The notes under the pieces were generated by a model. It was not told the DNA's origin, made no database searches, and saw only the letters and a list, made by a program, of their open reading frames with translations. The translations under genes were made by a program, and so were the position numbers. A DNA stretch of 64,000 nt from contig JAKPBN010000382.1 in assembly GCA_029778945.1 (NCBI GenBank), forward strand, positions 764-64,763. Direction: 5' to 3'. How positions within the stretch are numbered: the first letter of the stretch is position 1; each line of letters begins with the position of its first letter. Shown here piece after piece: positions 1-64,000 of the stretch. The stretch comes from Spirochaetota bacterium. GTDB taxonomy: Bacteria; Spirochaetota; Spirochaetia; Treponematales; Rectinemataceae.

Positions 1-852
1 GTCGCCGCTGTCCGTCGCGGTGATCGTGCCCACGGTCGCCCCCGACCCGGTGGCGCTAAGGTTAGCTTCAACGGCCGCGGCATCCAGGGTTGCGCTGCTC
101 TCGCCAAAGGCCACCGTATAGTAGCCGGTCCCACCCTTCTGCACGGCCGTCAGGCTCGTCGTCCCGCCGCTCGCCGTGAAGGGGCCGGTGATCGTGACCG
201 ACGGCGCCGTATTGTCAACGCTAAACGTCGACCCCGAGTCCTTCAGCGCCGAGGTGTTGCCCGCCACGTCCTGTACCGCTCCGGCGGCCACCCTGATCCC
301 GATGGTCCCCTCGGCGCTCGTCCCGCTCGCAGGCACCGCGATGTACCAGGTCAAGCCGTCCCCGCTGTCCGTCGCGCTGATCGTCCCCGCGCTGGCTGTC
401 GTCACTTGGGCCGTGATTTTCGAGGCCACCCCCGATGCGGTCAGGGTGGCGGCGCTTTCGCTAAAGACCACCGTGTAGTAGCCCGTCCCGCCCTTCTTCA
501 CGGCCGCCAGGCTCGTCGTCCCCCCGCTCGTCGTGAAGGGGCCTGTCACCGCCACCGTCGGCGCCGTGTTGTCCACGTTGATGGCCGAAGCCGAGTCCTT
601 CAGCGCCGAGGTGTTGCCCGCCACATCTTGCACCGCTCCGGCGGCCACCCTGATCCCCACCGTCCCCTCGGCGCTGCTCGCGCCTATGGGCACAGCTATG
701 TACCAGGTCAGGCCGTCCCCGCTGTCCGTCGCGCTGATCGTCCCTGCGCTGGCCCCCGACACCTGGGCCGTGATTTTCGAGGCCACCCCCGATGCGGTCA
801 GGGTGGCGCTGCTCTCCCCGAACGCCACCGTGTAGTAGCCCGTCCCGCCCTT
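1..852 (-). other. In-frame continuation of the Ig-like repeat coding sequence downstream of the TAG at 853-855 (possible pseudogene tail, nonsense allele, or sequencing error; gene may extend beyond the window).
   Basis: Repeat units are 357 nt and keep the reading frame. The stop codon corresponds to an AAG (Lys) codon in the paralogous repeat copies (cttcttcac vs cttctacac). Confidence 0.45.
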
Positions 853-1242
853 CTACACGGCCGTCAGGCTCGTCGTACCGCCGCTCGTCGGGAAGGGGCC
901 GGTCATCGCCACCGTCGGCGCCGTGTTGTCCACGCTGAACGTCGACGCCGAGTCCTTCTGCGCCGAGGTGTTTCCGGCTACATCCTGCACCGCGCCTGCG
1001 GCCACCCGGATCCCCACCGTCCCCTCGGCGCTGCTCGCGCCTATGGGCACGGCGATGTTCCAGGTCAGCCCCGATCCGCTCGCGCTTATCGTCCCGACTG
1101 TCGCCGTAGGCGCTATCGCGCTGATCTTCGCGGCCACGCTTACCCCAGTCAGGGCCGCGCTGCTCTCGCCGAACACGACCTTGTAGTAGCCGGTATCGCC
1201 CTTCTTCAGCGCGGTCAGGCTCGTCGACCCACCGCTCGTCGT
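1..1242. repeat. Tandem direct repeats of ~351-357 bp (units approx 178-534, 535-891, 892-1242, plus a more divergent partial unit 1-177). Coding, one Ig-like domain per unit on the minus strand.
   Basis: Near-identical unit starts (minus-strand sense of gaaggggcc...gtcaccg...) recur at 178, 535, 892 and 1243. Unit lengths are multiples of 3. The plus-strand mirror ORFs at 176-478, 533-835 and 923-1186 are near-identical to each other. Confidence 0.85.
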
Positions 1243-2955
1243 GAAGGGGCCCGTGATCGTCACCGTCGGCGGCGTGCCATCAGCGACTGCCACCTTGGTC
1301 ACCGCTGTGGGCTGGATATTGCCGATCTCGTCCTGGGTCGTCACGGAGAAGGTATAGCTTCCGTCCACCAGGACTCCAGAAGTGAAGGTGGTGAGGGGAT
1401 AGGCGGCGGTGGCGCTGCCCGTGTGGGTCCCGCCATCGGTCCAGGAGATATTGGCCTGGGCGTAGTCCGGGTCGCCCGGGTTGGTCCAGCTCAGGGTGAC
1501 AGTGCCGCCGGAATTCGGCGTGGCAGATAGGCCGGTCACAGTCGCGGGAGGATTGCTGTCCGTGGTCTTTGTCCCCGAGGCTGTCGACGACTCATTCCCG
1601 GCAGTGTCCACGCTGCGCACGCTGAAGGTATAGGAGCCATCGGTGAGGACGGGAGTCGTGTAGGTCGAGGTCGGGCTTACGACAGTCGTCGAGCCAGGAT
1701 GGCTGGAGTCCGCCCAGGACCAGGACAGCTTGGCGGAATAGTAGTCGCTGTCGCCAGGATTGGACCAGTCCAACCTGACCTTGCCGCCGGCCAGGGCCGT
1801 CAGGCTCAGCCCAGAGACGGCCGCGGGCGGCATGGTGTCGTAATTGATCGTGGCGACTCCGGCGGCCCCGATGTCGGTGATGTTGCCGTTTCCATCGGTC
1901 GCCTGGATCTTTATCGTCCTCAAGCCCTGGCCCTCAGCGGTCGCGATGGGATAGGGGATGTTTTCCTCGGCGTAAGTGATCTTGTAGCCCTTATAGCCCC
2001 CGACGGCCCCGTCATCGTAATGCTCGGCGTCGGCCTCGTCGTAGTTGACCACCTGGGACCCGCCTATCCATTCGGTCACGGTGATTGAGGCCACATTGCC
2101 GTCGATGTTGTCCGCGGCGTCGACGGAGAGATAGGCGATATTCGAGCCGGTGGCCATGCTCGAGGAGGTTGAGGAGGTATCCGAGACGAGTCGACGGACA
2201 TAGACGCTGTTGACCGCCGGGGCGATCTCATCGATCCCGGTCCCTGTCTTGAAGACCTGGGCATCAAAGCGCTCCATCGGGACTTGGTACTTGTCCTTGA
2301 TCGACGTGGGAATGAGGGTAACCTTGTAGTTGTAGTTCTGCTTGAGTCTCTGTCCGGATTTGTAGACCAGATAGTAGCCGACGTTGCCCGCCAGGGGGAC
2401 GATCTTCTCGAAATAGGTGGAGGTGACATCGGTAAAGACCGTAGCCGTCCCGCTTTTCTCGAGCACCGACACATTGCCCAGGATGACCGTATCTGGATCC
2501 ATTTCCTGGCTAAAATCCAGGGTGATCTTCTTGTTGATCAGCACCCCCGTGTCTTTCGATGGGTCTACGGTGACGGTAGGCTTGTTGTAGTAATTGGCCT
2601 GGATCACGATAGGATCGGCGGCGCTCGTGGGGCCCGCCTTGACAGTAACCTTGGTCGAGGCCGAGGTCGTGGAGGTGAACAGGACAGTGCCACTGCCGGA
2701 TACCGTCCAATTCTTGAAGGCGTAGGCCGAGAACACCGTGGTGGACAGAGGGAATTCGACCCCGATCTTCTCGTCCACCTCTCCGCTGAGGGAGGGGGAG
2801 CCACCGGGATTGTTGGGATCCGGCTGGACAGTGATCTTGACCGGCTTGGCATTCGCCTCCCCGACCGCATCCTGGACTTTTTCCTTGAGGCTATCCCCGG
2901 TGATCAGGTTGGAGCAGGCCCCAAGCAGGAGGGTGGCCATGACGAGGGAAGCCAT
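853..2955 (-). CDS. Surface lipoprotein with N-terminal FN3-like domains and C-terminal tandem Ig-like repeats (lipobox LLGAC). The ORF ends at an in-frame TAG at 853-855 while homologous in-frame repeats continue to the window start.
   Basis: ATG at 2953-2955 gives MASLVMATLLLGAC (signal peptide plus lipobox). FN3 hallmarks are present (W...NPGD.DY...SW). Repeated TAPTVT(I/M)TGPF-T-SGG-TSLTA modules recur at ~119-aa period. The start overlaps the upstream gene stop (3047-3054). Confidence 0.7.
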   Translation of the reverse strand: MASLVMATLLLGACSNLITGDSLKEKVQDAVGEANAKPVKITVQPDPNNPGGSPSLSGEVDEKIGVEFPLSTTVFSAYAFKNWTVSGSGTVLFTSTTSASTKVTVKAGPTSAADPIVIQANYYNKPTVTVDPSKDTGVLINKKITLDFSQEMDPDTVILGNVSVLEKSGTATVFTDVTSTYFEKIVPLAGNVGYYLVYKSGQRLKQNYNYKVTLIPTSIKDKYQVPMERFDAQVFKTGTGIDEIAPAVNSVYVRRLVSDTSSTSSSMATGSNIAYLSVDAADNIDGNVASITVTEWIGGSQVVNYDEADAEHYDDGAVGGYKGYKITYAEENIPYPIATAEGQGLRTIKIQATDGNGNITDIGAAGVATINYDTMPPAAVSGLSLTALAGGKVRLDWSNPGDSDYYSAKLSWSWADSSHPGSTTVVSPTSTYTTPVLTDGSYTFSVRSVDTAGNESSTASGTKTTDSNPPATVTGLSATPNSGGTVTLSWTNPGDPDYAQANISWTDGGTHTGSATAAYPLTTFTSGVLVDGSYTFSVTTQDEIGNIQPTAVTKVAVADGTPPTVTITGPFTTSGGSTSLTALKKGDTGYYKVVFGESSAALTGVSVAAKISAIAPTATVGTISASGSGLTWNIAVPIGASSAEGTVGIRVAAGAVQDVAGNTSAQKDSASTFSVDNTAPTVAMTGPFPTSGGTTSLTAV

Positions 2956-3046
2956 CGACCGGCGCCGGGCGAAGTCCCGTTTCCTGGGAGTGGAAGGGGC
3001 ATTGCCCGCCATGTCGGATACCTGTCCTCTGTTCATGGGAAACCGC

Positions 3047-6000
3047 CTACTCATTGAGTTCTTCTGCCATGAAGGATTCGAATTCCGCCTTGTCCAAGGC
3101 GCGCAGGACTACATAGTCCCCGCCGGCAAGGCCCGCAAGGCCTGATTTCTCGAGCCTCAGCTGGCCATTGATCAGGACACGCACCGTGCCGGTCGAAGGC
3201 TGGACCTCGATCTGTATCTCGTTCCGGTCGTAGATCGACTCGGGGACAACCAGGTCCTCTATGGGAAAGAGCTGGGTGTCATAGTCCGAGCGGTAGAGCT
3301 GGAGATGGGTCGCGGCGCTGCCCAGGTGGGTCGGATCGCTCGTGAGCCAGACGAGCCAGGAGCGGCCCTCGCCATAGCCCTTGTGGGTCAGGGCGCCGGA
3401 GGCCGCGAAATGGAGGCCAAAGCCAACCCAGGCCCAGCCGGTGGACTTGGCGGTAAAGGTGTAGCGCGAGGGGCCCTTGGGGAGGCCTAGAGGGAGGATC
3501 ATCTTGGCAAAGTACTCGGTCGGCTCGAGGTGGACGGCCAGGACATCCCCGAGCTTCCAGGTGCCTACGACGGGCTTGAAGCCCCTGAAGCCCTCGGCGA
3601 GGGGGAAGGACCGGGCCAGGGCCACCGGAAGGCTGGCCGGGGCGAGGGCGGGGACTATCGGCGCCGCCTCGACTGGCCGGGCTTCCTCGGAAGCCTTGGC
3701 GACTTCGGCGACAGGCGCGAGCTGGACCGCTTCGGGAGCTGCGGGCTCCACGGCCGCGACAACTATTGGCTCCGGGACGGCGACGGGCTCTGCGATAGCG
3801 GCGGGGTCTGCGACGGCGACAGGCTCTGCCGCAGCGACGGGCTCCGCTACAGCGACGGGCTCTGCGACGGCGACAGGCTCAGTGACGGCGATGGGCTCTG
3901 TGACGGCGACAGGCTCAGTGACGGCGACAGGCTCTGCGACAGCGGCGGGGTCTGCGGCGGCGACAGGCTCAGTGACGGCGACAGGCTCTGCTGAAGCCAC
4001 AGGCTCCGCTGCGGCGACGGGCTCTTCTGCGGCCACGGGCTCCACGGCCCTTGCGACCTCAGCCAACCTGGCAGCCTCGGCTTCCTCAGCGGCTTTGGCG
4101 GCCATGGCGGCGGCTTGGGTTTCGGCGGCCTTCTGCTGCTCGGCGAGGCGCTTGGCATCGGCCGTCCTCTGGGCAGCCTCAAGGGCCGCGGCCTCGGCGG
4201 CGGCTATCTCCTCGGCGCTTGGTCCGGAATTGGCCTCGGCCGCCTGGAGGGCCGCAGCTAGGTCCTTGTCCTCCGGAACAGAGGCCAGGATGGCGGGAGG
4301 AAGGCTCGGGCCAGCCTCGGCAGGCTCGGGGCCGAGGGCGAGCGCAGTAGGCTCAGGCGGCGTTGCAGGCTCGGGCGCGGCCGCAAGCTCGGCGGGCAGG
4401 CTTGCCTCCGGCGCGGCTACAGGCTCAGCCACGGGCTCGGCCACCGGAGAGGCCGCGGGCTCGGCCACAGGCACAGGCACCGGAGAGGCCGCCGGGAGGG
4501 CTTCCTCCATCGGCTTGAGGGCTAGCCGTGCCTGGGCCCTTGGATCGGCCCAGATCGTCGTGTTCATGCGGTCGGCGAAGGACCAGGCCCGGCCCTCGCT
4601 TCCCAGCATGGAAGCCAGGTAGCCAAAGTTGGCGGCAAGCTCGGGGTTCCTCTGGGAGAGGAGCTCGTAGTCCGCATCGGACTCGCTAAAGCGCTCGAGC
4701 TCGTAGGCCGAACGCGCCCGCCCCAGGAGGGCGGTGTCCCTGGTAGGGGCAAGCTTGAAGACGTAGTCGAAGTAATTGCGGGAAAGCTCAAAATCCCGCC
4801 TCAGGAAGGCGACGTTGGCCAGGTTCGTCCAGGCATCCAGGTCCCCGGCCTTCGCGGCCAGGGAAAAGTGGGTCCAGGCCTCCTTGAGCATGCCGCTGCG
4901 GCCATAGACCATGCCCAGCTGGTTCTCGATCTCCGGGCTCTGGGGCTTGCGGGGATCCAGGGCGAGGGCCCGGATCTGGGGATCTATCTCCCGGACCACA
5001 TAGCGGTCCAGGGCCGAGTCAAAGGCCTGCATGAGCATGGCCTCCGGGGGCATGTCAAAGCGAGCGACCGAGCCGGGAATGCCCACGGAGGGGTAGAGCT
5101 TCCAGGCCTCCCTGATGGGGTAGAGCTTGGCGTCTCCCTTCTTTTCGTTGTCCGTCCACTCCTTGGCTCCGATCCGCCAGGCCTTGGCAAAGCCATCCTT
5201 GATCATGGTGATCTCTAGGGGAACCCAGACCTTGCCGTCCTGCTTGATCAGGAGGCTCTGGTCATAGAACTGCTCCTTGGCTTCCTCTTGGCTAAGCTCG
5301 AGGCGGAAGGCCATGTAGATATGCCCCGGGATGGTGATAAACGCGCATTCCACGCCCAGGGACTGGAGGAGGGAGCACATGAGGATAGACAGGTCATCGC
5401 AGTCCCCGCCCCGGAAGGTCAGGGTCTGGAAGGGGTACTGGAGGAAGTCCACCGAGCTCTCGGATGAGGTCTTGTCCACATACGAGGAGGCGGGATCCAC
5501 GACATAGTTGATGCCAAAGAGGCGCTCGGCCTCAAAGAGGCCCATGCCCAGCTGGAGGTTCCTGGAGACCCCGGGGCGGAGCCTGTCCGTCACGGTGGAC
5601 GCCACGGACTTGGCGAACCAGAGGGCCGCAGGATCGGTGGGGGAGACAAAGGCCGCCGCATGGCGGTCATCGGACCAGTTCATGGAGTTCCGATGGTAGA
5701 GCTCCAGCTCCAGGGGGAGGGAGACCGAGCGGTCGGCCCCAAAGAGGCGGTACTCGACCTTGACCGTGCCTTGGAGCTTGGCCGTGGAGGTTACGGAGAG
5801 GATGTCCTCCCCAAAGAGGGCAAGGAGGGAGACTTCCTTCTTGGCCCCGGCGGCCAAAGTGTCGAGGGTGGCGCAGACCTTGGGCTGGGACATGTACTGG
5901 GAGGAGACAAAGCTGACCTTGACGTCGTGGATGGCCTTTTCCTCGCCATTGGTCAGGACTATCGTCCCAAAGGGATTGGAGTCGTAGTAGGAATAGAAGA

Positions 6001-6646
6001 CCGGAAAGACGGGCTTGATCTCCTTGGCCTTGATGCTGAGCCGGGTCGCCGTGGGCTTGGCCATGGCCGGGATCAGGCGAAGGGCCAAGCCGGCCCTGAC
6101 CCTGGAGGCCAGGGAGACCTCTGAGGTATAGGAGCCCCGGAGATCCACGATAATCGAGGGGGAAAAGCGGAAGCCCAGGGCCAGGCCCGCGCTCCAGGTG
6201 GCTAGGCCCGCCTGGCCGAGGCTGGACGAGCCCGCGATGGCCCCGCCGCCGGAAAGCTCGAGGCCCAGACTCAGGTTTTCCGTGAGGCCCAGGCCAAGGG
6301 CCAGGCCGAGCTTGGCGTCAAAGATGCTCAGGGGATAGCGGATCGTGGAGCCGCCTGAGGACAGGAGGGCCATGGAGCCGTAGTCGAGGCTTAGGAAGGG
6401 CCTGAGCCAAGGGAGGACGGTGTAGCCCACGGAGAGGGATAGGTCGTAGCCCGTGGACAGCAGGCTCGCGGAGTCCCCAAAGGGGATCGAGGCGGCCCCG
6501 GAGATGCCGAGGGAGAGGCCCTCCCCCTTCGCCGCCGGGGAAAGAGAAGCCCCCTCGGGGGCCGCGGAGGCGCCGAGGGGGATAAGGAAGATTAGGCTGG
6601 CGAGGGCCAGGAGGCCCGGCCTGGACCTCATGGCTCGAGGTCCCAC
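3047..6646 (-). CDS. Secreted 1199-aa protein: signal peptide, Gly/Ser/Leu-rich beta-barrel-like N-domain, transglutaminase-like Cys-His core (GGDCDDLSILMCSLL...PGHIYMAF), TPR repeats, long Ala/Pro/Glu/Val low-complexity EPVAV repeat tract, conserved C-terminal domain.
   Basis: ORF translation. N-terminal MGPRAMRSRPGLLALASLIFLIPLGASA signal peptide. TGase-like motif and TPR-like helices read directly. It overlaps the upstream paralog stop (6628-6646), consistent with an operon. Confidence 0.8.
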   Translation of the reverse strand: MGPRAMRSRPGLLALASLIFLIPLGASAAPEGASLSPAAKGEGLSLGISGAASIPFGDSASLLSTGYDLSLSVGYTVLPWLRPFLSLDYGSMALLSSGGSTIRYPLSIFDAKLGLALGLGLTENLSLGLELSGGGAIAGSSSLGQAGLATWSAGLALGFRFSPSIIVDLRGSYTSEVSLASRVRAGLALRLIPAMAKPTATRLSIKAKEIKPVFPVFYSYYDSNPFGTIVLTNGEEKAIHDVKVSFVSSQYMSQPKVCATLDTLAAGAKKEVSLLALFGEDILSVTSTAKLQGTVKVEYRLFGADRSVSLPLELELYHRNSMNWSDDRHAAAFVSPTDPAALWFAKSVASTVTDRLRPGVSRNLQLGMGLFEAERLFGINYVVDPASSYVDKTSSESSVDFLQYPFQTLTFRGGDCDDLSILMCSLLQSLGVECAFITIPGHIYMAFRLELSQEEAKEQFYDQSLLIKQDGKVWVPLEITMIKDGFAKAWRIGAKEWTDNEKKGDAKLYPIREAWKLYPSVGIPGSVARFDMPPEAMLMQAFDSALDRYVVREIDPQIRALALDPRKPQSPEIENQLGMVYGRSGMLKEAWTHFSLAAKAGDLDAWTNLANVAFLRRDFELSRNYFDYVFKLAPTRDTALLGRARSAYELERFSESDADYELLSQRNPELAANFGYLASMLGSEGRAWSFADRMNTTIWADPRAQARLALKPMEEALPAASPVPVPVAEPAASPVAEPVAEPVAAPEASLPAELAAAPEPATPPEPTALALGPEPAEAGPSLPPAILASVPEDKDLAAALQAAEANSGPSAEEIAAAEAAALEAAQRTADAKRLAEQQKAAETQAAAMAAKAAEEAEAARLAEVARAVEPVAAEEPVAAAEPVASAEPVAVTEPVAAADPAAVAEPVAVTEPVAVTEPIAVTEPVAVAEPVAVAEPVAAAEPVAVADPAAIAEPVAVPEPIVVAAVEPAAPEAVQLAPVAEVAKASEEARPVEAAPIVPALAPASLPVALARSFPLAEGFRGFKPVVGTWKLGDVLAVHLEPTEYFAKMILPLGLPKGPSRYTFTAKSTGWAWVGFGLHFAASGALTHKGYGEGRSWLVWLTSDPTHLGSAATHLQLYRSDYDTQLFPIEDLVVPESIYDRNEIQIEVQPSTGTVRVLINGQLRLEKSGLAGLAGGDYVVLRALDKAEFESFMAEELNE

Positions 6647-8682
6647 TCGGTGGCGCCGCCGCGGTCGGCCGCGGCGGAGGAAGCCCTGGAGGTGGAGGCG
6701 TCGACCTTTGAGGAGAGGTAGGCATAGCGGGCCGCCAGGCCCGGGTCGGCGCTCACGACCCGGCTATAGAGGCTATCGGCCTCGGCATAGGCGTCAATCT
6801 CGTACTTGGCCTTGGCCAGGCCTATCGTGGCGATCATGTTCTCCGGGTTGAGCTTGAGGGCGGCCTCAAAGAAGGTGATCGCCACCTCGTAGTCCTTCTG
6901 CAGGTAGGCCACGTTGGCCACATTGGTCAGGGCCGGGGCAAAGTCGAGCTGGGAGGCCTTCAGGAAGGCCTCCCGGGCCTTCTGGAGGAGGCCATAGCGG
7001 GCGTAGAGCACCCCGAGGCTGTTGTACTGCCTGCCCGTCCCCGCCTGGCCCATGTCGGCCAGGAGCTTCTCGGCCCTTGGCTCGAGCTCCTTGGCCACGA
7101 AGCGGCCCATGAGATTCTCGAAGGCCAGGCTAAGCGCGGCTTCCGTGGGCTTGTAGGGCTTGAACTCGAGGCCGGCCAGGCCCACGTCCTTGTGCGTCTG
7201 CCAGGCCTGGGCCAGGTCGATAAAGGTCGGAGCCCCCTGGGCCACGGCCTTCTGCCATGAGGTCGAGCCCGAGGCCCAGGCGCTCAGGAAACCCTCCCGG
7301 AGCTTGGACATCTGGAGGGGCAGCCAGACGGCGCCGTTCCGGTAGATCAGCTCATTGGGCTTGAGGAACTCGGCCCGGGCCTGGGCCTCGCCGATGGCCA
7401 GCTTGAAGGCCACCACCACATCGTCATCCAGGAGGACGAGGGCGGCCGGCACGTCGATGGAGACCAGGGTTGTCGCGAAGAGGACGCCCAGCTCGTCCGA
7501 GTCCCCGCCCTTGTAGGCCAGGGTCTGGTAGGGGTACTGGAGGTAGTCGATCTTGCTCGGATCCCGGTGGAAGCTGGCGTAGGGGGTGGAGGGATCGGGG
7601 GCGTATTTCAGGCCCAGGAGGCGCAGGGACTCAAAGAGGCCCATGCCGAACTGCAGGTTCTTGTCCAGGTCGGGCCTAAGCTTTTCCCGAATAAGGCCTA
7701 CGGCGAACTTGGAGAGGTCGAGGACCGAGGGGTCGCTCGGGGAGATAAAGGCCGCGACCAGGCTGGGGTCAGCCCAGGTCAGGGCGTTTCGGTGGAGGAT
7801 TGTCACGGGCTCGGCCCGGGTAAGCGACTGGGCGGCCCCGAGCAGCTCATAGCCTATCTTCAGGCTGCCCTGGACCTTGGTGGTCTCCGTGATGCCCAGG
7901 ATATTGTTGCCCAGGATGGCGTAGAGAGGCACCTCCGCGGACGCCCCCTTGGCCATATAGGGTATTGTCGCGCAGACGATCGACTCGGAGCTGTAATCGC
8001 CGACAAAGAAGCTCACCTTGACGTTCCTGATCTCGGCCTGCTCGGTGTTGGTTATGGTCACGCTGCCAATAGAGCGGGTGGAATAAGTCTCGTACTCGAC
8101 GGGAAAGAAGGAGTCCTTGGGCGCTCCCAGGACCTTGACCCCGGCTCCGCGCTTTCCCAGGTTGATATCCGCAAGGATGCCTAGGCCAAGAGAAGAAACC
8201 CAGGGTTCATAATACTGGAGATAATTGATATATGATGCATTTACAAGAAGGCTAAAGGATGGGGAAAGGCGATAGCCCGCGCCAAGGCTCCCCTTCCAGT
8301 AATAATCCGTGCGGCTCGAGCCGTCAAAGCTGCCCAGATAGAGGCCCCCCGAGACGGCGGCGGACAGCTTGATCCTGGGCACGGGGTAGGCATAGACCCC
8401 GAGGCCACCGCCACCGTTGAAGAACATGAGGCTTTTGCTGCTGTTGAGTATGGGCGTTACCCCGATGCCGCCTTCGACAAAGGGCGTCAGGAAATTGAAA
8501 AGGCCAAGATTTGCGGAGAATTCCGCGCCAAAGCCCGTGCTGTAGCTCGACGCGTCCCCGGGCACCAGGGCATCAACGGCCGAATGAAGGGTAAAGTCTA
8601 GAGCCCAGCCCCCGGCGCTTCCGAGCAGGAGAACCAGCGTCAGCAGGACGGCTCCAGGCCTGGAGCTTGTGCGCACCCTCAT
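6628..8682 (-). CDS. Paralog of the 3047-6646 protein: signal peptide, beta-barrel-like N-domain, transglutaminase-like fold with catalytic positions substituted (GGDSDELGVL; DDVVVAF), TPR repeats.
   Basis: ATG at 8680-8682 (MRVRTSSRPGAVLLTLVLLLGSAGG signal peptide). Domain order is shared with the downstream paralog. In the aligned motif Cys becomes Ser, His becomes Asp, and Glu becomes Gln. Confidence 0.75.
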   Translation of the reverse strand: MRVRTSSRPGAVLLTLVLLLGSAGGWALDFTLHSAVDALVPGDASSYSTGFGAEFSANLGLFNFLTPFVEGGIGVTPILNSSKSLMFFNGGGGLGVYAYPVPRIKLSAAVSGGLYLGSFDGSSRTDYYWKGSLGAGYRLSPSFSLLVNASYINYLQYYEPWVSSLGLGILADINLGKRGAGVKVLGAPKDSFFPVEYETYSTRSIGSVTITNTEQAEIRNVKVSFFVGDYSSESIVCATIPYMAKGASAEVPLYAILGNNILGITETTKVQGSLKIGYELLGAAQSLTRAEPVTILHRNALTWADPSLVAAFISPSDPSVLDLSKFAVGLIREKLRPDLDKNLQFGMGLFESLRLLGLKYAPDPSTPYASFHRDPSKIDYLQYPYQTLAYKGGDSDELGVLFATTLVSIDVPAALVLLDDDVVVAFKLAIGEAQARAEFLKPNELIYRNGAVWLPLQMSKLREGFLSAWASGSTSWQKAVAQGAPTFIDLAQAWQTHKDVGLAGLEFKPYKPTEAALSLAFENLMGRFVAKELEPRAEKLLADMGQAGTGRQYNSLGVLYARYGLLQKAREAFLKASQLDFAPALTNVANVAYLQKDYEVAITFFEAALKLNPENMIATIGLAKAKYEIDAYAEADSLYSRVVSADPGLAARYAYLSSKVDASTSRASSAAADRGGATEWDLEP

Positions 8683-8825
8683 GGCTATTCCTTCGTTCGG
8701 GAGGACCCACCGAGACCCTCGTGGATCCCGAAAAAACACTTCTCCCTCACTGACCCATACAATGCCATAAAGCACACATAGAATCGTCTTGTTTTCGGAA
8801 TTATTATGAATAAAAAGACGATGCT

Positions 8826-8853
8826 AAAAAGGCGCCCCCCGCAGGGAGCGCCT
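8826..8853 (-). terminator. Rho-independent terminator after the rplQ/small-ORF transcription unit.
   Basis: Minus-strand hairpin AGGCGC(U)CCC-loop-GGGGGCGCCU followed by UUUUU (plus strand aaaaaggcgccccccgcagggagcgcct). Confidence 0.6.
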
Positions 8854-8902
8854 CTCATGCCTGGGGTCGGCGCAGTCCGCGCTTCCCCCAATCAGGGCTG
8901 TG

Positions 8903-9073
8903 TTACTTCTTGTTCGCTATTGTGGCTTTGCACGTCTTGCAGATCTTGGCCTTCTTGCCGTCGATCTCCTGCTCGTAGACGACCTTAACGCCCTCGCGCT
9001 TGCATACCGGGCAGGTGCCCCGGCCATGGCTGGCAGTGGCGATCAAGCCCTTTCCTCGGTGAGCCTTGGACAT
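8903..9073 (-). CDS. Small 56-aa zinc-ribbon protein (MSKAHRGKGLIATASHGRGTCPVCKREGVKVVYEQEIDGKKAKICKTCKATIANKK), co-transcribed immediately downstream of rplQ. Below the 60-aa cutoff of the ORF track.
   Basis: A perfect SD AGGAGGA lies 5 nt upstream of ATG (9071-9073), 9 nt after the rplQ stop. It has CPVC...CKTC four-Cys spacing and is followed by the terminator at 8826-8853. Confidence 0.6.
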   Translation of the reverse strand: MSKAHRGKGLIATASHGRGTCPVCKREGVKVVYEQEIDGKKAKICKTCKATIANKK

Positions 9074-9082
9074 TCTATCCTC

Positions 9083-9529
9083 CTACGCCTTGTCGGCGGC
9101 AGCGGCCTTGGACTTCGCCTTGGCCTTCTTTTCCGCCCGGCGCTTCTCGCGCTCGGCCTTCTTGCCGTCTTCGGCGTGGTCGACCAGCTCGAGGACGACC
9201 ATGTCCGCCGCGTCCTGCTTCCTCATGCCGATGCGCATGATGCGGGTATAGCCGCCATTGCGCTCCTTCATGCGGGGGCCGATCACGGTAAAGAGCTTGG
9301 CGAGGATAGCCTCGTCGGTGATGCTCTTGGCGATCTCGCGCCGGTTGTGGACCGAGTCCTCCTTGGCCCTGGTGATCATCTTCTCCGCCTCGCGGCGGCA
9401 CTCGACGGCCTTGGCCCGGGTGGTCACGATGCGCTCGTGCTTGAAGAGCACGGTCGCCATGTTGCGGAGCATGGCCTTGCGGTGGGCCGGAGTCCGGTTG
9501 AGCTTGTTGAATCCGATCTTATGCTTCAT
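9083..9529 (-). CDS. rplQ: 50S ribosomal protein L17 (with Lys/Ala-rich C-terminal tail).
   Basis: Translation [25 protein letters not shown]... matches the L17 family. Follows rpoA as in the alpha operon. Confidence 0.95.
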
Positions 9530-10574
9530 CGGTCTCTTCCTTCTTCATGGACAGTTTCAGGTAGTTCCGCAGGGCGGAGTAGTCCGTCATGCCGAGGCCC
9601 AGGTTCCACTCCTTGAGCTTGTCCTTGATCTCCTGGAGTGACTTCTTGCCGAAGTTCCTGGTCTTCGCGATATCGTCCTCGGTCTTCCTCGTAAGATCGC
9701 CTATCGTCTTGATATTGGCGTTCTTCAGGCAGTTCGACGACCGGACGGAGAGCTCGAGCTCCTCCACGGGCGTGTTGAGGATCTGCCTGATCCGTTCCTC
9801 GATCTCGTCGTTTTCCTCATCGCCGTCGGACTCGCCCTCGTCAAAGTTGACGAAAATGGCGAAATGGTCCTTGGCTATCTTGGCGGCCTCGGCAAGGGCG
9901 TCCTCGGGCCGGACCGAACCGTCCGTCCAGATCTCCATCACGAGCTTGTCGTAATCGGAGCGCTGGCCGACCCGGGTGGGCTCGACCGAGTACTTCACCT
10001 TGCGCACGGGGGAGAAGATCGCGTCCATCGGTATGGTCCCGACGACCTCGACATACTTCTCGTTCACCTCGGAGGGCACATAGCCCCGGCCAAGGTCCAC
10101 CTGGATCTCCACGTCGATGCGGGCGTCGTCCATCAGGGTCGCGATCTTGATCCCGGGGTTCTGGACCTCGAGGGGCTTGTCCTTGCCGAACACGGACCCG
10201 TCTATGTCCAGGGGGCCCTTGAGCTCGTAGAGGAAGGTGGCCTGCTCCTCGTCATCCGGAAGCTTGAGCCTGAGCTGCTTCAGGTTGTTGAGCACCTCGA
10301 TGGTGTCCTCGACGATCCCGGGGATGGTCTCGAACTCGCTCGTGACGATGTGCTGGGCCCCATCCGCGTCATAGCGAACTATCCGGACCGCGGTTACCGC
10401 GTAACCCTGGATCGAAGAAAGGAGGATTCGGCGCAGCGTGTTGCCGACGGTCGTACCGTAGCCCGGCTCGAAGGGGTAAGCGAGGAACTTGCCATAGTCC
10501 TGGCTCGATTCGCTCTGCTCATACGTGATGCCCTTCGGCCTCTTGAAACCCTTGAGTAGGTTCTTCCGCGCCAT
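9519..10574 (-). CDS. rpoA: DNA-directed RNA polymerase subunit alpha.
   Basis: 351-aa translation with RpoA N- and C-terminal domain motifs. Sits between rpsD and rplQ. Confidence 0.95.
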
Positions 10575-10583
10575 TTCAGCTCC

Positions 10584-11219
10584 TTACTTCGAATAGAGCT
10601 CGACGACGAGCTGCTCGCGGATATCGGCCATGTCGGTGATATCCTGGCGGTGCGGGAGCGAGTTGAACTTGCCCGCCATGTTGTCGGGATCGACGGAGAG
10701 CCAGGGCATGACACCCGAGCGCCCGATCTCCTGGAGAGAGTCCTTCACGGAGAGCATCTTCTTCCCGGAGGCGAGGACGGTCACGTCGTCACCCGGCTTC
10801 ACGAGGAAGGAGGGGACGTTGACCCGCTTGCCATTCACGGCGATATGGCCGTGGAGGACAATCTGGCGCGCCTGGGCGCGGCTTGCGGCAAAGCGCATCC
10901 TGTACACGACGGTGTCGAGGCGCCTCTCAAGGAGGATGAAGAGGTTCTCGCCGGTCTTGCCGGGCATGCGGAGGGCCTTCTCAAAGGTGTTGTGGAACTG
11001 GGTCTCCATGAGACCGTAGCTCCTCTTGAGCCTCTGCTTCTCACGCAGCTGGATCGCGTACTCGGACTGCTTGGCAGGCCGGGACTTGGGGGCCTTTCCC
11101 GGAGGGAGGGCCTTGCGGTTGATCGGGCACTTGTCGCTCTTGCAGCGGCTGCCCTTGAGGAAAAGCTTCTTCTGTTCGGTTCTGCAGAGCCTGCAGCTCG
11201 GACCGGTATAACGTGCCAT
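10584..11219 (-). CDS. rpsD: 30S ribosomal protein S4.
   Basis: [23 protein letters not shown]... matches the S4 family. Confidence 0.95.
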
Positions 11220-11239
11220 CTTGTGTTATTCCCCCTTCC

Positions 11240-11620
11240 TCAGATACGCCGGACTTTGCGGGGCCGGCAGCCGTTGTGGGGAATGGGCGTCACATCGTTG
11301 ATGCTGCGGACCTTGAGCCCAAGGGCACCGAGCTGGCGGATAGCCGATTCACGCCCGACTCCGGGACCCTTCACGTAGACATGGACCTCGCGGAGGCCCA
11401 CATTGAGAGCCTTGTTGACCGCGGTCTCAGTGACTGTCTGGGCGGCGAAGGGGGTGGATTTCTTCGCGCCGCGGAAGCCAAGGCCGCCAGAGGAGGCCCA
11501 GGAGATCGCGTTGCCGTTGAGGTCAGTGATGGTGATGATCGTATTGTTGAAGGTCGCCTGGATGTAGACGTTGCCCTCATATACGCTCTTTTTCTCTTTC
11601 TTCTTCTTAGCGACAGCCAT
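11240..11620 (-). CDS. rpsK: 30S ribosomal protein S11.
   Basis: Translation matches the S11 family (...[17 protein letters not shown]...). Confidence 0.95.
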
Positions 11621-11638
11621 GCTAGCGGTCCTCCCTCA

Positions 11639-12010
11639 TCAAACGGCTTTCTTCTTGTTAGCCACGGTCTTGCGCTTGCCCTTGCGGGTACGGGCGTTCG
11701 TCCGTGTCCTCTGGCCGTTGACGGGCAGGCCCCTGCGGTGGCGCAGGCCCCTGTAGCAGCCAATGTCCATCAGGCGCTTGATGTTGAGCGCCGTCTCGGA
11801 CCTAAGACGTCCCTCGACCTTGTAGTCATTCTCGATGACCTTGCGGAGCTCGTTGATCTCCTCGTTGGAAAGATCGTTGATCTTCTTGGCGGGGTCGATC
11901 TTGGTGCTCTCGCAGATCTTCCTGGCGCTCGTCCGGCCCAGGCCGAAGATGTAGGTGAGCGCGATCTCTACGTGCTTGTTCGGGAGGTCTACTCCCGCGA
12001 TACGTGCCAT
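11639..12010 (-). CDS. rpsM: 30S ribosomal protein S13.
   Basis: [23 protein letters not shown]... matches S13. SD GAGGAGG upstream. Confidence 0.95.
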
Positions 12011-12026
12011 GAGTTTCCTCCTCCCC

Positions 12027-12140
12027 TCAGCCTTGCTTCTGCTTGTGCTTGGGATTCTCGCAGATGATCCTGACGATCCCGTTCCGCTTAATCACCTTGC
12101 ACTTGTCGCATATCTTCTTGACACTCGTTCTGACTTTCAC
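12027..12140 (-). CDS. rpmJ: 50S ribosomal protein L36 (37 aa, GTG start; not in the ORF track).
   Basis: Minus-strand translation [37 protein letters not shown] is a classic zinc-binding L36. Positioned between secY and rpsM. Confidence 0.9.
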
Positions 12141-12252
12141 GGGTTCCCCCTGCGGTTCCATGCCGCTGTGCGGCCTCTCGCCGCTCGTATTGACGGACTA
12201 GCCGTCAGAATCGCGGCCAAGCCGCAATTAAACACCATTTCCACGACTTTTT

Positions 12253-13572
12253 CTACAGGTTCCTCGAGCGTATGTGTCCCTTCCGTACCAGGCCGTCATG
12301 GTGGTGCATCTTGAGAAGAGCCTCGATCTGGCTCATGGTGTCCAGGTCGACGCCCACGAGGATCAGGAGGGAGGTTCCGCCCAGGAGGTAGGCCAGCTGG
12401 CTCGGGAACTTGAAGACGGCCATGACAACCGTCGGAAGGAGGGCGATAAAGCCCAGGTAGAGAGAGCCCGGGAGGATGATCCTGTTGAGGATCCTCGTGA
12501 GGTGCTCCTCCATCTTGTCGCTCCTGATGCCCGGGATGGAGCCGCCGTTCTCGCGGATGTTCTTGGAGATCTCCTGCGGGTTCAGCGTGACCTGGGTGTA
12601 GAAGTAGGCGAAGAAGATGATGAAGACCACATAAAGGGCGTTGTAGAGCCAGCCCGAGGGCGAAAGGTAGAAGGCCAGGTCACGCAGCCACTTCACGTTC
12701 ACCCCGAGACTCTGGGCGATCTGGAGGGGGAAGGTGAGGATGGAGGAGGCGAAGATGACCGGGATTACGCCCGAAGGGTTGATCTTGAAGGGGATGTAGG
12801 TGTTCTGGGCACCGTACATCTTCCTGCCGACGACCCGCTTGGCGTAGTTGACCGGGATCTTCCTCTGCCCCTGCTGCTCGAAGACGACCAGGGACACGAC
12901 AGCCACAAAGAGGGCCATCACGACGATGGCGTAGATCGGGTTGATGTCCCCGACCGCGATCTTCTGGCCAAGCTCGATGAGGGCGTGGGGCAACCGGGCC
13001 ACGATGCCCGCGAAGATCAGGAGGGAGACGCCGTTGCCGATGCCCCTCTTCGTGATCTGCTCACCGACCCAGACCAGGAACATCGAGCCCGTCGTCACCG
13101 TGAGGATGGCAAGGATCGTGTAGGGCGTCCTTCCCATGGTGATGGCGTTCGGGATGCGGTCGGCCCAGACGGTGACGGCATAGCCCTGGATGAAGCAGAC
13201 CACAACCGACCCGAGGCGGGTCCAAAGCTGGATCTTCTTGCGTCCACCCTCCTCCTCGGCGATCTTCTTCAGCTTGGGGACCACGATGAGCAGGAGCTGC
13301 ATGATGATCTGGGTGCTGATGTAGGGCATGACGCCCAGCATGAAGAGGGAGAAGTTCTTGAAGGCTCCGCCCGCGAAGAAGTCGAGGTAGTCCGTCACCC
13401 CGTTTCCGCCGCCCGCCGTGCCCTCGAAATAGATGCGGAGGGCCTGGGCATTGATGCCGGGGATGGGGATATAGACTCCGAGCCGGAAAATCATGAGCCA
13501 GAAGAGCGTATAGAGTATCCGTTCCCGGAGTTCCTTGACGCGGAACATGTCCGCTAGCGCATTGCCTGCCAT
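12253..13572 (-). CDS. secY: Preprotein translocase subunit SecY.
   Basis: 439-aa multi-TM translation matching SecY, in conserved position after rplO. No infA, adk or map between secY and rpmJ. Confidence 0.95.
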   Translation of the reverse strand: MAGNALADMFRVKELRERILYTLFWLMIFRLGVYIPIPGINAQALRIYFEGTAGGGNGVTDYLDFFAGGAFKNFSLFMLGVMPYISTQIIMQLLLIVVPKLKKIAEEEGGRKKIQLWTRLGSVVVCFIQGYAVTVWADRIPNAITMGRTPYTILAILTVTTGSMFLVWVGEQITKRGIGNGVSLLIFAGIVARLPHALIELGQKIAVGDINPIYAIVVMALFVAVVSLVVFEQQGQRKIPVNYAKRVVGRKMYGAQNTYIPFKINPSGVIPVIFASSILTFPLQIAQSLGVNVKWLRDLAFYLSPSGWLYNALYVVFIIFFAYFYTQVTLNPQEISKNIRENGGSIPGIRSDKMEEHLTRILNRIILPGSLYLGFIALLPTVVMAVFKFPSQLAYLLGGTSLLILVGVDLDTMSQIEALLKMHHHDGLVRKGHIRSRNL

Positions 13573-13599
13573 GATGCCCTGCCTGTATATAGGCGCCGG

Positions 13600-14079
13600 T
13601 TAGGCGCCGGCCTTGTCGTCCGTGGACGCCGGAGCGAGACGCTCCTCGACCGTGCCGCCGGCCTTGACAATCTTCGCCTTCGCCGAGGCCGAGACCTTGT
13701 CGACGGAGAAGCTGAGGGCCTTGGTGATATCCCCGTCGCCGAGGATCTTGACGAGCTTGTCGGCCTTCTTCACGAGGCCGCGCGCCTGGAGGGAGGCTCC
13801 GTCCACGAGCTCGCCCTTCTCAAAGCGGGTCTCGATGTCCGAGAGGTTCACCACCTGCCATTCCTTGCGGAAGATGTTGGTGAATCCGCGGTGGGGAAGG
13901 CGCCTGTAGAGGGGCATCTGGCCGCCCTCAAAGCCGGGGTAGGTCTTGCCGCCCGAGCGGGACTGCTGGCCCTTGTTACCCCGGCCGGCCGTGGTTCCGC
14001 GGCCGGAGCCCTGGCCACGACCGACAATCCTCTTCTTCTTGGTGGCGCCAACGGGCGCATGCAGATTGTAGTCGGACAT
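13600..14079 (-). CDS. rplO: 50S ribosomal protein L15.
   Basis: Starts [26 protein letters not shown]... with Gly-rich L15 hallmarks. ATGA overlap with the rpmD stop at 14077-14081. Confidence 0.9.
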
Positions 14080-14261
14080 CACGCGATCTCCTTCACGGAC
14101 AGGAGGTGCCGGATTGACGAGCACATGCCGAGTATGGCAGGGGTCGCTTCCTTGACGGTCTTGGAGCTTACCTTGCGGAGGCCAAGGCAACGAACTGTCG
14201 CCCTGGTGGCAGGGAGCTCACCAATGATGCTCTTGACGAGCGTAATCTCTATCTTGGCCAT
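14079..14261 (-). CDS. rpmD: 50S ribosomal protein L30.
   Basis: [31 protein letters not shown]... matches the L30 family. Confidence 0.9.
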
Positions 14262-14265
14262 GGCA

Positions 14266-14784
14266 TTAACCCCACAGATCCTTGATCGTCTTCCCGCGGT
14301 TCTTGGCAACGGTCTTCGCGTCCATCAGGTTGTCCACGCCGGCAAAGACGGCGCGCACGATGTTCACGGAAGACCTGGAGCCAACGGCCTTGGAAAGGAC
14401 GTCGGTGACGCCGCCGGCCTCCATGATGGCGCGCACTGGGCCGCCGGCGATGATGCCGGAACCGGGGCAGGCGGGCTTCATGTAGATCTTGGTGGCCTTG
14501 TATTCTCCGACGACGTCGTGGGGGATGGTCCCGTTCTTCGTCGGGAAGCGCACCATCGAGTGGCGCGCCCTGTCGATGCTCTTGCGGATCGCCTCGGAGA
14601 CGTCATTCGCCTTGCCGAAGCCGAAGCCGACGTTGCCGGCGCGGTCGCCGACGACGGTGAGAGCGGAGAAGGAGAAGCGGCGTCCGCCCTTGACTACCTT
14701 GGCGGTGCGGTTGAGCTTGACGAGCTTCTCGAGGTAGTTGTCGCGCGGCCCATCGTCGCGCCTATTCCTGTCGTTTCTTTCCAC
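14266..14784 (-). CDS. rpsE: 30S ribosomal protein S5.
   Basis: Translation matches S5 (...KVVKGGRRFSFSALTVVGD...). Confidence 0.95.
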   Translation of the reverse strand: MERNDRNRRDDGPRDNYLEKLVKLNRTAKVVKGGRRFSFSALTVVGDRAGNVGFGFGKANDVSEAIRKSIDRARHSMVRFPTKNGTIPHDVVGEYKATKIYMKPACPGSGIIAGGPVRAIMEAGGVTDVLSKAVGSRSSVNIVRAVFAGVDNLMDAKTVAKNRGKTIKDLWG

Positions 14785-14793
14785 GCCTTCCCC

Positions 14794-15159
14794 CTAGAAT
14801 GCGATCCCGGCTTTGCGGGCGCCGTCGGCTATGGCCTTGACGATACCGTGGTACTTGTAGCCGTTCCTGTCAAAGACGACCGTAGCCACGTTCTTTTCCT
14901 TGAGCCTCTTGCCGATCTCCTCACCGAGCTTGCCGGCTCCCTCGACATTCCGCTTGATGCCCTTGAGGGACTCCTCGAGGGTGGAGGCGGAGACCAGGGT
15001 GGTGCCTGCGGCATCATCGATCACCTGGACATAGAGGTAGCGGTTCGACTTGAAGATGGTCATCCTCGGCTTCGCAGGGGAGCCCTCGATGTTCTTCCGG
15101 ACGTGAGTCCTGCGCTGTTCGCGCTTGCGCAGCTTGTCGCTGAATTCCTTAACGCTCAT
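14794..15159 (-). CDS. rplR: 50S ribosomal protein L18.
   Basis: Translation matches the L18 family. Confidence 0.95.
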   Translation of the reverse strand: MSVKEFSDKLRKREQRRTHVRKNIEGSPAKPRMTIFKSNRYLYVQVIDDAAGTTLVSASTLEESLKGIKRNVEGAGKLGEEIGKRLKEKNVATVVFDRNGYKYHGIVKAIADGARKAGIAF

Positions 15160-15169
15160 GGTTCACGCC

Positions 15170-15712
15170 TCACTTCACGCCGGTCTTGCCGACCTTCTTG
15201 CGGATCTTCTCGTCCTCGTACCTGATGCCCTTGCCCTTGTAGGGCTCGGGAAGGCGGAGGCCCCGGACCTCGCTCGCGAACTTGCCAACCAGCCAACGAT
15301 CCGAACCGGAGATCACAACCTTCTGGTTGTTCGCCTCGGTGGTGGCGGTGAGGCCCTCGGGGACGGCCACCGCGAAGTCGGTGGAGTAGCCGAGGCTAAG
15401 AACGAGGAGCTTGCCCTGCACTTCGGCACGGTAGCCGACGCCGTTGATCACGAGGGTCTTCTTGAAGCCCTCGGAGACGCCTACGACCATGTTGGAGATG
15501 AGCTTGCGGTAAAGTCCATGGAAGGACCTGGCCTGCTTGGAGTCATTCTTCCGCGCAACATGGACAGCGTTGTCCTTGACGGCGATCTCGACTAGAGGAT
15601 CGTAGCTCTGGGAGAGCTTTCCCTTGGGCCCTTCTACGTTCACCTGGGTGGGGGTGATGCTCACCTTCACGCCCTGGGGGACAAGGACCGGCCGTATTCC
15701 GATTCTCGACAT
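15170..15712 (-). CDS. rplF: 50S ribosomal protein L6.
   Basis: [19 protein letters not shown]... matches L6. Confidence 0.95.
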
Positions 15713-15727
15713 TGCATTCCCCTTCGC

Positions 15728-16126
15728 TTACCAGACGGTGCAGATGAGCTCGCCGCCCACCTTTTTCTCGACGGCCTTCCTGCCGGTCGTCACGCCCTCA
15801 GAGGTCGAGACGATCAGCGTTCCGTAGCCGTTGAACACGCGCGGAAGCTCCTTGTATCCAGAATAGACGCGGCGCCCGGGCCTGGAGACCTTCTCCACTC
15901 CGTGGAGGATCGGGTCATTCGCGTCGTCGTACTTCAGGAAGATGCGGATGACATTGGAGCCTTCCGACTGGATCTTCTTGAAGTTCTTTATAAAACCCTC
16001 GGTCTTGAGGATCTTCACGATCTCGAGCTTGAGCTTGGAGGTGGGAATATCCACCTTCTCATGCCGGGCGGAGCTCGCGTTGCGGATCTTGGTCAGCATA
16101 TCCGCGATGGGATCAGAAACGCTCAT
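15728..16126 (-). CDS. rpsH: 30S ribosomal protein S8.
   Basis: ATG at 16124-16126 with [27 protein letters not shown]... matches S8. Confidence 0.92.
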
Positions 16127-16137
16127 CGCTTGCCCTC

Positions 16138-16323
16138 CTACCAGCTCGACTTGGTGACGCCAGGGATAAGACCGTCGGAAGCGTACTTCCGGAAGCAAAC
16201 CCTGCACATCGCAAACTTGCCCATGTAACCCCGTGCCCTTCCGCAGACCTTGCAGCGGCGGACGAGCCTCGTGGTGTACTTCGGCTTTTTCTCAGACTTA
16301 AGAATCATCGCCTTGCGCGCCAT
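16138..16323 (-). CDS. rpsN: 30S ribosomal protein S14 type Z (zinc-binding, 61 aa).
   Basis: [21 protein letters not shown] four-Cys motif typical of short S14. Confidence 0.92.
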
Positions 16324-16335
16324 TGACTACCTTCC

Positions 16336-17001
16336 TTACTTCCGAAAGGGCATGCCCATCTTGGCAAGCAGGCTTTTGGCCTCCTTGTCAGTCCTCGCGG
16401 TCGTGACGATCGCGATGTTGAGGCCCATGATCTTCTCGATCTTGTCGAAGTCGATCTCCGGGAAGATTATCTGCTCGGTCAGACCGAGGGAATAGTTCCC
16501 GTGCCCGTCGAAGGCGTTCGCATTGACGCCCCTGAAGTCCTTTACACGGGGGAGGGCCGAGTTCATCAGCCGGTCCAGGAACTCCCACATGTAGCTGCCG
16601 CGGAGGGTGACCTTGCAGCCGATCTCCTGGCCCTGGCGGATCTTGAACGTGGCGATGGACTTCTTCGCCTTGGTCTTGACCGCATGCTGGCCGGTGATCT
16701 GCGAAAGGTCCTCGACGGCCGCGTCCAGGATCTTCTTGTTCTCCTTCGCCTCGCCTACACCCATGGACACGATGACCTTGACGATCCTGGGGATCTGCAT
16801 CGTGGAGGTGTAGCTGAACTCCTTCATGAGCTCAGGGGCGACGGACTCGCGGTACTTCTTCTTCATGTTGGGGACATAGCCCTTGGGCAGGGGGGCGGAT
16901 TCGCCCTTCTTGTCCTCGGCGGCGGCCTTCTTCCTGGCGGCGGCCTCAGCGGCCTTTGCCTTCTTCTCAGCCGCGAGATCGGCGTTCTTGTTCTCGGCCA
17001 T
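16336..17001 (-). CDS. rplE: 50S ribosomal protein L5 with ~40-aa Lys/Ala-rich N-terminal extension.
   Basis: The L5 core is recognisable after an N-terminal [32 protein letters not shown] extension. Confidence 0.9.
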
Positions 17002-17319
17002 TTACAGGGCCCCCCCGCACTTGCGGCAGACGCGGACCTTCTTGTCACCATCGATCTTGTAACCCAGGCGGACAGGTCCGCACTTGGGGCACACCATCAT
17101 GACATTGGAGATCGCGAAGGCGGCTTCGATCTCTACGATCCCGCCGCGATCCGTCTGCTTGCGCTTCTTCATGGCCTTCTTGACCATGTTGACACCGGTT
17201 ACCATGACGCGGCCCTTGGTGGCGTTGATCTGGATGATCTTGCCCTTCTTGCCCTTGTCCTTCCCGGCTATGACCTCGACGAGGTCGTCCTTTCGGAGCT
17301 TGTACTTGATTTCTGCCAT
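17002..17319 (-). CDS. rplX: 50S ribosomal protein L24 with C-terminal CxxC...CxxC zinc ribbon.
   Basis: KOW region ([17 protein letters not shown]) followed by CPKCGPV...CRKCGG. Confidence 0.9.
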
Positions 17320-17329
17320 CCGCTCCTCC

Positions 17330-17698
17330 TTACAGGACCTCGGGCGCCAACGAGATGATCTTCATGAAATCCCTCTCGCGGAGCTCTCGAGCGACGGGCC
17401 CGAAGATGCGCTTGCCCTTCGGGTTCTTGTTGGCGTCGATGATGACGCAGGCGTTGTCGTCGAAGCGGATGTAGGTTCCATCCGGCCGGCGATACTCCTT
17501 GTGCGTCCTCACGACCACGGCCTTCTCGATCGTACCCTTCTTGATCGCCGAGTTCGGGATGGTCGACTTGACGGCCACCACCACGAGATCGCCGATGCCG
17601 GCATACCTGCGGTGGGTGCCACCAAGAACCTTGATGACCTGCACGATCTTGGCGCCGGAATTGTCGGCCACGTTCAGCTTGCTTTCAACTTGGACCAT
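17330..17698 (-). CDS. rplN: 50S ribosomal protein L14.
   Basis: [17 protein letters not shown]... matches L14. Confidence 0.95.
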
Positions 17699-17716
17699 TG
17701 CTATATCCCCGTTGTC

Positions 17717-17983
17717 CTATTTCGCTTTTTCGAGGATTTCCGCCAGCCGCCAGCACTTGTCTTTGCTGACGGGACGGGCCTCGATCACGCGGACGGTATC
17801 CCCGACGTGTGCATCATTGTTCTCGTCGTGCGCTTTGATCCTCTTGGACCTAGTCACGTACTTCTTGTACAGAGGATGCAGCTTCCTCATCGTTATTTCG
17901 ACAACGATGGTCTTGGCCATCTTGTCGCTCACCACGATGCCGGTGAGGGTCTGCTTGTTCGCCTTGTGCTCGGCAGTTTCCAC
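17717..17983 (-). CDS. rpsQ: 30S ribosomal protein S17.
   Basis: Translation matches S17. Confidence 0.93.
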
Positions 17984-18001
17984 TTTCCTCTCCTCGGTCG
18001 T

Positions 18002-18202
18002 TTAGCGAGTCTGCCCGGCGCCGTCATGGAGCCGGATCAGGGTCTCGAGCCGCGCGATCTGGCGGCGGAGGTTGCGCTTCTCGAGGGGATTCTCGAGGTG
18101 CCCTACCACGGCCTGAAAGCGGACGTCGAAGTATTTCTTCCTGAGCTCGGTCCTCTTGGAGACCAGCTCCTCGTACTTGAGCTCTTTGAACGAGTTCTTC
18201 AT
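18002..18202 (-). CDS. rpmC: 50S ribosomal protein L29.
   Basis: [30 protein letters not shown]... matches L29. Confidence 0.93.
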
Positions 18203-18206
18203 CTTC

Positions 18207-18623
18207 CTACTCCGTATCCGCGCGCAGCGTGAACCTGGTCTTCACGGGCAGCTTGGAGCCGGCGAGGCGCATGGCCTCCTCGGCTATCTTGGGCTCCACG
18301 CCGGCGAGCTCGAACAGGACGGTGCCGGGGCGGACCACGGCGACCCACTGCTCGGGGGCTCCCTTGCCTTTTCCCATGCGCACCTCAAGGGGCTTCTTGG
18401 AGATCGGCTTGTCCGGGAAGATCCGGATCCAGAGCTTTCCGCCGCGCTTGATGTAGCGATTGAGGGCGATACGGGCCGCCTCGATCTGGCGTCCGGTGAG
18501 CCACTCAGGCTCGAGGCAGACGAGGCCGTACTCGCCAAAGGCGATGGTGTTGCCCGTATGGGCCACACCATGTACCCGGCCGCGCTGCTGCTTCCGGTAC
18601 TTGACTCTCTTGGGACTCAGCAT
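18207..18623 (-). CDS. rplP: 50S ribosomal protein L16.
   Basis: [16 protein letters not shown]... matches L16. Confidence 0.95.
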
Positions 18624-18626
18624 AGC

Positions 18627-19421
18627 TTAGCTCCTCGCCTCGGGCCTGGGCGCGCTCTCGCGGGCCGGGCGCTCGCCACGGGAATCGCCCCGGGGGGGGC
18701 GGTCATGGCGCTCAGGGCGGTCGTGGCGCTCCTCGCCGAAGGGGCGGGGCTTGCGCACAAGCTGGCCGGCGTCCTCCTGCTTGTCAGAGCGGTAGACCAT
18801 GCCCTGGTAGATCCACACCTTGACGCCGATCTTGCCAAAGGTCGTCAAGGACTCGGCAAAGCCGTAGTCGATGTCGGCGCGGAGGGTATGGAGGGGAACG
18901 CGTCCGTCCTTGTGCTGCTCGGTCCGGCTCATGTCGGCGCCGCCGAGGCGGCCGGAGACCCGGATCTTGCAACCCTGGGCCCCGCCCTTCATGGCATTCG
19001 ACACGGCCATCTTGATCGCCTTGCGGAAAGAACCGCGGCTCTCAAGCTGGCGGGCGATGCTCTGGGCGACGACCTGGGCGTTCGTGTCCGTCTTCTTGAT
19101 TTCCTTGATCTTGATGTTGACCTTCTTGGTCGCCACCTTCTGGAGCTGGAGTCCGATCTGCTCGATGTTCGCGCCCTTGACGCCGATGAGGACGCCAGGC
19201 CGCGCGGTGTGGATCACCACGGTCACGCGCTGGGGATGGCGGACAATCTCGATCAGGGAGATCTCGGAGCCCTTGGTCTCCGGCAGCTCGTAGACCCTGC
19301 GGCGGATGGCCAGATCCTCATGGAGGGTCTTGGCGTAGTCGCGGGGATCCACGTACCAGCGGGACTTCCAGTCCTTGTTGATTCCCAGGCGCAGTCCGAT
19401 GGGACTTACTTTGTTACCCAC
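18627..19421 (-). CDS. rpsC: 30S ribosomal protein S3 (GTG start) with Arg/Glu/Asp/Pro-rich C-terminal extension ([16 protein letters not shown]...).
   Basis: GTG at 19419-21 preceded by AGGTGGAGG, 2 nt after the rplV stop. [13 protein letters not shown]... matches S3. Confidence 0.9.
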
Positions 19422-19423
19422 AG

Positions 19424-19789
19424 TTAAGCCTCCACCTTTCCGATCTCTTCGACCACGCAGGAGATATGGCACATGCGCTTGATGAGCATGTCGGCCCGGC
19501 CACGCGCCCGGAACCACACCCGCCTCATGCGGGGACCCTCGTCGATGCGGATCTCCTTGATGTAGAGCATCCCCTCGTCGAGCTTGCGGTTCTGGTCGAG
19601 AGCGTTGGCGGCGGCGGACTTGATCACCTTAAGGATGAGGCCCGCGCCCTTGTTCGGAGTATTCTCGAGAATTGCGACGGCCGCGGCATAGGGCTTCTGC
19701 TTCACAAGGTCGGCCACGGGCCTGACCTTGGTCGGAGAAGCGATAAGCCATTTCGCGGTCGCACGGTAACCAGTCTTCTTGGCAGCCAT
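19424..19789 (-). CDS. rplV: 50S ribosomal protein L22.
   Basis: ATG at 19787-89. [24 protein letters not shown]... matches L22. Confidence 0.9.
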
Positions 19790-19800
19790 GGTTGCGGGCC

Positions 19801-20082
19801 TCACTTCTTCTCGGCTTTCTTGTCGCTCCCGGCGTGTCCACGGAAGACACGGGTCGGGGCGAACTCGCCGAGCTTGTGGCCGACGAGGTTCTCGGTCACA
19901 TAGACCGGCACCCACGTCTTGCCGTTATACACCGAGATGGTCATCCCGACCATCTCCGGGATGATCGTGGACGTGCGGGAGAACGTCTTCATCATCTTCT
20001 TGTCCCCCGCCTTGCTCATCTCGATGACCTTTTTGTACAGGCTCTTCTCAATGAAGGGCCCTTTCTTTACGGACCTGGACAC
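19801..20082 (-). CDS. rpsS: 30S ribosomal protein S19.
   Basis: Translation matches S19. Confidence 0.95.
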
Positions 20083-20096
20083 TTCGGGCTCCTCCC

Positions 20097-20927
20097 TTAC
20101 TTCCGGCGCTTCACGATGAAGCGGCTGGACGGCTTGTGCGGATCGCGCGTCTTATAACCCTTGGCAGGCTGACCCCAGGGCGACACGGGCTGCTTATAGC
20201 CCTTGCCGCGGCCTTCGCCACCTCCATGAGGGTGGTCGACCGGGTTCATGACCGTGCCACGGACCGTGGGGCGGATACCGAGCCAGCGCGTCCTGCCGGC
20301 CTTTCCGAGGCGCTCGTTCATGTGTTCATCGTTGCCCACAGAGCCGATCGTCGCGGAGCACTTCTTGAAGACCATGCGAAGCTCGCCCGAGGGGAGCTTG
20401 AGGACGACGTAGTCGCCCTCGCGCGCCACGATGAGGGCCGAGGCCCCCGCGGAGCGGGCGAGCTGTCCGCCCTTGCCGAGGGTGAGCTCGACGTTGTGGA
20501 CCGTGATGCCGACGGGAATGTTCTCCAGGGGGAGGGAGTTGCCCACCTCGATGGAAGCCGTGGGGCTGGCGACGACCGACTGGCCGGCGACAAGGCCCTT
20601 GGGGCTGATGATGTAGCGCTTCTCGCCGTCCGCATACTTGATGAGGGCGATGTTCGAGGAGCGGTTCGGGTCGTACTCGATCGAGGCCACCGTGCCGGGG
20701 ACGCCGATCTTGTCGCGGAGGAAGTCAATGTCCCGGTAGCGCTGCTTGTGGCCGCCGCCCTGGTGGCGGACGGAGATGCGGCCATTGGCGGCGCGTCCGC
20801 CGTGTGACTTCTTACCCTTCGTAAGGGACTTCTCGGGATTGCTCTTGTTGGTGGTGATCTCGTTGTTCACCACCTGCACGCGGTGCCGCAGCCCCGGCGT
20901 GATAGGCCTGAAAGTCTTGATACCCAT
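20097..20927 (-). CDS. rplB: 50S ribosomal protein L2.
   Basis: 276-aa translation matches L2. Confidence 0.95.
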
Positions 20928-20943
20928 AATTTCCCCTTACGCT

Positions 20944-21228
20944 TTAGGCGCCCTCGAAAACCGAGATCGTCTCGCCTGCGGCCAGGCGCACGATGGCCTT
21001 CTTCCAGGTGGCGGTCTTGCCGGGCCGGCCCCGGAGGCGCTTCGGCTTCGACTTCACGTTGATGATGTTGCAATCGAGGGGATGGACATTGAACATGCGG
21101 CGCACGGCCTCCATGACCAAGGTCTTGTTGGCCCTCGGGTCAACGCGGAAGACATAGCGGTTCTCCTCGCGCATGACATTGCTCTTCTCAGTGAGCACGG
21201 GCTCGATCAGGATCGATTCGTATTCCAT
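20944..21228 (-). CDS. rplW: 50S ribosomal protein L23.
   Basis: Translation matches L23. Confidence 0.93.
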   Translation of the reverse strand: MEYESILIEPVLTEKSNVMREENRYVFRVDPRANKTLVMEAVRRMFNVHPLDCNIINVKSKPKRLRGRPGKTATWKKAIVRLAAGETISVFEGA

Positions 21229-21239
21229 TCTCGGGCTCC

Positions 21240-21875
21240 TTACTTGTCCGCGTAGAACTCGTTCAGTCCCTTGATGGCGGACTCGAGAACGAGGACTTTC
21301 CGGCCGTAGAAGAGGTCATGGGCGCGGAGGCGGTTGAACGAGAGGAAGCTGAGCCAGGGCAGGTTCCTGCCGGCGCGCTTCACGTCGGCGTCGTCGCCCG
21401 CGAGGACGATGACGGTCCGGGTGGCTTCCTTGTCGGATGCGAGGGCCTCGAGCTTCTGGACGAGGTCCTTGGTCTTTCCGCTCTCGACGGTGAAATCCTC
21501 AACGACAGAGAGGGTGCCATTCTGGGCCTTGAGGCTCAGGATGGTCTTGAGCGCGAGCCTCTTCACCTTCTTGGGGAGGGTGTAGGAGTAGTCCCGGGGA
21601 TGGGGCCCGAACACCGTGCCGCCGCCGACGAAGATCGGGGACTTGTTGTCGCCCTGGCGGGCGCGGCCCGTACCCTTCTGGGCGTAGGGACGGCGGTTCG
21701 TGCCATGGACATCCGAGCGGGTCTTCGTGTCGGCGGTGCCGAGGCGGAGATTCGCGAGCTCGTTGTTGATAGCGTAATAGATGACGTCCTCGTTGATGGG
21801 TAGGCCGAAGACCGAGTCGGAGAGCTCGACGCTTCGGAGTTCCTTACCCTGCAAGGAAACGACTTTCCTTTCCAT
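21240..21875 (-). CDS. rplD: 50S ribosomal protein L4.
   Basis: Translation matches L4. Confidence 0.95.
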
Positions 21876-21889
21876 TTCTGGTCCTCCGC

Positions 21890-22516
21890 CTACTTCGACT
21901 TCTTGACCGCGCTGCGGACGACCACAGTGCAGTTGCGCGGACCGGGAACGGCGCCACGAACGAGGATGAACCCGCCCTCAGCGTCGACACGGACGACCTT
22001 GAGGTTCTGGGCAGTGACGGTCTCGCGGCCCATGCGGCCGGGGAGCTTCACATTCTTGAAGGTCTTGTGGGGCCAGGTGGACTGGCCGGTGGAACCGGGC
22101 TCCCGGTGGAACTTCGATCCGTGGGTGTTGCGCCCGCCACCGAAACCCCAGCGCTTGACGACACCCTGGAAGCCCTTGCCCTTGGAGGTGGCCTGGACAT
22201 CCACGAAGCGCAGGCCCTCGAGGGCTCCGGCTCCGAGGCTCTCGCCTACGGCAGGGTCCTTACCAAAGTCGCGGATCTCCCGGAGGATCTTGGTGGGGGC
22301 TATGCCTTCTGGGAATTGGCCCGCAAAGGGCTTGGAGACGTGGCTCTTCTTCTTCTCGTCGACCCCAAGGAGGACGGCGGAATAGCCATCCTTCTCGACG
22401 GTCTTCTTGGCGACGACGACGTTGGAGTGGATCTCGATGACCGTCACGGGCACGAGCCTTCCAGTCGCGTCGAAGATCTGAGTCATCCCGATCTTCTTGC
22501 CGATTAGTCCGAACAT
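21890..22516 (-). CDS. rplC: 50S ribosomal protein L3.
   Basis: MFGLIGKKIGMTQIFD... matches L3. Confidence 0.95.
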   Translation of the reverse strand: MFGLIGKKIGMTQIFDATGRLVPVTVIEIHSNVVVAKKTVEKDGYSAVLLGVDEKKKSHVSKPFAGQFPEGIAPTKILREIRDFGKDPAVGESLGAGALEGLRFVDVQATSKGKGFQGVVKRWGFGGGRNTHGSKFHREPGSTGQSTWPHKTFKNVKLPGRMGRETVTAQNLKVVRVDAEGGFILVRGAVPGPRNCTVVVRSAVKKSK

Positions 22517-22595
22517 GACAAACTCCTAGCGTTGAACGCTTCCGGCACAAAGCCGGGCGTTTACAGCTGGACTATAAGGGAACCAGGCCCTTACT

Positions 22596-22901
22596 TTACT
22601 GCTTGATCTCCACATCGACGCCGGCGGGCAGCTCAAGCTTCATGAGCGCGTCCATGACGTCGGGGGTAGGATCGATGATGTCGATCAGCCTCTTGTGGGT
22701 CCTCATCTCGAACTGCTCCCGGGATTTCTTGTGTACGTGGGGAGAGCGCAAGACCGTGAACTTATTGATGCGCGTCGGAAGGGGAATGGGGCCTGCCACC
22801 TTGGCGCCGGCCTTCTGCACCGTCTGAACGATGCCCCTGGCGCTGTCGTCAATAAGACGCACGTCGAAGCCTCTAAGCCTGACTCGGATCCTGTCCTTCA
22901 T
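22596..22901 (-). CDS. rpsJ: 30S ribosomal protein S10.
   Basis: [19 protein letters not shown]... matches S10. The ATG at 22899-22901 is preferred over the upstream GTG. Confidence 0.9.
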
Positions 22902-23135
22902 ACTTCCTCCAAAGATCACTTGCGCACGTCCCTGGTTGGCCGTACCCTGGCGGGCGAGCCATCCGAGCGTATCGCGGCAGGGTCGGGGAACCCTGCAAAA
23001 TCAGGAGCTGCGTCCCAACGGACGGCCGACTCCCGTAGTGAGCTACTGTAACCGTTCTTGGGAGCTTCATCAAGCCCCAGCTTGAACGATGCCCGGACAG
23101 CCCTAATCGAGCCGCCCGGGTCTCATAAATGAGAG

Positions 23136-23159
23136 GCGGAAGGCCCTAGGACCTTCCGC
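23136..23159 (-). terminator. Hairpin (GCGGAAGG / CCTTCCGC stem around a palindromic loop) ~10 nt downstream of the tuf stop. Possible partial terminator or attenuator before the S10 operon.
   Basis: Inverted repeat read directly. The downstream U-tract is weak (UCAUUUAU). Confidence 0.4.
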
Positions 23160-23168
23160 ATTTCATTA

Positions 23169-24359
23169 TCAGGAAACGACTTCGATAACCTGGCCGGAAG
23201 CGACCGTGTGGCCGCCCTCACGGATGGCGAACTTGAGCCCCTTCTCCATGGCGATCGGGTAGATGAGCTCGACGTTGATCTCCGTGTTGTCCCCGGGCAT
23301 GACCATCTCGCGGCCCTCAGGGAGGGTCACGGTGCCGGTGATGTCCGTGGTGCGGAAGTAGAACTGGGGGCGATAGCCGGAGAAGAAGGGGGAGTGGCGG
23401 CCGCCCTCGGCCTGGTTCAGGACGTAGACCTGACCCTTGAACTTCGTGTGGGGGGTGATGGAGCCGGGCTTGGCGAGAACCTGGCCGCGCTCGACTTCCT
23501 TCTTGTCCACGCCGCGGAGGAGGGTACCGACGTTGTCGCCGGCCTGGCCCTCATCGAGGAGCTTGTTGAACATCTCAATGCCGGTGACGACGGTGTTCTT
23601 CGTGGGCTTGATGCCGACGATCTCGACGGTCTCGTTGAGCTTGATGATTCCGCGCTCGACACGGCCGGTGACGACCGTTCCGCGGCCGGAGATCGAGAAC
23701 ACGTCCTCGATGGGCATCAGGAAGGGCTTGTCGGTGATGCGCTCGGGATCGGGGAAGAAGGAGTCCATGGCGTCCAGGAGGTCCTGGATGCACTTGGTGG
23801 CGGTGGCATTGTCGGGCTCGGAGAGAGCCTTGAAGGCGGAACCCTTGATGATGGGGGTGGTGGCTCCGGGGAACTTGTAGAAGTTCAGGAGGTCGCGGAC
23901 CTCCTCCTCGACAAGCTCGAGAAGCTCAGGATCGTCCACGAGGTCGACCTTGTTGAGGAAGACGAGGATGGAGGGGACACCGACCTGGCGGGCAAGGAGG
24001 ACGTGCTCGCGGGTCTGGGGCATGACAGAGTCGGGGGCGGACACGACGACGATGGCGCCGTCCATCTGGGCGGCTCCGGTGATCATGTTCTTGATGTAGT
24101 CGGCGTGGCCGGGGCAGTCGATGTGGGCGTAGTGCCTCTTCTCGGACTGGTACTCGAGGTGCCGGGTGTTGATCGTGATACCGCGGGCCTTCTCTTCCGG
24201 CGCGTTGTCGATATCGTCGAACTTCATGGCCTTGTCGCCGTACTTGCGGGCGCAGTACTGGGTGATGGCAGCGGACAGGGTCGTCTTGCCATGGTCAATG
24301 TGACCGATCGTACCGACGTTCATATGGGGTTTGGTACGCTCGAACTTCTCTTTAGCCAT
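23169..24359 (-). CDS. tuf: Elongation factor Tu.
   Basis: 396-aa translation with [13 protein letters not shown] and NKVD G-motifs. SD GGAGGAG upstream. Confidence 0.97.
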
Positions 24360-24472
24360 ATGTCACTCCTCCTTGGCTTCAAGCGCCAATAGTTTCCTAC
24401 ACGGGTTTTCGGAGTATACAGAAAGGATCAAGACTGTGCAAGTGGCCTGGAAGCGGGGCTGGGGGCGCGGCT

Positions 24473-26518
24473 TTAGCGCAAGGGCTCATAGCGGAGGAAT
24501 TTAGCCTGGTAGGCCGCCCTCCCCTTCGTGGCCGACCGGAGCTCCGAGGCCAGGCCGAAAAGGAGGCGCAGGGGGGCCGCCGCCTCGAGGTATTTCTCGC
24601 CCCCCACGTCGTCGACGGACTCTATCCGCCCTCCCCGGGCCCCCAGGACGGCGACGGCCTGGCCCAGGCAGTCCTCGGGACAGCCCAGCTCCACCCGCAT
24701 CCAGGGCTCGAGGACCTGGGTCCCGGCCCTGGCCAGGGCATCCCGGGCGGCCAGGGAGGAGGCTATCTCCAGCACGAGGGCATCCTGGCGCCCTCCGGGC
24801 AGGGAAAAGCCCAGCAGCTTGGCTTCCCAATCCTCCACTGGCCAGCCTCCGGCCGGGCCGGCGGAAAGGCTCGCCTCCACCCCGCGGGTAAAGGCCTCTA
24901 TATAGGAGGCACTGGCCCGGAGGCCTGGCCCCAGGCCCAGGCGGTGGCCCCCGCCCCTAGGAAGGGGAGCCAGGGAGAGGTCGAGGCTGGCCCGAAGCCT
25001 CTCTCCGTTCATGGAGCGATCCAGGTCGCAATGACCATCCGCTGAATGAAGGAGGGTCTCCCGGTAGGAGACCTGGGGCGCCCCGGCCCGGAGCTTGATC
25101 CCCCGCTCGACCCGGAGCCTCTCCAGGGCAACCTCAAGGTGGAGCTCCCCCATGCCGGAGAGTATGAGACGGCCCGTCTCCCCGTCCTCCCGGAGCCTCA
25201 GGGAGGGATCCTCCTCGAGGAGGCTGGCCAGGGCCTCGGCCAGGGCGGCCCCCTCGGCCCGGCCGGGGCTTTCCAGGGCGAGAGAGACCACGGGCTCGTC
25301 AAAGCCCAAGGCCTCGTAGACCAGGAGGTGGCCGGGGCTGGAGAGGCTCGAGCCCGTCGAGCCGGGGTTGCCCTTGTTGGAGGCCGCCCCAAAGGAGAGG
25401 GCCGCTATGTCCCCGGCCCGGATGGACGGAAGGTCCTCCAGGGCCGAGGCCTGGATGGAGAAGATCTTCTGGACCCGCAGGGCCTGGTCCCTTCCGGCGT
25501 CTATCACCCTGTCTCCGGGCGCAAGGCTTCCCGACCAGACCCTCACCCAGGAAAGGCGGCCAAAGGAGGGATCGGCCTGGGTCTTGAAGACAAAGGCCGA
25601 GAAGGCCCCGGCCTCTTCGCAGGCGGCCCGGGCCGGGGCCCCGGTGGCGGGATCCAGGCCCTCGGGGCAGGGCCTGTCCCCGGGACTGGGCAGGTAATCC
25701 ACGATCCCGTCCAGGAGGAGGGCCACCGAGGCATCGGAGAAAGCCGAGCCGCAGAGGAGGGGAACCAGGCGGCCCGAGACCGTCGCCGCCCGCAGGCTCG
25801 CCCGCAGGGCCTCGGCCCCGACCTCCTGGCCTGCGGCGTAGAGGGCCAGGATAGCCTCGTCGGTCTCGGCCACGGCCTCGACCAGGGCCTCCCGGCCGGC
25901 CAGGGCCACAGGAAGGAAGTCCGGAGGAATGGGGAGGGCCCCGCCCCCGGAGGGCCGGGCCTGGAGCTCGACTAGGTCTAGGACGCCCTGGAAGTCCTGG
26001 CCCTCCCCCCAGGGCAGGCAGAGGGGGATGAGGCCGGGGACGAGGGCCTTGAGCTCCCCGGCGGCCTCGAGAAAGGAGGAGCCCCTCCGGTCAAGCTTGT
26101 TGATAAAGGCCAGGCGGGGCAGGTCCCTGCGGGCGGCGGCCCGGAGGACGGCCTCGGTCCGGGATTGGACCCCGGCCACGGCGCAGAGGACAATCACCGC
26201 GGAGTCCAGGACCCGGAGGCTGCGCTCCACCTCGGAGCCAAAGTCGATGTGGCCCGGGGTGTCGATAAGGTTGATCCCCCGGCCCTTCCATTCCAGGCGG
26301 ACGCAGGCGGCCTTTACCGTGATGCCCCGCTCCCGCTCCACGGGCAGGAAGTCCGTGGCGGTGGTCCCGGAGTCGACCGAGCCTGGGGCCCTGAGCCTCC
26401 CCGCCAGGAAGAGGATGCGTTCGGTGAGGCTGGTCTTGCCCGCGTCGATGTGGGCAAAGATGCCCAGGTTGCGGAGGATGCCTGAATCGCTGCCCATGAC
26501 CAGTACATTATAGTGCAT
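24473..26518 (-). CDS. Translational GTPase of the EF-G / ribosomal-protection (TetM/TetO-like) family, ~681 aa, in the position normally held by fusA.
   Basis: AHIDAGKT, DTPGH and NKLD motifs. The G2 region GSVDSGTTATDFLPVERERGITV resembles TetM-type GSVD.GTT.TD more than EF-G GEVHDGAATMDW. ATG chosen at 26516-18 (MHYNVLVMG). Confidence 0.75.
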   Translation of the reverse strand: MHYNVLVMGSDSGILRNLGIFAHIDAGKTSLTERILFLAGRLRAPGSVDSGTTATDFLPVERERGITVKAACVRLEWKGRGINLIDTPGHIDFGSEVERSLRVLDSAVIVLCAVAGVQSRTEAVLRAAARRDLPRLAFINKLDRRGSSFLEAAGELKALVPGLIPLCLPWGEGQDFQGVLDLVELQARPSGGGALPIPPDFLPVALAGREALVEAVAETDEAILALYAAGQEVGAEALRASLRAATVSGRLVPLLCGSAFSDASVALLLDGIVDYLPSPGDRPCPEGLDPATGAPARAACEEAGAFSAFVFKTQADPSFGRLSWVRVWSGSLAPGDRVIDAGRDQALRVQKIFSIQASALEDLPSIRAGDIAALSFGAASNKGNPGSTGSSLSSPGHLLVYEALGFDEPVVSLALESPGRAEGAALAEALASLLEEDPSLRLREDGETGRLILSGMGELHLEVALERLRVERGIKLRAGAPQVSYRETLLHSADGHCDLDRSMNGERLRASLDLSLAPLPRGGGHRLGLGPGLRASASYIEAFTRGVEASLSAGPAGGWPVEDWEAKLLGFSLPGGRQDALVLEIASSLAARDALARAGTQVLEPWMRVELGCPEDCLGQAVAVLGARGGRIESVDDVGGEKYLEAAAPLRLLFGLASELRSATKGRAAYQAKFLRYEPLR

Positions 26519-26583
26519 AGTCGCCCCGGCTTTGATATAGTATCGGGGTGGCGCCCGATGAGGGGCGGGCAAGGAGCGTCAAG

Positions 26584-27180
26584 ATGAAGGAACTGGCCAA
26601 TCTCGGATCCATGCCCCTGGAGGCCCTTAGGGAGCAGGTCCTGGACGACCTTGTCCAGCGCTATTCCCAGGAAGGGGTCACGATGGAGGACTTCGAGCGC
26701 CGGACCGGCCTCGCGACCCGGGCCCTCACCAAGTCCGAGCTCCTGGGGGCCATCGAGGGCCTCCCCGGCGAGGCTCCCGCCTATCCCAGCCCGGCCCCCC
26801 GGGCCTCGGCCACGCCCTCGACCTGGCGCTACAACGACAACCCCAGCCCCCGCCAGTCGGCCATGGCCATCTTTGGCGGCTTTGAGCGCAAGGGCGTCTG
26901 GAAGGCCCCCCGCCGGATGGAGAGCCTCTGCGTCTTTGGCGGAGGGGAGATAGATCTGCGGAGGGTCGCCATTCCCCGGGAGGGCCTCACGATCTCCACC
27001 TTGGCCGTCTTTGGCGGGGTGGATGTGGTCATCCCCCCGGACATGAGGATAGAGGTGGCGGGGATGGGCATCTTCGGGGGCTTTGACCACAAGCAGACCG
27101 ATGCCGACGATTCCGCCCCCCTGGTCCGCATCGAGGGCCTGGCGATCTTTGGGGGCGTAGGGATCAAGATCCGCGACTAG
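26584..27180 (+). CDS. DUF1707-like N-terminal domain plus C-terminal LiaF-like repeated FGG domain protein.
   Basis: SD AAGGAG 7 nt upstream of ATG 26584. C-terminus carries repeated (A/G)IFGG(F/V) motifs (MAIFGGFE, CVFGGGE, LAVFGGVD, MGIFGGFD, LAIFGGVG). Confidence 0.6.
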   Translation: MKELANLGSMPLEALREQVLDDLVQRYSQEGVTMEDFERRTGLATRALTKSELLGAIEGLPGEAPAYPSPAPRASATPSTWRYNDNPSPRQSAMAIFGGFERKGVWKAPRRMESLCVFGGGEIDLRRVAIPREGLTISTLAVFGGVDVVIPPDMRIEVAGMGIFGGFDHKQTDADDSAPLVRIEGLAIFGGVGIKIRD

Positions 27181-27200
27181 GACCCTCACGAGGAGGCGCC

Positions 27201-28016
27201 ATGGACCGGAAGATCGACATACTCGTCCTCGACGACAAGGAGGAGGCCCAACTCCAGGTCCGGGCCGCCCTCGACCTCGCCGGGGGCTACGAGGCGAAGA
27301 TCGACTGGGTGGCCCGGGGCGCCGACCTCGCTGGCCTGGGGGACAAGCGCTACGACCTGGCCTTCGTGGATTGGTTCCTGGACAAAGACAGGGCCTACGG
27401 AGTCGATTTCCTGGACCGCATCATCGCCGACTGGGTCGTGGGCTTTTCCTCGAACATCACCGCCTCGGAGCTCATCGAGAAGGCGGCCAAGACCCGGGGC
27501 TTCCGAGGCACCGCCTCGGTGGCCAAGCTCAAGGACGACAGGCAGAACCCCATGCTCGAGGCTTTTTTCCGGGCCCTCCCCGAGGGCAGGCCCGGCAACA
27601 AGCCCCTCTGGCTCTACCGCCAGTCCGGGGTCCTCCCCTTCCGCCGGGAGGCCGGGGGCCTCTCCCTCGTCCTCGTCACCTCCCGCAAGGACGGGGAATG
27701 GATCCTCCCCAAGGGGGTGGTCGAGCGGGGCGTGAGCCCCGCCGACTCGGCCCTCAAGGAGGCCCGGGAGGAGGCCGGCATCCTGGGGCGGATCGCGGGC
27801 CCCGAACTGGGGCGCTACCGCTATCCAAAATGGGAGGGAATCTGTACGGTGATCCTCTATCCCATGGAGGTCCTCCGGGTCCTGGACTCCTGGGACGAGA
27901 GGCTCCAGCGGAGCCGGGCCTTCCTCCCCCCGGAAGAGGCCCTCAAGGCGATAACGAACCCCGATATCCGAAACCTGGTGGCCCGCTTCCTGGAGGGGGG
28001 CCTAGCCCCAAGCTAG
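27201..28016 (+). CDS. Receiver (REC-like) domain fused to a Nudix hydrolase domain.
   Basis: N-terminus ILVLDDKEEAQ...YDLAFVDWFL is receiver-like. Nudix box PKGVVERGVSPADSALKEAREEAGI. SD AGGAGG upstream. Confidence 0.7.
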   Translation: MDRKIDILVLDDKEEAQLQVRAALDLAGGYEAKIDWVARGADLAGLGDKRYDLAFVDWFLDKDRAYGVDFLDRIIADWVVGFSSNITASELIEKAAKTRGFRGTASVAKLKDDRQNPMLEAFFRALPEGRPGNKPLWLYRQSGVLPFRREAGGLSLVLVTSRKDGEWILPKGVVERGVSPADSALKEAREEAGILGRIAGPELGRYRYPKWEGICTVILYPMEVLRVLDSWDERLQRSRAFLPPEEALKAITNPDIRNLVARFLEGGLAPS

Positions 28017-28031
28017 AGCGAGGTAAGAGCG

Positions 28032-28826
28032 ATGCAGGATTTTTTGGCCGGTGATTCCTATGAGACCGCCGAGGGAAGGCCCCAGGCCCTGTCGGAGACC
28101 CTCCTCCTCCACTCCCGCTGGAGCGTCTATTCCCATTTCTTCGCCACGATCATCCGGAGCCGCGCCCTGGCCCTGAAGGGCCTGTATGGCGACGAGGCCT
28201 GGTCGGACTCCTCGGTGGAGATCACGAACAACCTGGAGCGCTGCGGGGCCCGCTTCCACATCAAGGGGATGGAGGGGGTCAGGGCCGTCCAGGGCCCCCT
28301 CGTCTTTGTGGCCAACCACATGTCGACCCTGGAGACCCTCGTCCTCCCGGGCCTCATCAGGCCCCTCAAGCCCGTGACCTTTGTGGTCAAGGAAAAGCTC
28401 CTCAAGGGCTTCATCTGGGGCCCCATCATGAGGTCGAGGAATCCCATAGCCGTCACCCGCCGGGATCCCCGGGCCGACCTGGAGACGGTGCTGCGGGAGG
28501 GCCAGGAGCGCCTCGCCTCGGGCATCTCCGTGATCATCTTCCCCCAGGGCACCCGGACCGAGGCCTGGAGGCGGGAGGGCTTCAACAGCCTGGGCGTCAA
28601 GCTGGCGGCCAAGGCCGGGGTCCCGGTCATGCCCGTGGCGCTCAAGACTGACTACTGGGGCTCCAGCGGCCTCTTCCGCGGCTTTGGCCCTGTCCATCGG
28701 GAAAGGCCGGTCGAGCTGGAATTCGGGCCTGCCCTGGCTATCAACGGCCGGGGCAAGGCCGAGCACGAGGCCTGCCTGGACTTTATCGAGACCAGGCTCA
28801 AGGCCTGGGGCGGCAAGATGGCCTAG
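28032..28826 (+). CDS. 1-acyl-sn-glycerol-3-phosphate acyltransferase-like (PlsC family).
   Basis: NHMSTLE (HX4D/E-type) and FPQGTRT motifs. Confidence 0.7.
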   Translation: MQDFLAGDSYETAEGRPQALSETLLLHSRWSVYSHFFATIIRSRALALKGLYGDEAWSDSSVEITNNLERCGARFHIKGMEGVRAVQGPLVFVANHMSTLETLVLPGLIRPLKPVTFVVKEKLLKGFIWGPIMRSRNPIAVTRRDPRADLETVLREGQERLASGISVIIFPQGTRTEAWRREGFNSLGVKLAAKAGVPVMPVALKTDYWGSSGLFRGFGPVHRERPVELEFGPALAINGRGKAEHEACLDFIETRLKAWGGKMA

Positions 28827-28846
28827 GCCGCAGGGCAATAAAAAGC

Positions 28847-28875
28847 TTGCGCGTCCCTGGGGAGTCCCGTATCAT
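28847..28875 (+). promoter_or_regulatory. Sigma70-like promoter (-35 TTGCGC, 17-nt spacer, -10 TATCAT) placing the TSS at or near ATG 28882 (leaderless).
   Basis: Hexamers and spacing read directly from the sequence. Confidence 0.4.
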
Positions 28876-28881
28876 GGGGCC

Positions 28882-29094
28882 ATGTTGAAAAGTAAGGGTC
28901 TTGAAAGCAAGCCGGATCTGCCCCCTCCCTCGTCGGCCACCCCAGGGGCCTGCGCGTCCTGCCAGCAGTTTGACTATCGGGTCTGCCATAGGGGAAAAAG
29001 CCTGACCGACCCTGCCTCGACCTGCACCGCCTGGGAGGCCAGGAAGGAGAGGGAAGGCATGACAATCTGGGAAATCCTTACCCGGGAAGGCTGA
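28882..29094 (+). CDS. Hypothetical small Cys-containing protein (~70 aa, MLKSKGLESKPD...CASCQQFDYRVCHRG...C). Possibly leaderless.
   Basis: C-terminal part of track ORF 28684-29094 beyond the plsC stop. Unsupported by homology. Confidence 0.25.
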   Translation: MLKSKGLESKPDLPPPSSATPGACASCQQFDYRVCHRGKSLTDPASTCTAWEARKEREGMTIWEILTREG

Positions 29095-29107
29095 TCCAGT
29101 TCCACCC

Positions 29108-29728
29108 ATGAGCATCCTTCCTATCCAGGGTCTTGGGGTCGAGGTCTACGGGGAAAACGAGCTCGTGGCCCGGCTCATGACCGGGGAAGCCCACTATCGC
29201 GCCTGCATCTCCATCGGCAACCCCCGCCCCCTGCTGCGGGCCCCCTCCCCGGGCGAGGCCCTCCACCCCCTGATCAAGGGCTCCTTTGACCGGATCCTCC
29301 GCCTCTCCTTCTACGACCTGGAGGAGGTGGTCGAGCTTCCCGACCGGACTAGGCTCTCGCGCATCCCCTCCCACCGGGACGCCCTCAGGGTCCTGCGCTT
29401 CTACGAGGCCACCAAGGGCCAGACCGACGGCTGGACCGTCCACTGCTGGGCCGGCATCTCCCGCTCGACCGCCGTGGCCCTGGCCCTCCTGTATCGCATA
29501 ACCGGCGATGAGGCCGAGGCCGCGCGGCGCCTCGTGGCCATCCGCCCCGAGGCCATGCCCAACCACCGCCTTGTGAGGGCCGTCGACGCCCTTTTGGGCT
29601 CGAACCGGTCAGGCGTCCTCGAGGCCGTCTACCGGGACAGGCAGGACGCCCTGCGGGAGGAGCTGGACCGGGAGCTTGAGGAGCTGGACGAGGCCCCTGA
29701 GGAGCCGTCCGGGGATGGAAGGGCCTAG
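29108..29728 (+). CDS. Protein-tyrosine/dual-specificity phosphatase-like protein with CX5R P-loop (VHCWAGISRS). Paralog of 35844-36443.
   Basis: HCxxGxxRS signature. ~45% identity to the second copy over the full length, and a shared N-terminus (VEVYGE.EL..RL..GEAH...ISIGNPR). Confidence 0.7.
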   Translation: MSILPIQGLGVEVYGENELVARLMTGEAHYRACISIGNPRPLLRAPSPGEALHPLIKGSFDRILRLSFYDLEEVVELPDRTRLSRIPSHRDALRVLRFYEATKGQTDGWTVHCWAGISRSTAVALALLYRITGDEAEAARRLVAIRPEAMPNHRLVRAVDALLGSNRSGVLEAVYRDRQDALREELDRELEELDEAPEEPSGDGRA

Positions 29729-29784
29729 TCCGGGGAGTCGAGCTCATCGAGGCTGGCGTCGATCACCGGCCCGCCCCAAAAGCC

Positions 29785-30369
29785 CTAGGCCGAGGGGCCC
29801 CTGCCCGGATTGGCCAGAACCATGTTGCAGAAGAGGGCCCCCTGCTCGATCGCGTCGTCCAGGGCCCGGTGGGTGTGGGGAAGGTCGTCGAGCCAAGCCG
29901 GGGGCAGGCGGCCCTTGCCGCAGTCCCCGTAGCCCTGGCCCAGGAGCGCCATCGCATAACTTCTCATATCCACCCCGTTGTGCCCAAAGGGCGAATGCCC
30001 CAGGAAGCGGTGGCAGTACCAGTAGACGAAGGTAAAGTCAAAGCCCAGGGGCCAGGCCACGAAGACCGGCCGGCCCGGGAGGCCGGCGAGCCAGGCTTCA
30101 TAGTCGGCCATGGCCTTGAGCGGGGGCCGGGGATCCCGGTGGCACTCGGCCCAGGCCTCAGGCTGGCCCGCCCACCAGGCCAGGGTGTCCGGGTGGCCAG
30201 AAGCCCCGGGCAGGGGCTCGAGGTTGGCCTCGAAGGTGGAGACGAGGATTTTCCCGCCCCCGCTAAGCCCATAGGCCGCCGAGGCCAGGCTGAGCATGGA
30301 GTGAGGCCCGGGGATGGGGCCGTCGGTCTCCACATCGGTGCTCACATAGAGCTCGGCCTCGAGGCTCAT
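29785..30369 (-). CDS. DEDDh-type 3'-5' exonuclease (DnaQ/oligoribonuclease-like).
   Basis: Exo I motif [10 protein letters not shown] and Exo III motif HRALDDA. ATGA overlap with the upstream nitroreductase stop. Confidence 0.65.
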
Positions 30370-30935
30370 GGGAGGAAGAGCTCCTCCAGGGGCTTGCGGG
30401 TCCGGGGGGCCTCCTCCCGGGCCCTAAGCTTTTCCGGCAGGTCCTCGGGCCTACCCAGGCGGCCCACGGCCACCATGGTCACGGCCTCAAAGTCGGGAGG
30501 CAGGCTAAAGAGCTCCTGGGCCTTCTCGGCCTCAAAGCCGGCCATGTTGTGGACATAGAGGCCCATCGAGGTGGCCTGGCAGGTCAGATTGCCCATGGCC
30601 AGGCCCAGGTCGTAGCGGGCCCAAGGGTGAGGGGCCCCGTCCCGCTCCCGGGTCGTCCTGACCACGGTGAGGATGAGGAGGGGGGCCTTGGGCGCCCAGA
30701 GGTCGTTCCCGGGCTTGAGGCAGGAGACGAGGCGGGCGTGGCGCTCGCCCCCGTCCCTCTCGGCCCAGGCAAAACGCCAGGGCTGGCCATTGTTGGCCGA
30801 GGCCGCCCACCGGGCCGCCTCAAAGAGGGAGAGGACGGTTTCCCGGCCCAGGAGGGCCTCGTCAAAGGCCAGGGGGCTCCAGCGCCTCTGGATAAACTCA
30901 TGGACGGGATGGTCAAAGCTGGGTATCGGTTTCAT
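30366..30935 (-). CDS. Nitroreductase family protein.
   Basis: ...[34 protein letters not shown]... matches a nitroreductase fold. Confidence 0.65.
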
Positions 30936-30943
30936 AGGCTTAA

Positions 30944-31432
30944 CTATCGTCCTTCCGGCCCGGCCGGCAAGGCCCAGCTGGGCCAGGGATGCTTGGCTAG
31001 CTGGGAATTGAAATAGCGCCGGTCGTCGGACACCTCCTTGAGGATCCAAGGCGGAAGGTCCACCACGGCGTCCGCCGACTCGAGCTCCAGCTCGGCCAAG
31101 ACAAGGCCCTCGTTGGCCCCGTGGAAGATGTCGACCTCCCAGGTCTGGCCGGCGTAGGGCACGAGGCAGCGGGTCTTGTCCACAAAGGGCCGCTCGCAGA
31201 GGGTGTCGAGGATCTCCCGGGCATCCGCCACGGGGATGGGGTACTCGTATTCCGCCCGGGAGAGGCCGTCGTTGGCGCCCTTGATGGTGATCCGGGCCTC
31301 GTCCCCGATCAGGCGGATCCGCACAACCCGCTCCTTGGCCGAGGAGAGGTAGCCCTGGACTATGGCCTTGCCGGGGCCCTGGGGCCTCCAGTCCGGGATG
31401 ACCAGGAATTTGCGCTCGATCTCAGTGCCCAC
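30944..31432 (-). CDS. CYTH-domain protein (triphosphate tunnel metalloenzyme; CyaB/thiamine-triphosphatase-like).
   Basis: N-terminal EIERKFLV signature and overall CYTH length (162 aa). Confidence 0.7.
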   Translation of the reverse strand: MGTEIERKFLVIPDWRPQGPGKAIVQGYLSSAKERVVRIRLIGDEARITIKGANDGLSRAEYEYPIPVADAREILDTLCERPFVDKTRCLVPYAGQTWEVDIFHGANEGLVLAELELESADAVVDLPPWILKEVSDDRRYFNSQLAKHPWPSWALPAGPEGR

Positions 31433-31453
31433 GGTATGCCTCCAAAGTCGCCA

Positions 31454-32548
31454 TCATACCCCGACCTCCCCCTTCCCGAGGAGGGCCTGTCCAAGGGTCT
31501 CGAGGAGGGGCTCGAGGGCGGCCATGAGGCGGGAGTCCTCACCGTAGACCGAGAGGCGGGCCCCGTTAAGGACCTTGGAGGCCGCGTCCGCCAGGAGGGG
31601 CCGTTGCTCCAGGGGCAGCATCTCCAGGGCCAGGCCGTGCTCGGCCCGCTTGGAGGCAAAGTCCCGCTCGACCTCGAGGCGGCTCTTCTCGGCCTCGAGG
31701 CCCAGCTCCTCCAGGGTAGCCCGGAGGGCCGCGAGGGCCGCCTCGTGCCGGAGGCGCGCCACCGGGGCCTCGGCCTCCAGGGCCTCCCGCTCGGCGGCGA
31801 CCCGGAGCTCGAGCTTGCCCCGCTCGACCTCGGCCTTGGTGCGCTCGGTCTCCAGGGACTCCCGCTCCTTCCTCCTCTGGATCGAGGCCGCCAGGGCGAG
31901 CTTCTCCTCCTCCAGGGCGGCCTTCTGCCGCTCGGTCTCCAGGGCTTCCCGCTGGATGCGCCGCTCGGAGTTGATCACCGCGAGCTTGACCGTCTCCTCC
32001 GCCTGGAGCTCGGCCCGCTCGCTCGTCACCTTGATCTCGTTCCTCGTGCCCGCCTCGAGCTGGAGCCTAAGGCCCGAGTCGACGATGTAGACCTGGGCGA
32101 CCTGGACCACCTCGATGGAGATGCCCCAGCCCTCCCCTCCCTGGCCCACGAGGGCCTCGAGGGCGGCCTTGACGGCCCCGGTCATCGTGGTCTTGCGCTG
32201 CTCGATGCACTCGAGCATGGTCATCCGGGACACGAGGTCCCGCAGCTCCCCCAGGCTGGACTGGGTGAGGAGGGCCGAGATGGCGGAAGCGCCCTCGCCA
32301 CGGGAAAAGTCAAAGAGGGTGGCGGCCACCTCGGGCCTCACGATCCGCCAGATCACGATGCCCTTGAAGCGCAGGGGGATCCCGTCCTTGGTCTCCTGGG
32401 TCATCTCAAAGGCCGACTCAAGCTGGGTGCCCGGGACCTTTACCCAGGCCGTCCCCGGCAGGAGGTGGGCGTTGGCCGCCTCCCCCCGATTCACAAGGTG
32501 CCCTCGGCGGGCTACGACGAGATACTCTCCTGGCTTGGTCCTTGGCAT
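31454..32548 (-). CDS. SPFH (band-7/flotillin-like) domain protein with long Glu/Ala/Leu/Arg-rich coiled-coil tail.
   Basis: ATG 32546-48 with SD AGGAGG. SPFH-like N-domain, then EA-rich heptads. Confidence 0.65.
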   Translation of the reverse strand: MPRTKPGEYLVVARRGHLVNRGEAANAHLLPGTAWVKVPGTQLESAFEMTQETKDGIPLRFKGIVIWRIVRPEVAATLFDFSRGEGASAISALLTQSSLGELRDLVSRMTMLECIEQRKTTMTGAVKAALEALVGQGGEGWGISIEVVQVAQVYIVDSGLRLQLEAGTRNEIKVTSERAELQAEETVKLAVINSERRIQREALETERQKAALEEEKLALAASIQRRKERESLETERTKAEVERGKLELRVAAEREALEAEAPVARLRHEAALAALRATLEELGLEAEKSRLEVERDFASKRAEHGLALEMLPLEQRPLLADAASKVLNGARLSVYGEDSRLMAALEPLLETLGQALLGKGEVGV

Positions 32549-32606
32549 GGTGGCCTCCTGTTGGTCTGGCCCTAGGATGGCCCGAGAAGCACACATAAGT
32601 AAAATC

Positions 32607-32625
32607 GATTGTTTTTATGACAATC
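32607..32625. promoter_or_regulatory. Perfect inverted repeat GATTGT-N7-ACAATC (LysR-type T-N11-A-like box) in the AT-rich divergent intergenic region between the LysR gene and the flotillin-CYTH operon.
   Basis: Palindrome read directly. Position is typical for LysR autoregulation and target control. Confidence 0.5.
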
Positions 32626-32663
32626 ATCATTTATTCTGATGCTACATCAAGGAGGGGGTGACG

Positions 32664-33533
32664 ATGGACCTCTTTGGATTGCGCTGCTTTGTGGAGATCG
32701 TCCGGGCCGGGGGCTTTACCCGGGCGGCCGAGGCCCTGGGCCGGACCCAGCCCGCGGTCAGCGCCCAGGTCAAGCGGCTCGAGGAAAGCCTGGGCGGTCC
32801 CCTCATAGACCGCTCGGCCCCGGGCCTTGTGCTCACCGAACTGGGCAGGCAGCTCCTGCCCCGGGCCGAGGGCCTCCTGGAAGGAATCGACGACCTGGAG
32901 AGGGAAATGCTCGCCGGGGATGGCCAGGCCCGAGGCCGGGTGACTATCGCCACAGGCCTCTCGGTGATCGAGGGCCTCCTGCCCGCCATCCTGGGCAGCT
33001 TCCGGGCCCGCCACCCTTTAGTGCGCATAACCCTCCTCAACCGTCCCGGGGAGGGCATCTACCGGGCCTTGCTGGACGCCCGGGCCGACCTGGGCCTGGG
33101 CTGGCTCCTTGGGCAGAGGCCGCGGATCCAGGCCGAGGCCATAGGGGAAGTCCGCTTCTACCTGGCCAGGAGAAAGACCCGCCAGGCCCGGGGCCAAGGC
33201 CGGCTCGAGGACCTCCTCGCGGGCCCCCTCCTGGCCTTCGAGAAGGGCATCGATCTGCGGAACTATGCCGAGGGAAGGCTCGGCCCCCTCGAGGCTTTTC
33301 TTGAACTGCCCAGCGTCGAGGCCCTCCTCCGCTATGCCGAGAGGGGCTTTGGGACCGCCCTCGTCCCCCTCCTCTCGGGGGTCCGCCAAAGCCCGGCCCT
33401 GGAATGGCTGGACCTTTCGGACACCGTGCCGCCCCTTGCCCTCGAACTCTACCGCCGGGAAGGTGCGCCCGGCTCGGCAGCCCAGGCCCTCCTCGTCGAG
33501 GCGATCCGACAGGGCCGGGACACCGGAGACTAA
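32664..33533 (+). CDS. LysR-family transcriptional regulator.
   Basis: N-terminal HTH (LRCFVEIVRAGGFTRAAEALGRTQPAVSAQVKRLEESLG). SD GGAGGGGG before ATG 32664. Confidence 0.85.
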   Translation: MDLFGLRCFVEIVRAGGFTRAAEALGRTQPAVSAQVKRLEESLGGPLIDRSAPGLVLTELGRQLLPRAEGLLEGIDDLEREMLAGDGQARGRVTIATGLSVIEGLLPAILGSFRARHPLVRITLLNRPGEGIYRALLDARADLGLGWLLGQRPRIQAEAIGEVRFYLARRKTRQARGQGRLEDLLAGPLLAFEKGIDLRNYAEGRLGPLEAFLELPSVEALLRYAERGFGTALVPLLSGVRQSPALEWLDLSDTVPPLALELYRREGAPGSAAQALLVEAIRQGRDTGD

Positions 33534-33550
33534 AGGAGCGTCGATAGGCC

Positions 33551-33578
33551 TTGACCTGCCCCCCACAGGATGTACTAT
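33551..33578 (+). promoter_or_regulatory. Sigma70-like promoter (-35 TTGACC, 16-nt spacer, -10 TACTAT) upstream of the M50 protease gene.
   Basis: Hexamers read directly. An AT-rich leader with AAAGGAA lies before ATG 33626. Confidence 0.45.
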
Positions 33579-33625
33579 GGAAAAGGTCTGGATCATCAAT
33601 AGAATAAAATTCAAAAAGGAACACC

Positions 33626-34981
33626 ATGAAAGCTAAAAAAACGGTGACCGACGCCAACCTGGACCAGATCGTGGATATTGAGAATTTCCTGATCCCCGAG
33701 ATGTCCAAGCGCGAGGCCGCCAAGGGCACGGCCAACTCCCTTGCCATCCTCCTGACCACCATTGTGCTTTTCTTTTCCACCAAGCTCGTCTCCTTCAAGG
33801 TCGCTGACATAGTCATCCTCATCCTCGTGCTGCTCTTTCACGAGACCGGGCATTGGCTGATGATGAAGGCCTTTGGCTATCGAGACGTGAAGATGTTCTT
33901 TATCCCCTTCTTTGGAGCGGCGGTCAGCGGGAAAGGCCGGAAGGAAAGCGCGGTCAAACGCTGCCTAGTCTCCCTCGCAGGACCCTTGCCGGGCATCCTC
34001 CTGGCCCTACTTCTCTACTGGCTTTTTAGCTTGACCAAGGATTTCCTCCTGCTCAAGACGGCAAAGGTCCTCCTGGCCCTGAACCTGTTCAACTTCCTTC
34101 CCCTGATGCCCATGGATGGAGGCAGGTATGTCGATGCCCTCTTCATGGAGCGGCGGGGCTTCCGCCTATTCTTCTCTAGCCTGGGCATCTTGGCCTTCCT
34201 CGCGTTTGGCGCGGTCAACCTAGACATCATCCTCGTCCTCGTGGGTCTCGCAACTCTCATTTCGGCAATTGGCGAATTCCGGCTGGGCGGCCTGACCCGG
34301 CGCCTCGCGGCCGAGGGGATCAGGCCTAGTTCCATCGCTGCCCTCCTGGAGGATCGGCCAAGCCTCCGGAGGACCCTCGTGGGACTCTACTCGACCACTC
34401 CCCGGGCCTTTGAGCCCGAGCCCATTGCCGCTAAAATCCACAATGGTCTTGTGTCGGTGGTGGACAACCTGAGGATTAAACCCGCCAGGGCCGCGGCCAA
34501 AGTAAGTCTCCTTGGCCTCTACCTCATCCTCCTCCTAGGCGCATCGGTCGCTACCTTCATCCTCATCGCCGCGGATCTCCAGGAAACCATGGTTACCCGC
34601 CAGATAGAGGGCCAGGCCGTCAATTTCTCCCAGCGCAGTCTTTTCAGGGAGCTGGCCTCCGAGATCCCCCTGGACGAAAAAGACCTCTACCATGGGAGAG
34701 GCCTGACCTTTTACGATGGGAAGACCGAACTGGTCGCGGAGGAGTTCTGGTACGACCATGGGATACGGGTGGGCACCTGGACGGATTTCAGCCGCCAGGG
34801 GCTGGCTACTCGTATGGAGCATTACTCCCAAGGGAGGCTCACATCCTTGGAGTCCATCGAGGACGGGGTCTGGAAAACCATGGCCGCCGGAGAACTCGGC
34901 TTTGGCCCACGACTAGAAGAGTGGATTCTAAGCCATGCCCGGCCACGGAAATCCCTTTACCAGGAATTCGCACAGAACTAA
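33626..34981 (+). CDS. Membrane zinc metalloprotease of the M50 (site-2 protease) type with C-terminal MORN-like repeat region.
   Basis: HExxH in a hydrophobic segment (LLFHETGHWLMMKAFG), multiple TM helices, and a C-terminal YDHGIRVGTWTDF...G repeat motif. Confidence 0.65.
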   Translation: MKAKKTVTDANLDQIVDIENFLIPEMSKREAAKGTANSLAILLTTIVLFFSTKLVSFKVADIVILILVLLFHETGHWLMMKAFGYRDVKMFFIPFFGAAVSGKGRKESAVKRCLVSLAGPLPGILLALLLYWLFSLTKDFLLLKTAKVLLALNLFNFLPLMPMDGGRYVDALFMERRGFRLFFSSLGILAFLAFGAVNLDIILVLVGLATLISAIGEFRLGGLTRRLAAEGIRPSSIAALLEDRPSLRRTLVGLYSTTPRAFEPEPIAAKIHNGLVSVVDNLRIKPARAAAKVSLLGLYLILLLGASVATFILIAADLQETMVTRQIEGQAVNFSQRSLFRELASEIPLDEKDLYHGRGLTFYDGKTELVAEEFWYDHGIRVGTWTDFSRQGLATRMEHYSQGRLTSLESIEDGVWKTMAAGELGFGPRLEEWILSHARPRKSLYQEFAQN

Positions 34982-34995
34982 GCCCTGGGGCCAGG

Positions 34996-35793
34996 CTAGT
35001 GCCCTTGCCTGCTACAGTTGTCCAGGTAGAAGGCTGCGGCTCCGTCCTCGGGGAGGATCTCTAGGACAAGCTTAAAGAAGTAGCTCGCCCCGCCGAAATC
35101 CTTCTGGTAATACGCGAGCATTCCCTGCTCAAACAGGCTACCAGCTCTCTGCTTGCGCTCGAAAAGCTCGGGAGAGACCCCGTCGAAAATCTCAAAAACG
35201 GAGACCGGGGCTTCCTTGCCTTCTATCTTAACCTTGCCAAGGAAACGGTACTTGTAGTCCGCCGGGGCGGCAAGCGTCTTGAAGGCCTCCTCCCCGAGAA
35301 GGAGGGGGGAAACAAATGACTTGGCGGCTTGCATTAGGCGAAAGGCCAGATCCACCGGAGGCCCGAGGGAAAGGCTGGCCCCAAGGCCGGCTAGGCCCGG
35401 CGGCAGCATGAGGCAGGGGCCGGTGTCGATCCCAAAGCGAGGCTCAAGAGCCTCCTTGCCTTGCGCCTTCCTCTCCTCATTAAGCGCCACCATGGAAGAC
35501 TGGACTTCGATCCCTGCGCCCACGGCGGTGTCCGTGCACTCTGGCCCCTCGAAGATCGCCTTGATGGTCTCCCCGGCCAGGCTCTCGATCCGGCCCCCGG
35601 CTCGAAGTATTGGCGGGCAAGCCCGGGCCAGCCAAGACTCGAGCAAGGCCGCTCGCTCACTGAGCGAGAGGCCCTGGCAGACTCCCATAGAGTCCGTGAG
35701 GGCCAGGAAAAGCACCGCAACCCTTCTCTCGCCCGGCTCGGCCGGGGGCAGGGGCTTTTCTGCATCTTTCAGCGACCGCCTGCTGAATTGCAT
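34996..35793 (-). CDS. Degenerate class-III adenylate/guanylate cyclase-like (CHD) domain protein with C-terminal TPR-like tail.
   Basis: RRVAVLFLALTDSMG, GRIESLAGETIKAIFEG, RFGIDTGPCL and LGKVKIEGKEAPVSVFEI align to CHD core blocks, but a metal-binding Asp is replaced (GE instead of GD). SD GGAGGA upstream of ATG 35793. Confidence 0.5.
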   Translation of the reverse strand: MQFSRRSLKDAEKPLPPAEPGERRVAVLFLALTDSMGVCQGLSLSERAALLESWLARACPPILRAGGRIESLAGETIKAIFEGPECTDTAVGAGIEVQSSMVALNEERKAQGKEALEPRFGIDTGPCLMLPPGLAGLGASLSLGPPVDLAFRLMQAAKSFVSPLLLGEEAFKTLAAPADYKYRFLGKVKIEGKEAPVSVFEIFDGVSPELFERKQRAGSLFEQGMLAYYQKDFGGASYFFKLVLEILPEDGAAAFYLDNCSRQGH

Positions 35794-35843
35794 GAGTCCT
35801 CCAAGCGCCCCATTCTGGGGCCAGGAACCGGGCCTGGGCAAGC

Positions 35844-36443
35844 TTACTCGTCGAACGGCTCGAGCTCCTCGAGGAGATCGTCCGCCGAAAGGTCGAGCTC
35901 GGCCTTCATCTCCTCGATGCGTTCCGCCCGGATGCGGTCATTGACCTCACTGAGGCGGGAGCCCAGGATTTCATCAAAGAGGCCCACCACGAGTTGGAGG
36001 GGCCGGGCTATGGGCCGGATACGCCGGAGCTCCCGGCCGGCCTCCTCCTCGTCCCCATGGATGAGGTAGAGGAGTCCCAGGGCCACCGCAGGGGAACGGG
36101 AGAGGCCGCCCCAGCAATGGACGGTCCAGCCATCGGCGCGGCCCCGGGTCTCCTCGTAGAAGCGCACAACTTTCTCTATATCCTTCCTGAGGGCGATGCG
36201 CCGGGGTCGCATGTGGACCAGCTGGGCCTTGGTGTCCGCGTCAAAAAAGCCGAGACGCAAAACGTCGGGGAAGCTGGCCCTGAAGGCGGGCGGCACAAAG
36301 GTCCCTGGAGGCGTTCGGCCAAGGGGATAGCGTGGATTGCCAATGGAGACGAGGGCCGAGGTGTGGGCCTCCCCCCGGGCCAGGCGCTCCTGGAGCTCGG
36401 TCTCCCCATAGACCTCGACCCGGGGCCGGTCTGGGGCCTTCAT
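35844..36443 (-). CDS. CX5R phosphatase-like protein (VHCWGGLSRS), second paralog. Translationally coupled by an ATGA overlap to the upstream STAS gene.
   Basis: P-loop signature. ATG at 36441-43 overlaps the TGA of the 36440-37000 ORF. Confidence 0.7.
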   Translation of the reverse strand: MKAPDRPRVEVYGETELQERLARGEAHTSALVSIGNPRYPLGRTPPGTFVPPAFRASFPDVLRLGFFDADTKAQLVHMRPRRIALRKDIEKVVRFYEETRGRADGWTVHCWGGLSRSPAVALGLLYLIHGDEEEAGRELRRIRPIARPLQLVVGLFDEILGSRLSEVNDRIRAERIEEMKAELDLSADDLLEELEPFDE

Positions 36444-37000
36444 GCGAGGAAAACCTCCCCCTTCGCGCTTATGGACAAGGCAGTCTTGCACTCGGCGCAG
36501 GTCGCCCGGCCAGGCTTCGCGACCCGCCAGCGCCGATCGCAGATGGGGCAGGCAAAGGCATAGGGAAAGTTGACCGGGCCTGGGATAGGGTCGGGCTCCT
36601 TGAGCGCGGCAATGGCCTGGGCTGGGGTATCGGTGACCTTAAAGAACTGGCTGAAGCCTAGGAGCTGGAATATCTCAAAGACCGGTGGCGGTACGGAGCA
36701 GAGGGCCATGTCCCCGCCTCTCTCCCTCAGGCGCTTATAGATGGCGATGAGGGACCCAAGGCCAGGGGAGCCATCGTACTTCAGGCCGGAGAGATCGAGG
36801 ACGAGGCGGATAAAGCCAACCTCGATCGCCAGCCCGACCTGAACCATGAAGCGCTCGGCGGCAGGGGATGACATAAGGCCCTCTACCCTGAGGAGAAGGC
36901 CTCCCTCGAGTTCCTCGATCCTGCCCAGCCCCACCTGGACCCCGGTCCCGGCAATCGCGTCAAAGCCCGGAACGATGTCATCGTTCCCCATCGCTAGCAT
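36440..37000 (-). CDS. STAS (anti-sigma-factor-antagonist-like) domain fused to C-terminal zinc ribbon, copy 3 (phospho-site region degenerate: DGSPGLG).
   Basis: N-terminus MGNDDIVPGFDA. STAS core, then CPICDRRW...CAEC. Confidence 0.7.
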   Translation of the reverse strand: MLAMGNDDIVPGFDAIAGTGVQVGLGRIEELEGGLLLRVEGLMSSPAAERFMVQVGLAIEVGFIRLVLDLSGLKYDGSPGLGSLIAIYKRLRERGGDMALCSVPPPVFEIFQLLGFSQFFKVTDTPAQAIAALKEPDPIPGPVNFPYAFACPICDRRWRVAKPGRATCAECKTALSISAKGEVFLA

Positions 37001-37021
37001 GGCCCTCGGTTGGGGCAGGCC

Positions 37022-37573
37022 CTAGCCAAGGTGGACCTCTCCGGCCTCGCCGATGATGAGGCGGGTATTGCAGTCCGGGCAGCAGAAGGGCCCCGGGGCC
37101 GAGGCGCTATGGGGGAGGTTGCAGATGGGACAGCTAAAGCGCCGAGGAAATGCGGGTACCTGCTCCTCGGCCCGGACCCTGAGAAAATGGGCCTTGGCGT
37201 CCTCGAGGGAATCCACAAAGGCAAAGAACTGCCCGAAGCCCATCATCTCCACGGTCGCCAGGGGCTTGGGATGGCAATTGAGGATCACCATGTCCCCGGA
37301 GAGGGGCCTCACCTTCTTGAGTATGGCCGAGAGGCTTCCTATGCCGGTGCTGCTGATGTATTCCAAGCCGGGGCACTCGAGGACAACCCGGCGAAAGCCC
37401 GCATCGATGGCCAGGATGACCTTGCGCAGGAAGGCAGGAGAGGTCTGGGTATCAAGATAGCCCTTGAGGCCTATGACGAGGCCAGCCTCCAGCCCCTCAA
37501 GGGACCGCAGGCTGAGCTCGATCCCAAAGCAAACCTCGTCGTCAAAGCCGGGAACCAGGTCATTATTATTCAT
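37022..37573 (-). CDS. STAS domain plus C-terminal zinc ribbon, copy 2 (ISSTGIG phospho-site-like motif).
   Basis: ATG 37571-73 (MNNNDLVPGFDD) with GGAG SD. C-terminus CPICN...CCPDC. Confidence 0.7.
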   Translation of the reverse strand: MNNNDLVPGFDDEVCFGIELSLRSLEGLEAGLVIGLKGYLDTQTSPAFLRKVILAIDAGFRRVVLECPGLEYISSTGIGSLSAILKKVRPLSGDMVILNCHPKPLATVEMMGFGQFFAFVDSLEDAKAHFLRVRAEEQVPAFPRRFSCPICNLPHSASAPGPFCCPDCNTRLIIGEAGEVHLG

Positions 37574-37598
37574 AGTTGCCCCTTTTAATCTCCGTATC

Positions 37599-38150
37599 TC
37601 ATTGGACAAAGACCTCGCCCTTTTCCGTGACCAGGAAGGAGGTCCTGCACTTTGTGCACCGGTAGAGGCCTGGGGATCTCACAAGGAGAGGGTGGGCGCA
37701 CAGGGGGCAGGGGAAATGCTTAGGGAAGGCCTGGGCGTCGCCGGAGGCTCCAGGGGACATAAAATGGTCCCGGGCCTCCGCCAGAGTAGCGGCAAAGTTA
37801 AAGTACTGGCTAAAGCCGATGAGGTCCAGGGTGGCCTTGGCCTTTGGGGCGCAGTCCAGAATGACAAGGTCGCCACCCAGGGGCTTGAGCCGCTTGCTCA
37901 GGGCGGTGAGGCAGCCGATCCCAGAGCTGGAGACAAAGCCCAGGCCGGCGGCGCCGAGGATGAGATTCCGGTAGCCGCCCTCGATGGCCTTCATGGCCCG
38001 GCCTTGGAGCGAAGCCGAGGTGTGGGCGTCCAAGTCGCCCACAAGCTCGATGAGGAGGCATCCCTCCAGGCCCGCGACAAGCTCGAGCCTCAGGGAAAGG
38101 CCGTCCCGCAGCTCGTCGTCAAAACCGGGCACAATGTCGTTGTTCGCCAT
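37599..38150 (-). CDS. STAS domain plus C-terminal zinc ribbon, copy 1 (VSSSGIG motif).
   Basis: ATG 38148-50 (MANNDIVPGFDD). C-terminus CPLCAH...CTKC. Confidence 0.7.
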   Translation of the reverse strand: MANNDIVPGFDDELRDGLSLRLELVAGLEGCLLIELVGDLDAHTSASLQGRAMKAIEGGYRNLILGAAGLGFVSSSGIGCLTALSKRLKPLGGDLVILDCAPKAKATLDLIGFSQYFNFAATLAEARDHFMSPGASGDAQAFPKHFPCPLCAHPLLVRSPGLYRCTKCRTSFLVTEKGEVFVQ

Positions 38151-38342
38151 GGCAATCCTTCCTTGCGTCCCGGGACCAGTCATAAAGCCCAAGCCTGGGC
38201 TCGCTCCGAAAGAAAGGATAGTGCAGGATCGTTGAATCGGCCATAGCAATTGAGAACCGGGCAGCAGGGAAGAGTAAGCCGCTTCCGAGCCGTCGTTGAA
38301 GCGAAAGTCCCGAAAATCCCAGAGGGGCAGGAGGGTCGGGAA

Positions 38343-40013
38343 CTAGTCCATTCTTTTAGGGAAACCCAGGGTCGCCATCGTTCCCGGCGCGGACCCAAAA
38401 GCGAGGCGGCCCCGGGCGCCGGAAAGAATCGTCTGTACCAGGGAAAGGCCCGAGAAGTCACCGGGAGGCTCATGTCCTGGGCCGTAGGGTCCAGGCAGGG
38501 CTCCGGGGGCTATCCCCGGGCCATCATCAGCTACCACGAGCTCGAGGTCGCCCTCGACCTCCCTGAGGGACACCCTTATCTCCCCGGCCCTGCCCTCGGG
38601 ATAGGCATGGCGGGCGCTATTGGAGACAAGTTCGGTCAGGGCGAACAAGAGGATCTGCTCGTACCAAGGATCGAAATCGCCCTGCAGCGTGGCGGCATAG
38701 TCGAGCCTGGCCTCGCTGTTCCAGATGGACAGGACTTCCCGAGCCAGGGCCCCCATCCTTGCCCCAAGGTCGGGGCTGGCCCAGGGGTGGAGCAGCCTAT
38801 CCATCAGGCATATCCCGGCCTCAAGAAAGGCGGTCTGCCTGCAGTGGGCGGTCCGCACCGCATCCCGGGCCTTCTCGGAGTCCAGGCCGGCCAGGGCGGA
38901 TGCGCAGAGCCGCTTGAGGAGGGCCTGGTCGGCGACGAGGGCCTCCCTGTACTTGACCAAGTCGGCTAGGCCGGCCTGGTTCATCCCGAAGCGGTTGGGC
39001 CAGTCCACATAGGCTTTGAGGATCTCTTCTGTAGAGGGAGGGAATACCATCCCGACCCCGGAGCGAGTGAGGGTCTCGACCAGCTTGGCTCTCTGTCCCT
39101 CCTCCCCACGCAGAGCCAGGACAAGACTATCCAGGCCCTGGCCCTCGATTGGGGGGATAGGCCCATACGACGGGGCATCCCAGGTCCAGGAGGACACTGC
39201 CCACGGGAAGACTACCCGTACCGAGCCATCCTCACCGGCTTCAAGCCGCGCGCCAAAGCCCTCCGCAAGGACGGCCGCCACCGAGCCCTTCCTTAGGGCG
39301 GCCGGGCACGGGGCACCAAGCCGGAGTTCCCCTCCTCCAGGTGTCCTTAGCACGATGAGGGGGATGGTCTTTTCCGGAGGGGAGCATTGTAGGATCTCCG
39401 CCAGGAGGGGGCCAAAGAGAAGGCATAGCTGTCTTGTGGCCGAAGGCCCTAGGGCAAGGTCCCCGAGCTCATACCTGATGGGCCTCTCTCTGCCTTCAAG
39501 GAAACCGGTCACGCTGGCTTCCACGGATTCCAGGAGATCCTGGAGCCTTATTGGGCGCCCGCCGAAGAGGGAGCCGAAGGAGTGGCGCTCCGCCTCCACC
39601 ATACCCATCAACGACGCCAGGAAGGGCAGGAGGGAGGACAGCTCGGGCTCAAGGCGCGTACTTGAGCCCTGGAGGGACAGGATCGACTGCCTAAGGGCAA
39701 TCTGGTTCTTAGCCCGGTGGCCCAGCTCGCGGGTGAGCATGTGCCTCTCCCGGATTCGTTCCTCATCAAAGCTGAAGGCTCCCTGCCTCCGGGCCAGAAG
39801 GAAGACTTGGCAGATGGTGAGATCCAGAACCTGACCCTCCTGAAGGGCAAGCTCGAGATCGACAAGGGCGAGGCCCTCCCGTCCAAGGGCTTCCCGGGCC
39901 GAACCTACAGCCACGAGCTCGAGGCCAGCCCCCTCAAGCAGGTCCCTGAGCCAGATCCGGTCTTTCTGCTCGGGCAAGAAGAGAAAAGCCTTGAGACCCT
40001 CGTTTTTTTCCAT
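38343..40013 (-). CDS. Hybrid signal-transduction histidine kinase (REC-like N-domain, HisKA_2-type H-box ELGHRAKNQ, C-terminal HATPase_c with N and G boxes).
   Basis: Motifs HMLTRELGHRAKNQIALRQ and ELVSNSARHA...DDGPGI...GLSLVQ. The first gene of the minus-strand operon ahead of the STAS triplet. Confidence 0.7.
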   Translation of the reverse strand: MEKNEGLKAFLFLPEQKDRIWLRDLLEGAGLELVAVGSAREALGREGLALVDLELALQEGQVLDLTICQVFLLARRQGAFSFDEERIRERHMLTRELGHRAKNQIALRQSILSLQGSSTRLEPELSSLLPFLASLMGMVEAERHSFGSLFGGRPIRLQDLLESVEASVTGFLEGRERPIRYELGDLALGPSATRQLCLLFGPLLAEILQCSPPEKTIPLIVLRTPGGGELRLGAPCPAALRKGSVAAVLAEGFGARLEAGEDGSVRVVFPWAVSSWTWDAPSYGPIPPIEGQGLDSLVLALRGEEGQRAKLVETLTRSGVGMVFPPSTEEILKAYVDWPNRFGMNQAGLADLVKYREALVADQALLKRLCASALAGLDSEKARDAVRTAHCRQTAFLEAGICLMDRLLHPWASPDLGARMGALAREVLSIWNSEARLDYAATLQGDFDPWYEQILLFALTELVSNSARHAYPEGRAGEIRVSLREVEGDLELVVADDGPGIAPGALPGPYGPGHEPPGDFSGLSLVQTILSGARGRLAFGSAPGTMATLGFPKRMD

Positions 40014-40061
40014 GCCCGCAAGTCTAGGCCTTGGCCCCGCCGGCCGCAAGGCTAATCTGCC

Positions 40062-40090
40062 TTGACGAACTCGCCATAGTGTATTATAAA
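40062..40090 (+). promoter_or_regulatory. Strong sigma70-like promoter (-35 TTGACG, 17-nt spacer, -10 TATAAA) with inverted repeat AGTGT-N7-ACACT overlapping the -10. Candidate operator.
   Basis: Read directly. Followed by SD GAAGGAGGG and ATG 40122. Confidence 0.55.
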
Positions 40091-40121
40091 CACTTTGTAG
40101 ACAAAATGCGAAGGAGGGTCC

Positions 40122-40940
40122 ATGCTAGGAGCGATCGTAGGGGACACCATTGGCAGCACCCGGGAATTCGATCCCATCAGGACTACGGACTTCGAGCTCT
40201 ACCCCAGGGGCTCAAGCTACACCGATGATACGGTGATGACCTGCGCGATCGCCGACGCCCTTTTGGGGCCAGGCGACTTTGGCCCCGCCATGCGAAGACT
40301 AGGCCGTCACTACATGGGCTCAGGCTATGGCGGACGCTTTTACCGCTGGATGGACGGCACCATCGAGGGTCCCTACAATAGCTTCGGCAACGGCTCGGCC
40401 ATGCGGGTGAGCCCCGTGGCCTGGGCTTTCGAGACCGAGACGGCCGTCCTGGCCGCCGCCCGGGCCACGGCTCTGCCCACCCACGACCATCCGGAAGGGG
40501 TCAAAGGCGCCGAGGCCACGGCCCTGGCCATTTTTCTGGCCAGGAAGGGTGTAGGCAAGACCGAGATCAAGGCCAGGATCGAGGAGTACTTTGGCTACAA
40601 TCTCTCCCGGTCCTTGGCCGCCATCAGGCCGGGCTATGGCTTCGATGAGACCTGCCCAAAGACCGTCCCGGAGGCGATCACTTCCTTCCTGGAAGCCGAC
40701 AGCTTCGAGGCCACGATCCGGAACGCCATATCTCTAGGGGGTGACGCCGATACCCTCGCGGCTATCGCCGGCTCCATCGCCGAGGCCTTCTGGGGCGGCG
40801 TGCCCGACGGCCTCCTTGGCCCGGCGATCGCGGGCCTGGACGAGAGGTTATACGGCATAGCCATGGCCTTCTGCGCCCGCTGGAGGCCCGAGGAGGCGGC
40901 CCGGCTCGCCAGGTTCCGGCCCGCGACGGACGGGAGCTAA
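40122..40940 (+). CDS. ADP-ribosylglycohydrolase family protein (DraG/ARH-like).
   Basis: N-terminus [17 protein letters not shown]... and TDDTVMT are typical ARH motifs. Confidence 0.75.
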
Positions 40941-40950
40941 GGAGGCGCTC

Positions 40951-41637
40951 ATGTACAGCTACAAATACCCCCACCCGGCGGTGACCGTGGACTGCGCCGT
41001 CTTTGGCCTCGACGATGGGGACCTCAAGGTCCTCCTCATCCAGCGGGACCTCGAGCCCTTCGCCGGCTCCTGGGCCCTGCCCGGAGGCTTTGTCAAGCTC
41101 GAGGAGGATCTCGAGGCCTCGGCCCGGCGGGAGCTCGAGGAGGAGACCGGAGTGACGGACCTCTACCTCGAGCAGCTGGCGACCTTTGGGGCCCCCGACC
41201 GGGATCCCCGGGAGAGGGTGATCACCGTGGCCTACCTCTCCATCGTCAACCTCTTTGACCACCCGGTCACGGCGGCCACCGATGCCCGCAAGGCCGCCTG
41301 GTTCCCTGTGGACGCCCTGCCCCGCCTGGCCTTTGACCACGAGGACATCCTGGACCTGGCCCTGGCCAGGCTCCGGTCCAAGCTTCGCTGGCAGCCCCTG
41401 GGCTTCGAGTTCCTGCCGGAGAAATTCACCCTCACCCAGGTCCAGCGCCTCTACGAGACTATCCTGGGTGAAGCCCTGGACAAGCGCAACTTCCGCAAGA
41501 AGATCCTCTCCACGGGCCTTCTTGTCCCCCTGGAGGAGGTCGAGACCGATGTCGCCCATCGCGCCGCCCAACTCTACCGCTTTGACCGCAAGGAATACGC
41601 CCGGCTCCAGAAGAAGGGCTACGGCTTCGAGATCTAG
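40951..41637 (+). CDS. Nudix-domain protein with C-terminal helical/winged-helix-like extension (NrtR-like architecture).
   Basis: Nudix box [24 protein letters not shown]. ~90-aa C-terminal domain after the Nudix fold. 11-nt gap to the ARH gene. Confidence 0.6.
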
Positions 41638-41664
41638 GATCAGCCCCTGCAGGAGTGCGACCAA

Positions 41665-42642
41665 ATGTTCAAGCTTCCGTTTTTCGAGGAGCTCGAGGGC
41701 TCACGCAGGATCCTCCTGGCCGGCTGTGGCGGGGGCTTCGACGTCTTTGGGGCCCTGCCCCTCTACTTCGCCCTCAAGGCCGAGGGCAAGGAAGTCCACC
41801 TCGCGAGCCTCTCCTTCTCCTTTCCCGACCTGGCCCTGCCCATCCTCTCCCTTCAGCCCGGCTGGAAGGGGCGGATCCTCACGCCCAACCTTGTCCGGGT
41901 GGACGCCGACACGCCGGAGTTCGCCCCCTACTTCCCCGAGCTCTTCCTCTCCCGCTGGTTCCGCTCCCGGGGCGAGGACGTCCCCCTCTGGTGCTTCCCC
42001 GTGAGCGGCGCCCGGCCCCTCGCCGCCTCCTACGGCCTCCTCTCGGAGAGGCTTGGCCTCGACGCCGTGGTCCTCGTGGACGGCGGAAGCGACAGCCTCA
42101 TGCGGGGCGACGAGGCCGACCTCGGCACCCCCTCGGAGGACGTGGCCTCCATGATCGCGGTCGACTCCCTCGACCTTCCAGTCAAGCTCCTGGCCTGCAT
42201 CGGCTTTGGCGCAGACTGGTTCCATGGCATCTCCCATGGCCGGGCCTTGGAGGCCACGGCCGCCCTCGCGGCCGCGGGGGGCTACCTCGGGCTCTTCTCC
42301 CTCCTCGACACCATGCCCGAGGCCAGGCTCTACCGGGAGGCCTGCGCCTATGTCTTCGAGCGCATGCCCGGCAGCGAGAGCATCGTCAACACCTCGATCC
42401 TCTCCGCTCTCGAGGGTCACTTTGGGGACTACCATGCCCTGAAGCGCACCAGCAAGGGCGGGCTCTGGATCAGCCCCCTCATGTCCGCCTACTGGTGCTA
42501 CAGGCTGTCCGCCGTCACGGGCCGCATGGCCTATCCTCGGGACAGCCTAGCCGAGACTGAGGGGATCATGGACCTCACGAGGATAATCATCGAGACCAAC
42601 CGCTCGGGGCCGAGACGGCCCCGGGTCGAGATACCCATCTAG
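41665..42642 (+). CDS. Conserved hypothetical protein (Gly-rich N-terminal LLAGCGGGFDVFGALPLY motif). Third gene of the ARH-Nudix operon.
   Basis: ORF only. No family assigned with confidence (possibly DUF1152-like). Confidence 0.5.
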   Translation: MFKLPFFEELEGSRRILLAGCGGGFDVFGALPLYFALKAEGKEVHLASLSFSFPDLALPILSLQPGWKGRILTPNLVRVDADTPEFAPYFPELFLSRWFRSRGEDVPLWCFPVSGARPLAASYGLLSERLGLDAVVLVDGGSDSLMRGDEADLGTPSEDVASMIAVDSLDLPVKLLACIGFGADWFHGISHGRALEATAALAAAGGYLGLFSLLDTMPEARLYREACAYVFERMPGSESIVNTSILSALEGHFGDYHALKRTSKGGLWISPLMSAYWCYRLSAVTGRMAYPRDSLAETEGIMDLTRIIIETNRSGPRRPRVEIPI

Positions 42643-43724
42643 GGCTGCAGGGCCGCGGCGATCGCCGGATGTGGGTTGGACAGGGCATGGACAAGGGCCG
42701 ACCTTCCGCCCTGGTCGACGGCGTTCAAATCAGCCCCGGCGGCCAGCAGGACACGAACAAGCTCGGGGTCGGAGCTAAAGGCGGCGGCGTGCATGAGGGG
42801 GGTCTTGCCGCTGGGACTTCGCTGATCGACCTCGGCTCCCGCCCTGAGGATTTCCCGGACCTCCCCCGGGCCGCCATTGCGGCAGGCCTGATAGAGGCCG
42901 CTTGCATCCCAGACCGCCCTTCCTGTTTTCCTCTTGGAAAGGACTAGCCTGAGCCTGGCTATGAGCTCGCGTTCGTTAAAAGGCTTGCAGATAAAGTCCG
43001 AAGGCCTGGTGAGGGCAGCCCGCCCCAAAGTCTTGCCATCGATATAGCTAGTGAGGTAGGCCAGGGCCGGCGCAAGAAACTTACCCATCTCCAAGGCGCA
43101 GTCAATCCCGTCCAAACCAGAGCCAGAGCCAAGATCGATGCCGGTGATCACGAGGGAGGGCCGCAGGCGCCGGGCCATGGAGAGGGCCTCCCAGGAGTCG
43201 GCGGCGATCCCGACCACCGGAAAGCCCAGCCTCTCGAGGCGCCGTTGAAGGTCTAGGGCTATAATTTTCTCGTCCTCGACGATCAGGACCTCGTTAGTCT
43301 CGACATCCGACTCCTGGCTGGCCGCGGATCCCCAGGACCGGGACTCCAGGGCCAAGAAAAGGCTCGAGCGTAAATCGCCCTCCTTGAAGGGCTTGAGCAA
43401 CAGGGCCGAAGGCCCGAAGGCGATGGCCCGGTCCAAGGTCGCGCTATCCGAAAATGAGGACAGGAGTATGACCGGGATCCCCAGGGCATCGCGAACCTCA
43501 TCGGCTGCCCGGATCCCGTCCCCTCCCCCGGCCAGCCGAGCCTCGGAGAGGATAAGATCGGGCCTCAGTTCCCGGGCCTTGTAGAGGACCCCCTCCGCGT
43601 AGGCCACCAGGCCGGCAAGCTCATAGCCAAAGCGCTCGAGCCTGCGCCCCAGGTCCAGGGCGATTCGCTCATCCGGCTCCGCGACGAGGATCCGCTTTTT
43701 CCTGACCAACTCCTGCTCAGACAC
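42639..43724 (-). CDS. Tandem receiver (REC-REC) domain protein with C-terminal ankyrin repeats.
   Basis: Two CheY-like folds (ILVAEPDE..., VLIVEDEKII...), then ANK repeats (GKTPLMHAAAFS...LLAAGADLNAVDQGGRSAL). Probable GTG start ~43724, just after the radical SAM stop. The first REC has Ser-Glu where the phospho-Asp is expected. Confidence 0.6.
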   Translation of the reverse strand: MSEQELVRKKRILVAEPDERIALDLGRRLERFGYELAGLVAYAEGVLYKARELRPDLILSEARLAGGGDGIRAADEVRDALGIPVILLSSFSDSATLDRAIAFGPSALLLKPFKEGDLRSSLFLALESRSWGSAASQESDVETNEVLIVEDEKIIALDLQRRLERLGFPVVGIAADSWEALSMARRLRPSLVITGIDLGSGSGLDGIDCALEMGKFLAPALAYLTSYIDGKTLGRAALTRPSDFICKPFNERELIARLRLVLSKRKTGRAVWDASGLYQACRNGGPGEVREILRAGAEVDQRSPSGKTPLMHAAAFSSDPELVRVLLAAGADLNAVDQGGRSALVHALSNPHPAIAAALQP

Positions 43725-45033
43725 GGTGGCCCCCGTCTTTAAGGTGGCCCGTGATCGCCGCCACCTCGCGGTTGATCCGCGCGACCGCCTCCCCGTCCCC
43801 AGCCTCAACCCCAGCCTCGTGCATCCGCTGGGCGACCATGGTCGTAAAGGCGCGCAGGGAGCAGGGATGGATACAGGTCGTGCCGAAGACCTCAGGATCG
43901 ACCAGGGGCAGGTAGTCGGCGATCCGACCCTCGGCATGGAGGCGATAGATAAAGGCATCCTGCATATGGTTGAGAATATCCACCATGGGCCGGAGGTGGA
44001 AATTGCCGTAGCCCTCCCCGCCCTGGGCTATCCGGCAGGTGGAGAGCTCGCCATTAGCCTTGAGGGTAAGGTGGGGATAGGGCCGATAAAAGGCCTTGCA
44101 GCGCAGGATCTCCGCGGGGAAAGCATCGAGGCTGTAGCCGATGCCACCGCCTTTGCGGGCCCCGTTTCCAATGTCTATAAAGTTGCTCACGATGTTTGTC
44201 TCGTCGGCGCAGAATCGCTCCATCGCGCCGTCGCTCTGCCCATAGAGCAGGGGAGCGAGGTCCAGCACGAGGCGAGCAAGCTCATCCTTCGGTCCCGACC
44301 TGGCGAGGAGAGACAGCCTCGGCTCAAGACTGGCTTCGCGCACCCTCCCCAGGCCCCCGACAACCCGGGCATAGAGTCCGGGCGAGCCCCGGGACCGGTC
44401 ATGGACGGCCTCGGGCCCATCGATACTAAAGACGACATGGCTTACCCCATGGTCGCGGAGGTCGTCGAGGTAAGCCCGATCATCCCGGTACCGTCTGCCT
44501 GCGGCCTCGAAGTCCTTCTCGCCCAGGAACCAGCCGTTGCTCAACACGCTGATGGTCTGGGCGCCGCGAGCCCTGATGCTGCGGGCCAGGCCGAGCCAGC
44601 CTGAGCCGAACTTCGACACCTCGCCGCCGGTAAAGGAATAGTTCGGGATGGCCATGTCGGCGAAGACGGCGGTCGCCGCGTCGAGGGCGGCCAGGTCGTT
44701 CTCGGTGCGCAGGCCTACCCCGGCGTTGTAGCAATGCTCGCAGGAGAGATTGCAGCACGTGGTGAATTCCACCACGACCTTTATCACGTTCTCAAGGGGA
44801 TTGCGCCGGTAGCGGAGGGCGATCGCGGCCTCGTCCACGGGCTCCTCGACGGCCTCGACCCAGGCCCGGGCCATGAGGTCTCTCTGGGCCCGACTGCCCT
44901 GCCAGGGCTCGTGGCCCCGCCCAAGGAGGGCGACCAGGGCCTCGTCGAGTCCGGGCAGGGGCGCACGTCCAGGCTCTTTTCTATCGACGGCGAGGGCCCG
45001 CCTGTGGCCGACATTGGTCAGGGCTAACTGCAT
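43717..45033 (-). CDS. Radical SAM domain protein (CNLSCEHC = CX3CX2C) with additional C-terminal Cys clusters.
   Basis: ATG 45031-33 with SD GGGGAGAA. Canonical radical-SAM cysteine triad. Confidence 0.65.
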   Translation of the reverse strand: MQLALTNVGHRRALAVDRKEPGRAPLPGLDEALVALLGRGHEPWQGSRAQRDLMARAWVEAVEEPVDEAAIALRYRRNPLENVIKVVVEFTTCCNLSCEHCYNAGVGLRTENDLAALDAATAVFADMAIPNYSFTGGEVSKFGSGWLGLARSIRARGAQTISVLSNGWFLGEKDFEAAGRRYRDDRAYLDDLRDHGVSHVVFSIDGPEAVHDRSRGSPGLYARVVGGLGRVREASLEPRLSLLARSGPKDELARLVLDLAPLLYGQSDGAMERFCADETNIVSNFIDIGNGARKGGGIGYSLDAFPAEILRCKAFYRPYPHLTLKANGELSTCRIAQGGEGYGNFHLRPMVDILNHMQDAFIYRLHAEGRIADYLPLVDPEVFGTTCIHPCSLRAFTTMVAQRMHEAGVEAGDGEAVARINREVAAITGHLKDGGHRV

Positions 45034-45171
45034 TTTGTTATTCTCCCCACGGAATCGAGGTCCGCAGGACAAAGCATATCCCCCCGGGAGGAGAGGCCGC
45101 AAGCGCATATCCGGCAATCCTTGTTCCCGCGACCTTGGCGCGATACAGTGGACTGTGGGGGAAAAATACAT

Positions 45172-46377
45172 ATGAAAACATCCGAGTACGATTCACCAGA
45201 AGAGGTCGAGTACGTGGACTATGTGGAGAGGAGGAAAAAGCTCCACGGGGCACTGTTCGAGACCGCCCTGCCCAATGAGTACCTCGTCGAGATCGGGCGC
45301 AAGAAAGTGGCTTTCCAGCTTGGAGGCCGGCGCTTCCGCCTTTTCCGGAAATTCATCCGCGTGCCCGCCTCGGTCCAGACCCTGCGCTTCGCCACGGACA
45401 ACGCCAACCAGGACTACCAGGGCATAGGCATCTCGGGCTTCGCCAACTGGCGCATCGACCCCGAGCATCCCGAGGTGGCGATCCGCACCCTCGACTTCTT
45501 TGACGAGAATGATCCCATGGCCCGCACCAACTCCGGCCTCAAGACCATCTGCGTCGAGGCGGTCCGCCATGTGATCTCCAACATGGACATCGACGATGCC
45601 CTCAAGAAGAAGGACGAGATCGCGGAGCGCCTCCGCATCCAACTCCAGGACGTCGAGAGGAAATGGGGCATCATCTTTGACCAGGTGGGCATCGAGAAGG
45701 TCCACATCATGTCCTCCCATCTCTTCGAGCAGCTCCAGTCCCAGTTCCGGGACGGCCTCCGCCTCGAGGTTGAGCGCAAGCGCATCGCGACCGACCGAGA
45801 GATCAGCCGGGAGGCCAATGCGGTAAGGGAGCTCACCGGCCTGGAAAAGCAGCAGACCTATGAGAAGCTCAGCCTCGCCCAGGTGGAGAGCCGGTCCCGG
45901 GTCGCCGAGACCCAGATCTCCGAGAAGCACCGGATAGGCCAGAGGCAGCGCGAGATCAATGGCGAGGCGATGCGGAGCGAGGCCGTCCTCCGGGAGGAGA
46001 AGCTCCGGAAGGAGAGCGAGCTGCGCGAGGTGGCCAATCGCCTGGCCCTGGAGCTCGCCGCGACAGAGTCGGCCAAGCTCGAGGCCCAGGCCCTTGTCGC
46101 CAAGCTCCGGGCGGCCCTTGAGGCCGAGCGCTTGGGTTCGGTCCGCCTGGAGCGGGAGGTCAACCAGACCTGGTCCCGGGAAGAGCTCGTCAGCGAGCTG
46201 ATCCGCCGCCTCCCCGAGACCTTCGCGGCCCTCAAGATCGACTCCTACAACGTCCTCTCCTCCGGCCAGGGCCAGGGAAGCCCCGTGGCCAGCCTCCTCA
46301 TGGAGATCGCCTCGGTCCTCAAGACCGTCGACCTTGGAGAGATCCTGGGCAAGGGCCAGGACAAGGAAAAGGCCTAG
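45172..46377 (+). CDS. SPFH/flotillin-like protein with long coiled-coil (second paralog).
   Basis: ATG 45172 with G-rich SD. Architecture is similar to 31454-32548. Confidence 0.6.
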   Translation: MKTSEYDSPEEVEYVDYVERRKKLHGALFETALPNEYLVEIGRKKVAFQLGGRRFRLFRKFIRVPASVQTLRFATDNANQDYQGIGISGFANWRIDPEHPEVAIRTLDFFDENDPMARTNSGLKTICVEAVRHVISNMDIDDALKKKDEIAERLRIQLQDVERKWGIIFDQVGIEKVHIMSSHLFEQLQSQFRDGLRLEVERKRIATDREISREANAVRELTGLEKQQTYEKLSLAQVESRSRVAETQISEKHRIGQRQREINGEAMRSEAVLREEKLRKESELREVANRLALELAATESAKLEAQALVAKLRAALEAERLGSVRLEREVNQTWSREELVSELIRRLPETFAALKIDSYNVLSSGQGQGSPVASLLMEIASVLKTVDLGEILGKGQDKEKA

Positions 46378-46379
46378 GC

Positions 46380-47867
46380 ATGGGCGAGAGCCAGGAATTC
46401 CTCAGGGTAGGCGCCATAGTCGGCCAGGACAACTGGGACTTGATCCATAGGGTGGCCCTCGAGGCACCTCGGTTCCCGGGCTTGCCAGGGGCAGGCTCCC
46501 TTGTCAGGCTCGAGGCCGAGGGCGAAGTCCCTCCGGAGATCGAGACCCTTGTCGTAGACCTCCATGCCTACCGCGACCTGGTCCATCTAGCCAAGCACTA
46601 CCGTCATTACCGCAAGCGGATCCTCTTCGTGGCCCAGACGCCCCAGGAGGAGCTGGGCCTCCTGGAGCTGATCGACCCCTGGGATGACATCGTCCGGGCC
46701 GATGCCTTGGAGGGCCAGCTGGTCCTCCGGATCGAGCGCCTATTGGCTGGGCCCTTTATGACCCGCGTAGACGTCCTCACCGGCCTATCCAACCGTAAGG
46801 TAGTCTTCGATATGGCCAAGATGGCCATAGAGGAAGGGGTCGATCCCGACCGGCCCCTCTCGGTCATCATGGTCGACCTGGACCACTTCAAGCGCATAAA
46901 CGACAGCTGGGGCCATGCGACCGGCGACGCCGTGCTCAAGGCGGCCAGCCGGGCCCTCGAGGCAGGCGCTCCGGACGCCGAGTGCGTGGCCCGGATCGGC
47001 GGGGAGGAATTCCTTGTCTTGCTGCGGGCCGACAGGGCCCATGCGAGATCAAGGGCCGAGGATCTTAGGGCCCAGATAGTCGGTCTTGCCATCGAGCCAG
47101 AGCTCCGCTTTACCGCCAGCTTCGGCGTCGCGACCGTGACCGCCCCTCCCAAGGACCTCGAGGAGCTCATCCTCGCGGCCGATCGCTGCCTCTACCAAGC
47201 CAAGCAATCCGGCCGGAACCGCGTTGTGGACGAGGCCGACTTCAACCGCAACGCCGAGGCAAAGGACGAGGACCCGGCGATCATCGACTTTGACAATCGG
47301 GTCAGGGTCCTTACGGACCGCCTCGCGGAATACCTCTCCCAGAAAGGAAGGGCCCTCGCCCGGGGTTACCAGGATGAGGCCGAGCTCGATGGCCTTACGG
47401 GCATCTACAACCGCCGCTATTTTGACCGGCGCCTCCCCCGGGAGCTCGAGCTCGCCCACAAGCCTGACCGGCCCCTCTCCCTCCTGTTTTTCGATATCGA
47501 TGATTTCGGGGCGGTCAACCGGAACTATGGTTTCCCGGCGGGAGACCGCTGCCTCAAGGCCGTCACCTCGGCCATGGCCAAGTCGGTCCGGGCCACGGAC
47601 TGGGTGGCCCGCTATGGCGGGGAGGAACTCTGCGCGATCCTGCCCGACACTCCCCTCGACGAGGCCGTGCCTATCGCCGAGCGGGTCCTCGAGGCTATCC
47701 GGGCCCTGGAGACGACGGCCGTGGATGGCCGTCGCTTTAAGGTCACCGCAAGCTGCGGGATAGTGGAAACCCGGGGCCAGGATGCAGGGGTGCCCGAGTT
47801 TGTCCAGCGCGCCTCCGACAAGGTCAGGGCCGCCAAGAAGGCCGGGAAAAACCGGGCGGTATCCTAA
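46380..47867 (+). CDS. Diguanylate-cyclase-like protein with two tandem GGDEF domains (GGEEF and GGEEL) and a degenerate N-terminal receiver-like region.
   Basis: RIGGEEFLVLL and RYGGEELCAIL motifs. 3-nt gap after the flotillin gene. Confidence 0.75.
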   Translation: MGESQEFLRVGAIVGQDNWDLIHRVALEAPRFPGLPGAGSLVRLEAEGEVPPEIETLVVDLHAYRDLVHLAKHYRHYRKRILFVAQTPQEELGLLELIDPWDDIVRADALEGQLVLRIERLLAGPFMTRVDVLTGLSNRKVVFDMAKMAIEEGVDPDRPLSVIMVDLDHFKRINDSWGHATGDAVLKAASRALEAGAPDAECVARIGGEEFLVLLRADRAHARSRAEDLRAQIVGLAIEPELRFTASFGVATVTAPPKDLEELILAADRCLYQAKQSGRNRVVDEADFNRNAEAKDEDPAIIDFDNRVRVLTDRLAEYLSQKGRALARGYQDEAELDGLTGIYNRRYFDRRLPRELELAHKPDRPLSLLFFDIDDFGAVNRNYGFPAGDRCLKAVTSAMAKSVRATDWVARYGGEELCAILPDTPLDEAVPIAERVLEAIRALETTAVDGRRFKVTASCGIVETRGQDAGVPEFVQRASDKVRAAKKAGKNRAVS

Positions 47868-47914
47868 AGACAAGCAAAGCCACGATATCCAATAAGGCTT
47901 TTGCGCCATAAATG

Positions 47915-47943
47915 AAAAAGCCGGCTTGCGCCGGCCTTTTCTT
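47915..47943. terminator. Bidirectional rho-independent terminator (AAAAA-GCCGGC-TTGC-GCCGGC-CTTTTCTT) between convergent GGDEF and rpsG units.
   Basis: Perfect 6-bp GC stem flanked by an A-run and a T-run. Confidence 0.7.
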
Positions 47944-47999
47944 AACAAGAGTCGCTGCTTACCAGCGATAGTGAGCGAAGAAACCTCTCACTAGTCAAC

Positions 48000-48027
48000 G
48001 CGATCCTTCGCTCTGGCGAAGGATCGC
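48000..48027. repeat. Perfect 12-bp-stem hairpin (GCGATCCTTCGC-TCTG-GCGAAGGATCGC) in the rpsG 3' intergenic region.
   Basis: Read directly. Confidence 0.6.
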
Positions 48028-48053
48028 TATGGCGAACAAAGCCTTTGCCCTGC

Positions 48054-48088
48054 AAATAAAAAAGCAAGGCCGGCAAAGCCGGCCTTGC
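48054..48088 (-). terminator. Rho-independent terminator of rpsG (11-bp stem GCAAGGCCGGC / GCCGGCCTTGC followed by UUUUUUAUUU on the minus strand).
   Basis: Read directly, 22 nt downstream of the rpsG stop. Confidence 0.75.
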
Positions 48089-48110
48089 CTGTACATCCAA
48101 GAGGTGAAAA

Positions 48111-48581
48111 CTACCAGCGGTAGTGGGCAAAGGCCTTGTTCGCCTCGGCCATCTTGTGCGTATCTTCCTTCTTCTTCACGGCCGAGCCGGTGTTGTTGAA
48201 GGCGTCGACAAGCTCGTCGGCGAGCTTGTCGGCCATCGCCTTGCCGGAGCGGGAGCGGGCGGCGTTGATCAGCCAGCGCATGGCTAGGGCCTCGCGCCGG
48301 GTGTCGCGGATCTCGACGGGCACCTGGTAGGTCGCGCCGCCGACGCGGCGGGACTTGACCTCAACCAGGGGCTTCGAGTTCTCGATGGCCTTGTTGAAGA
48401 CGTCCAGGGCAGGAACCCCGGCCTTCTTCTCCATGGCCTCCATCGCATCATACACAATGCGGGTGCAGATGGACTTCTTGCCCTGCCACATCAGGCGGCA
48501 CACGAACTTCGTGAGGGTGATGGAATTGTACTTCGGATCCGGGAGATGCCCCCGGTCGATTGTCTTCTTTTTGCGTCCCAT
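48111..48581 (-). CDS. rpsG: 30S ribosomal protein S7.
   Basis: 156-aa translation matches S7. Confidence 0.95.
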
Positions 48582-48593
48582 GGTTCTGCCCCC

Positions 48594-48968
48594 TTACGCC
48601 TTCGGCCGCTTGGCGCCGTACTTGGACCGGGCCTTCTTGCGGTCTTCGACGCCGAGGGTATCCTTGGCACCGCGGACGATGTGGTAGCGCACGCCGGGGA
48701 GGTCCTTTACACGGCCTCCACGGATGAGTACCACCGAGTGCTCCTGAAGGTTGTGGCCAACGCCGGGGATGTAGGCGGTGACTTCAATACCATTCGTGAG
48801 CCTTACACGAGCGACCTTCCGGAGGGCCGAATTCGGCTTCTTCGGGGTTACGGTCATAACGCGGGTGCAAACACCCCGCCGCTGAGGGCACTCTTGGAGT
48901 GCCGGGGCCTTGGTGCGCCAGGTGTTTACCTTGCGCCCGAGGCGGATTAGCTGGTTGATCGTCGGCAT
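48594..48968 (-). CDS. rpsL: 30S ribosomal protein S12.
   Basis: [13 protein letters not shown]...[10 protein letters not shown]... matches S12. Confidence 0.97.
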
Positions 48969-49084
48969 TCTATGCTCTCGACTCCCTTTGTGTGCCAGGC
49001 TTCAGCATCGCCATGGCGAATTAGTGAAAAAACCCTATGCAAACCCCCAAACCAAGCCCCTAAAGACCCAATTCAGAGACGATA

Positions 49085-49114
49085 ACCTTACAGCCCCCTG
49101 ACCGTCTTCGTCAA
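49085..49114 (-). promoter_or_regulatory. Candidate promoter for rpsL-rpsG (-35 TTGACG at 49109-14, 18-nt spacer, -10 TAAGGT at 49085-90), just after the rpoC stop.
   Basis: Hexamer inspection only. Confidence 0.3.
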
Positions 49115-49119
49115 GCTGG

Positions 49120-53484
<4,365 letters not shown>

Positions 53485-53533
53485 ATCAGTCCCCCCTCAT
53501 CGAGTCGACTTGGGCAAAATGTACCTTGTTATC

Positions 53534-53714
53534 AATCACCACGGAGATCAGGGATGGAAGACGGAGATCACGGAGACTTCGCAGGGAAAGGCGGTTCGAG
53601 AAGGAAACTACGTTCATGATTCCCTTCTTCCTTTCTCCCACTCTTGTCTTCCTCCGTGATCTCCGTGTCGACCGGCCCAAAACGGGCCGGTCCTCCGTGG
53701 CTCCGTGGTGAATC
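53534..53714 (-). promoter_or_regulatory. Structured rpoB-rpoC intercistronic spacer: CACGGAG motifs (53540, 53569; ACGGAG 53561) on the left and four CTCCGTG motifs (53652, 53661, 53693, 53701) on the right, able to form long-range duplexes.
   Basis: Motif positions read directly. The spacer is 243 nt, unusually long for rpoB-rpoC. Confidence 0.45.
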
Positions 53715-53727
53715 GTATAGATGCCTT

Positions 53728-57219
<3,492 letters not shown>

Positions 57220-57354
57220 CCGTTACCCCCTCGCTGCGCGCCATGCGGACGCGCGGATCGGTCCGGTTATCAACTCGCGCGATCTATCTTCAAAGCCGCC
57301 CGGCTTCCCGGAAGGCGTAGCCTGCTCGCCTATGGTTGAAAAATCCCTTATGAC

Positions 57355-57376
57355 GCAAAAACGGCCCCTCGGGGGC
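57355..57376 (-). terminator. Candidate rplL-rpoB attenuator: GC hairpin (GCCCC-CGA-GGGGC) followed by CGUUUUUGCG. Two more GCCCCUC-type hairpins lie nearby (57392-57414, 57421-57431).
   Basis: Read directly. The position is analogous to the known rplL-rpoB attenuator in other bacteria. Confidence 0.4.
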
Positions 57377-57493
57377 GCGGCCTCCCTTCCGGAAGGCCCC
57401 TCACCCCTGAGGGAACCCTGGCCCCTCGGGCCCGCTCATGCGGAGCGGACACCCTTGGAGCCTGAGAACTTCGAACTATGACCGTTCGGCGTC

Positions 57494-57874
57494 TTACTTG
57501 ACGTCAACGGCGCCGCCCGCATCGGTGATCTGCTTCTTGATCTTCTCGGCCTCATCCTTGGAGACGTTCTCCTTGAGGGGCTTGTCGCCGGCCTCGACGA
57601 GATCCTTGGCCTCCTTAAGGCCGAGGCCCGTGATGGCGCGGACTTCCTTGATGATGGAGATCTTCTTGTCCGCGGGCACACCAGCCTTGAGGATGACGGT
57701 GAACTCGGTCTTCTCCTCGGCGGCGGCGGCGGCGGGACCGGCGGCGGCGGCGGCGACGGGAGCCGCGGCGGTGACGCCAAACTTCTCTTCCATGGCCTTG
57801 ATGAGGTCGGCGATCTCGGTGATCTTCATCTCGGCGATGGCGTCGAGGATCTGCTCGTGGGTGATGGCTGCCAT
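57494..57874 (-). CDS. rplL: 50S ribosomal protein L7/L12.
   Basis: 126-aa translation matches L7/L12. SD AGGAGAAG. Confidence 0.95.
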
Positions 57875-57896
57875 ATTATCTTCTCCTACTCGGGTC

Positions 57897-57920
57897 TGGC
57901 CGGCTCATGCGAGCCGGCCT
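57897..57920 (-). promoter_or_regulatory. 9-bp GC hairpin (GGCCGGCUC-AUGC-GAGCCGGCC) in the rplJ-rplL spacer, just upstream of the rplL SD.
   Basis: Read directly. Confidence 0.3.
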
Positions 57921-57993
57921 TGTGCGGGCCGCGGGGCCCGCGAAGGCAAACAGGAACGGCAGCTACTCCGAAGCCTGGATGCCGTTGAAAGAC

Positions 57994-58584
57994 TTAGGCC
58001 TGGGCCTCTGCCGCGGGGGCAGGGGCGGGCTCGGCCGCGGGTGCGGCCTCCGCAGCGGGCGCGGCCGCCTCGGAAGCGCCGCCGCCCAGCTTCTCCTGGT
58101 ACGCCACGAGGGTGTACACGAGCTTCTGGACCGGGCTCTTGAGGGCGCCCATGAACATGGAGATAAGGACATTCTTGGAGGGCAGCTTCGAGAGGACCTC
58201 GAGGCCGGCCGCGTTCATGAAGCCCTTGTCCACAAGTCCACCCTTGACCTTGAGGGCGGGGACTTCCTTGGAGAAGTCCATGAGGATCTTGGCGACCTCG
58301 TTGGCCTCTCCGGAGGTGAAGGCCACGCCGGTGGGGCCGAGGAGGACGGGCTCGATCTCCTTGGGGAAGCCGAGCTCCTCGAAGGCGATGCGGGCGAAAT
58401 TGTTCTTGATGACGTGGAACTGGGTGTTCTTCTCCCTGAGCTGCTTCCTGAGGGCGGAGATCTGCTCCACCGTCATGCCGCGGTACTCGGCGAAGATGAA
58501 ATCCTTGTTCGCGTTGATCTGGGTCTTGAGATCCCCGATGGCGTCTGCCTTGACGGGTTGGATCTTGGTTGCTCTCATGGCCAT
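57994..58584 (-). CDS. rplJ: 50S ribosomal protein L10.
   Basis: Translation matches L10. Only 3 nt after the rplA stop (no long L10 leader). Confidence 0.9.
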   Translation of the reverse strand: MAMRATKIQPVKADAIGDLKTQINANKDFIFAEYRGMTVEQISALRKQLREKNTQFHVIKNNFARIAFEELGFPKEIEPVLLGPTGVAFTSGEANEVAKILMDFSKEVPALKVKGGLVDKGFMNAAGLEVLSKLPSKNVLISMFMGALKSPVQKLVYTLVAYQEKLGGGASEAAAPAAEAAPAAEPAPAPAAEAQA

Positions 58585-58587
58585 GGC

Positions 58588-59271
58588 TTACCTCTCGTTC
58601 TTGGTCAGCGCGACGCGGACGCCGGGACCCATGGTCGAGGTGATAAACACGGAGGTGACGAATTCACCCTTCGCGTCTGCTGGGCGCTTGCGCTGGACTT
58701 CGGTGAGGAGGGTCCCGACATTCTCGGCGACCTGGCCGGCATCCATGGAGACCTTGCCGATGGCGAGGTGGATGATGCCGGACTTGTCGGTGCGGAATTC
58801 GGTGCGGCCCTTCTTCAACTCGGCCACAGCGGCCTTGATATCGTGGGTGACGGTGCCGGTCTTCGGGTTAGGCATGAGGCCCTTGCGGCCCAGGACCATA
58901 CCGAGCTTTCCGACATCCTTCATCATGTCCGGGGTGGCGACGGCGACATCGAAGTCAAGCCAGCCGCCCTTGATCTTCTCGATGAGCTCGTCGGCGCCCG
59001 CGAAGGCGGCTCCGGCCTCGAGGGCTTCCTTCTCTTTCTCGCCCTTGCAGAACACGAGGATCTTCTTCTCGCCCCGGAACTGGTGGGGGAGGACGACCGT
59101 GTCACGCACGGACTGGCTCTTCTTGAGGTTGAGCCTGACGTGGATCTCGACGGTCTCGTCGAACTTCGCGTAGTGGGCGTCCTTTATGAGGGCGCAGGCG
59201 GCGGACAGGTCATAGGAGAGGGCGCGGTCGACCTTCTTGGCGACCTCGTTGTACTTCTTGCCGTGCTTCAT
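58588..59271 (-). CDS. rplA: 50S ribosomal protein L1.
   Basis: 227-aa translation matches L1. Confidence 0.95.
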
Positions 59272-59705
59272 TTCGAGTACTCCGTCAGGACGCCCATGGA
59301 ACGGGCGGTGCCGGCGACGATCCGCTTGGCGGCCTCGAGGTCATTGGCGTTGAGGTCGGGCATCTTCTGCTTGGCGATGGCCTCAAGCTTGTCCTTGGGC
59401 AGGGTTCCCACCTTGGTCTTGTGGGGGATGCCAGAACCCTTCTCGAGGCCCATGGCCTTCTTGATCAGCACGGAGGCCGGGGGGGTCTTCGTGATGAAGG
59501 TGAAGGACTTGTCCTTGTAGACGGTGATGATGCAGGGGATCGTGAGACCCGCCTCCATGCCCTTGGTCCTGTCGTTGAACTGCTGGCAGAACTGGGGAGC
59601 CGAGACGCCATGCGGTCCGAGGGCAGGGCCCACGGGCGGCGCGGGAGTCGCCTTCCCGGCGGGGCACTGCAGTTTGATGACCGCGGTGACTACTTTCTTC
59701 GCCAT
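59268..59705 (-). CDS. rplK: 50S ribosomal protein L11.
   Basis: [34 protein letters not shown]... matches L11. Confidence 0.95.
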
Positions 59706-59779
59706 TCCATTCTCCTTTCGTGGTGTACCCGGCGCAGGCTTCGTCCGCGGCCGTGAAGCTTCCTTCGCGGCTCGGATAA

Positions 59780-59835
59780 AGACTCAGCAGACCCGGGGTA
59801 GCGTGCGGGTTAAGGCCCGCACTCCCATCTGTTGG
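59780..59835 (-). promoter_or_regulatory. Structured leader upstream of rplK containing a GGGAGUGCGGGCC-UUAA-CCCGCAC stem-loop. Candidate L1-binding autoregulatory leader.
   Basis: 7-bp stem GTGCGGG/CCCGCAC flanked by GGGA...UACCC read directly. Placement matches the L1-regulated L11 operon leader in other bacteria. Confidence 0.35.
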
Positions 59836-59945
59836 AGGTAACACCCCTCTATGAGAAGCACCGCATTCCGGCCAGGAGGCCAACCGCGGCGCCGCTGTAC
59901 TAAAGAACCCTGGAGACACCCGGCGCTCTTCGCGCCGCTGCTTCC

Positions 59946-60503
59946 TTATAGCTTTTCCACCTGGAGCATATCGACCTCGACCGGGGTGGCCCGGCCAAAG
60001 ATGCCCACCATGACCTTGAGCTTCGCCTTCTCGGCGTTGACTTCCTCGATGGCCCCGGTAAAGGACTCGAAGGGCCCCTCGATGATCTTGACCTGCTCGC
60101 CCACCACAAAGGACTGGCGGTTGCGCGCGGCGCGCTCGCCTTTGATCTCGCCGGCCCGCTGCAGGACGCCCCTCGCCTCCTCCTGGGAGATGGGAAGGGG
60201 CTTGTTGTGCTGGGTCGCGCCCACAAAGCCGGTGACGCCGGTGATCTTCTTGATGCCGGAGCAGGTGGCCTTCCAGCTGTTCTCGGGCAGGTCCATCTCG
60301 ACGAGGATGTAGCCGGGGAGGATCTTGCGGGAGGAGGAGCGGCGCTTGCCGTCCTTCACGTCCACGACTTCCTCGCTCGGCACCTTGACGTCGGTGACGA
60401 TATCCTTGGAGAGGTCTCCGTTGTCCACCATCATCCTGATGGTGCGCTCTATCTTGTTCTCATATCCGGAGTAGACATGGAGAACGTACCAGGCCTTAGC
60501 CAT
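59946..60503 (-). CDS. nusG: Transcription termination/antitermination factor NusG.
   Basis: NGN domain (AWYVLHVYSGYENK) and KOW (FVVGEQVKIIEGPF). Confidence 0.95.
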   Translation of the reverse strand: MAKAWYVLHVYSGYENKIERTIRMMVDNGDLSKDIVTDVKVPSEEVVDVKDGKRRSSSRKILPGYILVEMDLPENSWKATCSGIKKITGVTGFVGATQHNKPLPISQEEARGVLQRAGEIKGERAARNRQSFVVGEQVKIIEGPFESFTGAIEEVNAEKAKLKVMVGIFGRATPVEVDMLQVEKL

Positions 60504-60517
60504 GCGGCCTTCTCCCG

Positions 60518-60700
60518 TTATCTGAAGATGAAATCAATGCCGGCGACGAAGATGAAATCAAGAAAGCCAAGGACCGCCGACATCACAAGGGTGGAGACGA
60601 CGACAACCTTCACGGAGGCCAGGACGTCATCCTTGGTCGGCCAGACGACCTTCCTGAGCTCGGCGACGCAATCCTTAAAGAACTGGACGATCTTCTTCAC
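60518..60700 (-). CDS. secE: Preprotein translocase subunit SecE (60 aa, GTG start).
   Basis: GTG 60698-700 preceded by AAAAGGAG. Single-TM protein VKKIVQFFKDCVAELRKVVWPTKDDVL... Confidence 0.8.
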   Translation of the reverse strand: MKKIVQFFKDCVAELRKVVWPTKDDVLASVKVVVVSTLVMSAVLGFLDFIFVAGIDFIFR

Positions 60701-60808
60701 AAGCGGCTCCTTTTGTCGCGGACAGCACCACAGGAAGGCACTGCCCCAGGATCGGCAGGCGGCCAAGATCGGCGGGCCGATCTTCTGTGCCATCGGCCGC
60801 AGCTATAA

Positions 60809-60881
60809 CAGGCCAGGAAGGACTCGAACCCTCAACATCCGGTTTTGGAGACCGGCGCTCTACCATTAGAGCTACTGGCCT
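60809..60881 (-). tRNA. tRNA-Trp (anticodon CCA).
   Basis: Cloverleaf folded by hand: acceptor AGGCCAG/CTGGCCT, anticodon loop CUCCAAA, T-loop TTCGAGT. Sits in the conserved position before secE. Confidence 0.9.
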
Positions 60882-60883
60882 TC

Positions 60884-60946
60884 GTGAAGCGGCAAGACTT
60901 TTCGAAGTCTTTCCGCTTCACGACGCAAATCCGCGAGCGGATTTGC
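60884..60946 (-). other. Two strong hairpins (60884-60921 with 17-bp stem and TTCG loop; 60925-60946 with 9-bp stem) abutting the 5' side of tRNA-Trp.
   Basis: Inverted repeats read directly. The first hairpin ends 2 nt before the tRNA 5' end. Confidence 0.5.
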
Positions 60947-61042
60947 GAATGCTCCCGGGCCAGCTCTCCGGTCATCGATCCTATCGGCAGTAGCATAACC
61001 CATGCCGAAACGAAGCGCAAACCGGAAAATTACCCCAGGCTC

Positions 61043-61075
61043 AGAAACAAAGGATGCGGGGCAATGCTACCCCGC
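61043..61075 (-). terminator. Rho-independent terminator after rpmG (GCGGGG-loop-CCCCGC followed by AUCCUUUGUUUCU).
   Basis: Read directly. Confidence 0.55.
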
Positions 61076-61122
61076 TCCCTGGAACCACCGTCAGGCCAGC
61101 CAGAGGGGCCGCCCGACCTGCA

Positions 61123-61296
61123 TCACTTGACCTTGGTTTCCTTGTGAAGAGTGTGCTTGCGATCCCACTTGCAGTACTTCATGAGCTCCAGCTTTTCCTG
61201 CTGGGTCTTGCGGTTCTTGGTCGTGGTATAGTTCCTGCGCTTGCACTCGGAGCACGCAAGGGCGATGATCTCTACGGTCTGTTTCTTGGCGGCCAT
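61123..61296 (-). CDS. rpmG: 50S ribosomal protein L33 (57 aa; not in the ORF track).
   Basis: Translation [57 protein letters not shown]. Zinc-ribbon L33. SD GAAAGGAA. Confidence 0.88.
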
Positions 61297-61423
61297 GCTT
61301 CATTCCTTTCAGCGGAACTTCGGCGCGGAAAACCGCTCCGACCCGGGATTTCATTAACCCTTAGGGCAGGAGACGACAAGCATCCCGGCCCCTACGTTTG
61401 GATCCGTATCGCTACGGACAGCG

Positions 61424-61496
61424 AGCCCTCGAACGGAATCGAACCGTTGACCTTATCCTTACCATGGATATGCTCTGCCAACTGAGCTACAAGGGC
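61424..61496 (-). tRNA. tRNA-Thr (anticodon GGU).
   Basis: Cloverleaf folded by hand: acceptor GCCCTTG/CGAGGGC, D-arm GCTC/GAGC, anticodon stem TATCC/GGATA with loop AUGGUAA, T-arm AACGG-TTCGATT-CCGTT. Confidence 0.88.
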
Positions 61497-61514
61497 GTTC
61501 AAAGAAGTGACCGA

Positions 61515-61544
61515 ACCATAGCACCGGGCCAAAGGCCTTGTCAA
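61515..61544 (-). promoter_or_regulatory. Sigma70-like promoter for the tRNA-Thr-rpmG-tRNA-Trp-secE-nusG unit (-35 TTGACA, 18-nt spacer, -10 TATGGT). The tRNA begins ~19 nt downstream.
   Basis: Consensus -35 and near-consensus -10 read directly on the minus strand. Confidence 0.55.
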
Positions 61545-61650
61545 TCCCTGGGGATTGCCCAATCCACCCGATCTAGGCACGGATCTTGCTTACTAGGCCC
61601 GGGGAGTTTATCCCTTGCGGGGCCGGCGCGCAAGCCCCCCTGCCGGGCTT

Positions 61651-63240
61651 TTAGGCCTTTTTCCCGCCTCCCCGGCGCTTGAAAGCCCCCACCACGGCCA
61701 GGGCCATCGAGTCTCGGCTCAGGGCCAGGAGTCCTATCCCGATGGCTCCAAAGACCAGGGCCGTGGCGACCAGGGACAATCCTGAGCCCAGGCTGTCCCC
61801 CAGGCCCCGCAAGGCCGCGGCCAGGAGGGGCCGCAGGAAATAGACCGGGACCCCCGCCAGGACCGAAAAGCCCAGGAGCTTGAGAAAATAGGCCCCGGCC
61901 CTGGCCAGGGTGGCCCCGGCCCCGGGGATCCCCGAGCGCCAATAGGCCCCAAAGAGAATCAAGGTGTTGACCGCCGAGGCCCCCGACAAGGCCAGGGCGA
62001 TCCCGGGGGCCTTGAGGGGGCCTACCAGGAAAAAGGCCAGGAGGACATTGATGGGCACCGATATGAGGCCCGCCCAGGTCGGGGTCTTGGTGTCCGAGCG
62101 GGCATAGAAGGCCGGAGCCATGACCCGATTCATCGCGATAAACGCCAGGCCGGACATGTGCCAGAAGAACACCTGGGTGGTGAGGCGCACCGACTCCTCC
62201 CCGAACTCGGCCCTCCGGTAAAGCAGGGTGACGATATCCCGGCCCACCAGCATGGAATAGACGGCCACCGGCACGGTGACGAGGAGCATGGCCTGGAGGC
62301 CCCTGCCCAGGCTGGCCTCGAAGGCCTTCCAGTCCTCGGAGCGCGCCGAGCCCGAGAGGTCCGGGAGCAGGACCGTTCCCAGGGAGACCACAAAGACCCC
62401 AAGGACAAATTCCTGGAGCCGCAGGGAGTATTGGAGGGCCGAGACCCCGCCGGTGCCGGATCCGGCGGCCAGGAAGGTCGAGGCCAGGATATTGATCTGA
62501 TAGGCGGCGATCCCCAGGATTGTCGGGGCGATGAGGGCAAAGACCTTCCTCATCCCGGGATTGCGGAAGGCTTTCCGGAGACTGACAAAGCCAAAGCGGT
62601 AGCCTGCCTTGAGGACGGCCGGGAGCTGGCAGAAGGCCTGGGCCAGGCCCCCTATCAGGACTCCCACGGCCATGGCCCGGGCGGGATTGCCCAGGAGGTT
62701 CCCGAGAATGTAGGGCACGGCTATCCAGCAGACATTGAAGAGGATGGGGGAGATCCCCGTGGGGGTAAAGATTCCGACCGAGTTGAGGATGCCCTGAAAC
62801 AGGGCGGCCAGGGCCACCAGGGCCAGGAAGGGGAACATTATCTGGGTGAGGAGGCTGGTCTCCCCGTGGTCGGTGGGAAAGAGCCTGACGATCCAGGGGG
62901 CCAGGGAGATGCCGAGGGCCACCGTGATGCCCACAAGAAAGAGGAGGACTGTAAGGGTGGCGGAGAGGAAGTCCCGGGTCTCCTCCACGTCCCCCGCCCG
63001 GTTTATGCCCGTAAAGGTGGGGATAAAGGCCGCGGTCATCGAGTTTTCCGCAAAGAGGCGGCGGAAGAAATTGGGCAGGGTAAAGGCTACATTGTAGGCG
63101 TCGGCCAGGGAGCCCGTGCCCATAAAGGCGGCCATGGTCATCTGTCTGACCAGGCCCAGGACCCGGGACAGGAAGGTGAGAAGGGAAAGCTTTCCCCCTT
63201 CCTTGAGCATGCGGGACGACGATTCTTCGGCTGAGGCCAT
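61651..63240 (-). CDS. murJ: Lipid II flippase MurJ (MviN family).
   Basis: 529-aa multi-TM translation with an N-terminus typical of MurJ (LSRVLGLVRQMTMAAFMGTGSLADAYNVAFTLPN). Confidence 0.9.
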   Translation of the reverse strand: MASAEESSSRMLKEGGKLSLLTFLSRVLGLVRQMTMAAFMGTGSLADAYNVAFTLPNFFRRLFAENSMTAAFIPTFTGINRAGDVEETRDFLSATLTVLLFLVGITVALGISLAPWIVRLFPTDHGETSLLTQIMFPFLALVALAALFQGILNSVGIFTPTGISPILFNVCWIAVPYILGNLLGNPARAMAVGVLIGGLAQAFCQLPAVLKAGYRFGFVSLRKAFRNPGMRKVFALIAPTILGIAAYQINILASTFLAAGSGTGGVSALQYSLRLQEFVLGVFVVSLGTVLLPDLSGSARSEDWKAFEASLGRGLQAMLLVTVPVAVYSMLVGRDIVTLLYRRAEFGEESVRLTTQVFFWHMSGLAFIAMNRVMAPAFYARSDTKTPTWAGLISVPINVLLAFFLVGPLKAPGIALALSGASAVNTLILFGAYWRSGIPGAGATLARAGAYFLKLLGFSVLAGVPVYFLRPLLAAALRGLGDSLGSGLSLVATALVFGAIGIGLLALSRDSMALAVVGAFKRRGGGKKA

Positions 63241-63352
63241 GCCCAGAGGCTACCTCGAAAGCCAAGGCCTTAACAAGAACGTGGACAGCGCCTGCGGCGC
63301 AGGCGGCCCGGCCCCCCTCGACCCTCGGCCCCGGATGGCACTATAAAAGTCC

Positions 63353-64000
63353 ATGCCCATCAAGCTCATAGCCTGCGACCTCGACGACACCCTCCTCAGG
63401 GAAGACCTCAGCATATCCAGCCGCAACCGCGAGGCCCTGGCCCAGGCAGCGGCCCGGGGGATCCGGATAGTCCTGGCCTCGGGCCGCAACATCCACAGCA
63501 TGGGGCGCTACGCCCGGGAGCTCGGACTCGAGGGGCCCGGGGAATACATGATCTGCACCAACGGGGCGGAGATCCTCGAGACGGCCACGGGACGGAGGAT
63601 CCACGAGAGCCGGATCGAGGGCGGCCTCTGCCTCGAGATCGTCGCGGCGATCGAGGAGCGGGGCCTGCCCTGGCAGGTCTACGAGGACGGCTACATCTGG
63701 GTCTCGGCCCCCAACCCCTGGGCCGAGCTCGACCAGAGGCTCACGGGCCAGGTCGTGCGGCCCATAGCCCCCGAGGAGAGGCAGGCCTTCCTGGCCCGGG
63801 GCCAGGTCAAGTTTGTCGTCCCCGCCCAGCCTGAGAGGATCGCCGAGGTCCTCCCGGAGCTCCAGGCCCACTTTGCGGGCCGGGCCGAGGTCCTCATCTC
63901 CAAGCCCTATTTCCTCGAGGTCCTCCCCCTGGGGGTGGACAAGGGCGAGGCCCTCAGGCTCCTCTGCGGGATCCTGGGCATAGGCCTCGAGGATGTCCTG
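63353..64000 (+). CDS. HAD-superfamily Cof-type (IIB) hydrolase, partial at the window end.
   Basis: IKLIACDLDDTLL motif I and ASGRNIHSM motif II. Continues past 64000. Confidence 0.8.
   Translation, partial: MPIKLIACDLDDTLLREDLSISSRNREALAQAAARGIRIVLASGRNIHSMGRYARELGLEGPGEYMICTNGAEILETATGRRIHESRIEGGLCLEIVAAIEERGLPWQVYEDGYIWVSAPNPWAELDQRLTGQVVRPIAPEERQAFLARGQVKFVVPAQPERIAEVLPELQAHFAGRAEVLISKPYFLEVLPLGVDKGEALRLLCGILGIGLEDVL

Follow-up and report, generated by a model that had tools for sequence, protein, structure and literature searches.

The window analyzed here, a 64-kb stretch of DNA from a Spirochaetota bacterium, contains six ORFs at 34996-40013 that are tightly packed and all encoded on the minus strand, as an earlier note on this DNA had described, with a kinase gene 5'-most and a cyclase-like ORF last. 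In the order from kinase to cyclase, the intergenic gaps are 192, 25, 30, -4, and 50 nt, the negative value arising where the stop codon of the third STAS gene is overlapped by the ATG of the phosphatase gene (ATGA). The cluster and an ADP-ribosylglycohydrolase-NrtR-DUF1152 operon diverge from a common promoter region, a context that was absent from the earlier note. Features of the locus are as follows (STAS-ZnR, STAS domain with a zinc ribbon):

34996-35793, minus strand: truncated class-III cyclase domain, predicted to be dead, with a TPR tail (265 aa)
35844-36443, minus strand: DSP-fold Cys phosphatase (199 aa; His109-Cys110 codons 36114-36119; HCWGGLSRS)
36440-36991, minus strand: STAS-ZnR3 (183 aa; DGSPGLG; Ser75 codon 36767-36769; CPIC...CAEC)
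37022-37573, minus strand: STAS-ZnR2 (183 aa; ISSTGIG; Ser75 codon 37349-37351; CPIC...CPDC)
37599-38150, minus strand: STAS-ZnR1 (183 aa; VSSSGIG; Ser75 codon 37926-37928; CPLC...CTKC)
38343-40013, minus strand: atypical HisKA_2-type kinase (556 aa)
40077-40094, no strand: NrtR-type operator, a TAGTGT-N7-ACACT palindrome with a GT-N7-AC core (pattern match)
40083-40112, minus strand: sigma-70-like promoter toward the kinase operon, TTCGCA-18-TATAAT (10/12 in a consensus scan; pattern match)
40122-40940, plus strand: ADP-ribosylglycohydrolase, the divergent neighbor (Pfam ADP_ribosyl_GH, 2.4e-31)
40951-41637, plus strand: NrtR-type regulator, Nudix plus NrtR winged helix (Pfam NrtR_WHD, 3e-28; NUDIX, 4e-21)
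41665-42642, plus strand: DUF1152 protein, third gene of the divergent operon (Pfam, 6e-12)

The three paralogues matched Pfam STAS with E-values of 1.7e-16, 2.6e-15, and 4.5e-16, all start with M-x-N-[ND]-D-[IL]-VPGFD, and carry an invariant CPxC...CxxC zinc ribbon. An AlphaFold model of STAS-ZnR2 (pLDDT 90.6) assigned residues 1-137 to the STAS domain and residues 144-182 to a five-strand ribbon, and the best PDB matches of the STAS model were SpoIIAA and RsbV (TM 0.84-0.91). Their description as STAS domains with a C-terminal CxxC...CxxC zinc ribbon was thus correct, as were the three Ser/Thr-Gly patches reported for them (VSSSGIG, ISSTGIG, and DGSPGLG). The phospho-site itself was also said to be degenerate, in a triplication undergoing progressive decay, and neither claim survived. 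All three copies have Ser at position 75, the phospho-Ser column, and this residue is invariant across 39 family members, although some type-B STAS domains of L034 and L035 have Asp or Gly at this column, as read from their sequences. The copies retain 57/93, 50/93, and 48/93 family-conserved columns, and they are not mutual closest relatives: STAS-ZnR1 clusters with STAS-ZnR2 (bootstrap 87%), and STAS-ZnR3 joins the STAS-STAS-ZnR proteins encoded in nucleoside hydrolase/metallophosphoesterase/phosphatase operons (bootstrap 78%). Judged by alignment and tree, they are old paralogues rather than a recent, decaying triplication. STAS-ZnR2 is the copy that has orthologues in relatives, being 83-84% identical to the single copies of L012 and L016 (dN/dS 0.20). 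Treponema-like genomes have a well-conserved, single-copy STAS-ZnR with no phosphatase, kinase, or glycohydrolase nearby.

The ORF at 35844-36443 had been proposed to encode a tyrosine-phosphatase-fold CX5R enzyme, and it does encode an HCX5R enzyme, of the DSP fold. Its Pfam DSPc match reached only E = 0.001; however, the family profile matched DUSP10 at 1e-5, and the structural model (pLDDT 90.2) matched Tk-PTP and DUSP22/15/10 at probability 1.0. Besides the HCX5R motif, Asp68 is invariant and the protein ends in a conserved acidic LLEEL tail; its dN/dS against L016 is 0.17. DSP-fold enzymes are able to hydrolyze phospho-Ser, and non-protein substrates are also well known for them.

The kinase matched Pfam HATPase_c at 3e-11, and all of its closest relatives belong to the HisKA_2 kinases. 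It had been called a HisKA_2-type hybrid kinase; the family assignment stands, but "hybrid" does not, since there was no Response_reg match at E <= 1. Residues 85-275 comprise a HisKA_2 DHp (His99, codon 39717-39719) and an ATPase domain in which the N and G1 boxes are missing (hhalign probability 95), and residues 400-556 comprise DHp helix 2, with no His box, and an intact ATPase (hhalign probability 99.4). The protein is a tandem core in which a His box with a dead ATPase precedes an intact ATPase without a His box. The His box (ELGHRAKN) and C-terminal ATPase align with the HisKA_2/HWE family, from which the kinase differs in having two tandem cores with complementary losses and a His box located ~285 residues away from the working ATPase. 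RsbW (6m36) was the best PDB sequence match, but the relatives mark the protein as a histidine kinase, and this resemblance is not specific because they also cross-match HATPase_c_2. An orthologue in L016 (65% identity, dN/dS 0.35) keeps every feature of the tandem core, including a well-conserved dead ATPase domain, and no relative of the same architecture was found outside the kinase's own 50% cluster among 1.84 billion representatives.

The last ORF had been described as class-III cyclase-like with one substituted metal ligand. It matched Pfam only at E = 0.27, yet PF00211 is present in all homologues at 35-50% identity, so the cyclase identity is supported, while the damage proved more extensive than proposed: the protein is N-terminally truncated and both metal ligands are gone. 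Substitutions include D31A, D75E, K71S, and N148D, 46/67 conserved columns of the catalytic half are lost, and identity over this half is 25% to homologues whose mutual identity is 73%. By contrast, 37/44 conserved columns are retained in the C-terminal half and TPR. Since the gene is absent from L016, it is a recent addition, and we consider it to be a catalytically dead cyclase inserted in this lineage only.

The region belongs to a ~22-kb variable stretch flanked by a fusA/tuf/ribosomal cluster and by rpsG/rpoC/rpoB, and the window, L012, and L016 differ there at the level of whole genes. L012, a close relative, has a single STAS copy with the kinase and phosphatase genes as remnants, and L016 has a single STAS copy and the phosphatase but lacks the cyclase and adjoining M50 genes. 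The full six-gene set was seen in one species only, and the proposal of a conserved six-gene operon was not upheld, as the kinase architecture, extra STAS copies, and cyclase are lineage-limited. The STAS-phosphatase linkage, on the other hand, is not unique to this genome: the pair was found in at least five further lineages as adjacent genes, as a reversed-order overlap, or as one fused ORF. In L016 the two genes overlap by 8 nt, and the pair is translationally coupled there as in the window; they are adjacent in L028 and fused in frame in L047 (a second contig with the fusion is L066). In L079, a 43% GC organism, the order is reversed with an 11-nt overlap, and no glycohydrolase or NrtR gene lies within 5 kb. 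A STAS-STAS-ZnR/nucleoside hydrolase/metallophosphoesterase/phosphatase operon occurs in L034, L035, L036, L060, L067, and L074. From these comparisons, the conserved core is the pair of STAS-ZnR and Cys phosphatase; the tandem kinase, two extra STAS-ZnR paralogues, and dead cyclase-TPR are lineage-specific additions outside it. Our literature search found no paper pairing STAS with a Cys-phosphatase or zinc ribbon, in agreement with the earlier view of the combination as undescribed.

The phosphatase also has other company. A STAS-ZnR gene lay within 2 kb in 12 of the 61 phosphatase-anchored loci; ~49/61, many on short contigs, had no STAS neighbor, and the enzyme's basic job is therefore independent of STAS. 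ARH, NrtR, DUF1152, metallophosphoesterase, or nucleoside hydrolase genes were found within 8 kb in 24/61 loci, and on account of this linkage to ADP-ribose genes, a non-protein substrate must be taken seriously as an alternative to phospho-STAS. DUF1152 recurs beside the phosphatase in L029, L050, L054, L056, and L068, and the same zinc ribbon is fused to a glycohydrolase, beside the phosphatase or DUF1152, in L056, L070, and L071 (ribbon-only HMM, 1e-9 to 9e-9).

In the window, the operator lies between the kinase and ADP-ribosylglycohydrolase genes and is the only such site in 64 kb (0.07 expected by chance), using the motif definition of Rodionov et al. (2008; PMC2330246). The -10 box of the kinase-facing promoter falls inside it, and a promoter-like TTGACG-17-TATAAA site on the plus strand, identified by eye and directed toward the glycohydrolase gene, also overlaps it. 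The motif is present in the matching intergenic regions of L012, L016, L021, L022, L027, L029, L037, L043, L044, L054, and L057, and sites resembling the operator immediately precede STAS-phosphatase in L016 and STAS-ZnR in L054. No operator was found in the 192-nt gap before STAS-ZnR1 in the window; therefore, co-regulation of the STAS and phosphatase genes here depends on read-through from the kinase promoter.

We propose, with about as much confidence as reservation, that the cluster is a phospho-switchable STAS-ZnR adaptor/phosphatase module under ADP-ribose control in an uncultured spirochaete. NrtR would occupy the single operator overlapping both divergent promoters, and ADP-ribose would release it, switching on the glycohydrolase and kinase-STAS-phosphatase operons together. 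The STAS-ZnR proteins would serve as switchable adaptors, docked by the zinc ribbon to the phosphatase or its target, and partner binding may change once a GHKL kinase domain phosphorylates Ser75; the candidate for that domain here is the tandem kinase's intact C-terminal ATPase. The phosphatase could then reset the switch and/or strip phosphate from an ADP-ribose-derived product.

Other readings assign these genes differently. Along the lines of the earlier note, the cluster could be a self-contained partner switch, in which the kinase phosphorylates the STAS Ser, the Cys-phosphatase replaces PP2C, the three STAS-ZnR proteins are parallel or decoy antagonists, and the ADP-ribose genes are incidental. 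The SpoIIAA/RsbV-class STAS domains with invariant Ser75, the RsbW match of the kinase ATPase, the ability of the DSP fold to act on phospho-Ser, and the finding that the pair stands alone as two overlapping genes in L079 and is fused in L047 are consistent with such a switch. However, most of the phosphatase family lacks a STAS neighbor and 24/61 members lie beside ADP-ribose genes, the same ribbon is also fused to glycohydrolase, no sigma factor or anti-sigma factor target is encoded, the kinase is a lineage-specific orphan, fusion of a substrate domain with its own phosphatase would be unusual, and some type-B domains carry Asp or Gly in place of the phospho-site Ser. We regard this explanation as unlikely.

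Rather less probable still, in our estimation, is that the phosphatase has a metabolic role within the NrtR regulon, acting on a phosphorylated NAD or ADP-ribose derivative (2'-phospho-ADP-ribose, ADP-ribose-1''-phosphate, or NADP), the STAS-ZnR proteins being merely co-transcribed regulators or ligand sensors that have no phospho-Ser cycle with it. Its gene is packed tightly with nucleoside hydrolase and metallophosphoesterase genes, follows a NadR-like/PnuC/glycohydrolase set in L021, and adjoins NrtR operators in L022, L029, L043, and L044. Non-protein substrates would suit its fold, and such phosphatases were predicted to process released ADP-ribose (Iyer et al., 2022; PMC9503650). The STAS-ZnR fusion and overlapping gene pairs, however, argue for physical partnership, the LLEEL tail is more typical of a docking motif, and the L079 pair has no ADP-ribose genes nearby. 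Finally, repeated insertion and deletion in a variable chromosomal island might have left a patchwork of partly decaying genes with no integrated function, which we consider quite improbable. Location in the ~22-kb stretch, whole-gene differences from L012 and L016, the remnants in L012, and the catalytic death of the cyclase and of one kinase ATPase domain would fit a patchwork, but dN/dS values of 0.20 (STAS-ZnR2), 0.17 (phosphatase), and 0.35 (kinase) indicate purifying selection on the three genes with orthologues, the dead ATPase domain is conserved in the orthologue, the C-terminal half and TPR of the cyclase were selectively kept, and the STAS-phosphatase pair recurs across distant lineages.

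The ADP-ribosylglycohydrolase/NrtR/DUF1152 set resembles, and is probably a local form of, the "ARG-centric" ADP-ribose systems, a prediction of Iyer, Burroughs, Anantharaman, and Aravind (Viruses 2022, PMC9503650, section 3.8), which consist of an ARG, a Nudix transcription factor, and, commonly, a Cys-phosphatase, and are predicted to counter viral ADP-ribosylation. Common to both are an ADP-ribosylglycohydrolase, a Nudix-HTH (NrtR-like) repressor, and a Cys-based phosphatase of the rhodanese-phosphatase superfamily, as well as a calcineurin-like phosphoesterase, present on our side in relatives. However, STAS domains, zinc ribbons, histidine kinases, and spirochaetes are unmentioned in that paper, the phosphatase gene here closes a divergent kinase-STAS operon, ~4 kb away from the glycohydrolase gene, and no chaperone or nuclease module was seen. 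Variable modules of ARG systems are gained and lost between close relatives (PMC9503650), and the same pattern was observed among the window, L012, and L016.

Like SpoIIAA-SpoIIAB-SpoIIE and RsbV-RsbW-RsbU/P, the cluster encodes STAS domains that belong to this structural class and have their phospho-acceptor position occupied by Ser, alongside a GHKL ATPase domain and a phosphatase. Here, however, the phosphatase is a DSP-fold, Cys-based enzyme rather than PP2C, the GHKL domain is in a tandem HisKA_2 kinase rather than a 15-kDa anti-sigma kinase, the STAS protein bears a zinc ribbon, and the cluster was found to contain neither a single-domain RsbW-type kinase nor a PP2C nor a sigma factor. 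A precedent for a phospho-switched STAS domain with a small C-terminal domain is CapS, in which an N-terminal STAS is followed by a small C-terminal binding domain (~184 aa in all). A GHKL kinase switches CapS by phosphorylating the STAS Ser, and its gene adjoins a conflict or stress operon (EMBO J 2026, PMC13373217). The C-terminal domain of CapS is a DNA-binding winged helix rather than a Cys4 ribbon, CapK is HTH-STAS-GHKL, and the passages of that paper drawn on here describe no dedicated phosphatase. In NrtR regulons of NAD metabolism the regulator is a Nudix plus winged-helix protein, divergent promoter regions carry a 21-bp palindrome whose core is GT-N7-AC, and in Streptomyces nrtR adjoins a draG-like glycohydrolase (Rodionov et al., 2008; PMC2330246). 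Regulator type, palindrome core, and divergent placement are all shared with our locus; the predicted regulon members, however, are signaling proteins and a Cys-phosphatase rather than enzymes of NAD synthesis or salvage, L021, with its NadR-like and PnuC genes, being the exception.

Six minus-strand open reading frames occupy 34996-40013, as the earlier note had proposed, and are spaced, in kinase-to-cyclase order, by 192, 25, 30, -4, and 50 nt, the negative value being the ATGA in which the phosphatase start codon overlaps the last STAS stop codon, a detail also recorded in that note:

Genes of the cluster (window coordinates, strand, product)
38343-40013, minus strand, kinase, 556 aa
37599-38150, minus strand, STAS-ZnR1 (STAS domain with C-terminal Cys4 zinc ribbon), 183 aa
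37022-37573, minus strand, STAS-ZnR2, 183 aa
36440-36991, minus strand, STAS-ZnR3, 183 aa
35844-36443, minus strand, phosphatase, 199 aa
34996-35793, minus strand, cyclase-like protein, 265 aa

Overall, the note's observation was confirmed and its interpretation partly supported. All three STAS-ZnR proteins matched Pfam STAS (1e-15 to 1e-16) and share the C-terminal CPxC...CxxC ribbon assigned to them. An AlphaFold model of paralogue 2 (pLDDT 90.6) consisted of a STAS domain followed by a five-strand ribbon, the STAS part having TM values of 0.84-0.91 to SpoIIAA (1til/1tid) and RsbV (6m36). Among 39 aligned sequences, including all three window copies, Ser75, Gly77, and Gly79 were invariant and the four ribbon cysteines were at least 90% conserved. 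Ser75, located at the start of helix 2 in a D-S-x-G-type motif, is the predicted phospho-acceptor. The earlier note had also read the copies as a triplication with progressive decay of the phospho-site. In a neighbour-joining tree with bootstraps, the canonical proteins, i.e., single-copy Treponema-type members, formed a clade (92%). Paralogue 2 was placed with the single copies of relatives (100%) and was joined by paralogue 1 (87%), whereas paralogue 3 fell among STAS domains of another operon type (78%). Since the window copies are 35-43% identical pairwise and alone formed a clade in just 10% of bootstraps, recent triplication in situ was rejected. Decay is likewise unsupported, because Ser75 is invariant, the copies match the canonical clade at 57, 50, and 48 of its 93 conserved columns, and the paralogues are scattered in the tree.

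Full-length relatives of 180-190 aa are widespread in Spirochaetota (source names Treponema, Spirochaetales, and Spirochaetes). Treponema-like genomes carry a single STAS-ZnR gene in a conserved neighbourhood that contains neither phosphatase nor kinase; in the loci L005-L011 (e.g., L008:6981-14148) the surroundings comprise S41 peptidase CtpB, RsmE, WecG, a sigma-54 activator, SpoU, SDR, STAS-ZnR, (a CesT-like chaperone), PspA, Trans_reg_C, two Pfam-less proteins, and DnaJ. The strong conservation of this neighbourhood suggests that the parent family has a role of its own, of an envelope-stress type. A 260-aa gene that precedes STAS-ZnR in Treponema was considered as a cyclase relative and showed no similarity to the cyclase-like protein. 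Our literature searches found no paper uniting STAS with a zinc ribbon, and none uniting STAS, partner-switching, and a dual-specificity phosphatase; spirochaetes are absent from the coverage of a STAS review.

The CX5R enzyme of PTP fold claimed downstream of the STAS genes was borne out. Its P-loop, HCWGGLSRS, is of the HCX5R(S/T) type and at least 90% conserved in the family. Pfam DSPc matched below its cutoff (E = 0.001; 19.3 versus 33.5 bits), a profile of 21 family members matched DUSP10 at 1e-5, and the AlphaFold model (pLDDT 90.2) matched Tk-PTP and DUSP22/15/10 with Foldseek probability 1.0. Asp68, 42 residues upstream of Cys110, is invariant in the family and may be the general acid. 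A second family gene lies at 29108-29728 on the plus strand (206 aa; 51% identity with the product of 35844-36443; DSPc E = 2.5e-5); it is also present in the close relative L012 (6160-6780), and there was no operator-like site nearby. In the viral contigs searched the phosphatase family was essentially absent, and the one STAS-ZnR match, L079, carries both STAS-ZnR and phosphatase. An actinomycete locus, L032, was set aside as having no ADP-ribose or STAS context.

The neighbourhood of these two genes is conserved in part: the STAS-ZnR/phosphatase pair recurs, whereas identical six-gene operons were found only in same-species contigs (L001-L004 and L040). In L016, from a related species, the order is kinase, a 434-aa protein, one STAS-ZnR gene, and the phosphatase gene with an 8-nt overlap; the 434-aa protein (1566-2870), encoded between the kinase and STAS genes, bears a HEYAH (HExxH-like) motif. 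L012 has one STAS-ZnR gene between remnants of the kinase start, the 434-aa gene, and the phosphatase gene. The dN/dS values of STAS2 (0.20) and the phosphatase (0.17) indicate purifying selection, neighbouring genes having values of 0.10-0.30. Scans with the phosphatase profile yielded 21 genome loci and 37 metagenome loci; with four loci collected earlier, the phosphatase-anchored loci number 61 in all. STAS-ZnR lies within 2 kb of the phosphatase in 12 of these 61. The two genes adjoin in L028; in L034, L035, L036, L060, L067, and L074 they belong to a STAS-STAS-ZnR/nucleoside hydrolase/metallophosphoesterase/phosphatase operon, with a sensor kinase upstream in L036 and L074; in L079, from a 43% GC organism, the phosphatase gene precedes and overlaps STAS-ZnR by 11 nt; and in L047 they are fused in frame (366 codons; degraded in a second contig, L066). 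What is conserved as a unit is the STAS-ZnR/phosphatase pair and not the full set of six genes. L037 (10438-11832, minus strand) encodes a 465-aa protein that has two STAS domains but lacks the zinc ribbon; its gene lies ~60 nt from a phosphatase gene that is truncated and runs on the other strand, and an ARH-NrtR-DUF1152 set is 3.5 kb away.

The ADP-ribose context of the phosphatase recurs as well. Divergent from the window kinase gene, on the plus strand, are genes for an ADP-ribosylglycohydrolase (ARH; 40122-40940, ADP_ribosyl_GH 2.4e-31), an adjoining NrtR (40951-41637, NrtR_WHD 3e-28 plus NUDIX), and a DUF1152 protein (41665-42642), a domain that went unmentioned in the literature searched. 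ARH, NrtR, DUF1152, metallophosphoesterase, or nucleoside hydrolase genes occur within 8 kb of the phosphatase in 24/61 loci, often adjacent or divergent. The phosphatase gene adjoins NrtR, ARH, or DUF1152, or diverges directly from one of them, in L022, L027, L029, L043, L044, L047, L068, and L071; in the window it is ~4 kb from ARH, in the divergent operon. The kinase and ARH genes are separated by 108 nt, within which lies TAGTGTATTATAAACACT at 40077-40094, the sole match in the window (0.07 expected); the -10 box of a promoter-like site directed towards the kinase falls within this match. Considering that the published NrtR motif is a 21-bp palindrome with a GT-N7-AC core (PMC2330246), 40077-40094 fits a predicted NrtR-type operator. 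Many relatives carry the motif in the corresponding intergenic region; in L016 it immediately precedes STAS-phosphatase, and in L054 STAS-ZnR. In L012 (3389-3852) the kinase promoter and first codons are joined to remnants of the 434-aa gene and, since that promoter is retained, the STAS gene may now be transcribed from an NrtR-controlled promoter. No ADP-ribosyltransferase or sirtuin was found among the proteins scanned at 26.5-48.6 kb, where several ORFs are without any Pfam match.

A ribbon-only HMM matched the C-termini of ARH proteins encoded immediately upstream of the phosphatase in L070 and L071, and also the L056 ARH, encoded beside DUF1152 and divergent from the phosphatase (i-E-values 1e-9 to 9e-9). 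Therefore, the ribbon accompanies the phosphatase whatever domain bears it. At 6100-12300 of L021 (= L014), NrtR is divergent from a set comprising NadR-like AAA_28, PnuC, ARH, a 126-aa protein, the phosphatase, and lastly a 550-aa protein with weak SpoIIE/PP2C similarity (E = 5e-4); the divergent region has two operator sites. The 126-aa gene upstream of the phosphatase was rejected as a STAS protein (hhalign probability 0.1).

The cluster lies within a ~22-kb variable stretch (26500-48600) in which L012 and L016 differ by whole genes, flanked by the fusA/tuf/S10-spc ribosomal cluster (EF-G at 24473-26572, EF-Tu, L2, SecY) and by rpsG/rpoC/rpoB (48111-57219). Elsewhere in the window, a 1199-aa ORF (3047-6646, minus strand; GC3 0.83, coding-like; no Pfam match at 1e-5) adjoins genes for a 733-aa Ig/fn3-like-repeat protein and a 715-aa TPR protein.

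The earlier note had called the kinase a HisKA_2-type hybrid; the HisKA_2 assignment held and the hybrid assignment did not, since no Response_reg match was found at E <= 1, residues 1-85 being receiver-like only by eye. Pfam gave HATPase_c at 3e-11 and HWE_HK at E = 0.06, the HisKA_2 model itself giving no match; the ten best matches checked were HisKA_2 kinases, and an H-box, ELGHRAKN (residues 96-103; type E-x-x-H-R-x-K-N), is present and kept in the L016 orthologue. In a HMMER scan of 1.84 billion cluster representatives, only the kinase's own cluster scored below 1e-30, and the remaining matches spanned just residues ~455-556 and ~84-169. BLASTP of one half against the other gave no signal of internal duplication; profile comparison instead resolved two cores. 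Residues 85-275 cover an entire HisKA_2 core whose ATPase is without the N-box Asn and DxGxG (G1) (hhalign probability 95), and residues 400-556 comprise DHp helix 2 and an intact ATPase with no His box (probability 99.4), so that the intact ATPase (455-556) stands behind a helix pair lacking an H-box and not directly after the H-box DHp. Because each core is missing parts that the other has, the kinase is a tandem core with complementary loss. The L016 orthologue (65% identity; dN/dS 0.35) keeps His99, the dead ATPase, an HCRQ motif, and the intact ATPase. Among PDB sequences the ATPase matched RsbW best; however, an RsbW-type reading was rejected, since ordinary HisKA_2 kinases cross-hit HATPase_c_2 too and the resemblance is non-specific. 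A receiver-receiver-ankyrin protein (42639-43958, minus strand) is a possible orphan partner of the kinase, though in another transcription unit; other signalling genes in 42639-47867 encode a radical-SAM protein, a Band_7 protein, and a GGDEF diguanylate cyclase (46380-47867).

For the last gene, the earlier note had claimed a cyclase with a substituted metal ligand; cyclase ancestry held, and the loss proved larger. The protein's own Pfam cyclase score was poor (E = 0.27), while 31/31 homologues (35-54% identity) carry PF00211 and a TPR tail. It is without the N-terminal helix/linker region of the homologues, and its catalytic half is 25% identical to them, compared with 73% among themselves, with 46/67 conserved columns lost. 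D31A, D75E, K71S, and N148D fall in columns at least 90% conserved in homologues, so the class III set of two metal Asp, substrate Lys, and transition-state Asn is broken. The C-terminal half and TPR retain 37/44 conserved columns. In L016 a LysR gene lies within 22 nt 3' of the phosphatase gene, and the cyclase and convergent M50 genes are absent; these two genes were therefore inserted in the window's lineage. A defence-system reading was dropped, as PADLOC models returned just a generic PycC match of the cyclase domain (9e-12).

Partner-switching, familiar from textbooks as a mode of bacterial signalling, to our knowledge always uses PP2C phosphatases. The best-supported reading of the window, as judged from sequence, is of a STAS-ZnR/Cys-phosphatase module within a predicted NrtR-controlled ADP-ribose system, in which the STAS domain would act as a phospho-switch, the zinc ribbon as a docking or targeting piece, and the tandem kinase as a local input. 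Within this module, the phosphatase may erase phospho-Ser75 of STAS-ZnR, as the earlier note suggested, or it may act on an ADP-ribose-derived phosphoester, following an idea of Iyer et al. (2022). The L047 fusion and the stand-alone pairs speak for the two proteins being direct partners, whereas the many family members that are STAS-less and ADP-ribose-linked favour a small-molecule substrate. A more specific proposal is that of an undescribed partner-switching pair, in which a Cys-phosphatase would replace PP2C on the STAS phospho-Ser, the ribbon shared with ARH would dock, and NrtR would tie the switch to ADP-ribose; we regard this as conceivable, though rather improbable.

If the partner-switching pair were real, Ser phosphorylation would be linked directly to an ADP-ribosylation response in Spirochaetota, and the repeated pairing of a Cys-phosphatase with a phosphorylatable STAS, in some cases as a fusion, would broaden the PP2C rule. 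The pairing would also offer a first functional handle on STAS-ZnR, a Spirochaetota-wide family, Treponema included, that is missing from the literature searched. Should the substrate of the phosphatase instead be an ADP-ribose or NAD phosphoester, an enzyme missing so far from NAD/ADP-ribose turnover would have been named. The shared ribbon is the piece to prioritise.

Canonical partner-switching has a single-domain GHKL kinase (RsbW/SpoIIAB) and a PP2C phosphatase (SpoIIE/RsbU), whereas GHKL domains in the cluster occur only inside the 556-aa HisKA_2-type kinase and the phosphatase is of the DSP fold; no PP2C match was found in the six cluster proteins or scanned neighbours, nor any sigma factor or other defined output partner among the genes scanned at 26.5-48.6 kb. 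CapS (PMC13373217) provides a precedent for a STAS domain with a small C-terminal binding domain, as in STAS-ZnR. The predicted ARG-centric systems combine a glycohydrolase, a Nudix or WYL repressor, and a phosphatase that is usually Cys-based, else calcineurin-like or of other kinds, with variable modules gained and lost between close relatives, and are predicted to counter viral ADP-ribosylation (Iyer et al., 2022; PMC9503650). The window has the glycohydrolase and repressor in its adjacent ARH and NrtR genes, and the Cys-based phosphatase ~4 kb away, this gene being directly adjacent or divergent in several relatives. STAS, zinc ribbon, kinase, and spirochaete all go unmentioned in that text (PMC9503650), and the NrtR/ARH/DUF1152 link adds a regulatory layer to these systems. 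The cluster is neither a categorically new system nor a conserved six-gene operon; it combines known kinds, namely partner-switching components and ARG-centric/NrtR systems.

Follow-up and report, generated by a model that had tools for sequence, protein, structure and literature searches.

An NrtR-type operon with a conserved promoter-operator suggests a role for DUF1152 proteins in ADP-ribose metabolism

The 64-kb window, by which we mean the whole stretch of DNA analysed, contains a three-gene operon encoding an ARH/ARG-family ADP-ribosylglycohydrolase (40122-40940, 272 aa), an NrtR-family regulator composed of a Nudix domain and a winged helix (40951-41637, 228 aa) and a DUF1152 protein predicted to be a metal-dependent enzyme (41665-42642, 325 aa). 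The genes all lie on the + strand in the order arh-nrtR-duf1152, as described in an earlier sequence-only reading of this DNA, and the Pfam matches of the three products all exceed the curated cut-offs. The gaps of 11 and 28 nt given in that reading hold as coordinate differences but correspond to 10 and 27 intergenic nucleotides. The first gene has the Shine-Dalgarno sequence AAGGAGG (40111-40117, + strand). The gene downstream of the operon is convergent with a 4-nt overlap, and a terminator scan past the operon end found nothing convincing. Since an Rfam scan of positions 39500-43000 found no riboswitch and no other RNA, a reading of the region as an NAD+ riboswitch was rejected. The window is ordinary chromosome with rpoB and rpoC nearby. 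Homologues of SIR2, Tpt1, DUF4291, Macro and PARG proteins (ART, SIR2 and Macro types) were found nowhere in its 64 kb, and two Cys-phosphatase-like paralogues with an HCxxGxxRS motif (29108-29728 and 35844-36491) lie 4-11 kb from the operon, with none inside it.

The arh product matches PF03747 over residues 1-225 (E 2.4e-31; 109.9 bits, gathering threshold 26.2), and its YTDDT and GGDADT sequences align with the di-metal-binding TDDT and GGDxDT motifs of ARH3 (6g1p). It scores far below the cut-offs of both the DraG equivalog TIGR02662 (46.7 bits vs 337) and the Tri1 equivalog NF041672 (32.7 vs 490).

The regulator is an NrtR family member by domain architecture. Its Nudix domain (PF00293, E 4.1e-21, residues 16-134) is followed by an NrtR winged helix (PF21906, NrtR_WHD, E 3e-28, residues 151-211), so that the C-terminal helical domain, noted before as suggestive of NrtR, is indeed a DNA-binding fold. 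The protein aligns over its full length with the crystal structure of BtAraR (5bs6, E 6e-54), retaining the recognition helix DKRNFRK, and also matches SoNrtR (3gz5, E 2e-31). It does not belong to the NCBIfam equivalog for ADP-ribose-responsive repressors, NF050029 (190.8 bits vs a cut-off of 400). In a set of nine orthologues with 61-95% identity the Nudix box, G46-x5-E52-x7-R60 E61 L62 x E64 E65 x G67, is invariant, as is DKRNFR, the next residue being lysine in eight of the nine. An intact Nudix signature correlates with ADP-ribose pyrophosphatase activity, as in NuhA of Synechococcus PCC 7002, a member of the NrtR family whose Nudix box is intact and whose activity of this kind is high (PMC2330246). 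NuhA and the window protein share the intact GX5EX7REUXEEXGU signature, which suggests a combined enzyme and regulator; their lineages and regulons differ. Because its catalytic box is both intact and invariant, the regulator is probably an ADP-ribose pyrophosphatase as well as a sensor and repressor.

The sequence strongly supports a single sigma-70-type promoter driving arh-nrtR-duf1152. The -35 hexamer TTGACG (40062-40067) and the -10 hexamer TATAAA (40085-40090) lie on the + strand with a 17-nt spacer, and the palindrome core AGTGTATTATAAACACT (AGTGT-N7-ACACT, 40078-40094) overlaps the -10, all as previously read from the sequence. The core is contained in a 21-bp candidate NrtR operator, ATAGTGTATTATAAACACTTT (40076-40096). 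This + strand promoter is missing from a consensus promoter scan, whose -10 motif must end in T where the sequence has A; the scan reports instead a possible, weakly supported divergent promoter in the same AT-rich core (TTCGCA-18-TATAAT, 40083-40112, - strand, 10 of 12 matches), which faces a histidine-kinase-like gene (38343-40049, - strand) and shows no conservation in other loci.

With up to one mismatch, AGTGT-N7-ACACT occurs once in the window and is on its own compatible with chance, 22 of 100 shuffles yielding at least one such match; we take it as real because it is conserved, together with a -35, in front of related operons. The exact palindrome occurs 15 times across 1.15 Mb of related loci, where 0.67 copies would be expected, and the composite TTGAC-N(1-13)-[AC]GTGT-N7-ACAC[TC] 16 times, compared with none in 30 shuffles, every occurrence preceding an NrtR-linked operon. 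All orthologous modules found, in Spirochaetota, Planctomycetota and Verrucomicrobiota, are preceded by the palindrome after a TTGAC -35. Conserved sites occur in nine related loci, with the exact core before NrtR-linked operons in L002, L006, L007, L038, L080, L086, L087 and L088 and a single mismatch in L076. The genes behind these promoters encode DUF1152, SIR2, NrtR, PncB or ARH. In 11 orthologous promoters with a single site, TTGAC is placed 10-11 nt ahead of the palindrome, and in L038 and L076 it stands immediately before the tandem sites. The -10 position of the orthologous operators reads TATAAT, TATTAT or TATAGT. When the DNA immediately preceding DUF1152 in the other phyla was searched for GT-N7-AC palindromes, a single further candidate came up, L078 (Bacteroidota). 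The window palindrome agrees with the published NrtR operator core, GT-N7-AC within a 21-bp palindrome (PMC2330246), and its TG-N9-CA spacing is that of the steps contacted in the BtAraR-DNA crystal, T8-G9...C19-A20 (PMC4666351). Overall, there is strong support for an NrtR-type 21-bp palindrome covering the -10 and for conservation across phyla of the promoter-operator unit and the gene triad.

The third gene product, a 325-aa protein singled out earlier as uncharacterised and bearing an LLAGCGGGFD motif (residues 17-26), is a member of DUF1152 (PF06626, E 6e-12; 45.8 bits, gathering threshold 27) and not of an unrelated housekeeping family. All 44 aligned relatives match PF06626. The family comprises about 2,000 clusters at 50% identity, with members in bacteria, archaea, some eukaryotes and giant viruses; the viral contigs that carry it are two giant-virus contigs, and phage contigs have none. 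A literature search returned no paper containing 'DUF1152' or 'PF06626'. Structure prediction gave a confident Rossmann-like model with a conserved glycine-loop and carboxylate pocket, in which the invariant residues lie in loops following beta-strands. Six carboxylates (D26, E92, D139, D143, E150 and D159) are at least 96% conserved in a DUF1152 set at 30-52% identity. The predicted pocket points to a ligand-processing enzyme rather than an ADP-ribosyltransferase (ART), since the model is Rossmann-like and does not have the ART fold. Searches against PDB chains with the single sequence and with a 44-sequence profile gave noise alone (E>0.4), Pfam at E<=10 reported no family besides DUF1152 for the 44 members, and NCBIfam had no match for the protein. 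Foldseek against the PDB returned weak matches alone (TM <=0.37), headed by LmbE/PIG-L hydrolases and sugar-nucleotide enzymes. Identity to the LmbE/PIG-L metallohydrolases MshB, Dbv21, PH0499, TT1542 and GalB is 9-13%, and the PIG-L Pfam model matches none of the 44 members at E<=10. In contrast to these hydrolases, DUF1152 has an extra C-terminal half and no recognisable His-Asp-His zinc triad; the candidate residues H187 and H191 are not universally conserved and swap with Asp or Glu, as metal ligands do.

Judged by gene neighbourhoods, comparative genomics ties DUF1152 to ADP-ribose and NAD metabolism in at least six phyla. The three genes of the operon co-occur elsewhere with shuffled order and different flanks, as ARH-NrtR-DUF1152 in L086, NrtR-DUF1152-ARH in L087, ARH-NrtR-DUF1152-ARH in L088 and pncB-nrtR-ARH-DUF1152-pncA-PARG-ARH in L080, while L002 carries DUF1152-HDAC and, behind a second operator, SIR2-NrtR-ARH/MavL. 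DUF1152 is joined to ARH by a 4-nt stop/start overlap in L087 and L088, and its start overlaps in the same way (4 nt) with a NadR-type NMNAT/ribosylnicotinamide kinase gene in L059. The module has SIR2 and an HDAC-like gene at its side in L002 and L006, the latter locus also having a VWA-Macro gene, and Cys-phosphatase-like homologues occur within the module or alongside it in L002, L006, L086, L087 and L088. DUF1152 co-occurs with the ART-fold proteins DUF4291 and Tpt1 in L076 and is immediately followed by a Macro gene in several Armatimonadota/Abditibacteriota loci. In one eukaryote it is fused to an NMNAT-like domain, a further tie to ADP-ribose and NAD metabolism. The commonest neighbours are ADP-ribose erasers, with Macro in 8 loci and ARH in 7, plus Tpt1, PARG and SIR2. 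Genes for Macro, ARH, PARG, Tpt1, SIR2, NrtR, PncA/B and NadR show an enrichment of about 10-fold at distances of up to 4 kb from DUF1152, with 9.7 ADP-ribose/NAD-family genes per 100 kb at 0-2 kb, 6.9 at 2-4 kb and about 1 at 4-8 kb across 84 loci, a result biased toward the proximal zone by queries that were proteins from that zone. The link to ADP-ribose and NAD may be limited to part of the family, since 63 of 82 DUF1152 loci (about three quarters) have no such neighbour within 4 kb.

Known NrtR-family systems resemble the window operon in parts. SoNrtR of Shewanella and SyNrtR (Slr1690) of Synechocystis (Rodionov et al. 2008, PMC2330246) share with it the Nudix domain and winged helix, a 21-bp GT-N7-AC palindrome over the promoter, autoregulation and the expected effector, ADP-ribose. 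Their regulons consist of NAD biosynthesis genes and their Nudix signatures are degenerate, whereas the window regulon comprises an ADP-ribose eraser and DUF1152 and its catalytic signature is intact. BtAraR of Bacteroides thetaiotaomicron (5bs6, PMC4666351) is the closest solved structure and has in common with the window regulator the DKRNFRK helix and the TG-N9-CA geometry, and tandem operators like its own occur in L038 and L076. However, AraR answers L-arabinose and regulates arabinose genes, and its Nudix box is degenerate; the window regulator shows neither linkage to arabinose genes nor loss of the signature. The Streptomyces nrtR-draG pair (PMC2330246) likewise sets an NrtR-family gene beside an ADP-ribosylglycohydrolase gene, but it has another operator family and is described without a DUF1152 partner, and the window ARH, as scored above, falls outside the DraG equivalog.

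Among published concepts the nearest is that of the 'ARG-centric' Nudix-HTH or WYL systems (Iyer, Burroughs, Anantharaman, Aravind 2022; PMC9503650 section 3.8). Alike are the ARG/ARH core without a linked writer, the Nudix-HTH negative regulator and the accessory enzymes that process ADP-ribose; relatives of the window operon include partners of the Cys-phosphatase-like, vWA and Macro kinds, and planctomycetes are among the hosts. The window operon itself pairs an ARG with a Nudix-HTH regulator and has no coupled ART or sirtuin, while its relatives L002 and L006 do have SIR2. The described systems contain a tightly coupled phosphatase of the rhodanese-phosphatase, calcineurin-like, HD or HAD type (PMC9503650); the window operon itself holds none, its two Cys-phosphatase-like neighbours being 4-11 kb away. 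The window operon differs in that regulator and operator are highly conserved, not fast-evolving, and in that some relatives are embedded in operons for NAD salvage or sirtuins. The main text of that study does not mention DUF1152.

We propose, with a probability of roughly 60%, that the operon is an auto-repressed, ADP-ribose-inducible unit for ADP-ribose removal and disposal that includes a DUF1152 step. The sequence-only reading had likewise seen an autoregulated ADP-ribose-processing unit, and the NrtR winged helix, the operator conserved in three phyla and the recurring triad agree with it; ADP-ribose as effector is suggested by family knowledge and by the regulon content (ARH, Macro, SIR2, PncA/B and PARG). 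By analogy with the family, an NrtR dimer would occupy the operator in the ligand-free state and block RNA polymerase. NAD-consuming reactions of sirtuins, ADP-ribosyltransferases, NADases or possibly phage enzymes would raise free ADP-ribose, which relieves repression by NrtR proteins (PMC2330246). Its binding to the Nudix domain would rotate the winged helices, release the repressor and allow expression of the operon. ARH would then free ADP-ribose from modified substrates or O-acyl-ADP-ribose, and the regulator would probably hydrolyse it to AMP and ribose-5-phosphate, consuming its own inducer and resetting the switch. Most speculatively, DUF1152 may be a cytoplasmic divalent-metal enzyme whose two glycine loops and carboxylate cluster bind a ligand carrying phosphate or ribose. 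It would act on ADP-ribose, a derivative or conjugate of it, or its breakdown products, and take the slot held by phosphatases in other ARG-centred systems. Several points count against the proposed unit: a Nudix regulator that already cleaves ADP-ribose would leave no evident need for DUF1152; among solved structures the nearest, BtAraR, responds to arabinose and is not an ADP-ribose-responsive NrtR; and the regulator falls under the NCBI NrtR equivalog cut-off.

For the family at large we suggest, tentatively and aware that it may well prove wrong, that DUF1152 represents a class of enzyme for processing ADP-ribose that has so far gone unrecognised. Its members would be hydrolases or phosphohydrolases that depend on metal and have a Rossmann-like fold, separate from the folds of Macro, ARH, PARG, NADAR and Nudix proteins. 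They would act on ADP-ribose or a derivative or conjugate, and would belong in several phyla to a horizontally mobile NrtR/ARH module whose regulator destroys its own inducer.

The same parts could form an anti-phage conflict system of the ARG-centric kind (Iyer et al. 2022), which would stay silent until a phage ADP-ribosyltransferase modifies host macromolecules; the released ADP-ribose would then induce the operon, and ARH and DUF1152, the latter in the phosphatase's place, would erase the viral modification. The published description (PMC9503650 section 3.8) fits in its ARG without linked ART or sirtuin, negative regulator of the Nudix-HTH type, coupled phosphatases, additional vWA and Macro genes and planctomycete hosts; ART, SIR2 and Macro homologues went undetected across the 64-kb window, among relatives, L006 carries VWA-Macro, and L002 and L088 have Cys-phosphatase-like genes that belong to the module or adjoin it, and close relatives differ in gene order. 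We nevertheless consider a conflict function unlikely. PADLOC gave no match for ARH or DUF1152, phage contigs lack DUF1152, the setting is ordinary chromosome close to rpoB/rpoC, and a regulator at 61-95% identity with an invariant operator is unusually conserved. With L080 inside a pncB/pncA NAD-salvage operon and L002 and L006 beside SIR2 and an HDAC-like gene, the module resembles housekeeping NAD/ADP-ribose turnover.

DUF1152 could instead serve NAD salvage or pyridine-nucleotide metabolism, with NMN, NaMN, nicotinamide riboside or NAD itself as substrate rather than ADP-ribose, in an ordinary NrtR NAD-homeostasis regulon extended by ARH. Classical NrtR regulons consist of NAD biosynthesis and salvage genes (PMC2330246), a eukaryotic contig encodes DUF1152 fused to an NMNAT-like domain (TIGR00482, E 6e-21, one case), and the NadR-type gene overlapping DUF1152 in L059 and the pncB-nrtR-ARH-DUF1152-pncA run of L080 point the same way. 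The reading is rather improbable given that the commonest neighbours are erasers, not biosynthetic genes, and that genes of NAD biosynthesis are missing from the window operon and from its closest relatives.

That DUF1152 is itself an ADP-ribosylation writer, or an acceptor whose modification ARH reverses, had been raised in the sequence-only reading, and the tight coupling of DUF1152 to an eraser and an ADP-ribose sensor would suit it. Some Rossmann-fold enzymes, the sirtuins, do transfer ADP-ribose. The idea is now very improbable: the predicted fold is not ART-like and is matched best by LmbE/PIG-L hydrolases and sugar-nucleotide enzymes, invariant glycine loops with six carboxylates at strand ends form the pattern of a catalytic metal-binding pocket and not of a modified surface residue, and L076 already has dedicated ART-fold proteins in DUF4291 and Tpt1. 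We give almost no credence to a sugar-responsive, AraR/XylR-like regulator in an operon unrelated to ADP-ribose, for although the best solved homologue is BtAraR (E 6e-54 vs 2e-31 for SoNrtR) and the ribose/arabinose-contacting residues are common to both types (PMC4666351), sugar-utilisation genes are absent from the window and from every related module, the genes under control encode ARH, Macro, SIR2, PncA/B and PARG, and the Nudix signature lost in AraR proteins (PMC4666351) is intact here.

The locus offers a testable entry to the DUF1152 family, with a defined promoter-operator, a probable inducer and two partners of known chemistry. ADP-ribosylation and the depletion of NAD play a central part in how bacteria respond to stress, in toxin-antitoxin systems and in defence against phages, and the enzymes known to remove or recycle ADP-ribose are few, namely Macro, ARH, PARG, NADAR and Nudix proteins. 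The regulator is also notable as an NrtR protein that retains a strictly conserved catalytic Nudix box, so it may act as a repressor while breaking down its own inducer. If DUF1152 does process ADP-ribose, a new fold would be added to the ADP-ribose enzyme toolkit and a function would be assigned to homologues in cyanobacteria, myxobacteria, Deinococcus, giant viruses and eukaryotes.

The arh-nrtR-duf1152 operon consists of three co-oriented, closely spaced genes behind one promoter with an NrtR-type operator over its -10 element. On the + strand (40122-42642), an ADP-ribosylglycohydrolase (ARH) gene (40122-40940, 272 aa; Pfam ADP_ribosyl_GH, E 2.4e-31), an nrtR-type regulator gene (40951-41637, 228 aa; NUDIX, E 4e-21 and NrtR_WHD, E 3e-28) and a DUF1152 gene (41665-42642, 325 aa; DUF1152, E 6e-12) follow one another with intergenic gaps of 10 and 27 nt, and all Pfam matches exceed curated cut-offs. 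Numerous overlapping ORFs in other frames have no family matches and are the usual high-G+C by-product. An Rfam search of the operon region returned no family match. The promoter region upstream of the ARH gene, ccTTGACGaactcgccatAGTGTATTATAAACACTttg, contains a -35 element (TTGACG, 40062-40067) and, after a 17-nt spacer, a -10 element (TATAAA, 40085-40090), both read from the sequence on the + strand. The palindrome AGTGT-N7-ACACT (40078-40094) overlies the -10, and a ribosome-binding site (AAGGAGG) is located 4 nt ahead of the ARH ATG. By ORF calls, Pfam and inspection of the sequence, the genes, promoter and palindrome described in the sequence-only reading proved accurate. A consensus promoter scan did not list TTGACG-17-TATAAA because the scanner accepts only T as the final -10 base. 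It does list TTCGCA-18-TATAAT on the - strand (40083-40112), which uses the same AT-rich operator core and could serve the divergent histidine-kinase-like gene, in which case NrtR might also gate that gene; this promoter-like element shows no conservation in the other loci. Divergent from the operon promoter lies a gene for a 568-aa HATPase_c protein (38343-40049, -), after three tandem STAS-domain paralogues (36440-37000, 37022-37609 and 37599-38249, all -) whose C termini each carry a zinc-ribbon-like CPxC...C..C tail. A STAS gene is likewise found upstream of the module in L086, one of the related loci (L numbers) collected from other genomes. The operon is convergent with a - strand gene (42639-43958) that overlaps its stop by 4 nt and encodes two receiver domains and ankyrin repeats. 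The 3' end of a radical-SAM gene (43717-45171, -) overlaps this receiver-ankyrin gene by about 240 nt as called and start codons are therefore probably mis-assigned.

The putative operator recurs in front of related genes in other genomes. In the window alone the palindrome is not beyond chance, with 22 of 100 shuffles matching at ≤1 mismatch, and the decisive evidence is comparative. We compared 80 DUF1152-relative loci (one genome per species) and several from metagenome assemblies, among which the exact 17-mer pattern was found again. Scored at ≤1 mismatch, sites precede DUF1152 and SIR2 in L002, L006 and L007, nrtR in L038, L087 and, with one mismatch, L076, pncB in L080, ARH in L086 and L088 and, as an exact copy, a Cys-phosphatase-like gene in L088. 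Across 1.15 Mb of related loci, 15 exact palindromes were observed (0.67 expected), as were 16 TTGAC-plus-site composites (0 in 30 shuffles). Single-site promoters possess a -35 element TTGAC(A/G/T/C) 10-11 nt 5' of the palindrome, whose AT-rich spacer supplies the -10 (TATAAT, TATTAT or TATAGT), while two tandem sites are present immediately 3' of the -35 in the PVC-group loci L038 and L076. Placement of an operator between -35 and +1 represents the classical steric-repression arrangement. The consensus, the 21-bp palindrome aT-AGTGT-N7-ACACT-At, has the GT-N7-AC core common to most NrtR motifs (Rodionov et al., PMC2330246) and its TG-N9-CA spacing corresponds to the T8-G9...C19-A20 steps that BtAraR contacts in its DNA-bound crystal structure (PMC4666351). 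A second tandem operator pair in L038 (15229-15268), 7 kb from the module, precedes a 378-aa ORF (15222-16358) without family assignment, a possible further regulon member. In L078, a Bacteroidota MAG, the variant palindrome TGTGTATATTGAACACA is located 29 nt upstream of DUF1152 and may be a diverged NrtR-type operator; no NrtR gene is found near it or near the DUF1152 loci of this phylum.

The regulator aligns full-length with BtAraR (5bs6, E 6e-54) and Shewanella NrtR (3gz5, E 2e-31). Its score on the NCBI NrtR equivalog model (190.8 bits) is under the 400-bit cut-off, therefore it represents an NrtR-family member by architecture and not that equivalog. An AraR-like sugar-responsive reading was rejected as no module contains sugar-utilization genes. 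Nine orthologues, drawn from Spirochaetota, Planctomycetota and Verrucomicrobiota, show 61-95% identity. All nine share DKRNFR in the predicted recognition helix, with K as the following residue in eight, in agreement with the invariant operator. The orthologues also retain the complete Nudix-box signature (G46-x5-E52-x7-R60 E61 L62 x E64 E65 x G67). The signature is lost in most NrtR proteins and in AraR (PMC2330246; PMC4666351), and the one characterized member to have retained it, NuhA, has ADP-ribose pyrophosphatase activity (PMC2330246). By analogy with NuhA, the intact box suggests a bifunctional regulator that both senses and degrades ADP-ribose.

The whole unit is conserved across phyla. 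The ARH protein carries two metal-binding motifs, TDDT and GGDxDT, that align with ARH3, and its DraG and Tri1 equivalog scores fall far short of the thresholds. Its substrate may be protein-Arg or -Ser, O-acyl-ADPR or nucleic acid. In the closest relatives the triad is retained with gene order and flanks shuffled: ARH-NrtR-DUF1152 in L086 (90% identity), NrtR-DUF1152-ARH in L087 (71%), ARH-NrtR-DUF1152-ARH in L088 (67%) and operator-DUF1152-HDAC-like, then operator-SIR2-(VWA-Macro)-NrtR-ARH/MavL in L002 and L006 (62-63%). Further arrangements are pncB-nrtR-ARH-DUF1152-pncA-PARG-ARH in Aeoliella (L080), nrtR-DUF4291-ARH-ARH-Tpt1-x-x-DUF1152-Macro-ARH in Prosthecobacter (L076) and NadR-type NMNAT/kinase-DUF1152-Macro-ARH in a planctomycete (L059). 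In L087 and L088 the DUF1152 and ARH genes share a 4-nt stop/start overlap, as do the NadR-type and DUF1152 genes of L059. In several Armatimonadota/Abditibacteriota loci, DUF1152 is followed after about 20 nt by a YmdB-like Macro gene. ADPr/NAD-family genes occur at 9.7, 6.9 and about 1 per 100 kb at 0-2, 2-4 and 4-8 kb from DUF1152, for a query set drawn from the proximal zone, which favors that zone, and no further functional theme is shared by DUF1152 neighborhoods of different phyla. In 63 of 82 loci analyzed none of these neighbors is found within 4 kb, the ADPr/NAD inference therefore being strongest for the clade of the window protein. A 141-aa family (TLYRPVG..EL.LI..SG...FPPRL..QPIFYPV) without Pfam or NCBIfam match recurs between Tpt1/ARH genes and DUF1152 (L038 5474-5899, L076 7567-8007, L068 6309-6692). 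A family of 193-215-aa proteins with a Cys-phosphatase P-loop (V/I-HCxxGxxRS; Pfam DSPc match under cut-off, E 1e-3 to 9e-6) has two paralogues 4-11 kb upstream of the operon (29108-29728, +; 35844-36491, -). Homologues are in or adjoining the module in five related loci (L002 11632-12213 and 12183-12779, L006 25-495, L086 3073-3693, L087 1-312, L088 769-1350).

DUF1152 comprises 1,997 clusters at 50% identity (E ≤ 1e-3). A literature search found no paper mentioning DUF1152 or PF06626, a sequence search no solved relative and Pfam at E ≤ 10 no second family for its members. The AlphaFold2 model (44-sequence alignment) is confident (pLDDT 94.2, pTM 0.93) with alternating strands and helices. 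An alignment of 92 sequences, the window protein and 91 relatives 30-52% identical to it, contains near-invariant G20-x-G22 G23 G24-x-D26 directly after strand 1, P91 E92, D139 G140 G141-x-D143 directly after the central strand, G148-x-E150, D159 and S239. D149, E158 and D184 are mostly acidic, and H187 and H191 exchange with Asp/Glu. Judged from secondary structure, a parallel sheet would carry two glycine loops and a carboxylate cluster along its C-terminal edge, the signature of a divalent-metal enzyme with a phosphorylated ligand. This predicted pattern differs both from the LmbE His/Asp/His zinc site and from an ADP-ribosyltransferase fold. One eukaryotic protein combines DUF1152 with an NMNAT-like cytidylyltransferase domain (TIGR00482, E 6e-21; L089 6001-8227, GCA_020536535.1); the fusion gene contains introns and neighbors CLP1/NOL9-, Arf/Ras- and palmitoyl-thioesterase-type genes. 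Giant-virus homologues of Klosneuvirus type (BFVD A0A3G5AD54, A0A3G4ZPD9, A0A1V0SJT1) show 30% identity and TM 0.8, and DUF1152 is present in two IMG/VR contigs (L092 and L093; 373 and 259 kb); none was found in phage-sized viral contigs.

NrtR, its operator logic and a Streptomyces nrtR-draG pair were described in 2008 (PMC2330246). Widespread 'ARG-centric' neighborhoods, in which a Nudix-HTH or WYL repressor is accompanied by coupled phosphatases, chaperones (vWA or other) and add-ons of Macro or NADAR type, were later described and proposed to counter phage ADP-ribosylation (Iyer et al., 2022; PMC9503650). The operon resembles these systems in combining an ARG without a writer with a Nudix-HTH regulator, and its relatives in possessing VWA-Macro and HCxxGxxRS Cys-phosphatase-like genes, the latter of which may correspond to the 'rhodanese-phosphatase' partner. 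It differs in containing DUF1152, unnamed in the main text of PMC9503650, and in its strongly conserved regulator and operator, and some relatives sit inside NAD-salvage or sirtuin operons. The ARG-centric template, which the operon fits, is itself partly only predicted. We consider anti-phage repair an unlikely role and favor housekeeping ADP-ribose turnover (probability about 0.6). In the proposed mechanism, an apo-NrtR dimer would repress the operon until released by ADP-ribose from NAD-consuming enzymes; ARH would free further ADP-ribose from conjugates and the regulator's Nudix site would hydrolyze it, closing the loop. DUF1152 could, speculatively, process ADP-ribose, a derivative (O-acyl-ADPR, ADPR-1''-phosphate, Appr>p) or breakdown products, taking the place of the phosphatases in related systems.

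What the sequence-only reading observed is real and was in essence correctly interpreted. The regulatory half is ordinary for the NrtR family, yet unusually well supported by sequence footprinting. The point of interest is DUF1152, a large uncharacterized family that operon structure, operator placement, neighborhood statistics and domain fusion tie to ADP-ribose/NAD metabolism.

Follow-up and report, generated by a model that had tools for sequence, protein, structure and literature searches.

A heptamer-array hairpin in a spirochaete rpoB-rpoC spacer is probably a copy of a dispersed intergenic palindromic repeat

The REP/BIME and ERIC sequences of enterobacteria are imperfect palindromes that lie between co-transcribed genes or just past stop codons; their hairpins can stabilise upstream mRNA, and their presence varies between relatives. 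REP units are single palindromes of 20–40 nt linked to RAYT transposases, and ERIC is a conserved 127-bp sequence. The foldback (FB) transposons of Drosophila and other eukaryotes are kilobase-scale elements whose long terminal inverted repeats consist of tandem short units around a variable centre, and some copies have a known transposase partner. In E. coli, the enzyme that processes the rplJL-rpoBC transcript is RNase III, and the site is the rplL-rpoB spacer.

Palindromic intergenic repeats such as REP/BIME and ERIC have been reviewed (PMC2229807). The Correia elements of Neisseria (CREE/NEMIS) are small intergenic elements of about 100–150 bp with terminal inverted repeats and many copies per genome; they are often co-transcribed with their neighbours, and their long hairpins bind RNase III and are cleaved or protected (PMC2649163, PMC2229807). 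In Cluster K mycobacteriophages, a short conserved cassette (SAS) occurs many times per genome directly upstream of start codons with a ribosome-binding site inside, and its extended form (ESAS) includes inverted repeats (PMC3203893). Hairpins that serve as RNase III sites also lie between genes of one polycistronic transcript in phage T7 and at E. coli rplL-rpoB; processing of the rplJL-rpoBC transcript is attributed to Barry et al. 1980, as listed among the references of PMC5371410. Finally, template switching can yield compensatory changes without selection (PMC8794818).

Here we describe a long hairpin in the rpoB-rpoC spacer of a spirochaete, within a 64-kb stretch of DNA to which we refer as the window. 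The window is spirochaetal, its closest β′ and β sequences being named Spirochaetales, Spirochaetia or Treponema. Both genes lie on the minus strand, and the mRNA sense of the 243-nt spacer (53485–53727) is the reverse complement of the plus strand. In the order of transcription, the features are as follows.

53728 to 57219, minus strand: rpoB (β subunit, 1163 aa; NCBIfam equivalog TIGR02013, E = 0, and the ORF list), with its stop TAA at 53730–53728.
53713 to 53727, minus strand: 15-nt linker from the rpoB stop to the TTCAC terminus, from sequence and coordinates.
53536 to 53712, minus strand: whole palindromic element of 177 nt, TTCAC-CACGGAG ... CTCCGTG-GTGA, delimited by the fold, a ladder drawing and a phage-arm profile HMM.
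53651 to 53711, minus strand: 5′ arm, with four CACGGAG units at 53707–01, 53699–93, 53667–61 and 53658–52, each containing GGAG.
53670 to 53692, minus strand: GC hairpin GACCGGCCC-GUUUU-GGGCCGGUC between 5′-arm units 2 and 3, an inverted repeat that is 9/9 complementary and appears in the fold.
53577 to 53650, minus strand: 74-nt core, a purine-rich 5′ half paired with a pyrimidine-rich 3′ half, with the apical loop between them.
53536 to 53576, minus strand: 3′ arm, with CUCCGUG at 53575–69, CUCCGU at 53566–61, a degenerate CUUCCAUCCCUGAU and CUCCGUG-GUGA at 53546–36.
53486 to 53617, minus strand: 43-codon ORF, read from the sequence, from the apical AUG through the 3′ arm to a stop 1 nt before the rpoC AUG; probably non-coding.
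53485 to 53535, minus strand: 51-nt tail upstream of the rpoC AUG, with an invariant mini-hairpin (53514–53494) and the Shine-Dalgarno sequence GAGGGGGG (53498–53491).
49120 to 53484, minus strand: rpoC (β′ subunit, 1454 aa; NCBIfam equivalog TIGR02386, E = 0).

A sequence-only reading had singled out this spacer for its unusual length and its opposed heptamer arrays, and both observations hold. Its 243 nt place it among the longest 5% or so of 141 rpoB-rpoC spacers from a diverse set (median 45 nt, 95th percentile 207 nt; the ranking is approximate). On the plus strand, CACGGAG occurs at 53540 and 53569, ACGGAG at 53561 and CTCCGTG at 53652, 53661, 53693 and 53701, as had been claimed. The arms called "left" and "right" are reversed in the transcript, since the genes are on the minus strand, and the mRNA therefore carries four CACGGAG units in the 5′ part of the spacer and two CUCCGUG units plus one CUCCGU in the 3′ part. 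Although the heptamer is not enriched across the window (19 matches against 13.3 ± 3.8), 6 of the 19 lie within the spacer. A search of Rfam with window positions 53300–53900 gave no match at the gathering score (best 21 bits, threshold 55), and a scan of the mRNA strand of the spacer found no promoter-like or terminator-like site. The GC-rich stem and U-run of an intrinsic terminator or attenuator are absent from the minus strand of the spacer, and GAUUGAUAAC lies directly 3′ of the hairpin.

Read along the mRNA, the element consists of TTCAC-CACGGAG-C-CACGGAG, the GC hairpin, CACGGAG-AU-CACGGAG, the core, CUCCGUG-AU-CUCCGU, the degenerate stretch and CUCCGUG-GUGA, with termini TTCACCACGGAGCCACGGAG at 53712–53693 and CTCCGTGGTGA at 53546–53536. 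The 5′-arm units are regularly spaced, 8–9 nt apart. The outer arms, 53536–53546 and 53701–53711, are 11/11 complementary and contain the pairing of 53537–46 with 53701–10 that had been quoted earlier; a second pairing, quoted as 15/16, was understated, as 53561–53575 and 53652–53666, which lie 76 nt apart, are 15/15 complementary. No second copy of the 15-mer occurs elsewhere in the 64 kb.

The spacer is predicted to be strongly structured, as the sequence-only reading had anticipated: the mRNA strand folds at −106.9 kcal/mol compared with −80.4 ± 5.2 kcal/mol for 200 dinucleotide shuffles (z = −5.1), none of which did as well. The main modular hairpin spans 176 nt (spacer positions 17–192), its paired stem starting 16 nt past the rpoB stop, and includes helices of 16 and 11 consecutive pairs that are coaxial with further helices. 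Mutually exclusive long-range helices had been proposed; the minimum-energy fold is instead a single nested hairpin, although the repeated units do allow register shifts. The GC hairpin in the 5′ arm looks like a second small palindrome inserted there. The predicted fold offers the two or so turns of near-regular double-stranded RNA that are the least an RNase III site needs, and such a long duplex is a plausible substrate for this enzyme, by analogy with Correia elements (PMC2649163).

Three near relatives have the window's layout at the same junction, in spacers of 184 (L165), 207 (L166) and 164 nt (L082). In each, a 5′ heptamer array is followed first by purine-rich and then by pyrimidine-rich sequence, after which come a 3′ array and a conserved tail. 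L165 and L166 are 96% and 95% identical to the window in the β C terminus and L082 is 93% identical in the β′ N terminus; in the flanking rpoB, third-codon-position identity among the window, L165 and L166 is 0.70–0.75. The relatives' spacers also fold into modular hairpins, with 7–18-bp helices separated by 1–3-nt bulges and a stem that begins 4–10 nt past the rpoB stop (16 nt in the window), and all rpoBC copies fold better than their shuffles (z −3.8 to −7.0). An assembly or amplification artefact was considered and rejected, since diverged versions occupy one site in four assemblies that are independent and come from different sources.

Covariation was a check proposed for the pairing, and the heptamers have indeed changed in concert on both arms. 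L082 has CACGGAG and CUCCGUG, as in the window. L165 has CACGGAG and CACAGAG opposite CUCCGUG and CUCUGUG, giving G·U pairs that represent intermediates. L166 has three CGCAGAG units opposite three CUCUGCG units, such that position 2 has gone from A-U to G-C and position 4 from G-C to A-U in all units of both arms, amounting to two compensatory transitions. RNAalifold on MAFFT alignments of whole spacers found double changes in 7 of 24 pairs, a count that we take as supporting only, since unit numbers differ and the alignments are poor. Unit numbers are unequal between arms and between species (4 and 3 in the window, 2 and 3 in L165), and the cores, which have in common a purine-rich stretch beside the 5′ arm, are heavily diverged with many indels. 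Despite 30–70 indel columns between species, 69–81% of the nucleotides in the hairpins are paired. In five of five rpoBC copies, the sense strand folds more stably than the antisense strand, and the main stems contain about 21 G·U pairs compared with 3 A·C oppositions. This sense bias could come from transcription-associated C-to-T mutation or from the common ancestry of four of the five copies.

One interpretation of these features is that the hairpin is a dedicated regulatory RNA of rpoBC, either a site at which RNase III or another endonuclease splits the rpoB and rpoC messages or a device that tunes rpoC translation, with the repeat units a mere way to build a long stem. The hairpin is long and stable, lies on the sense strand at a conserved position, shows compensatory changes and a G·U bias, and adjoins a conserved tail with a mini-hairpin near the Shine-Dalgarno sequence. 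Processing of the E. coli rplJL-rpoBC transcript provides a precedent, as do Correia elements, which bind RNase III and are cleaved or protected (PMC2649163). However, β and β′ are needed in a 1:1 stoichiometry, with no obvious need to decouple them, and the wider set of relatives also argues against a dedicated role. Within the clade, spacers with the element measure 243, 207, 184 and 164 nt and those without it 155, about 90 and 13 nt; the 13-nt spacer belongs to one relative (L168), and three others have unrelated GC-rich hairpins at the junction. A rough tree places relatives with the 13-nt spacer or unrelated hairpins inside the window's clade. Among more distant relatives, three loci have spacers of 11–33 nt, and in three Treponema-like loci rpoB and rpoC overlap by 8 nt.

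The sequence-only reading had looked to relatives for a verdict on its functional proposals, and the outcome is mixed: the hairpin is kept in three of them, but others have 11–17-nt spacers or overlapping genes. The short spacers and overlaps, together with the maintained pairing, therefore indicate that the hairpin is kept where present and dispensable for the operon.

The tail between the hairpin and rpoC behaves differently from the arms, in that an alignment and consensus fold of the four relatives show it to be conserved in sequence without covariation, with the common motif GCCCnAnUCGA..GAUGAGGGGGAG. Could translation through the hairpin reach this tail? An ORF of 33–43 codons, running from near the apex through the 3′ arm to the mini-hairpin that masks the rpoC Shine-Dalgarno sequence, would in this scheme couple rpoC initiation to its own translation. 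In each of the four spirochaete copies, an AUG follows a purine-rich, Shine-Dalgarno-like run and its frame stays open across the 3′ arm; in the window and L082 the stop comes 1 nt ahead of the rpoC AUG, and in L165 and L166 the frame ends a few nucleotides at most from the mini-hairpin GCCC. Some phage elements (see below) also enclose real small genes. We nonetheless find such a relay very improbable, as neither peptides nor frames are conserved, the AUGs sit in paired regions, and pyrimidine-rich arms are stop-free by composition, so that open frames are expected by chance. For the same reasons of composition and of unconserved sequence and frame in the relatives' analogous ORFs, the 43-codon ORF of the window is probably non-coding.

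The arms of the window element are not confined to rpoBC. An initial scan of a collection of viral contigs for two adjacent CACGGAG units found opposed arrays in unrelated contigs, from which we defined a family. Its 17-base terminus, CACCACGGAGNCACGGAG (TTCAC-CACGGAG-N-CACGGAG), occurs in 91 stretches of the viral contigs compared with 1 for a reversed, composition-matched control; 26 elements have both termini exact, and a relaxed definition gives 218 unique elements. The arm consensus is (TT)CACCACGGAG-R-CACGGAG-N0-2-CACGGAG, with the reverse complement at the other end, and arms in general consist of (TT)CAC followed by 2–4 tandem CRCRGAG heptamers 1–2 nt apart. Arms are constant and cores wholly different from locus to locus, with a median gap of 90 nt between arms (interquartile range 54–142 nt) and a few gaps of gene size (425–730 nt). 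Palindromes similar to the window's nested GC hairpin make up the cores of phage elements. Genes for terminase, tail and baseplate proteins mark the contigs as genuine phages, many from soil and peat; a terminase search returned no taxon names for their hosts. Elements are intergenic, mostly 4–70 nt from ORF ends, and number up to 5–8 per 11–12-kb contig.

The window element is a member of this family. From 122 phage arms, with the candidate excluded, we built a profile HMM and ran it with nhmmer over 165 kb; in the window it matches in the rpoB-rpoC spacer only, best at 53714–53688 (E = 2.9e-6) and more weakly at the other three arm positions of the element, and it also matches both arms of L082. 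One phage contig (L233) has 11-nt termini, TCACCACGGAG and CTCCGTGGTGA, identical to the window's. In its termini, profile match, intergenic position near an upstream stop, copy-specific core and single long hairpin, the window copy has everything that characterises the family. As the same arms recur at hundreds of unrelated phage gene junctions, and an array of the same units is also present in an Acidobacteriota contig, the rpoBC-specific device that had been envisaged earlier is not supported: the arms are not rpoBC-specific, the hairpin is probably not a polymerase-specific control element, and we regard a dedicated rpoBC regulator as unlikely.

The family is abundant at phage gene junctions, and its elements have been gained, lost or resized at orthologous junctions. 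In related phages, an element may be present, shortened or absent at one junction, sometimes with another palindrome in its place; for example, the elements at L494 4988–5096 and L480 4522–4688 are absent from the matching junction of related phages. The empty phage junction is a compact stop/Shine-Dalgarno/start overlap, and the rpoB-rpoC spacers of 13–17 nt in relatives of the window can also be counted as empty sites. This presence and absence looks like insertion of whole elements together with extra flanking sequence. With 177 nt and perfect 11-nt terminal inverted repeats, the window element also falls within the size (below about 500 bp) and form of prokaryotic MITEs, which it and its family resemble in terminal repeats and insertion polymorphism. 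They differ from MITEs in two respects. No flanking direct repeat that would mark a target-site duplication was found around the copy in the window or around any of the 26 phage copies with exact termini, the flanks of which merely extend the palindrome (TT...AA), and there is no common internal sequence, the arms alone being common to loci.

These two differences from classical MITEs count against reading the spacer as an inserted repeat, as does the finding of a single copy in the 64-kb window and of none in the other 10 kb of L082 sequence covered. Might the hairpin instead have grown in place, from a short stem beside the rpoC ribosome-binding region, by tandem duplication of a stem segment and quasipalindrome (template-switch) correction? 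The likeness to phage elements would then be convergent, GGAG-rich units being favoured near gene starts. Growth in situ is possible because other array hairpins at rpoB-rpoC use unrelated units. The 120-nt spacer of L001 has the window's architecture with three CGCGAAU units opposite three AUUCGCG units, and that of L163, an Acidobacteriota contig whose β′ matches that of a named Acidobacteriota locus with 82% identity, contains opposed ATCAGGA arrays that fold into a hairpin (z = −4.05). L163 also has four CCACGGAG-type units just past the rpoC stop. Arrays of the L001-type CGCGAAT occur in 62 stretches of viral contigs, about five of them clear hairpins. The unit numbers that vary by arm and species are also as expected from growth in place, and many phage cores carry opposed arrays of additional kinds of short unit. 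The element's octamer also occurs in simple head-to-tail arrays in L263 and in Burkholderia, the latter array a microsatellite and the only match of an arm query to PLSDB plasmids, and hairpins are known to arise and to be repaired through template switching (PMC8794818, PMC7202029). However, the non-repeat termini (TTCAC...GTGAA) and the unit spacing of the window element fit the phage consensus, as its profile score attests, and presence and absence in phages resembles insertion of whole elements with extra flanks. We therefore judge growth in place quite unlikely, slightly more so than a dedicated regulator.

By the majority unit of the 5′ arm, the commonest flavours of the family are CACGGAG (66 elements), CGCAGAG (57), CGCGGAG (26), CACGAAG (22) and CACAGAG (20), and several can coexist in one phage contig. 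CGCAGAG elements follow the same logic at their termini (TTCAC|CGCAGAG...CTCTGCG|GTGAA) and can nest with CGCGGAG arms. The two arms of one element share a flavour: this is so in 128 of 218 elements compared with about 40 expected (at most 56 in 1000 shuffles). Some arm pairs tightly enclose small genes of 56–142 codons. There are also 94 solo 5′ arrays, about a quarter of which are followed, at no more than about 25 nt, by the start of an ORF of at least 60 codons; many of this quarter have their last GGAG at Shine-Dalgarno distance from the start codon, and such solo arms thus appear, from their sequence, to act as Shine-Dalgarno cassettes upstream of start codons.

Solo arrays upstream of phage genes could also be taken as binding sites, and the sequence-only reading had raised the possibility of a protein-binding array. 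A CsrA-like protein that recognises ANGGA in RNA, or a repressor or partition protein on heptamer iterons in DNA, would find ACGGA/GGAG within CACGGAG and the regular 8–9-nt spacing of units. A sequence-specific protein is nevertheless disfavoured, and we give this explanation very little credence: the heptamer of the sister species L166 is CGCAGAG, without GGA, the unit varies between elements of one phage contig, unrelated units such as the CGCGAAT of L001 build the same architecture, and the motifs are base-paired in the hairpin rather than exposed.

Does the sense bias of the rpoBC copies extend to the family? Among 28 phage copies between co-directional ORFs there was no strand bias: the sense strand was more stable in 11 and the antisense in 17, with 105 and 127 G·U pairs, respectively. 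We dropped the idea of sense-RNA selection across the whole family, and since phage copies lack transcript-strand bias, an RNA-level role is not a family property. The element behaves family-wide as a symmetric DNA palindrome. As the arms read alike on both strands, the orientation of phage copies relative to genes has no meaning. Family-wide, the sequence beyond the arms prolongs the stem, U on its 5′ side facing A on its 3′ side (the 3′ flank being A-rich), and is not terminator-like.

We favour, with reasonable though far from complete confidence, the explanation that the spacer holds a degenerate, vertically inherited copy of a dispersed, REP/MITE-like intergenic palindromic repeat that is co-transcribed as a looped-out hairpin. 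The ancestor of a small clade of spirochaetes would have received a copy at an rpoB/rpoC junction that had until then been compact. As no promoter-like or terminator-like site was found in the spacer, the element is presumably co-transcribed with rpoBC. Roughly 176 nt would then fold into a modular hairpin of 7–16-bp helices with small bulges between them, which would loop the extra RNA out and hide the Shine-Dalgarno-like GGAG repeats of the four units of the 5′ arm. Translation of rpoC would start from the strong and conserved Shine-Dalgarno sequence of that gene, which lies some 50 nt further downstream. Two processes, alone or together, may preserve the complementarity: selection that disfavours an unfolded insert within an essential operon, and template-switch correction of the palindrome. 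The maintained pairing and the sense G·U excess are consistent with such selection, the operon being essential and highly expressed; template-switch correction may have a part as well, as may a mutation bias associated with transcription (PMC8794818). Any effect on expression would be that of a generic intercistronic hairpin, as an RNase III substrate or an exonuclease barrier, rather than that of a dedicated polymerase regulator.

How does the family compare with described elements? It is like Correia elements in its small size, intergenic position, terminal inverted repeats and copy number, and in likely co-transcription with neighbours. CREE copies, in contrast, share a core sequence along with an IHF site and a TA duplication, whereas here cores are unrelated, no duplication is seen, arms are tandem heptamers of variable number and flavour, and the hosts are phages, spirochaetes and Acidobacteriota (solo arrays only). 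The intergenic palindromes of REP/BIME and ERIC also lie near stops or between co-transcribed genes and vary in presence, but they lack the tandem-heptamer arms, free core and Shine-Dalgarno-like arm content of the present family. To FB transposons the likeness is architectural only, with no evidence of an evolutionary link. The solo arrays recall SAS as short cassettes upstream of start codons, and the paired ones ESAS with its inverted repeats (PMC3203893); SAS, however, is a single 13-bp motif of one phage cluster, whereas here the cassette is a tandem heptamer array, more often an inward-facing inverted pair that forms a hairpin, in very different hosts. RNase III hairpins are related structures between genes of one transcript, and the E. 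coli rplL-rpoB site, for which PMC5371410 cites Barry et al. 1980, lies in the same ribosomal-protein/RNA polymerase operon; the T7 and rplL-rpoB sites are shorter, have defined internal loops and are demonstrably cleaved, whereas the hairpin considered here is a putative site and lies between rpoB and rpoC.

The hairpin family is apparently uncatalogued. Rfam searches with seven phage loci gave only sub-threshold matches to plant miRNA hairpins, an arm query found no match in INPHARED phage records, a 2024 review of MITEs describes no such element, and a full-text literature search for the double-heptamer strings returned no paper.

A bolder proposal, which we put forward tentatively and on balance doubt, is that the rpoB-rpoC element represents a large class of so far undescribed "array-hairpin" cassettes, present in phages and in bacteria from several phyla, where they would mark the boundaries of genes. 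Arms of this class would be tandem units that double as Shine-Dalgarno cassettes, evolve in concert, come in mutually non-pairing flavours per genome and vary in what they enclose, from a loop up to an entire small gene. If true, this would imply either a dedicated means of making or moving such cassettes, for instance templated addition of repeats or foldback-type transposition, or else that neighbouring cistrons are generally insulated and processed at the RNA level.

The best reading of the long rpoBC spacer is that of a repeat insertion which has been tolerated or domesticated; it guards against making too much of the spacer's covariation, and the main interest lies in the family rather than in a special rpoBC structure. 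Constant tandem-heptamer arms, copy-specific cores, flavours within a genome and arms that may double as ribosome-binding cassettes are an unusual combination. At several per 10 kb in environmental phage contigs, the elements are frequent enough to affect gene calling and also assembly, because contigs can break within them. The family may bear on the understanding of operon expression in those phages, and it offers a natural system in which to tell apart selection and template-switch mutation as the force that keeps hairpin arms complementary.

Two further features of the rpoB-rpoC spacer lie close to the rpoC start codon:

53494-53514, minus strand: mini-hairpin CCC..RUC.....GAU..GGG, invariant in the window and in the near spirochaete relatives L165, L166 and L082
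53486-53617, minus strand: 43-codon ORF that begins at an apical AUG, runs through the 3′ arm and stops 1 nt ahead of the rpoC AUG

Within the mini-hairpin, the Shine-Dalgarno sequence of rpoC, GAGGGGGG, has its first Gs paired. Despite its conservation, the mini-hairpin shows no covariation among these four sequences. Analogous ORFs of 33-43 codons occur in the three relatives, and neither sequence nor frame is conserved between them and the window ORF. For one relative with 95% identity, the metagenome contig (L081, 1-22) ends 22 nt ahead of the rpoC AUG, which may reflect an assembly break within a repeat-rich spacer.

Two other regions of the window carry inverted repeats. The rplL-rpoB spacer contains a terminator-like hairpin, GCCCCCGAGGGGC followed by CGUUUUUGCG (57364-57376, minus strand); in E. 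coli, this same spacer is the location of an attenuator. The second is at a 156-codon ORF (48111-48581, minus strand), around its 3′ end:

48022-48050 and 48125-48153: 29-nt inverted repeat, arms 83% complementary and 74 nt apart

Arrays of short units were also found outside the spirochaetes. The rpoB-rpoC spacer of an Acidobacteriota contig (L163) contains an opposed-array hairpin of ATCAGGA units (2840-2935; z = -4.05), and four CCACGGAG-type units lie ~35 nt downstream of its rpoC stop (7202-7236). A viral locus (L263, 1-140) carries a long head-to-tail array of CCACGGAG/CCACAGAG octamers, the first unit at locus base 2, that probably comprises 15 or more units. A Burkholderia stagnalis locus (L371, 1380-1530; NZ_CP156686.1, ~position 2,487,000) is a plain microsatellite of ~18 ACACGCAG/ACACGGAG octamers and not an opposed array; 13 places on this replicon match.

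Among related phages, junctions that in others hold heptamer-array elements are occupied by a different palindromic repeat, of the ACAGGCCCTCCCC...GCGGGAGGGG type:

~7127-7149 and ~7552-7634: phage locus L462
~4815-4843: phage locus L448
~4548-4579: phage locus L494
~5373-5467: phage locus L526

The elements can also contain further palindromes. Nested in the 5′ arm of the window's rpoB-rpoC element is a GC hairpin:

53670-53692, window: GACCGGCCC-GTTTT-GGGCCGGTC

Since this hairpin resembles the cores of two phage elements (L299, 2706-2817; L308, 9404-9515), which are similar GGACCGCGG...CCGCGGTCC palindromes, the sequences suggest that palindromes nest inside other palindromes. Three CGCAGAG-flavour phage elements (L494, 4988-5096; L480, 4522-4688; L538, ~9949-10124) have cores that contain a classic GC stem, GGCGGCTTTGCCGCC, followed by a T-run. 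L494 and L480 share the T-run TTTTTCTT, and L538 has TTCTTCTT; in these elements, therefore, the arms enclose a terminator-like hairpin.
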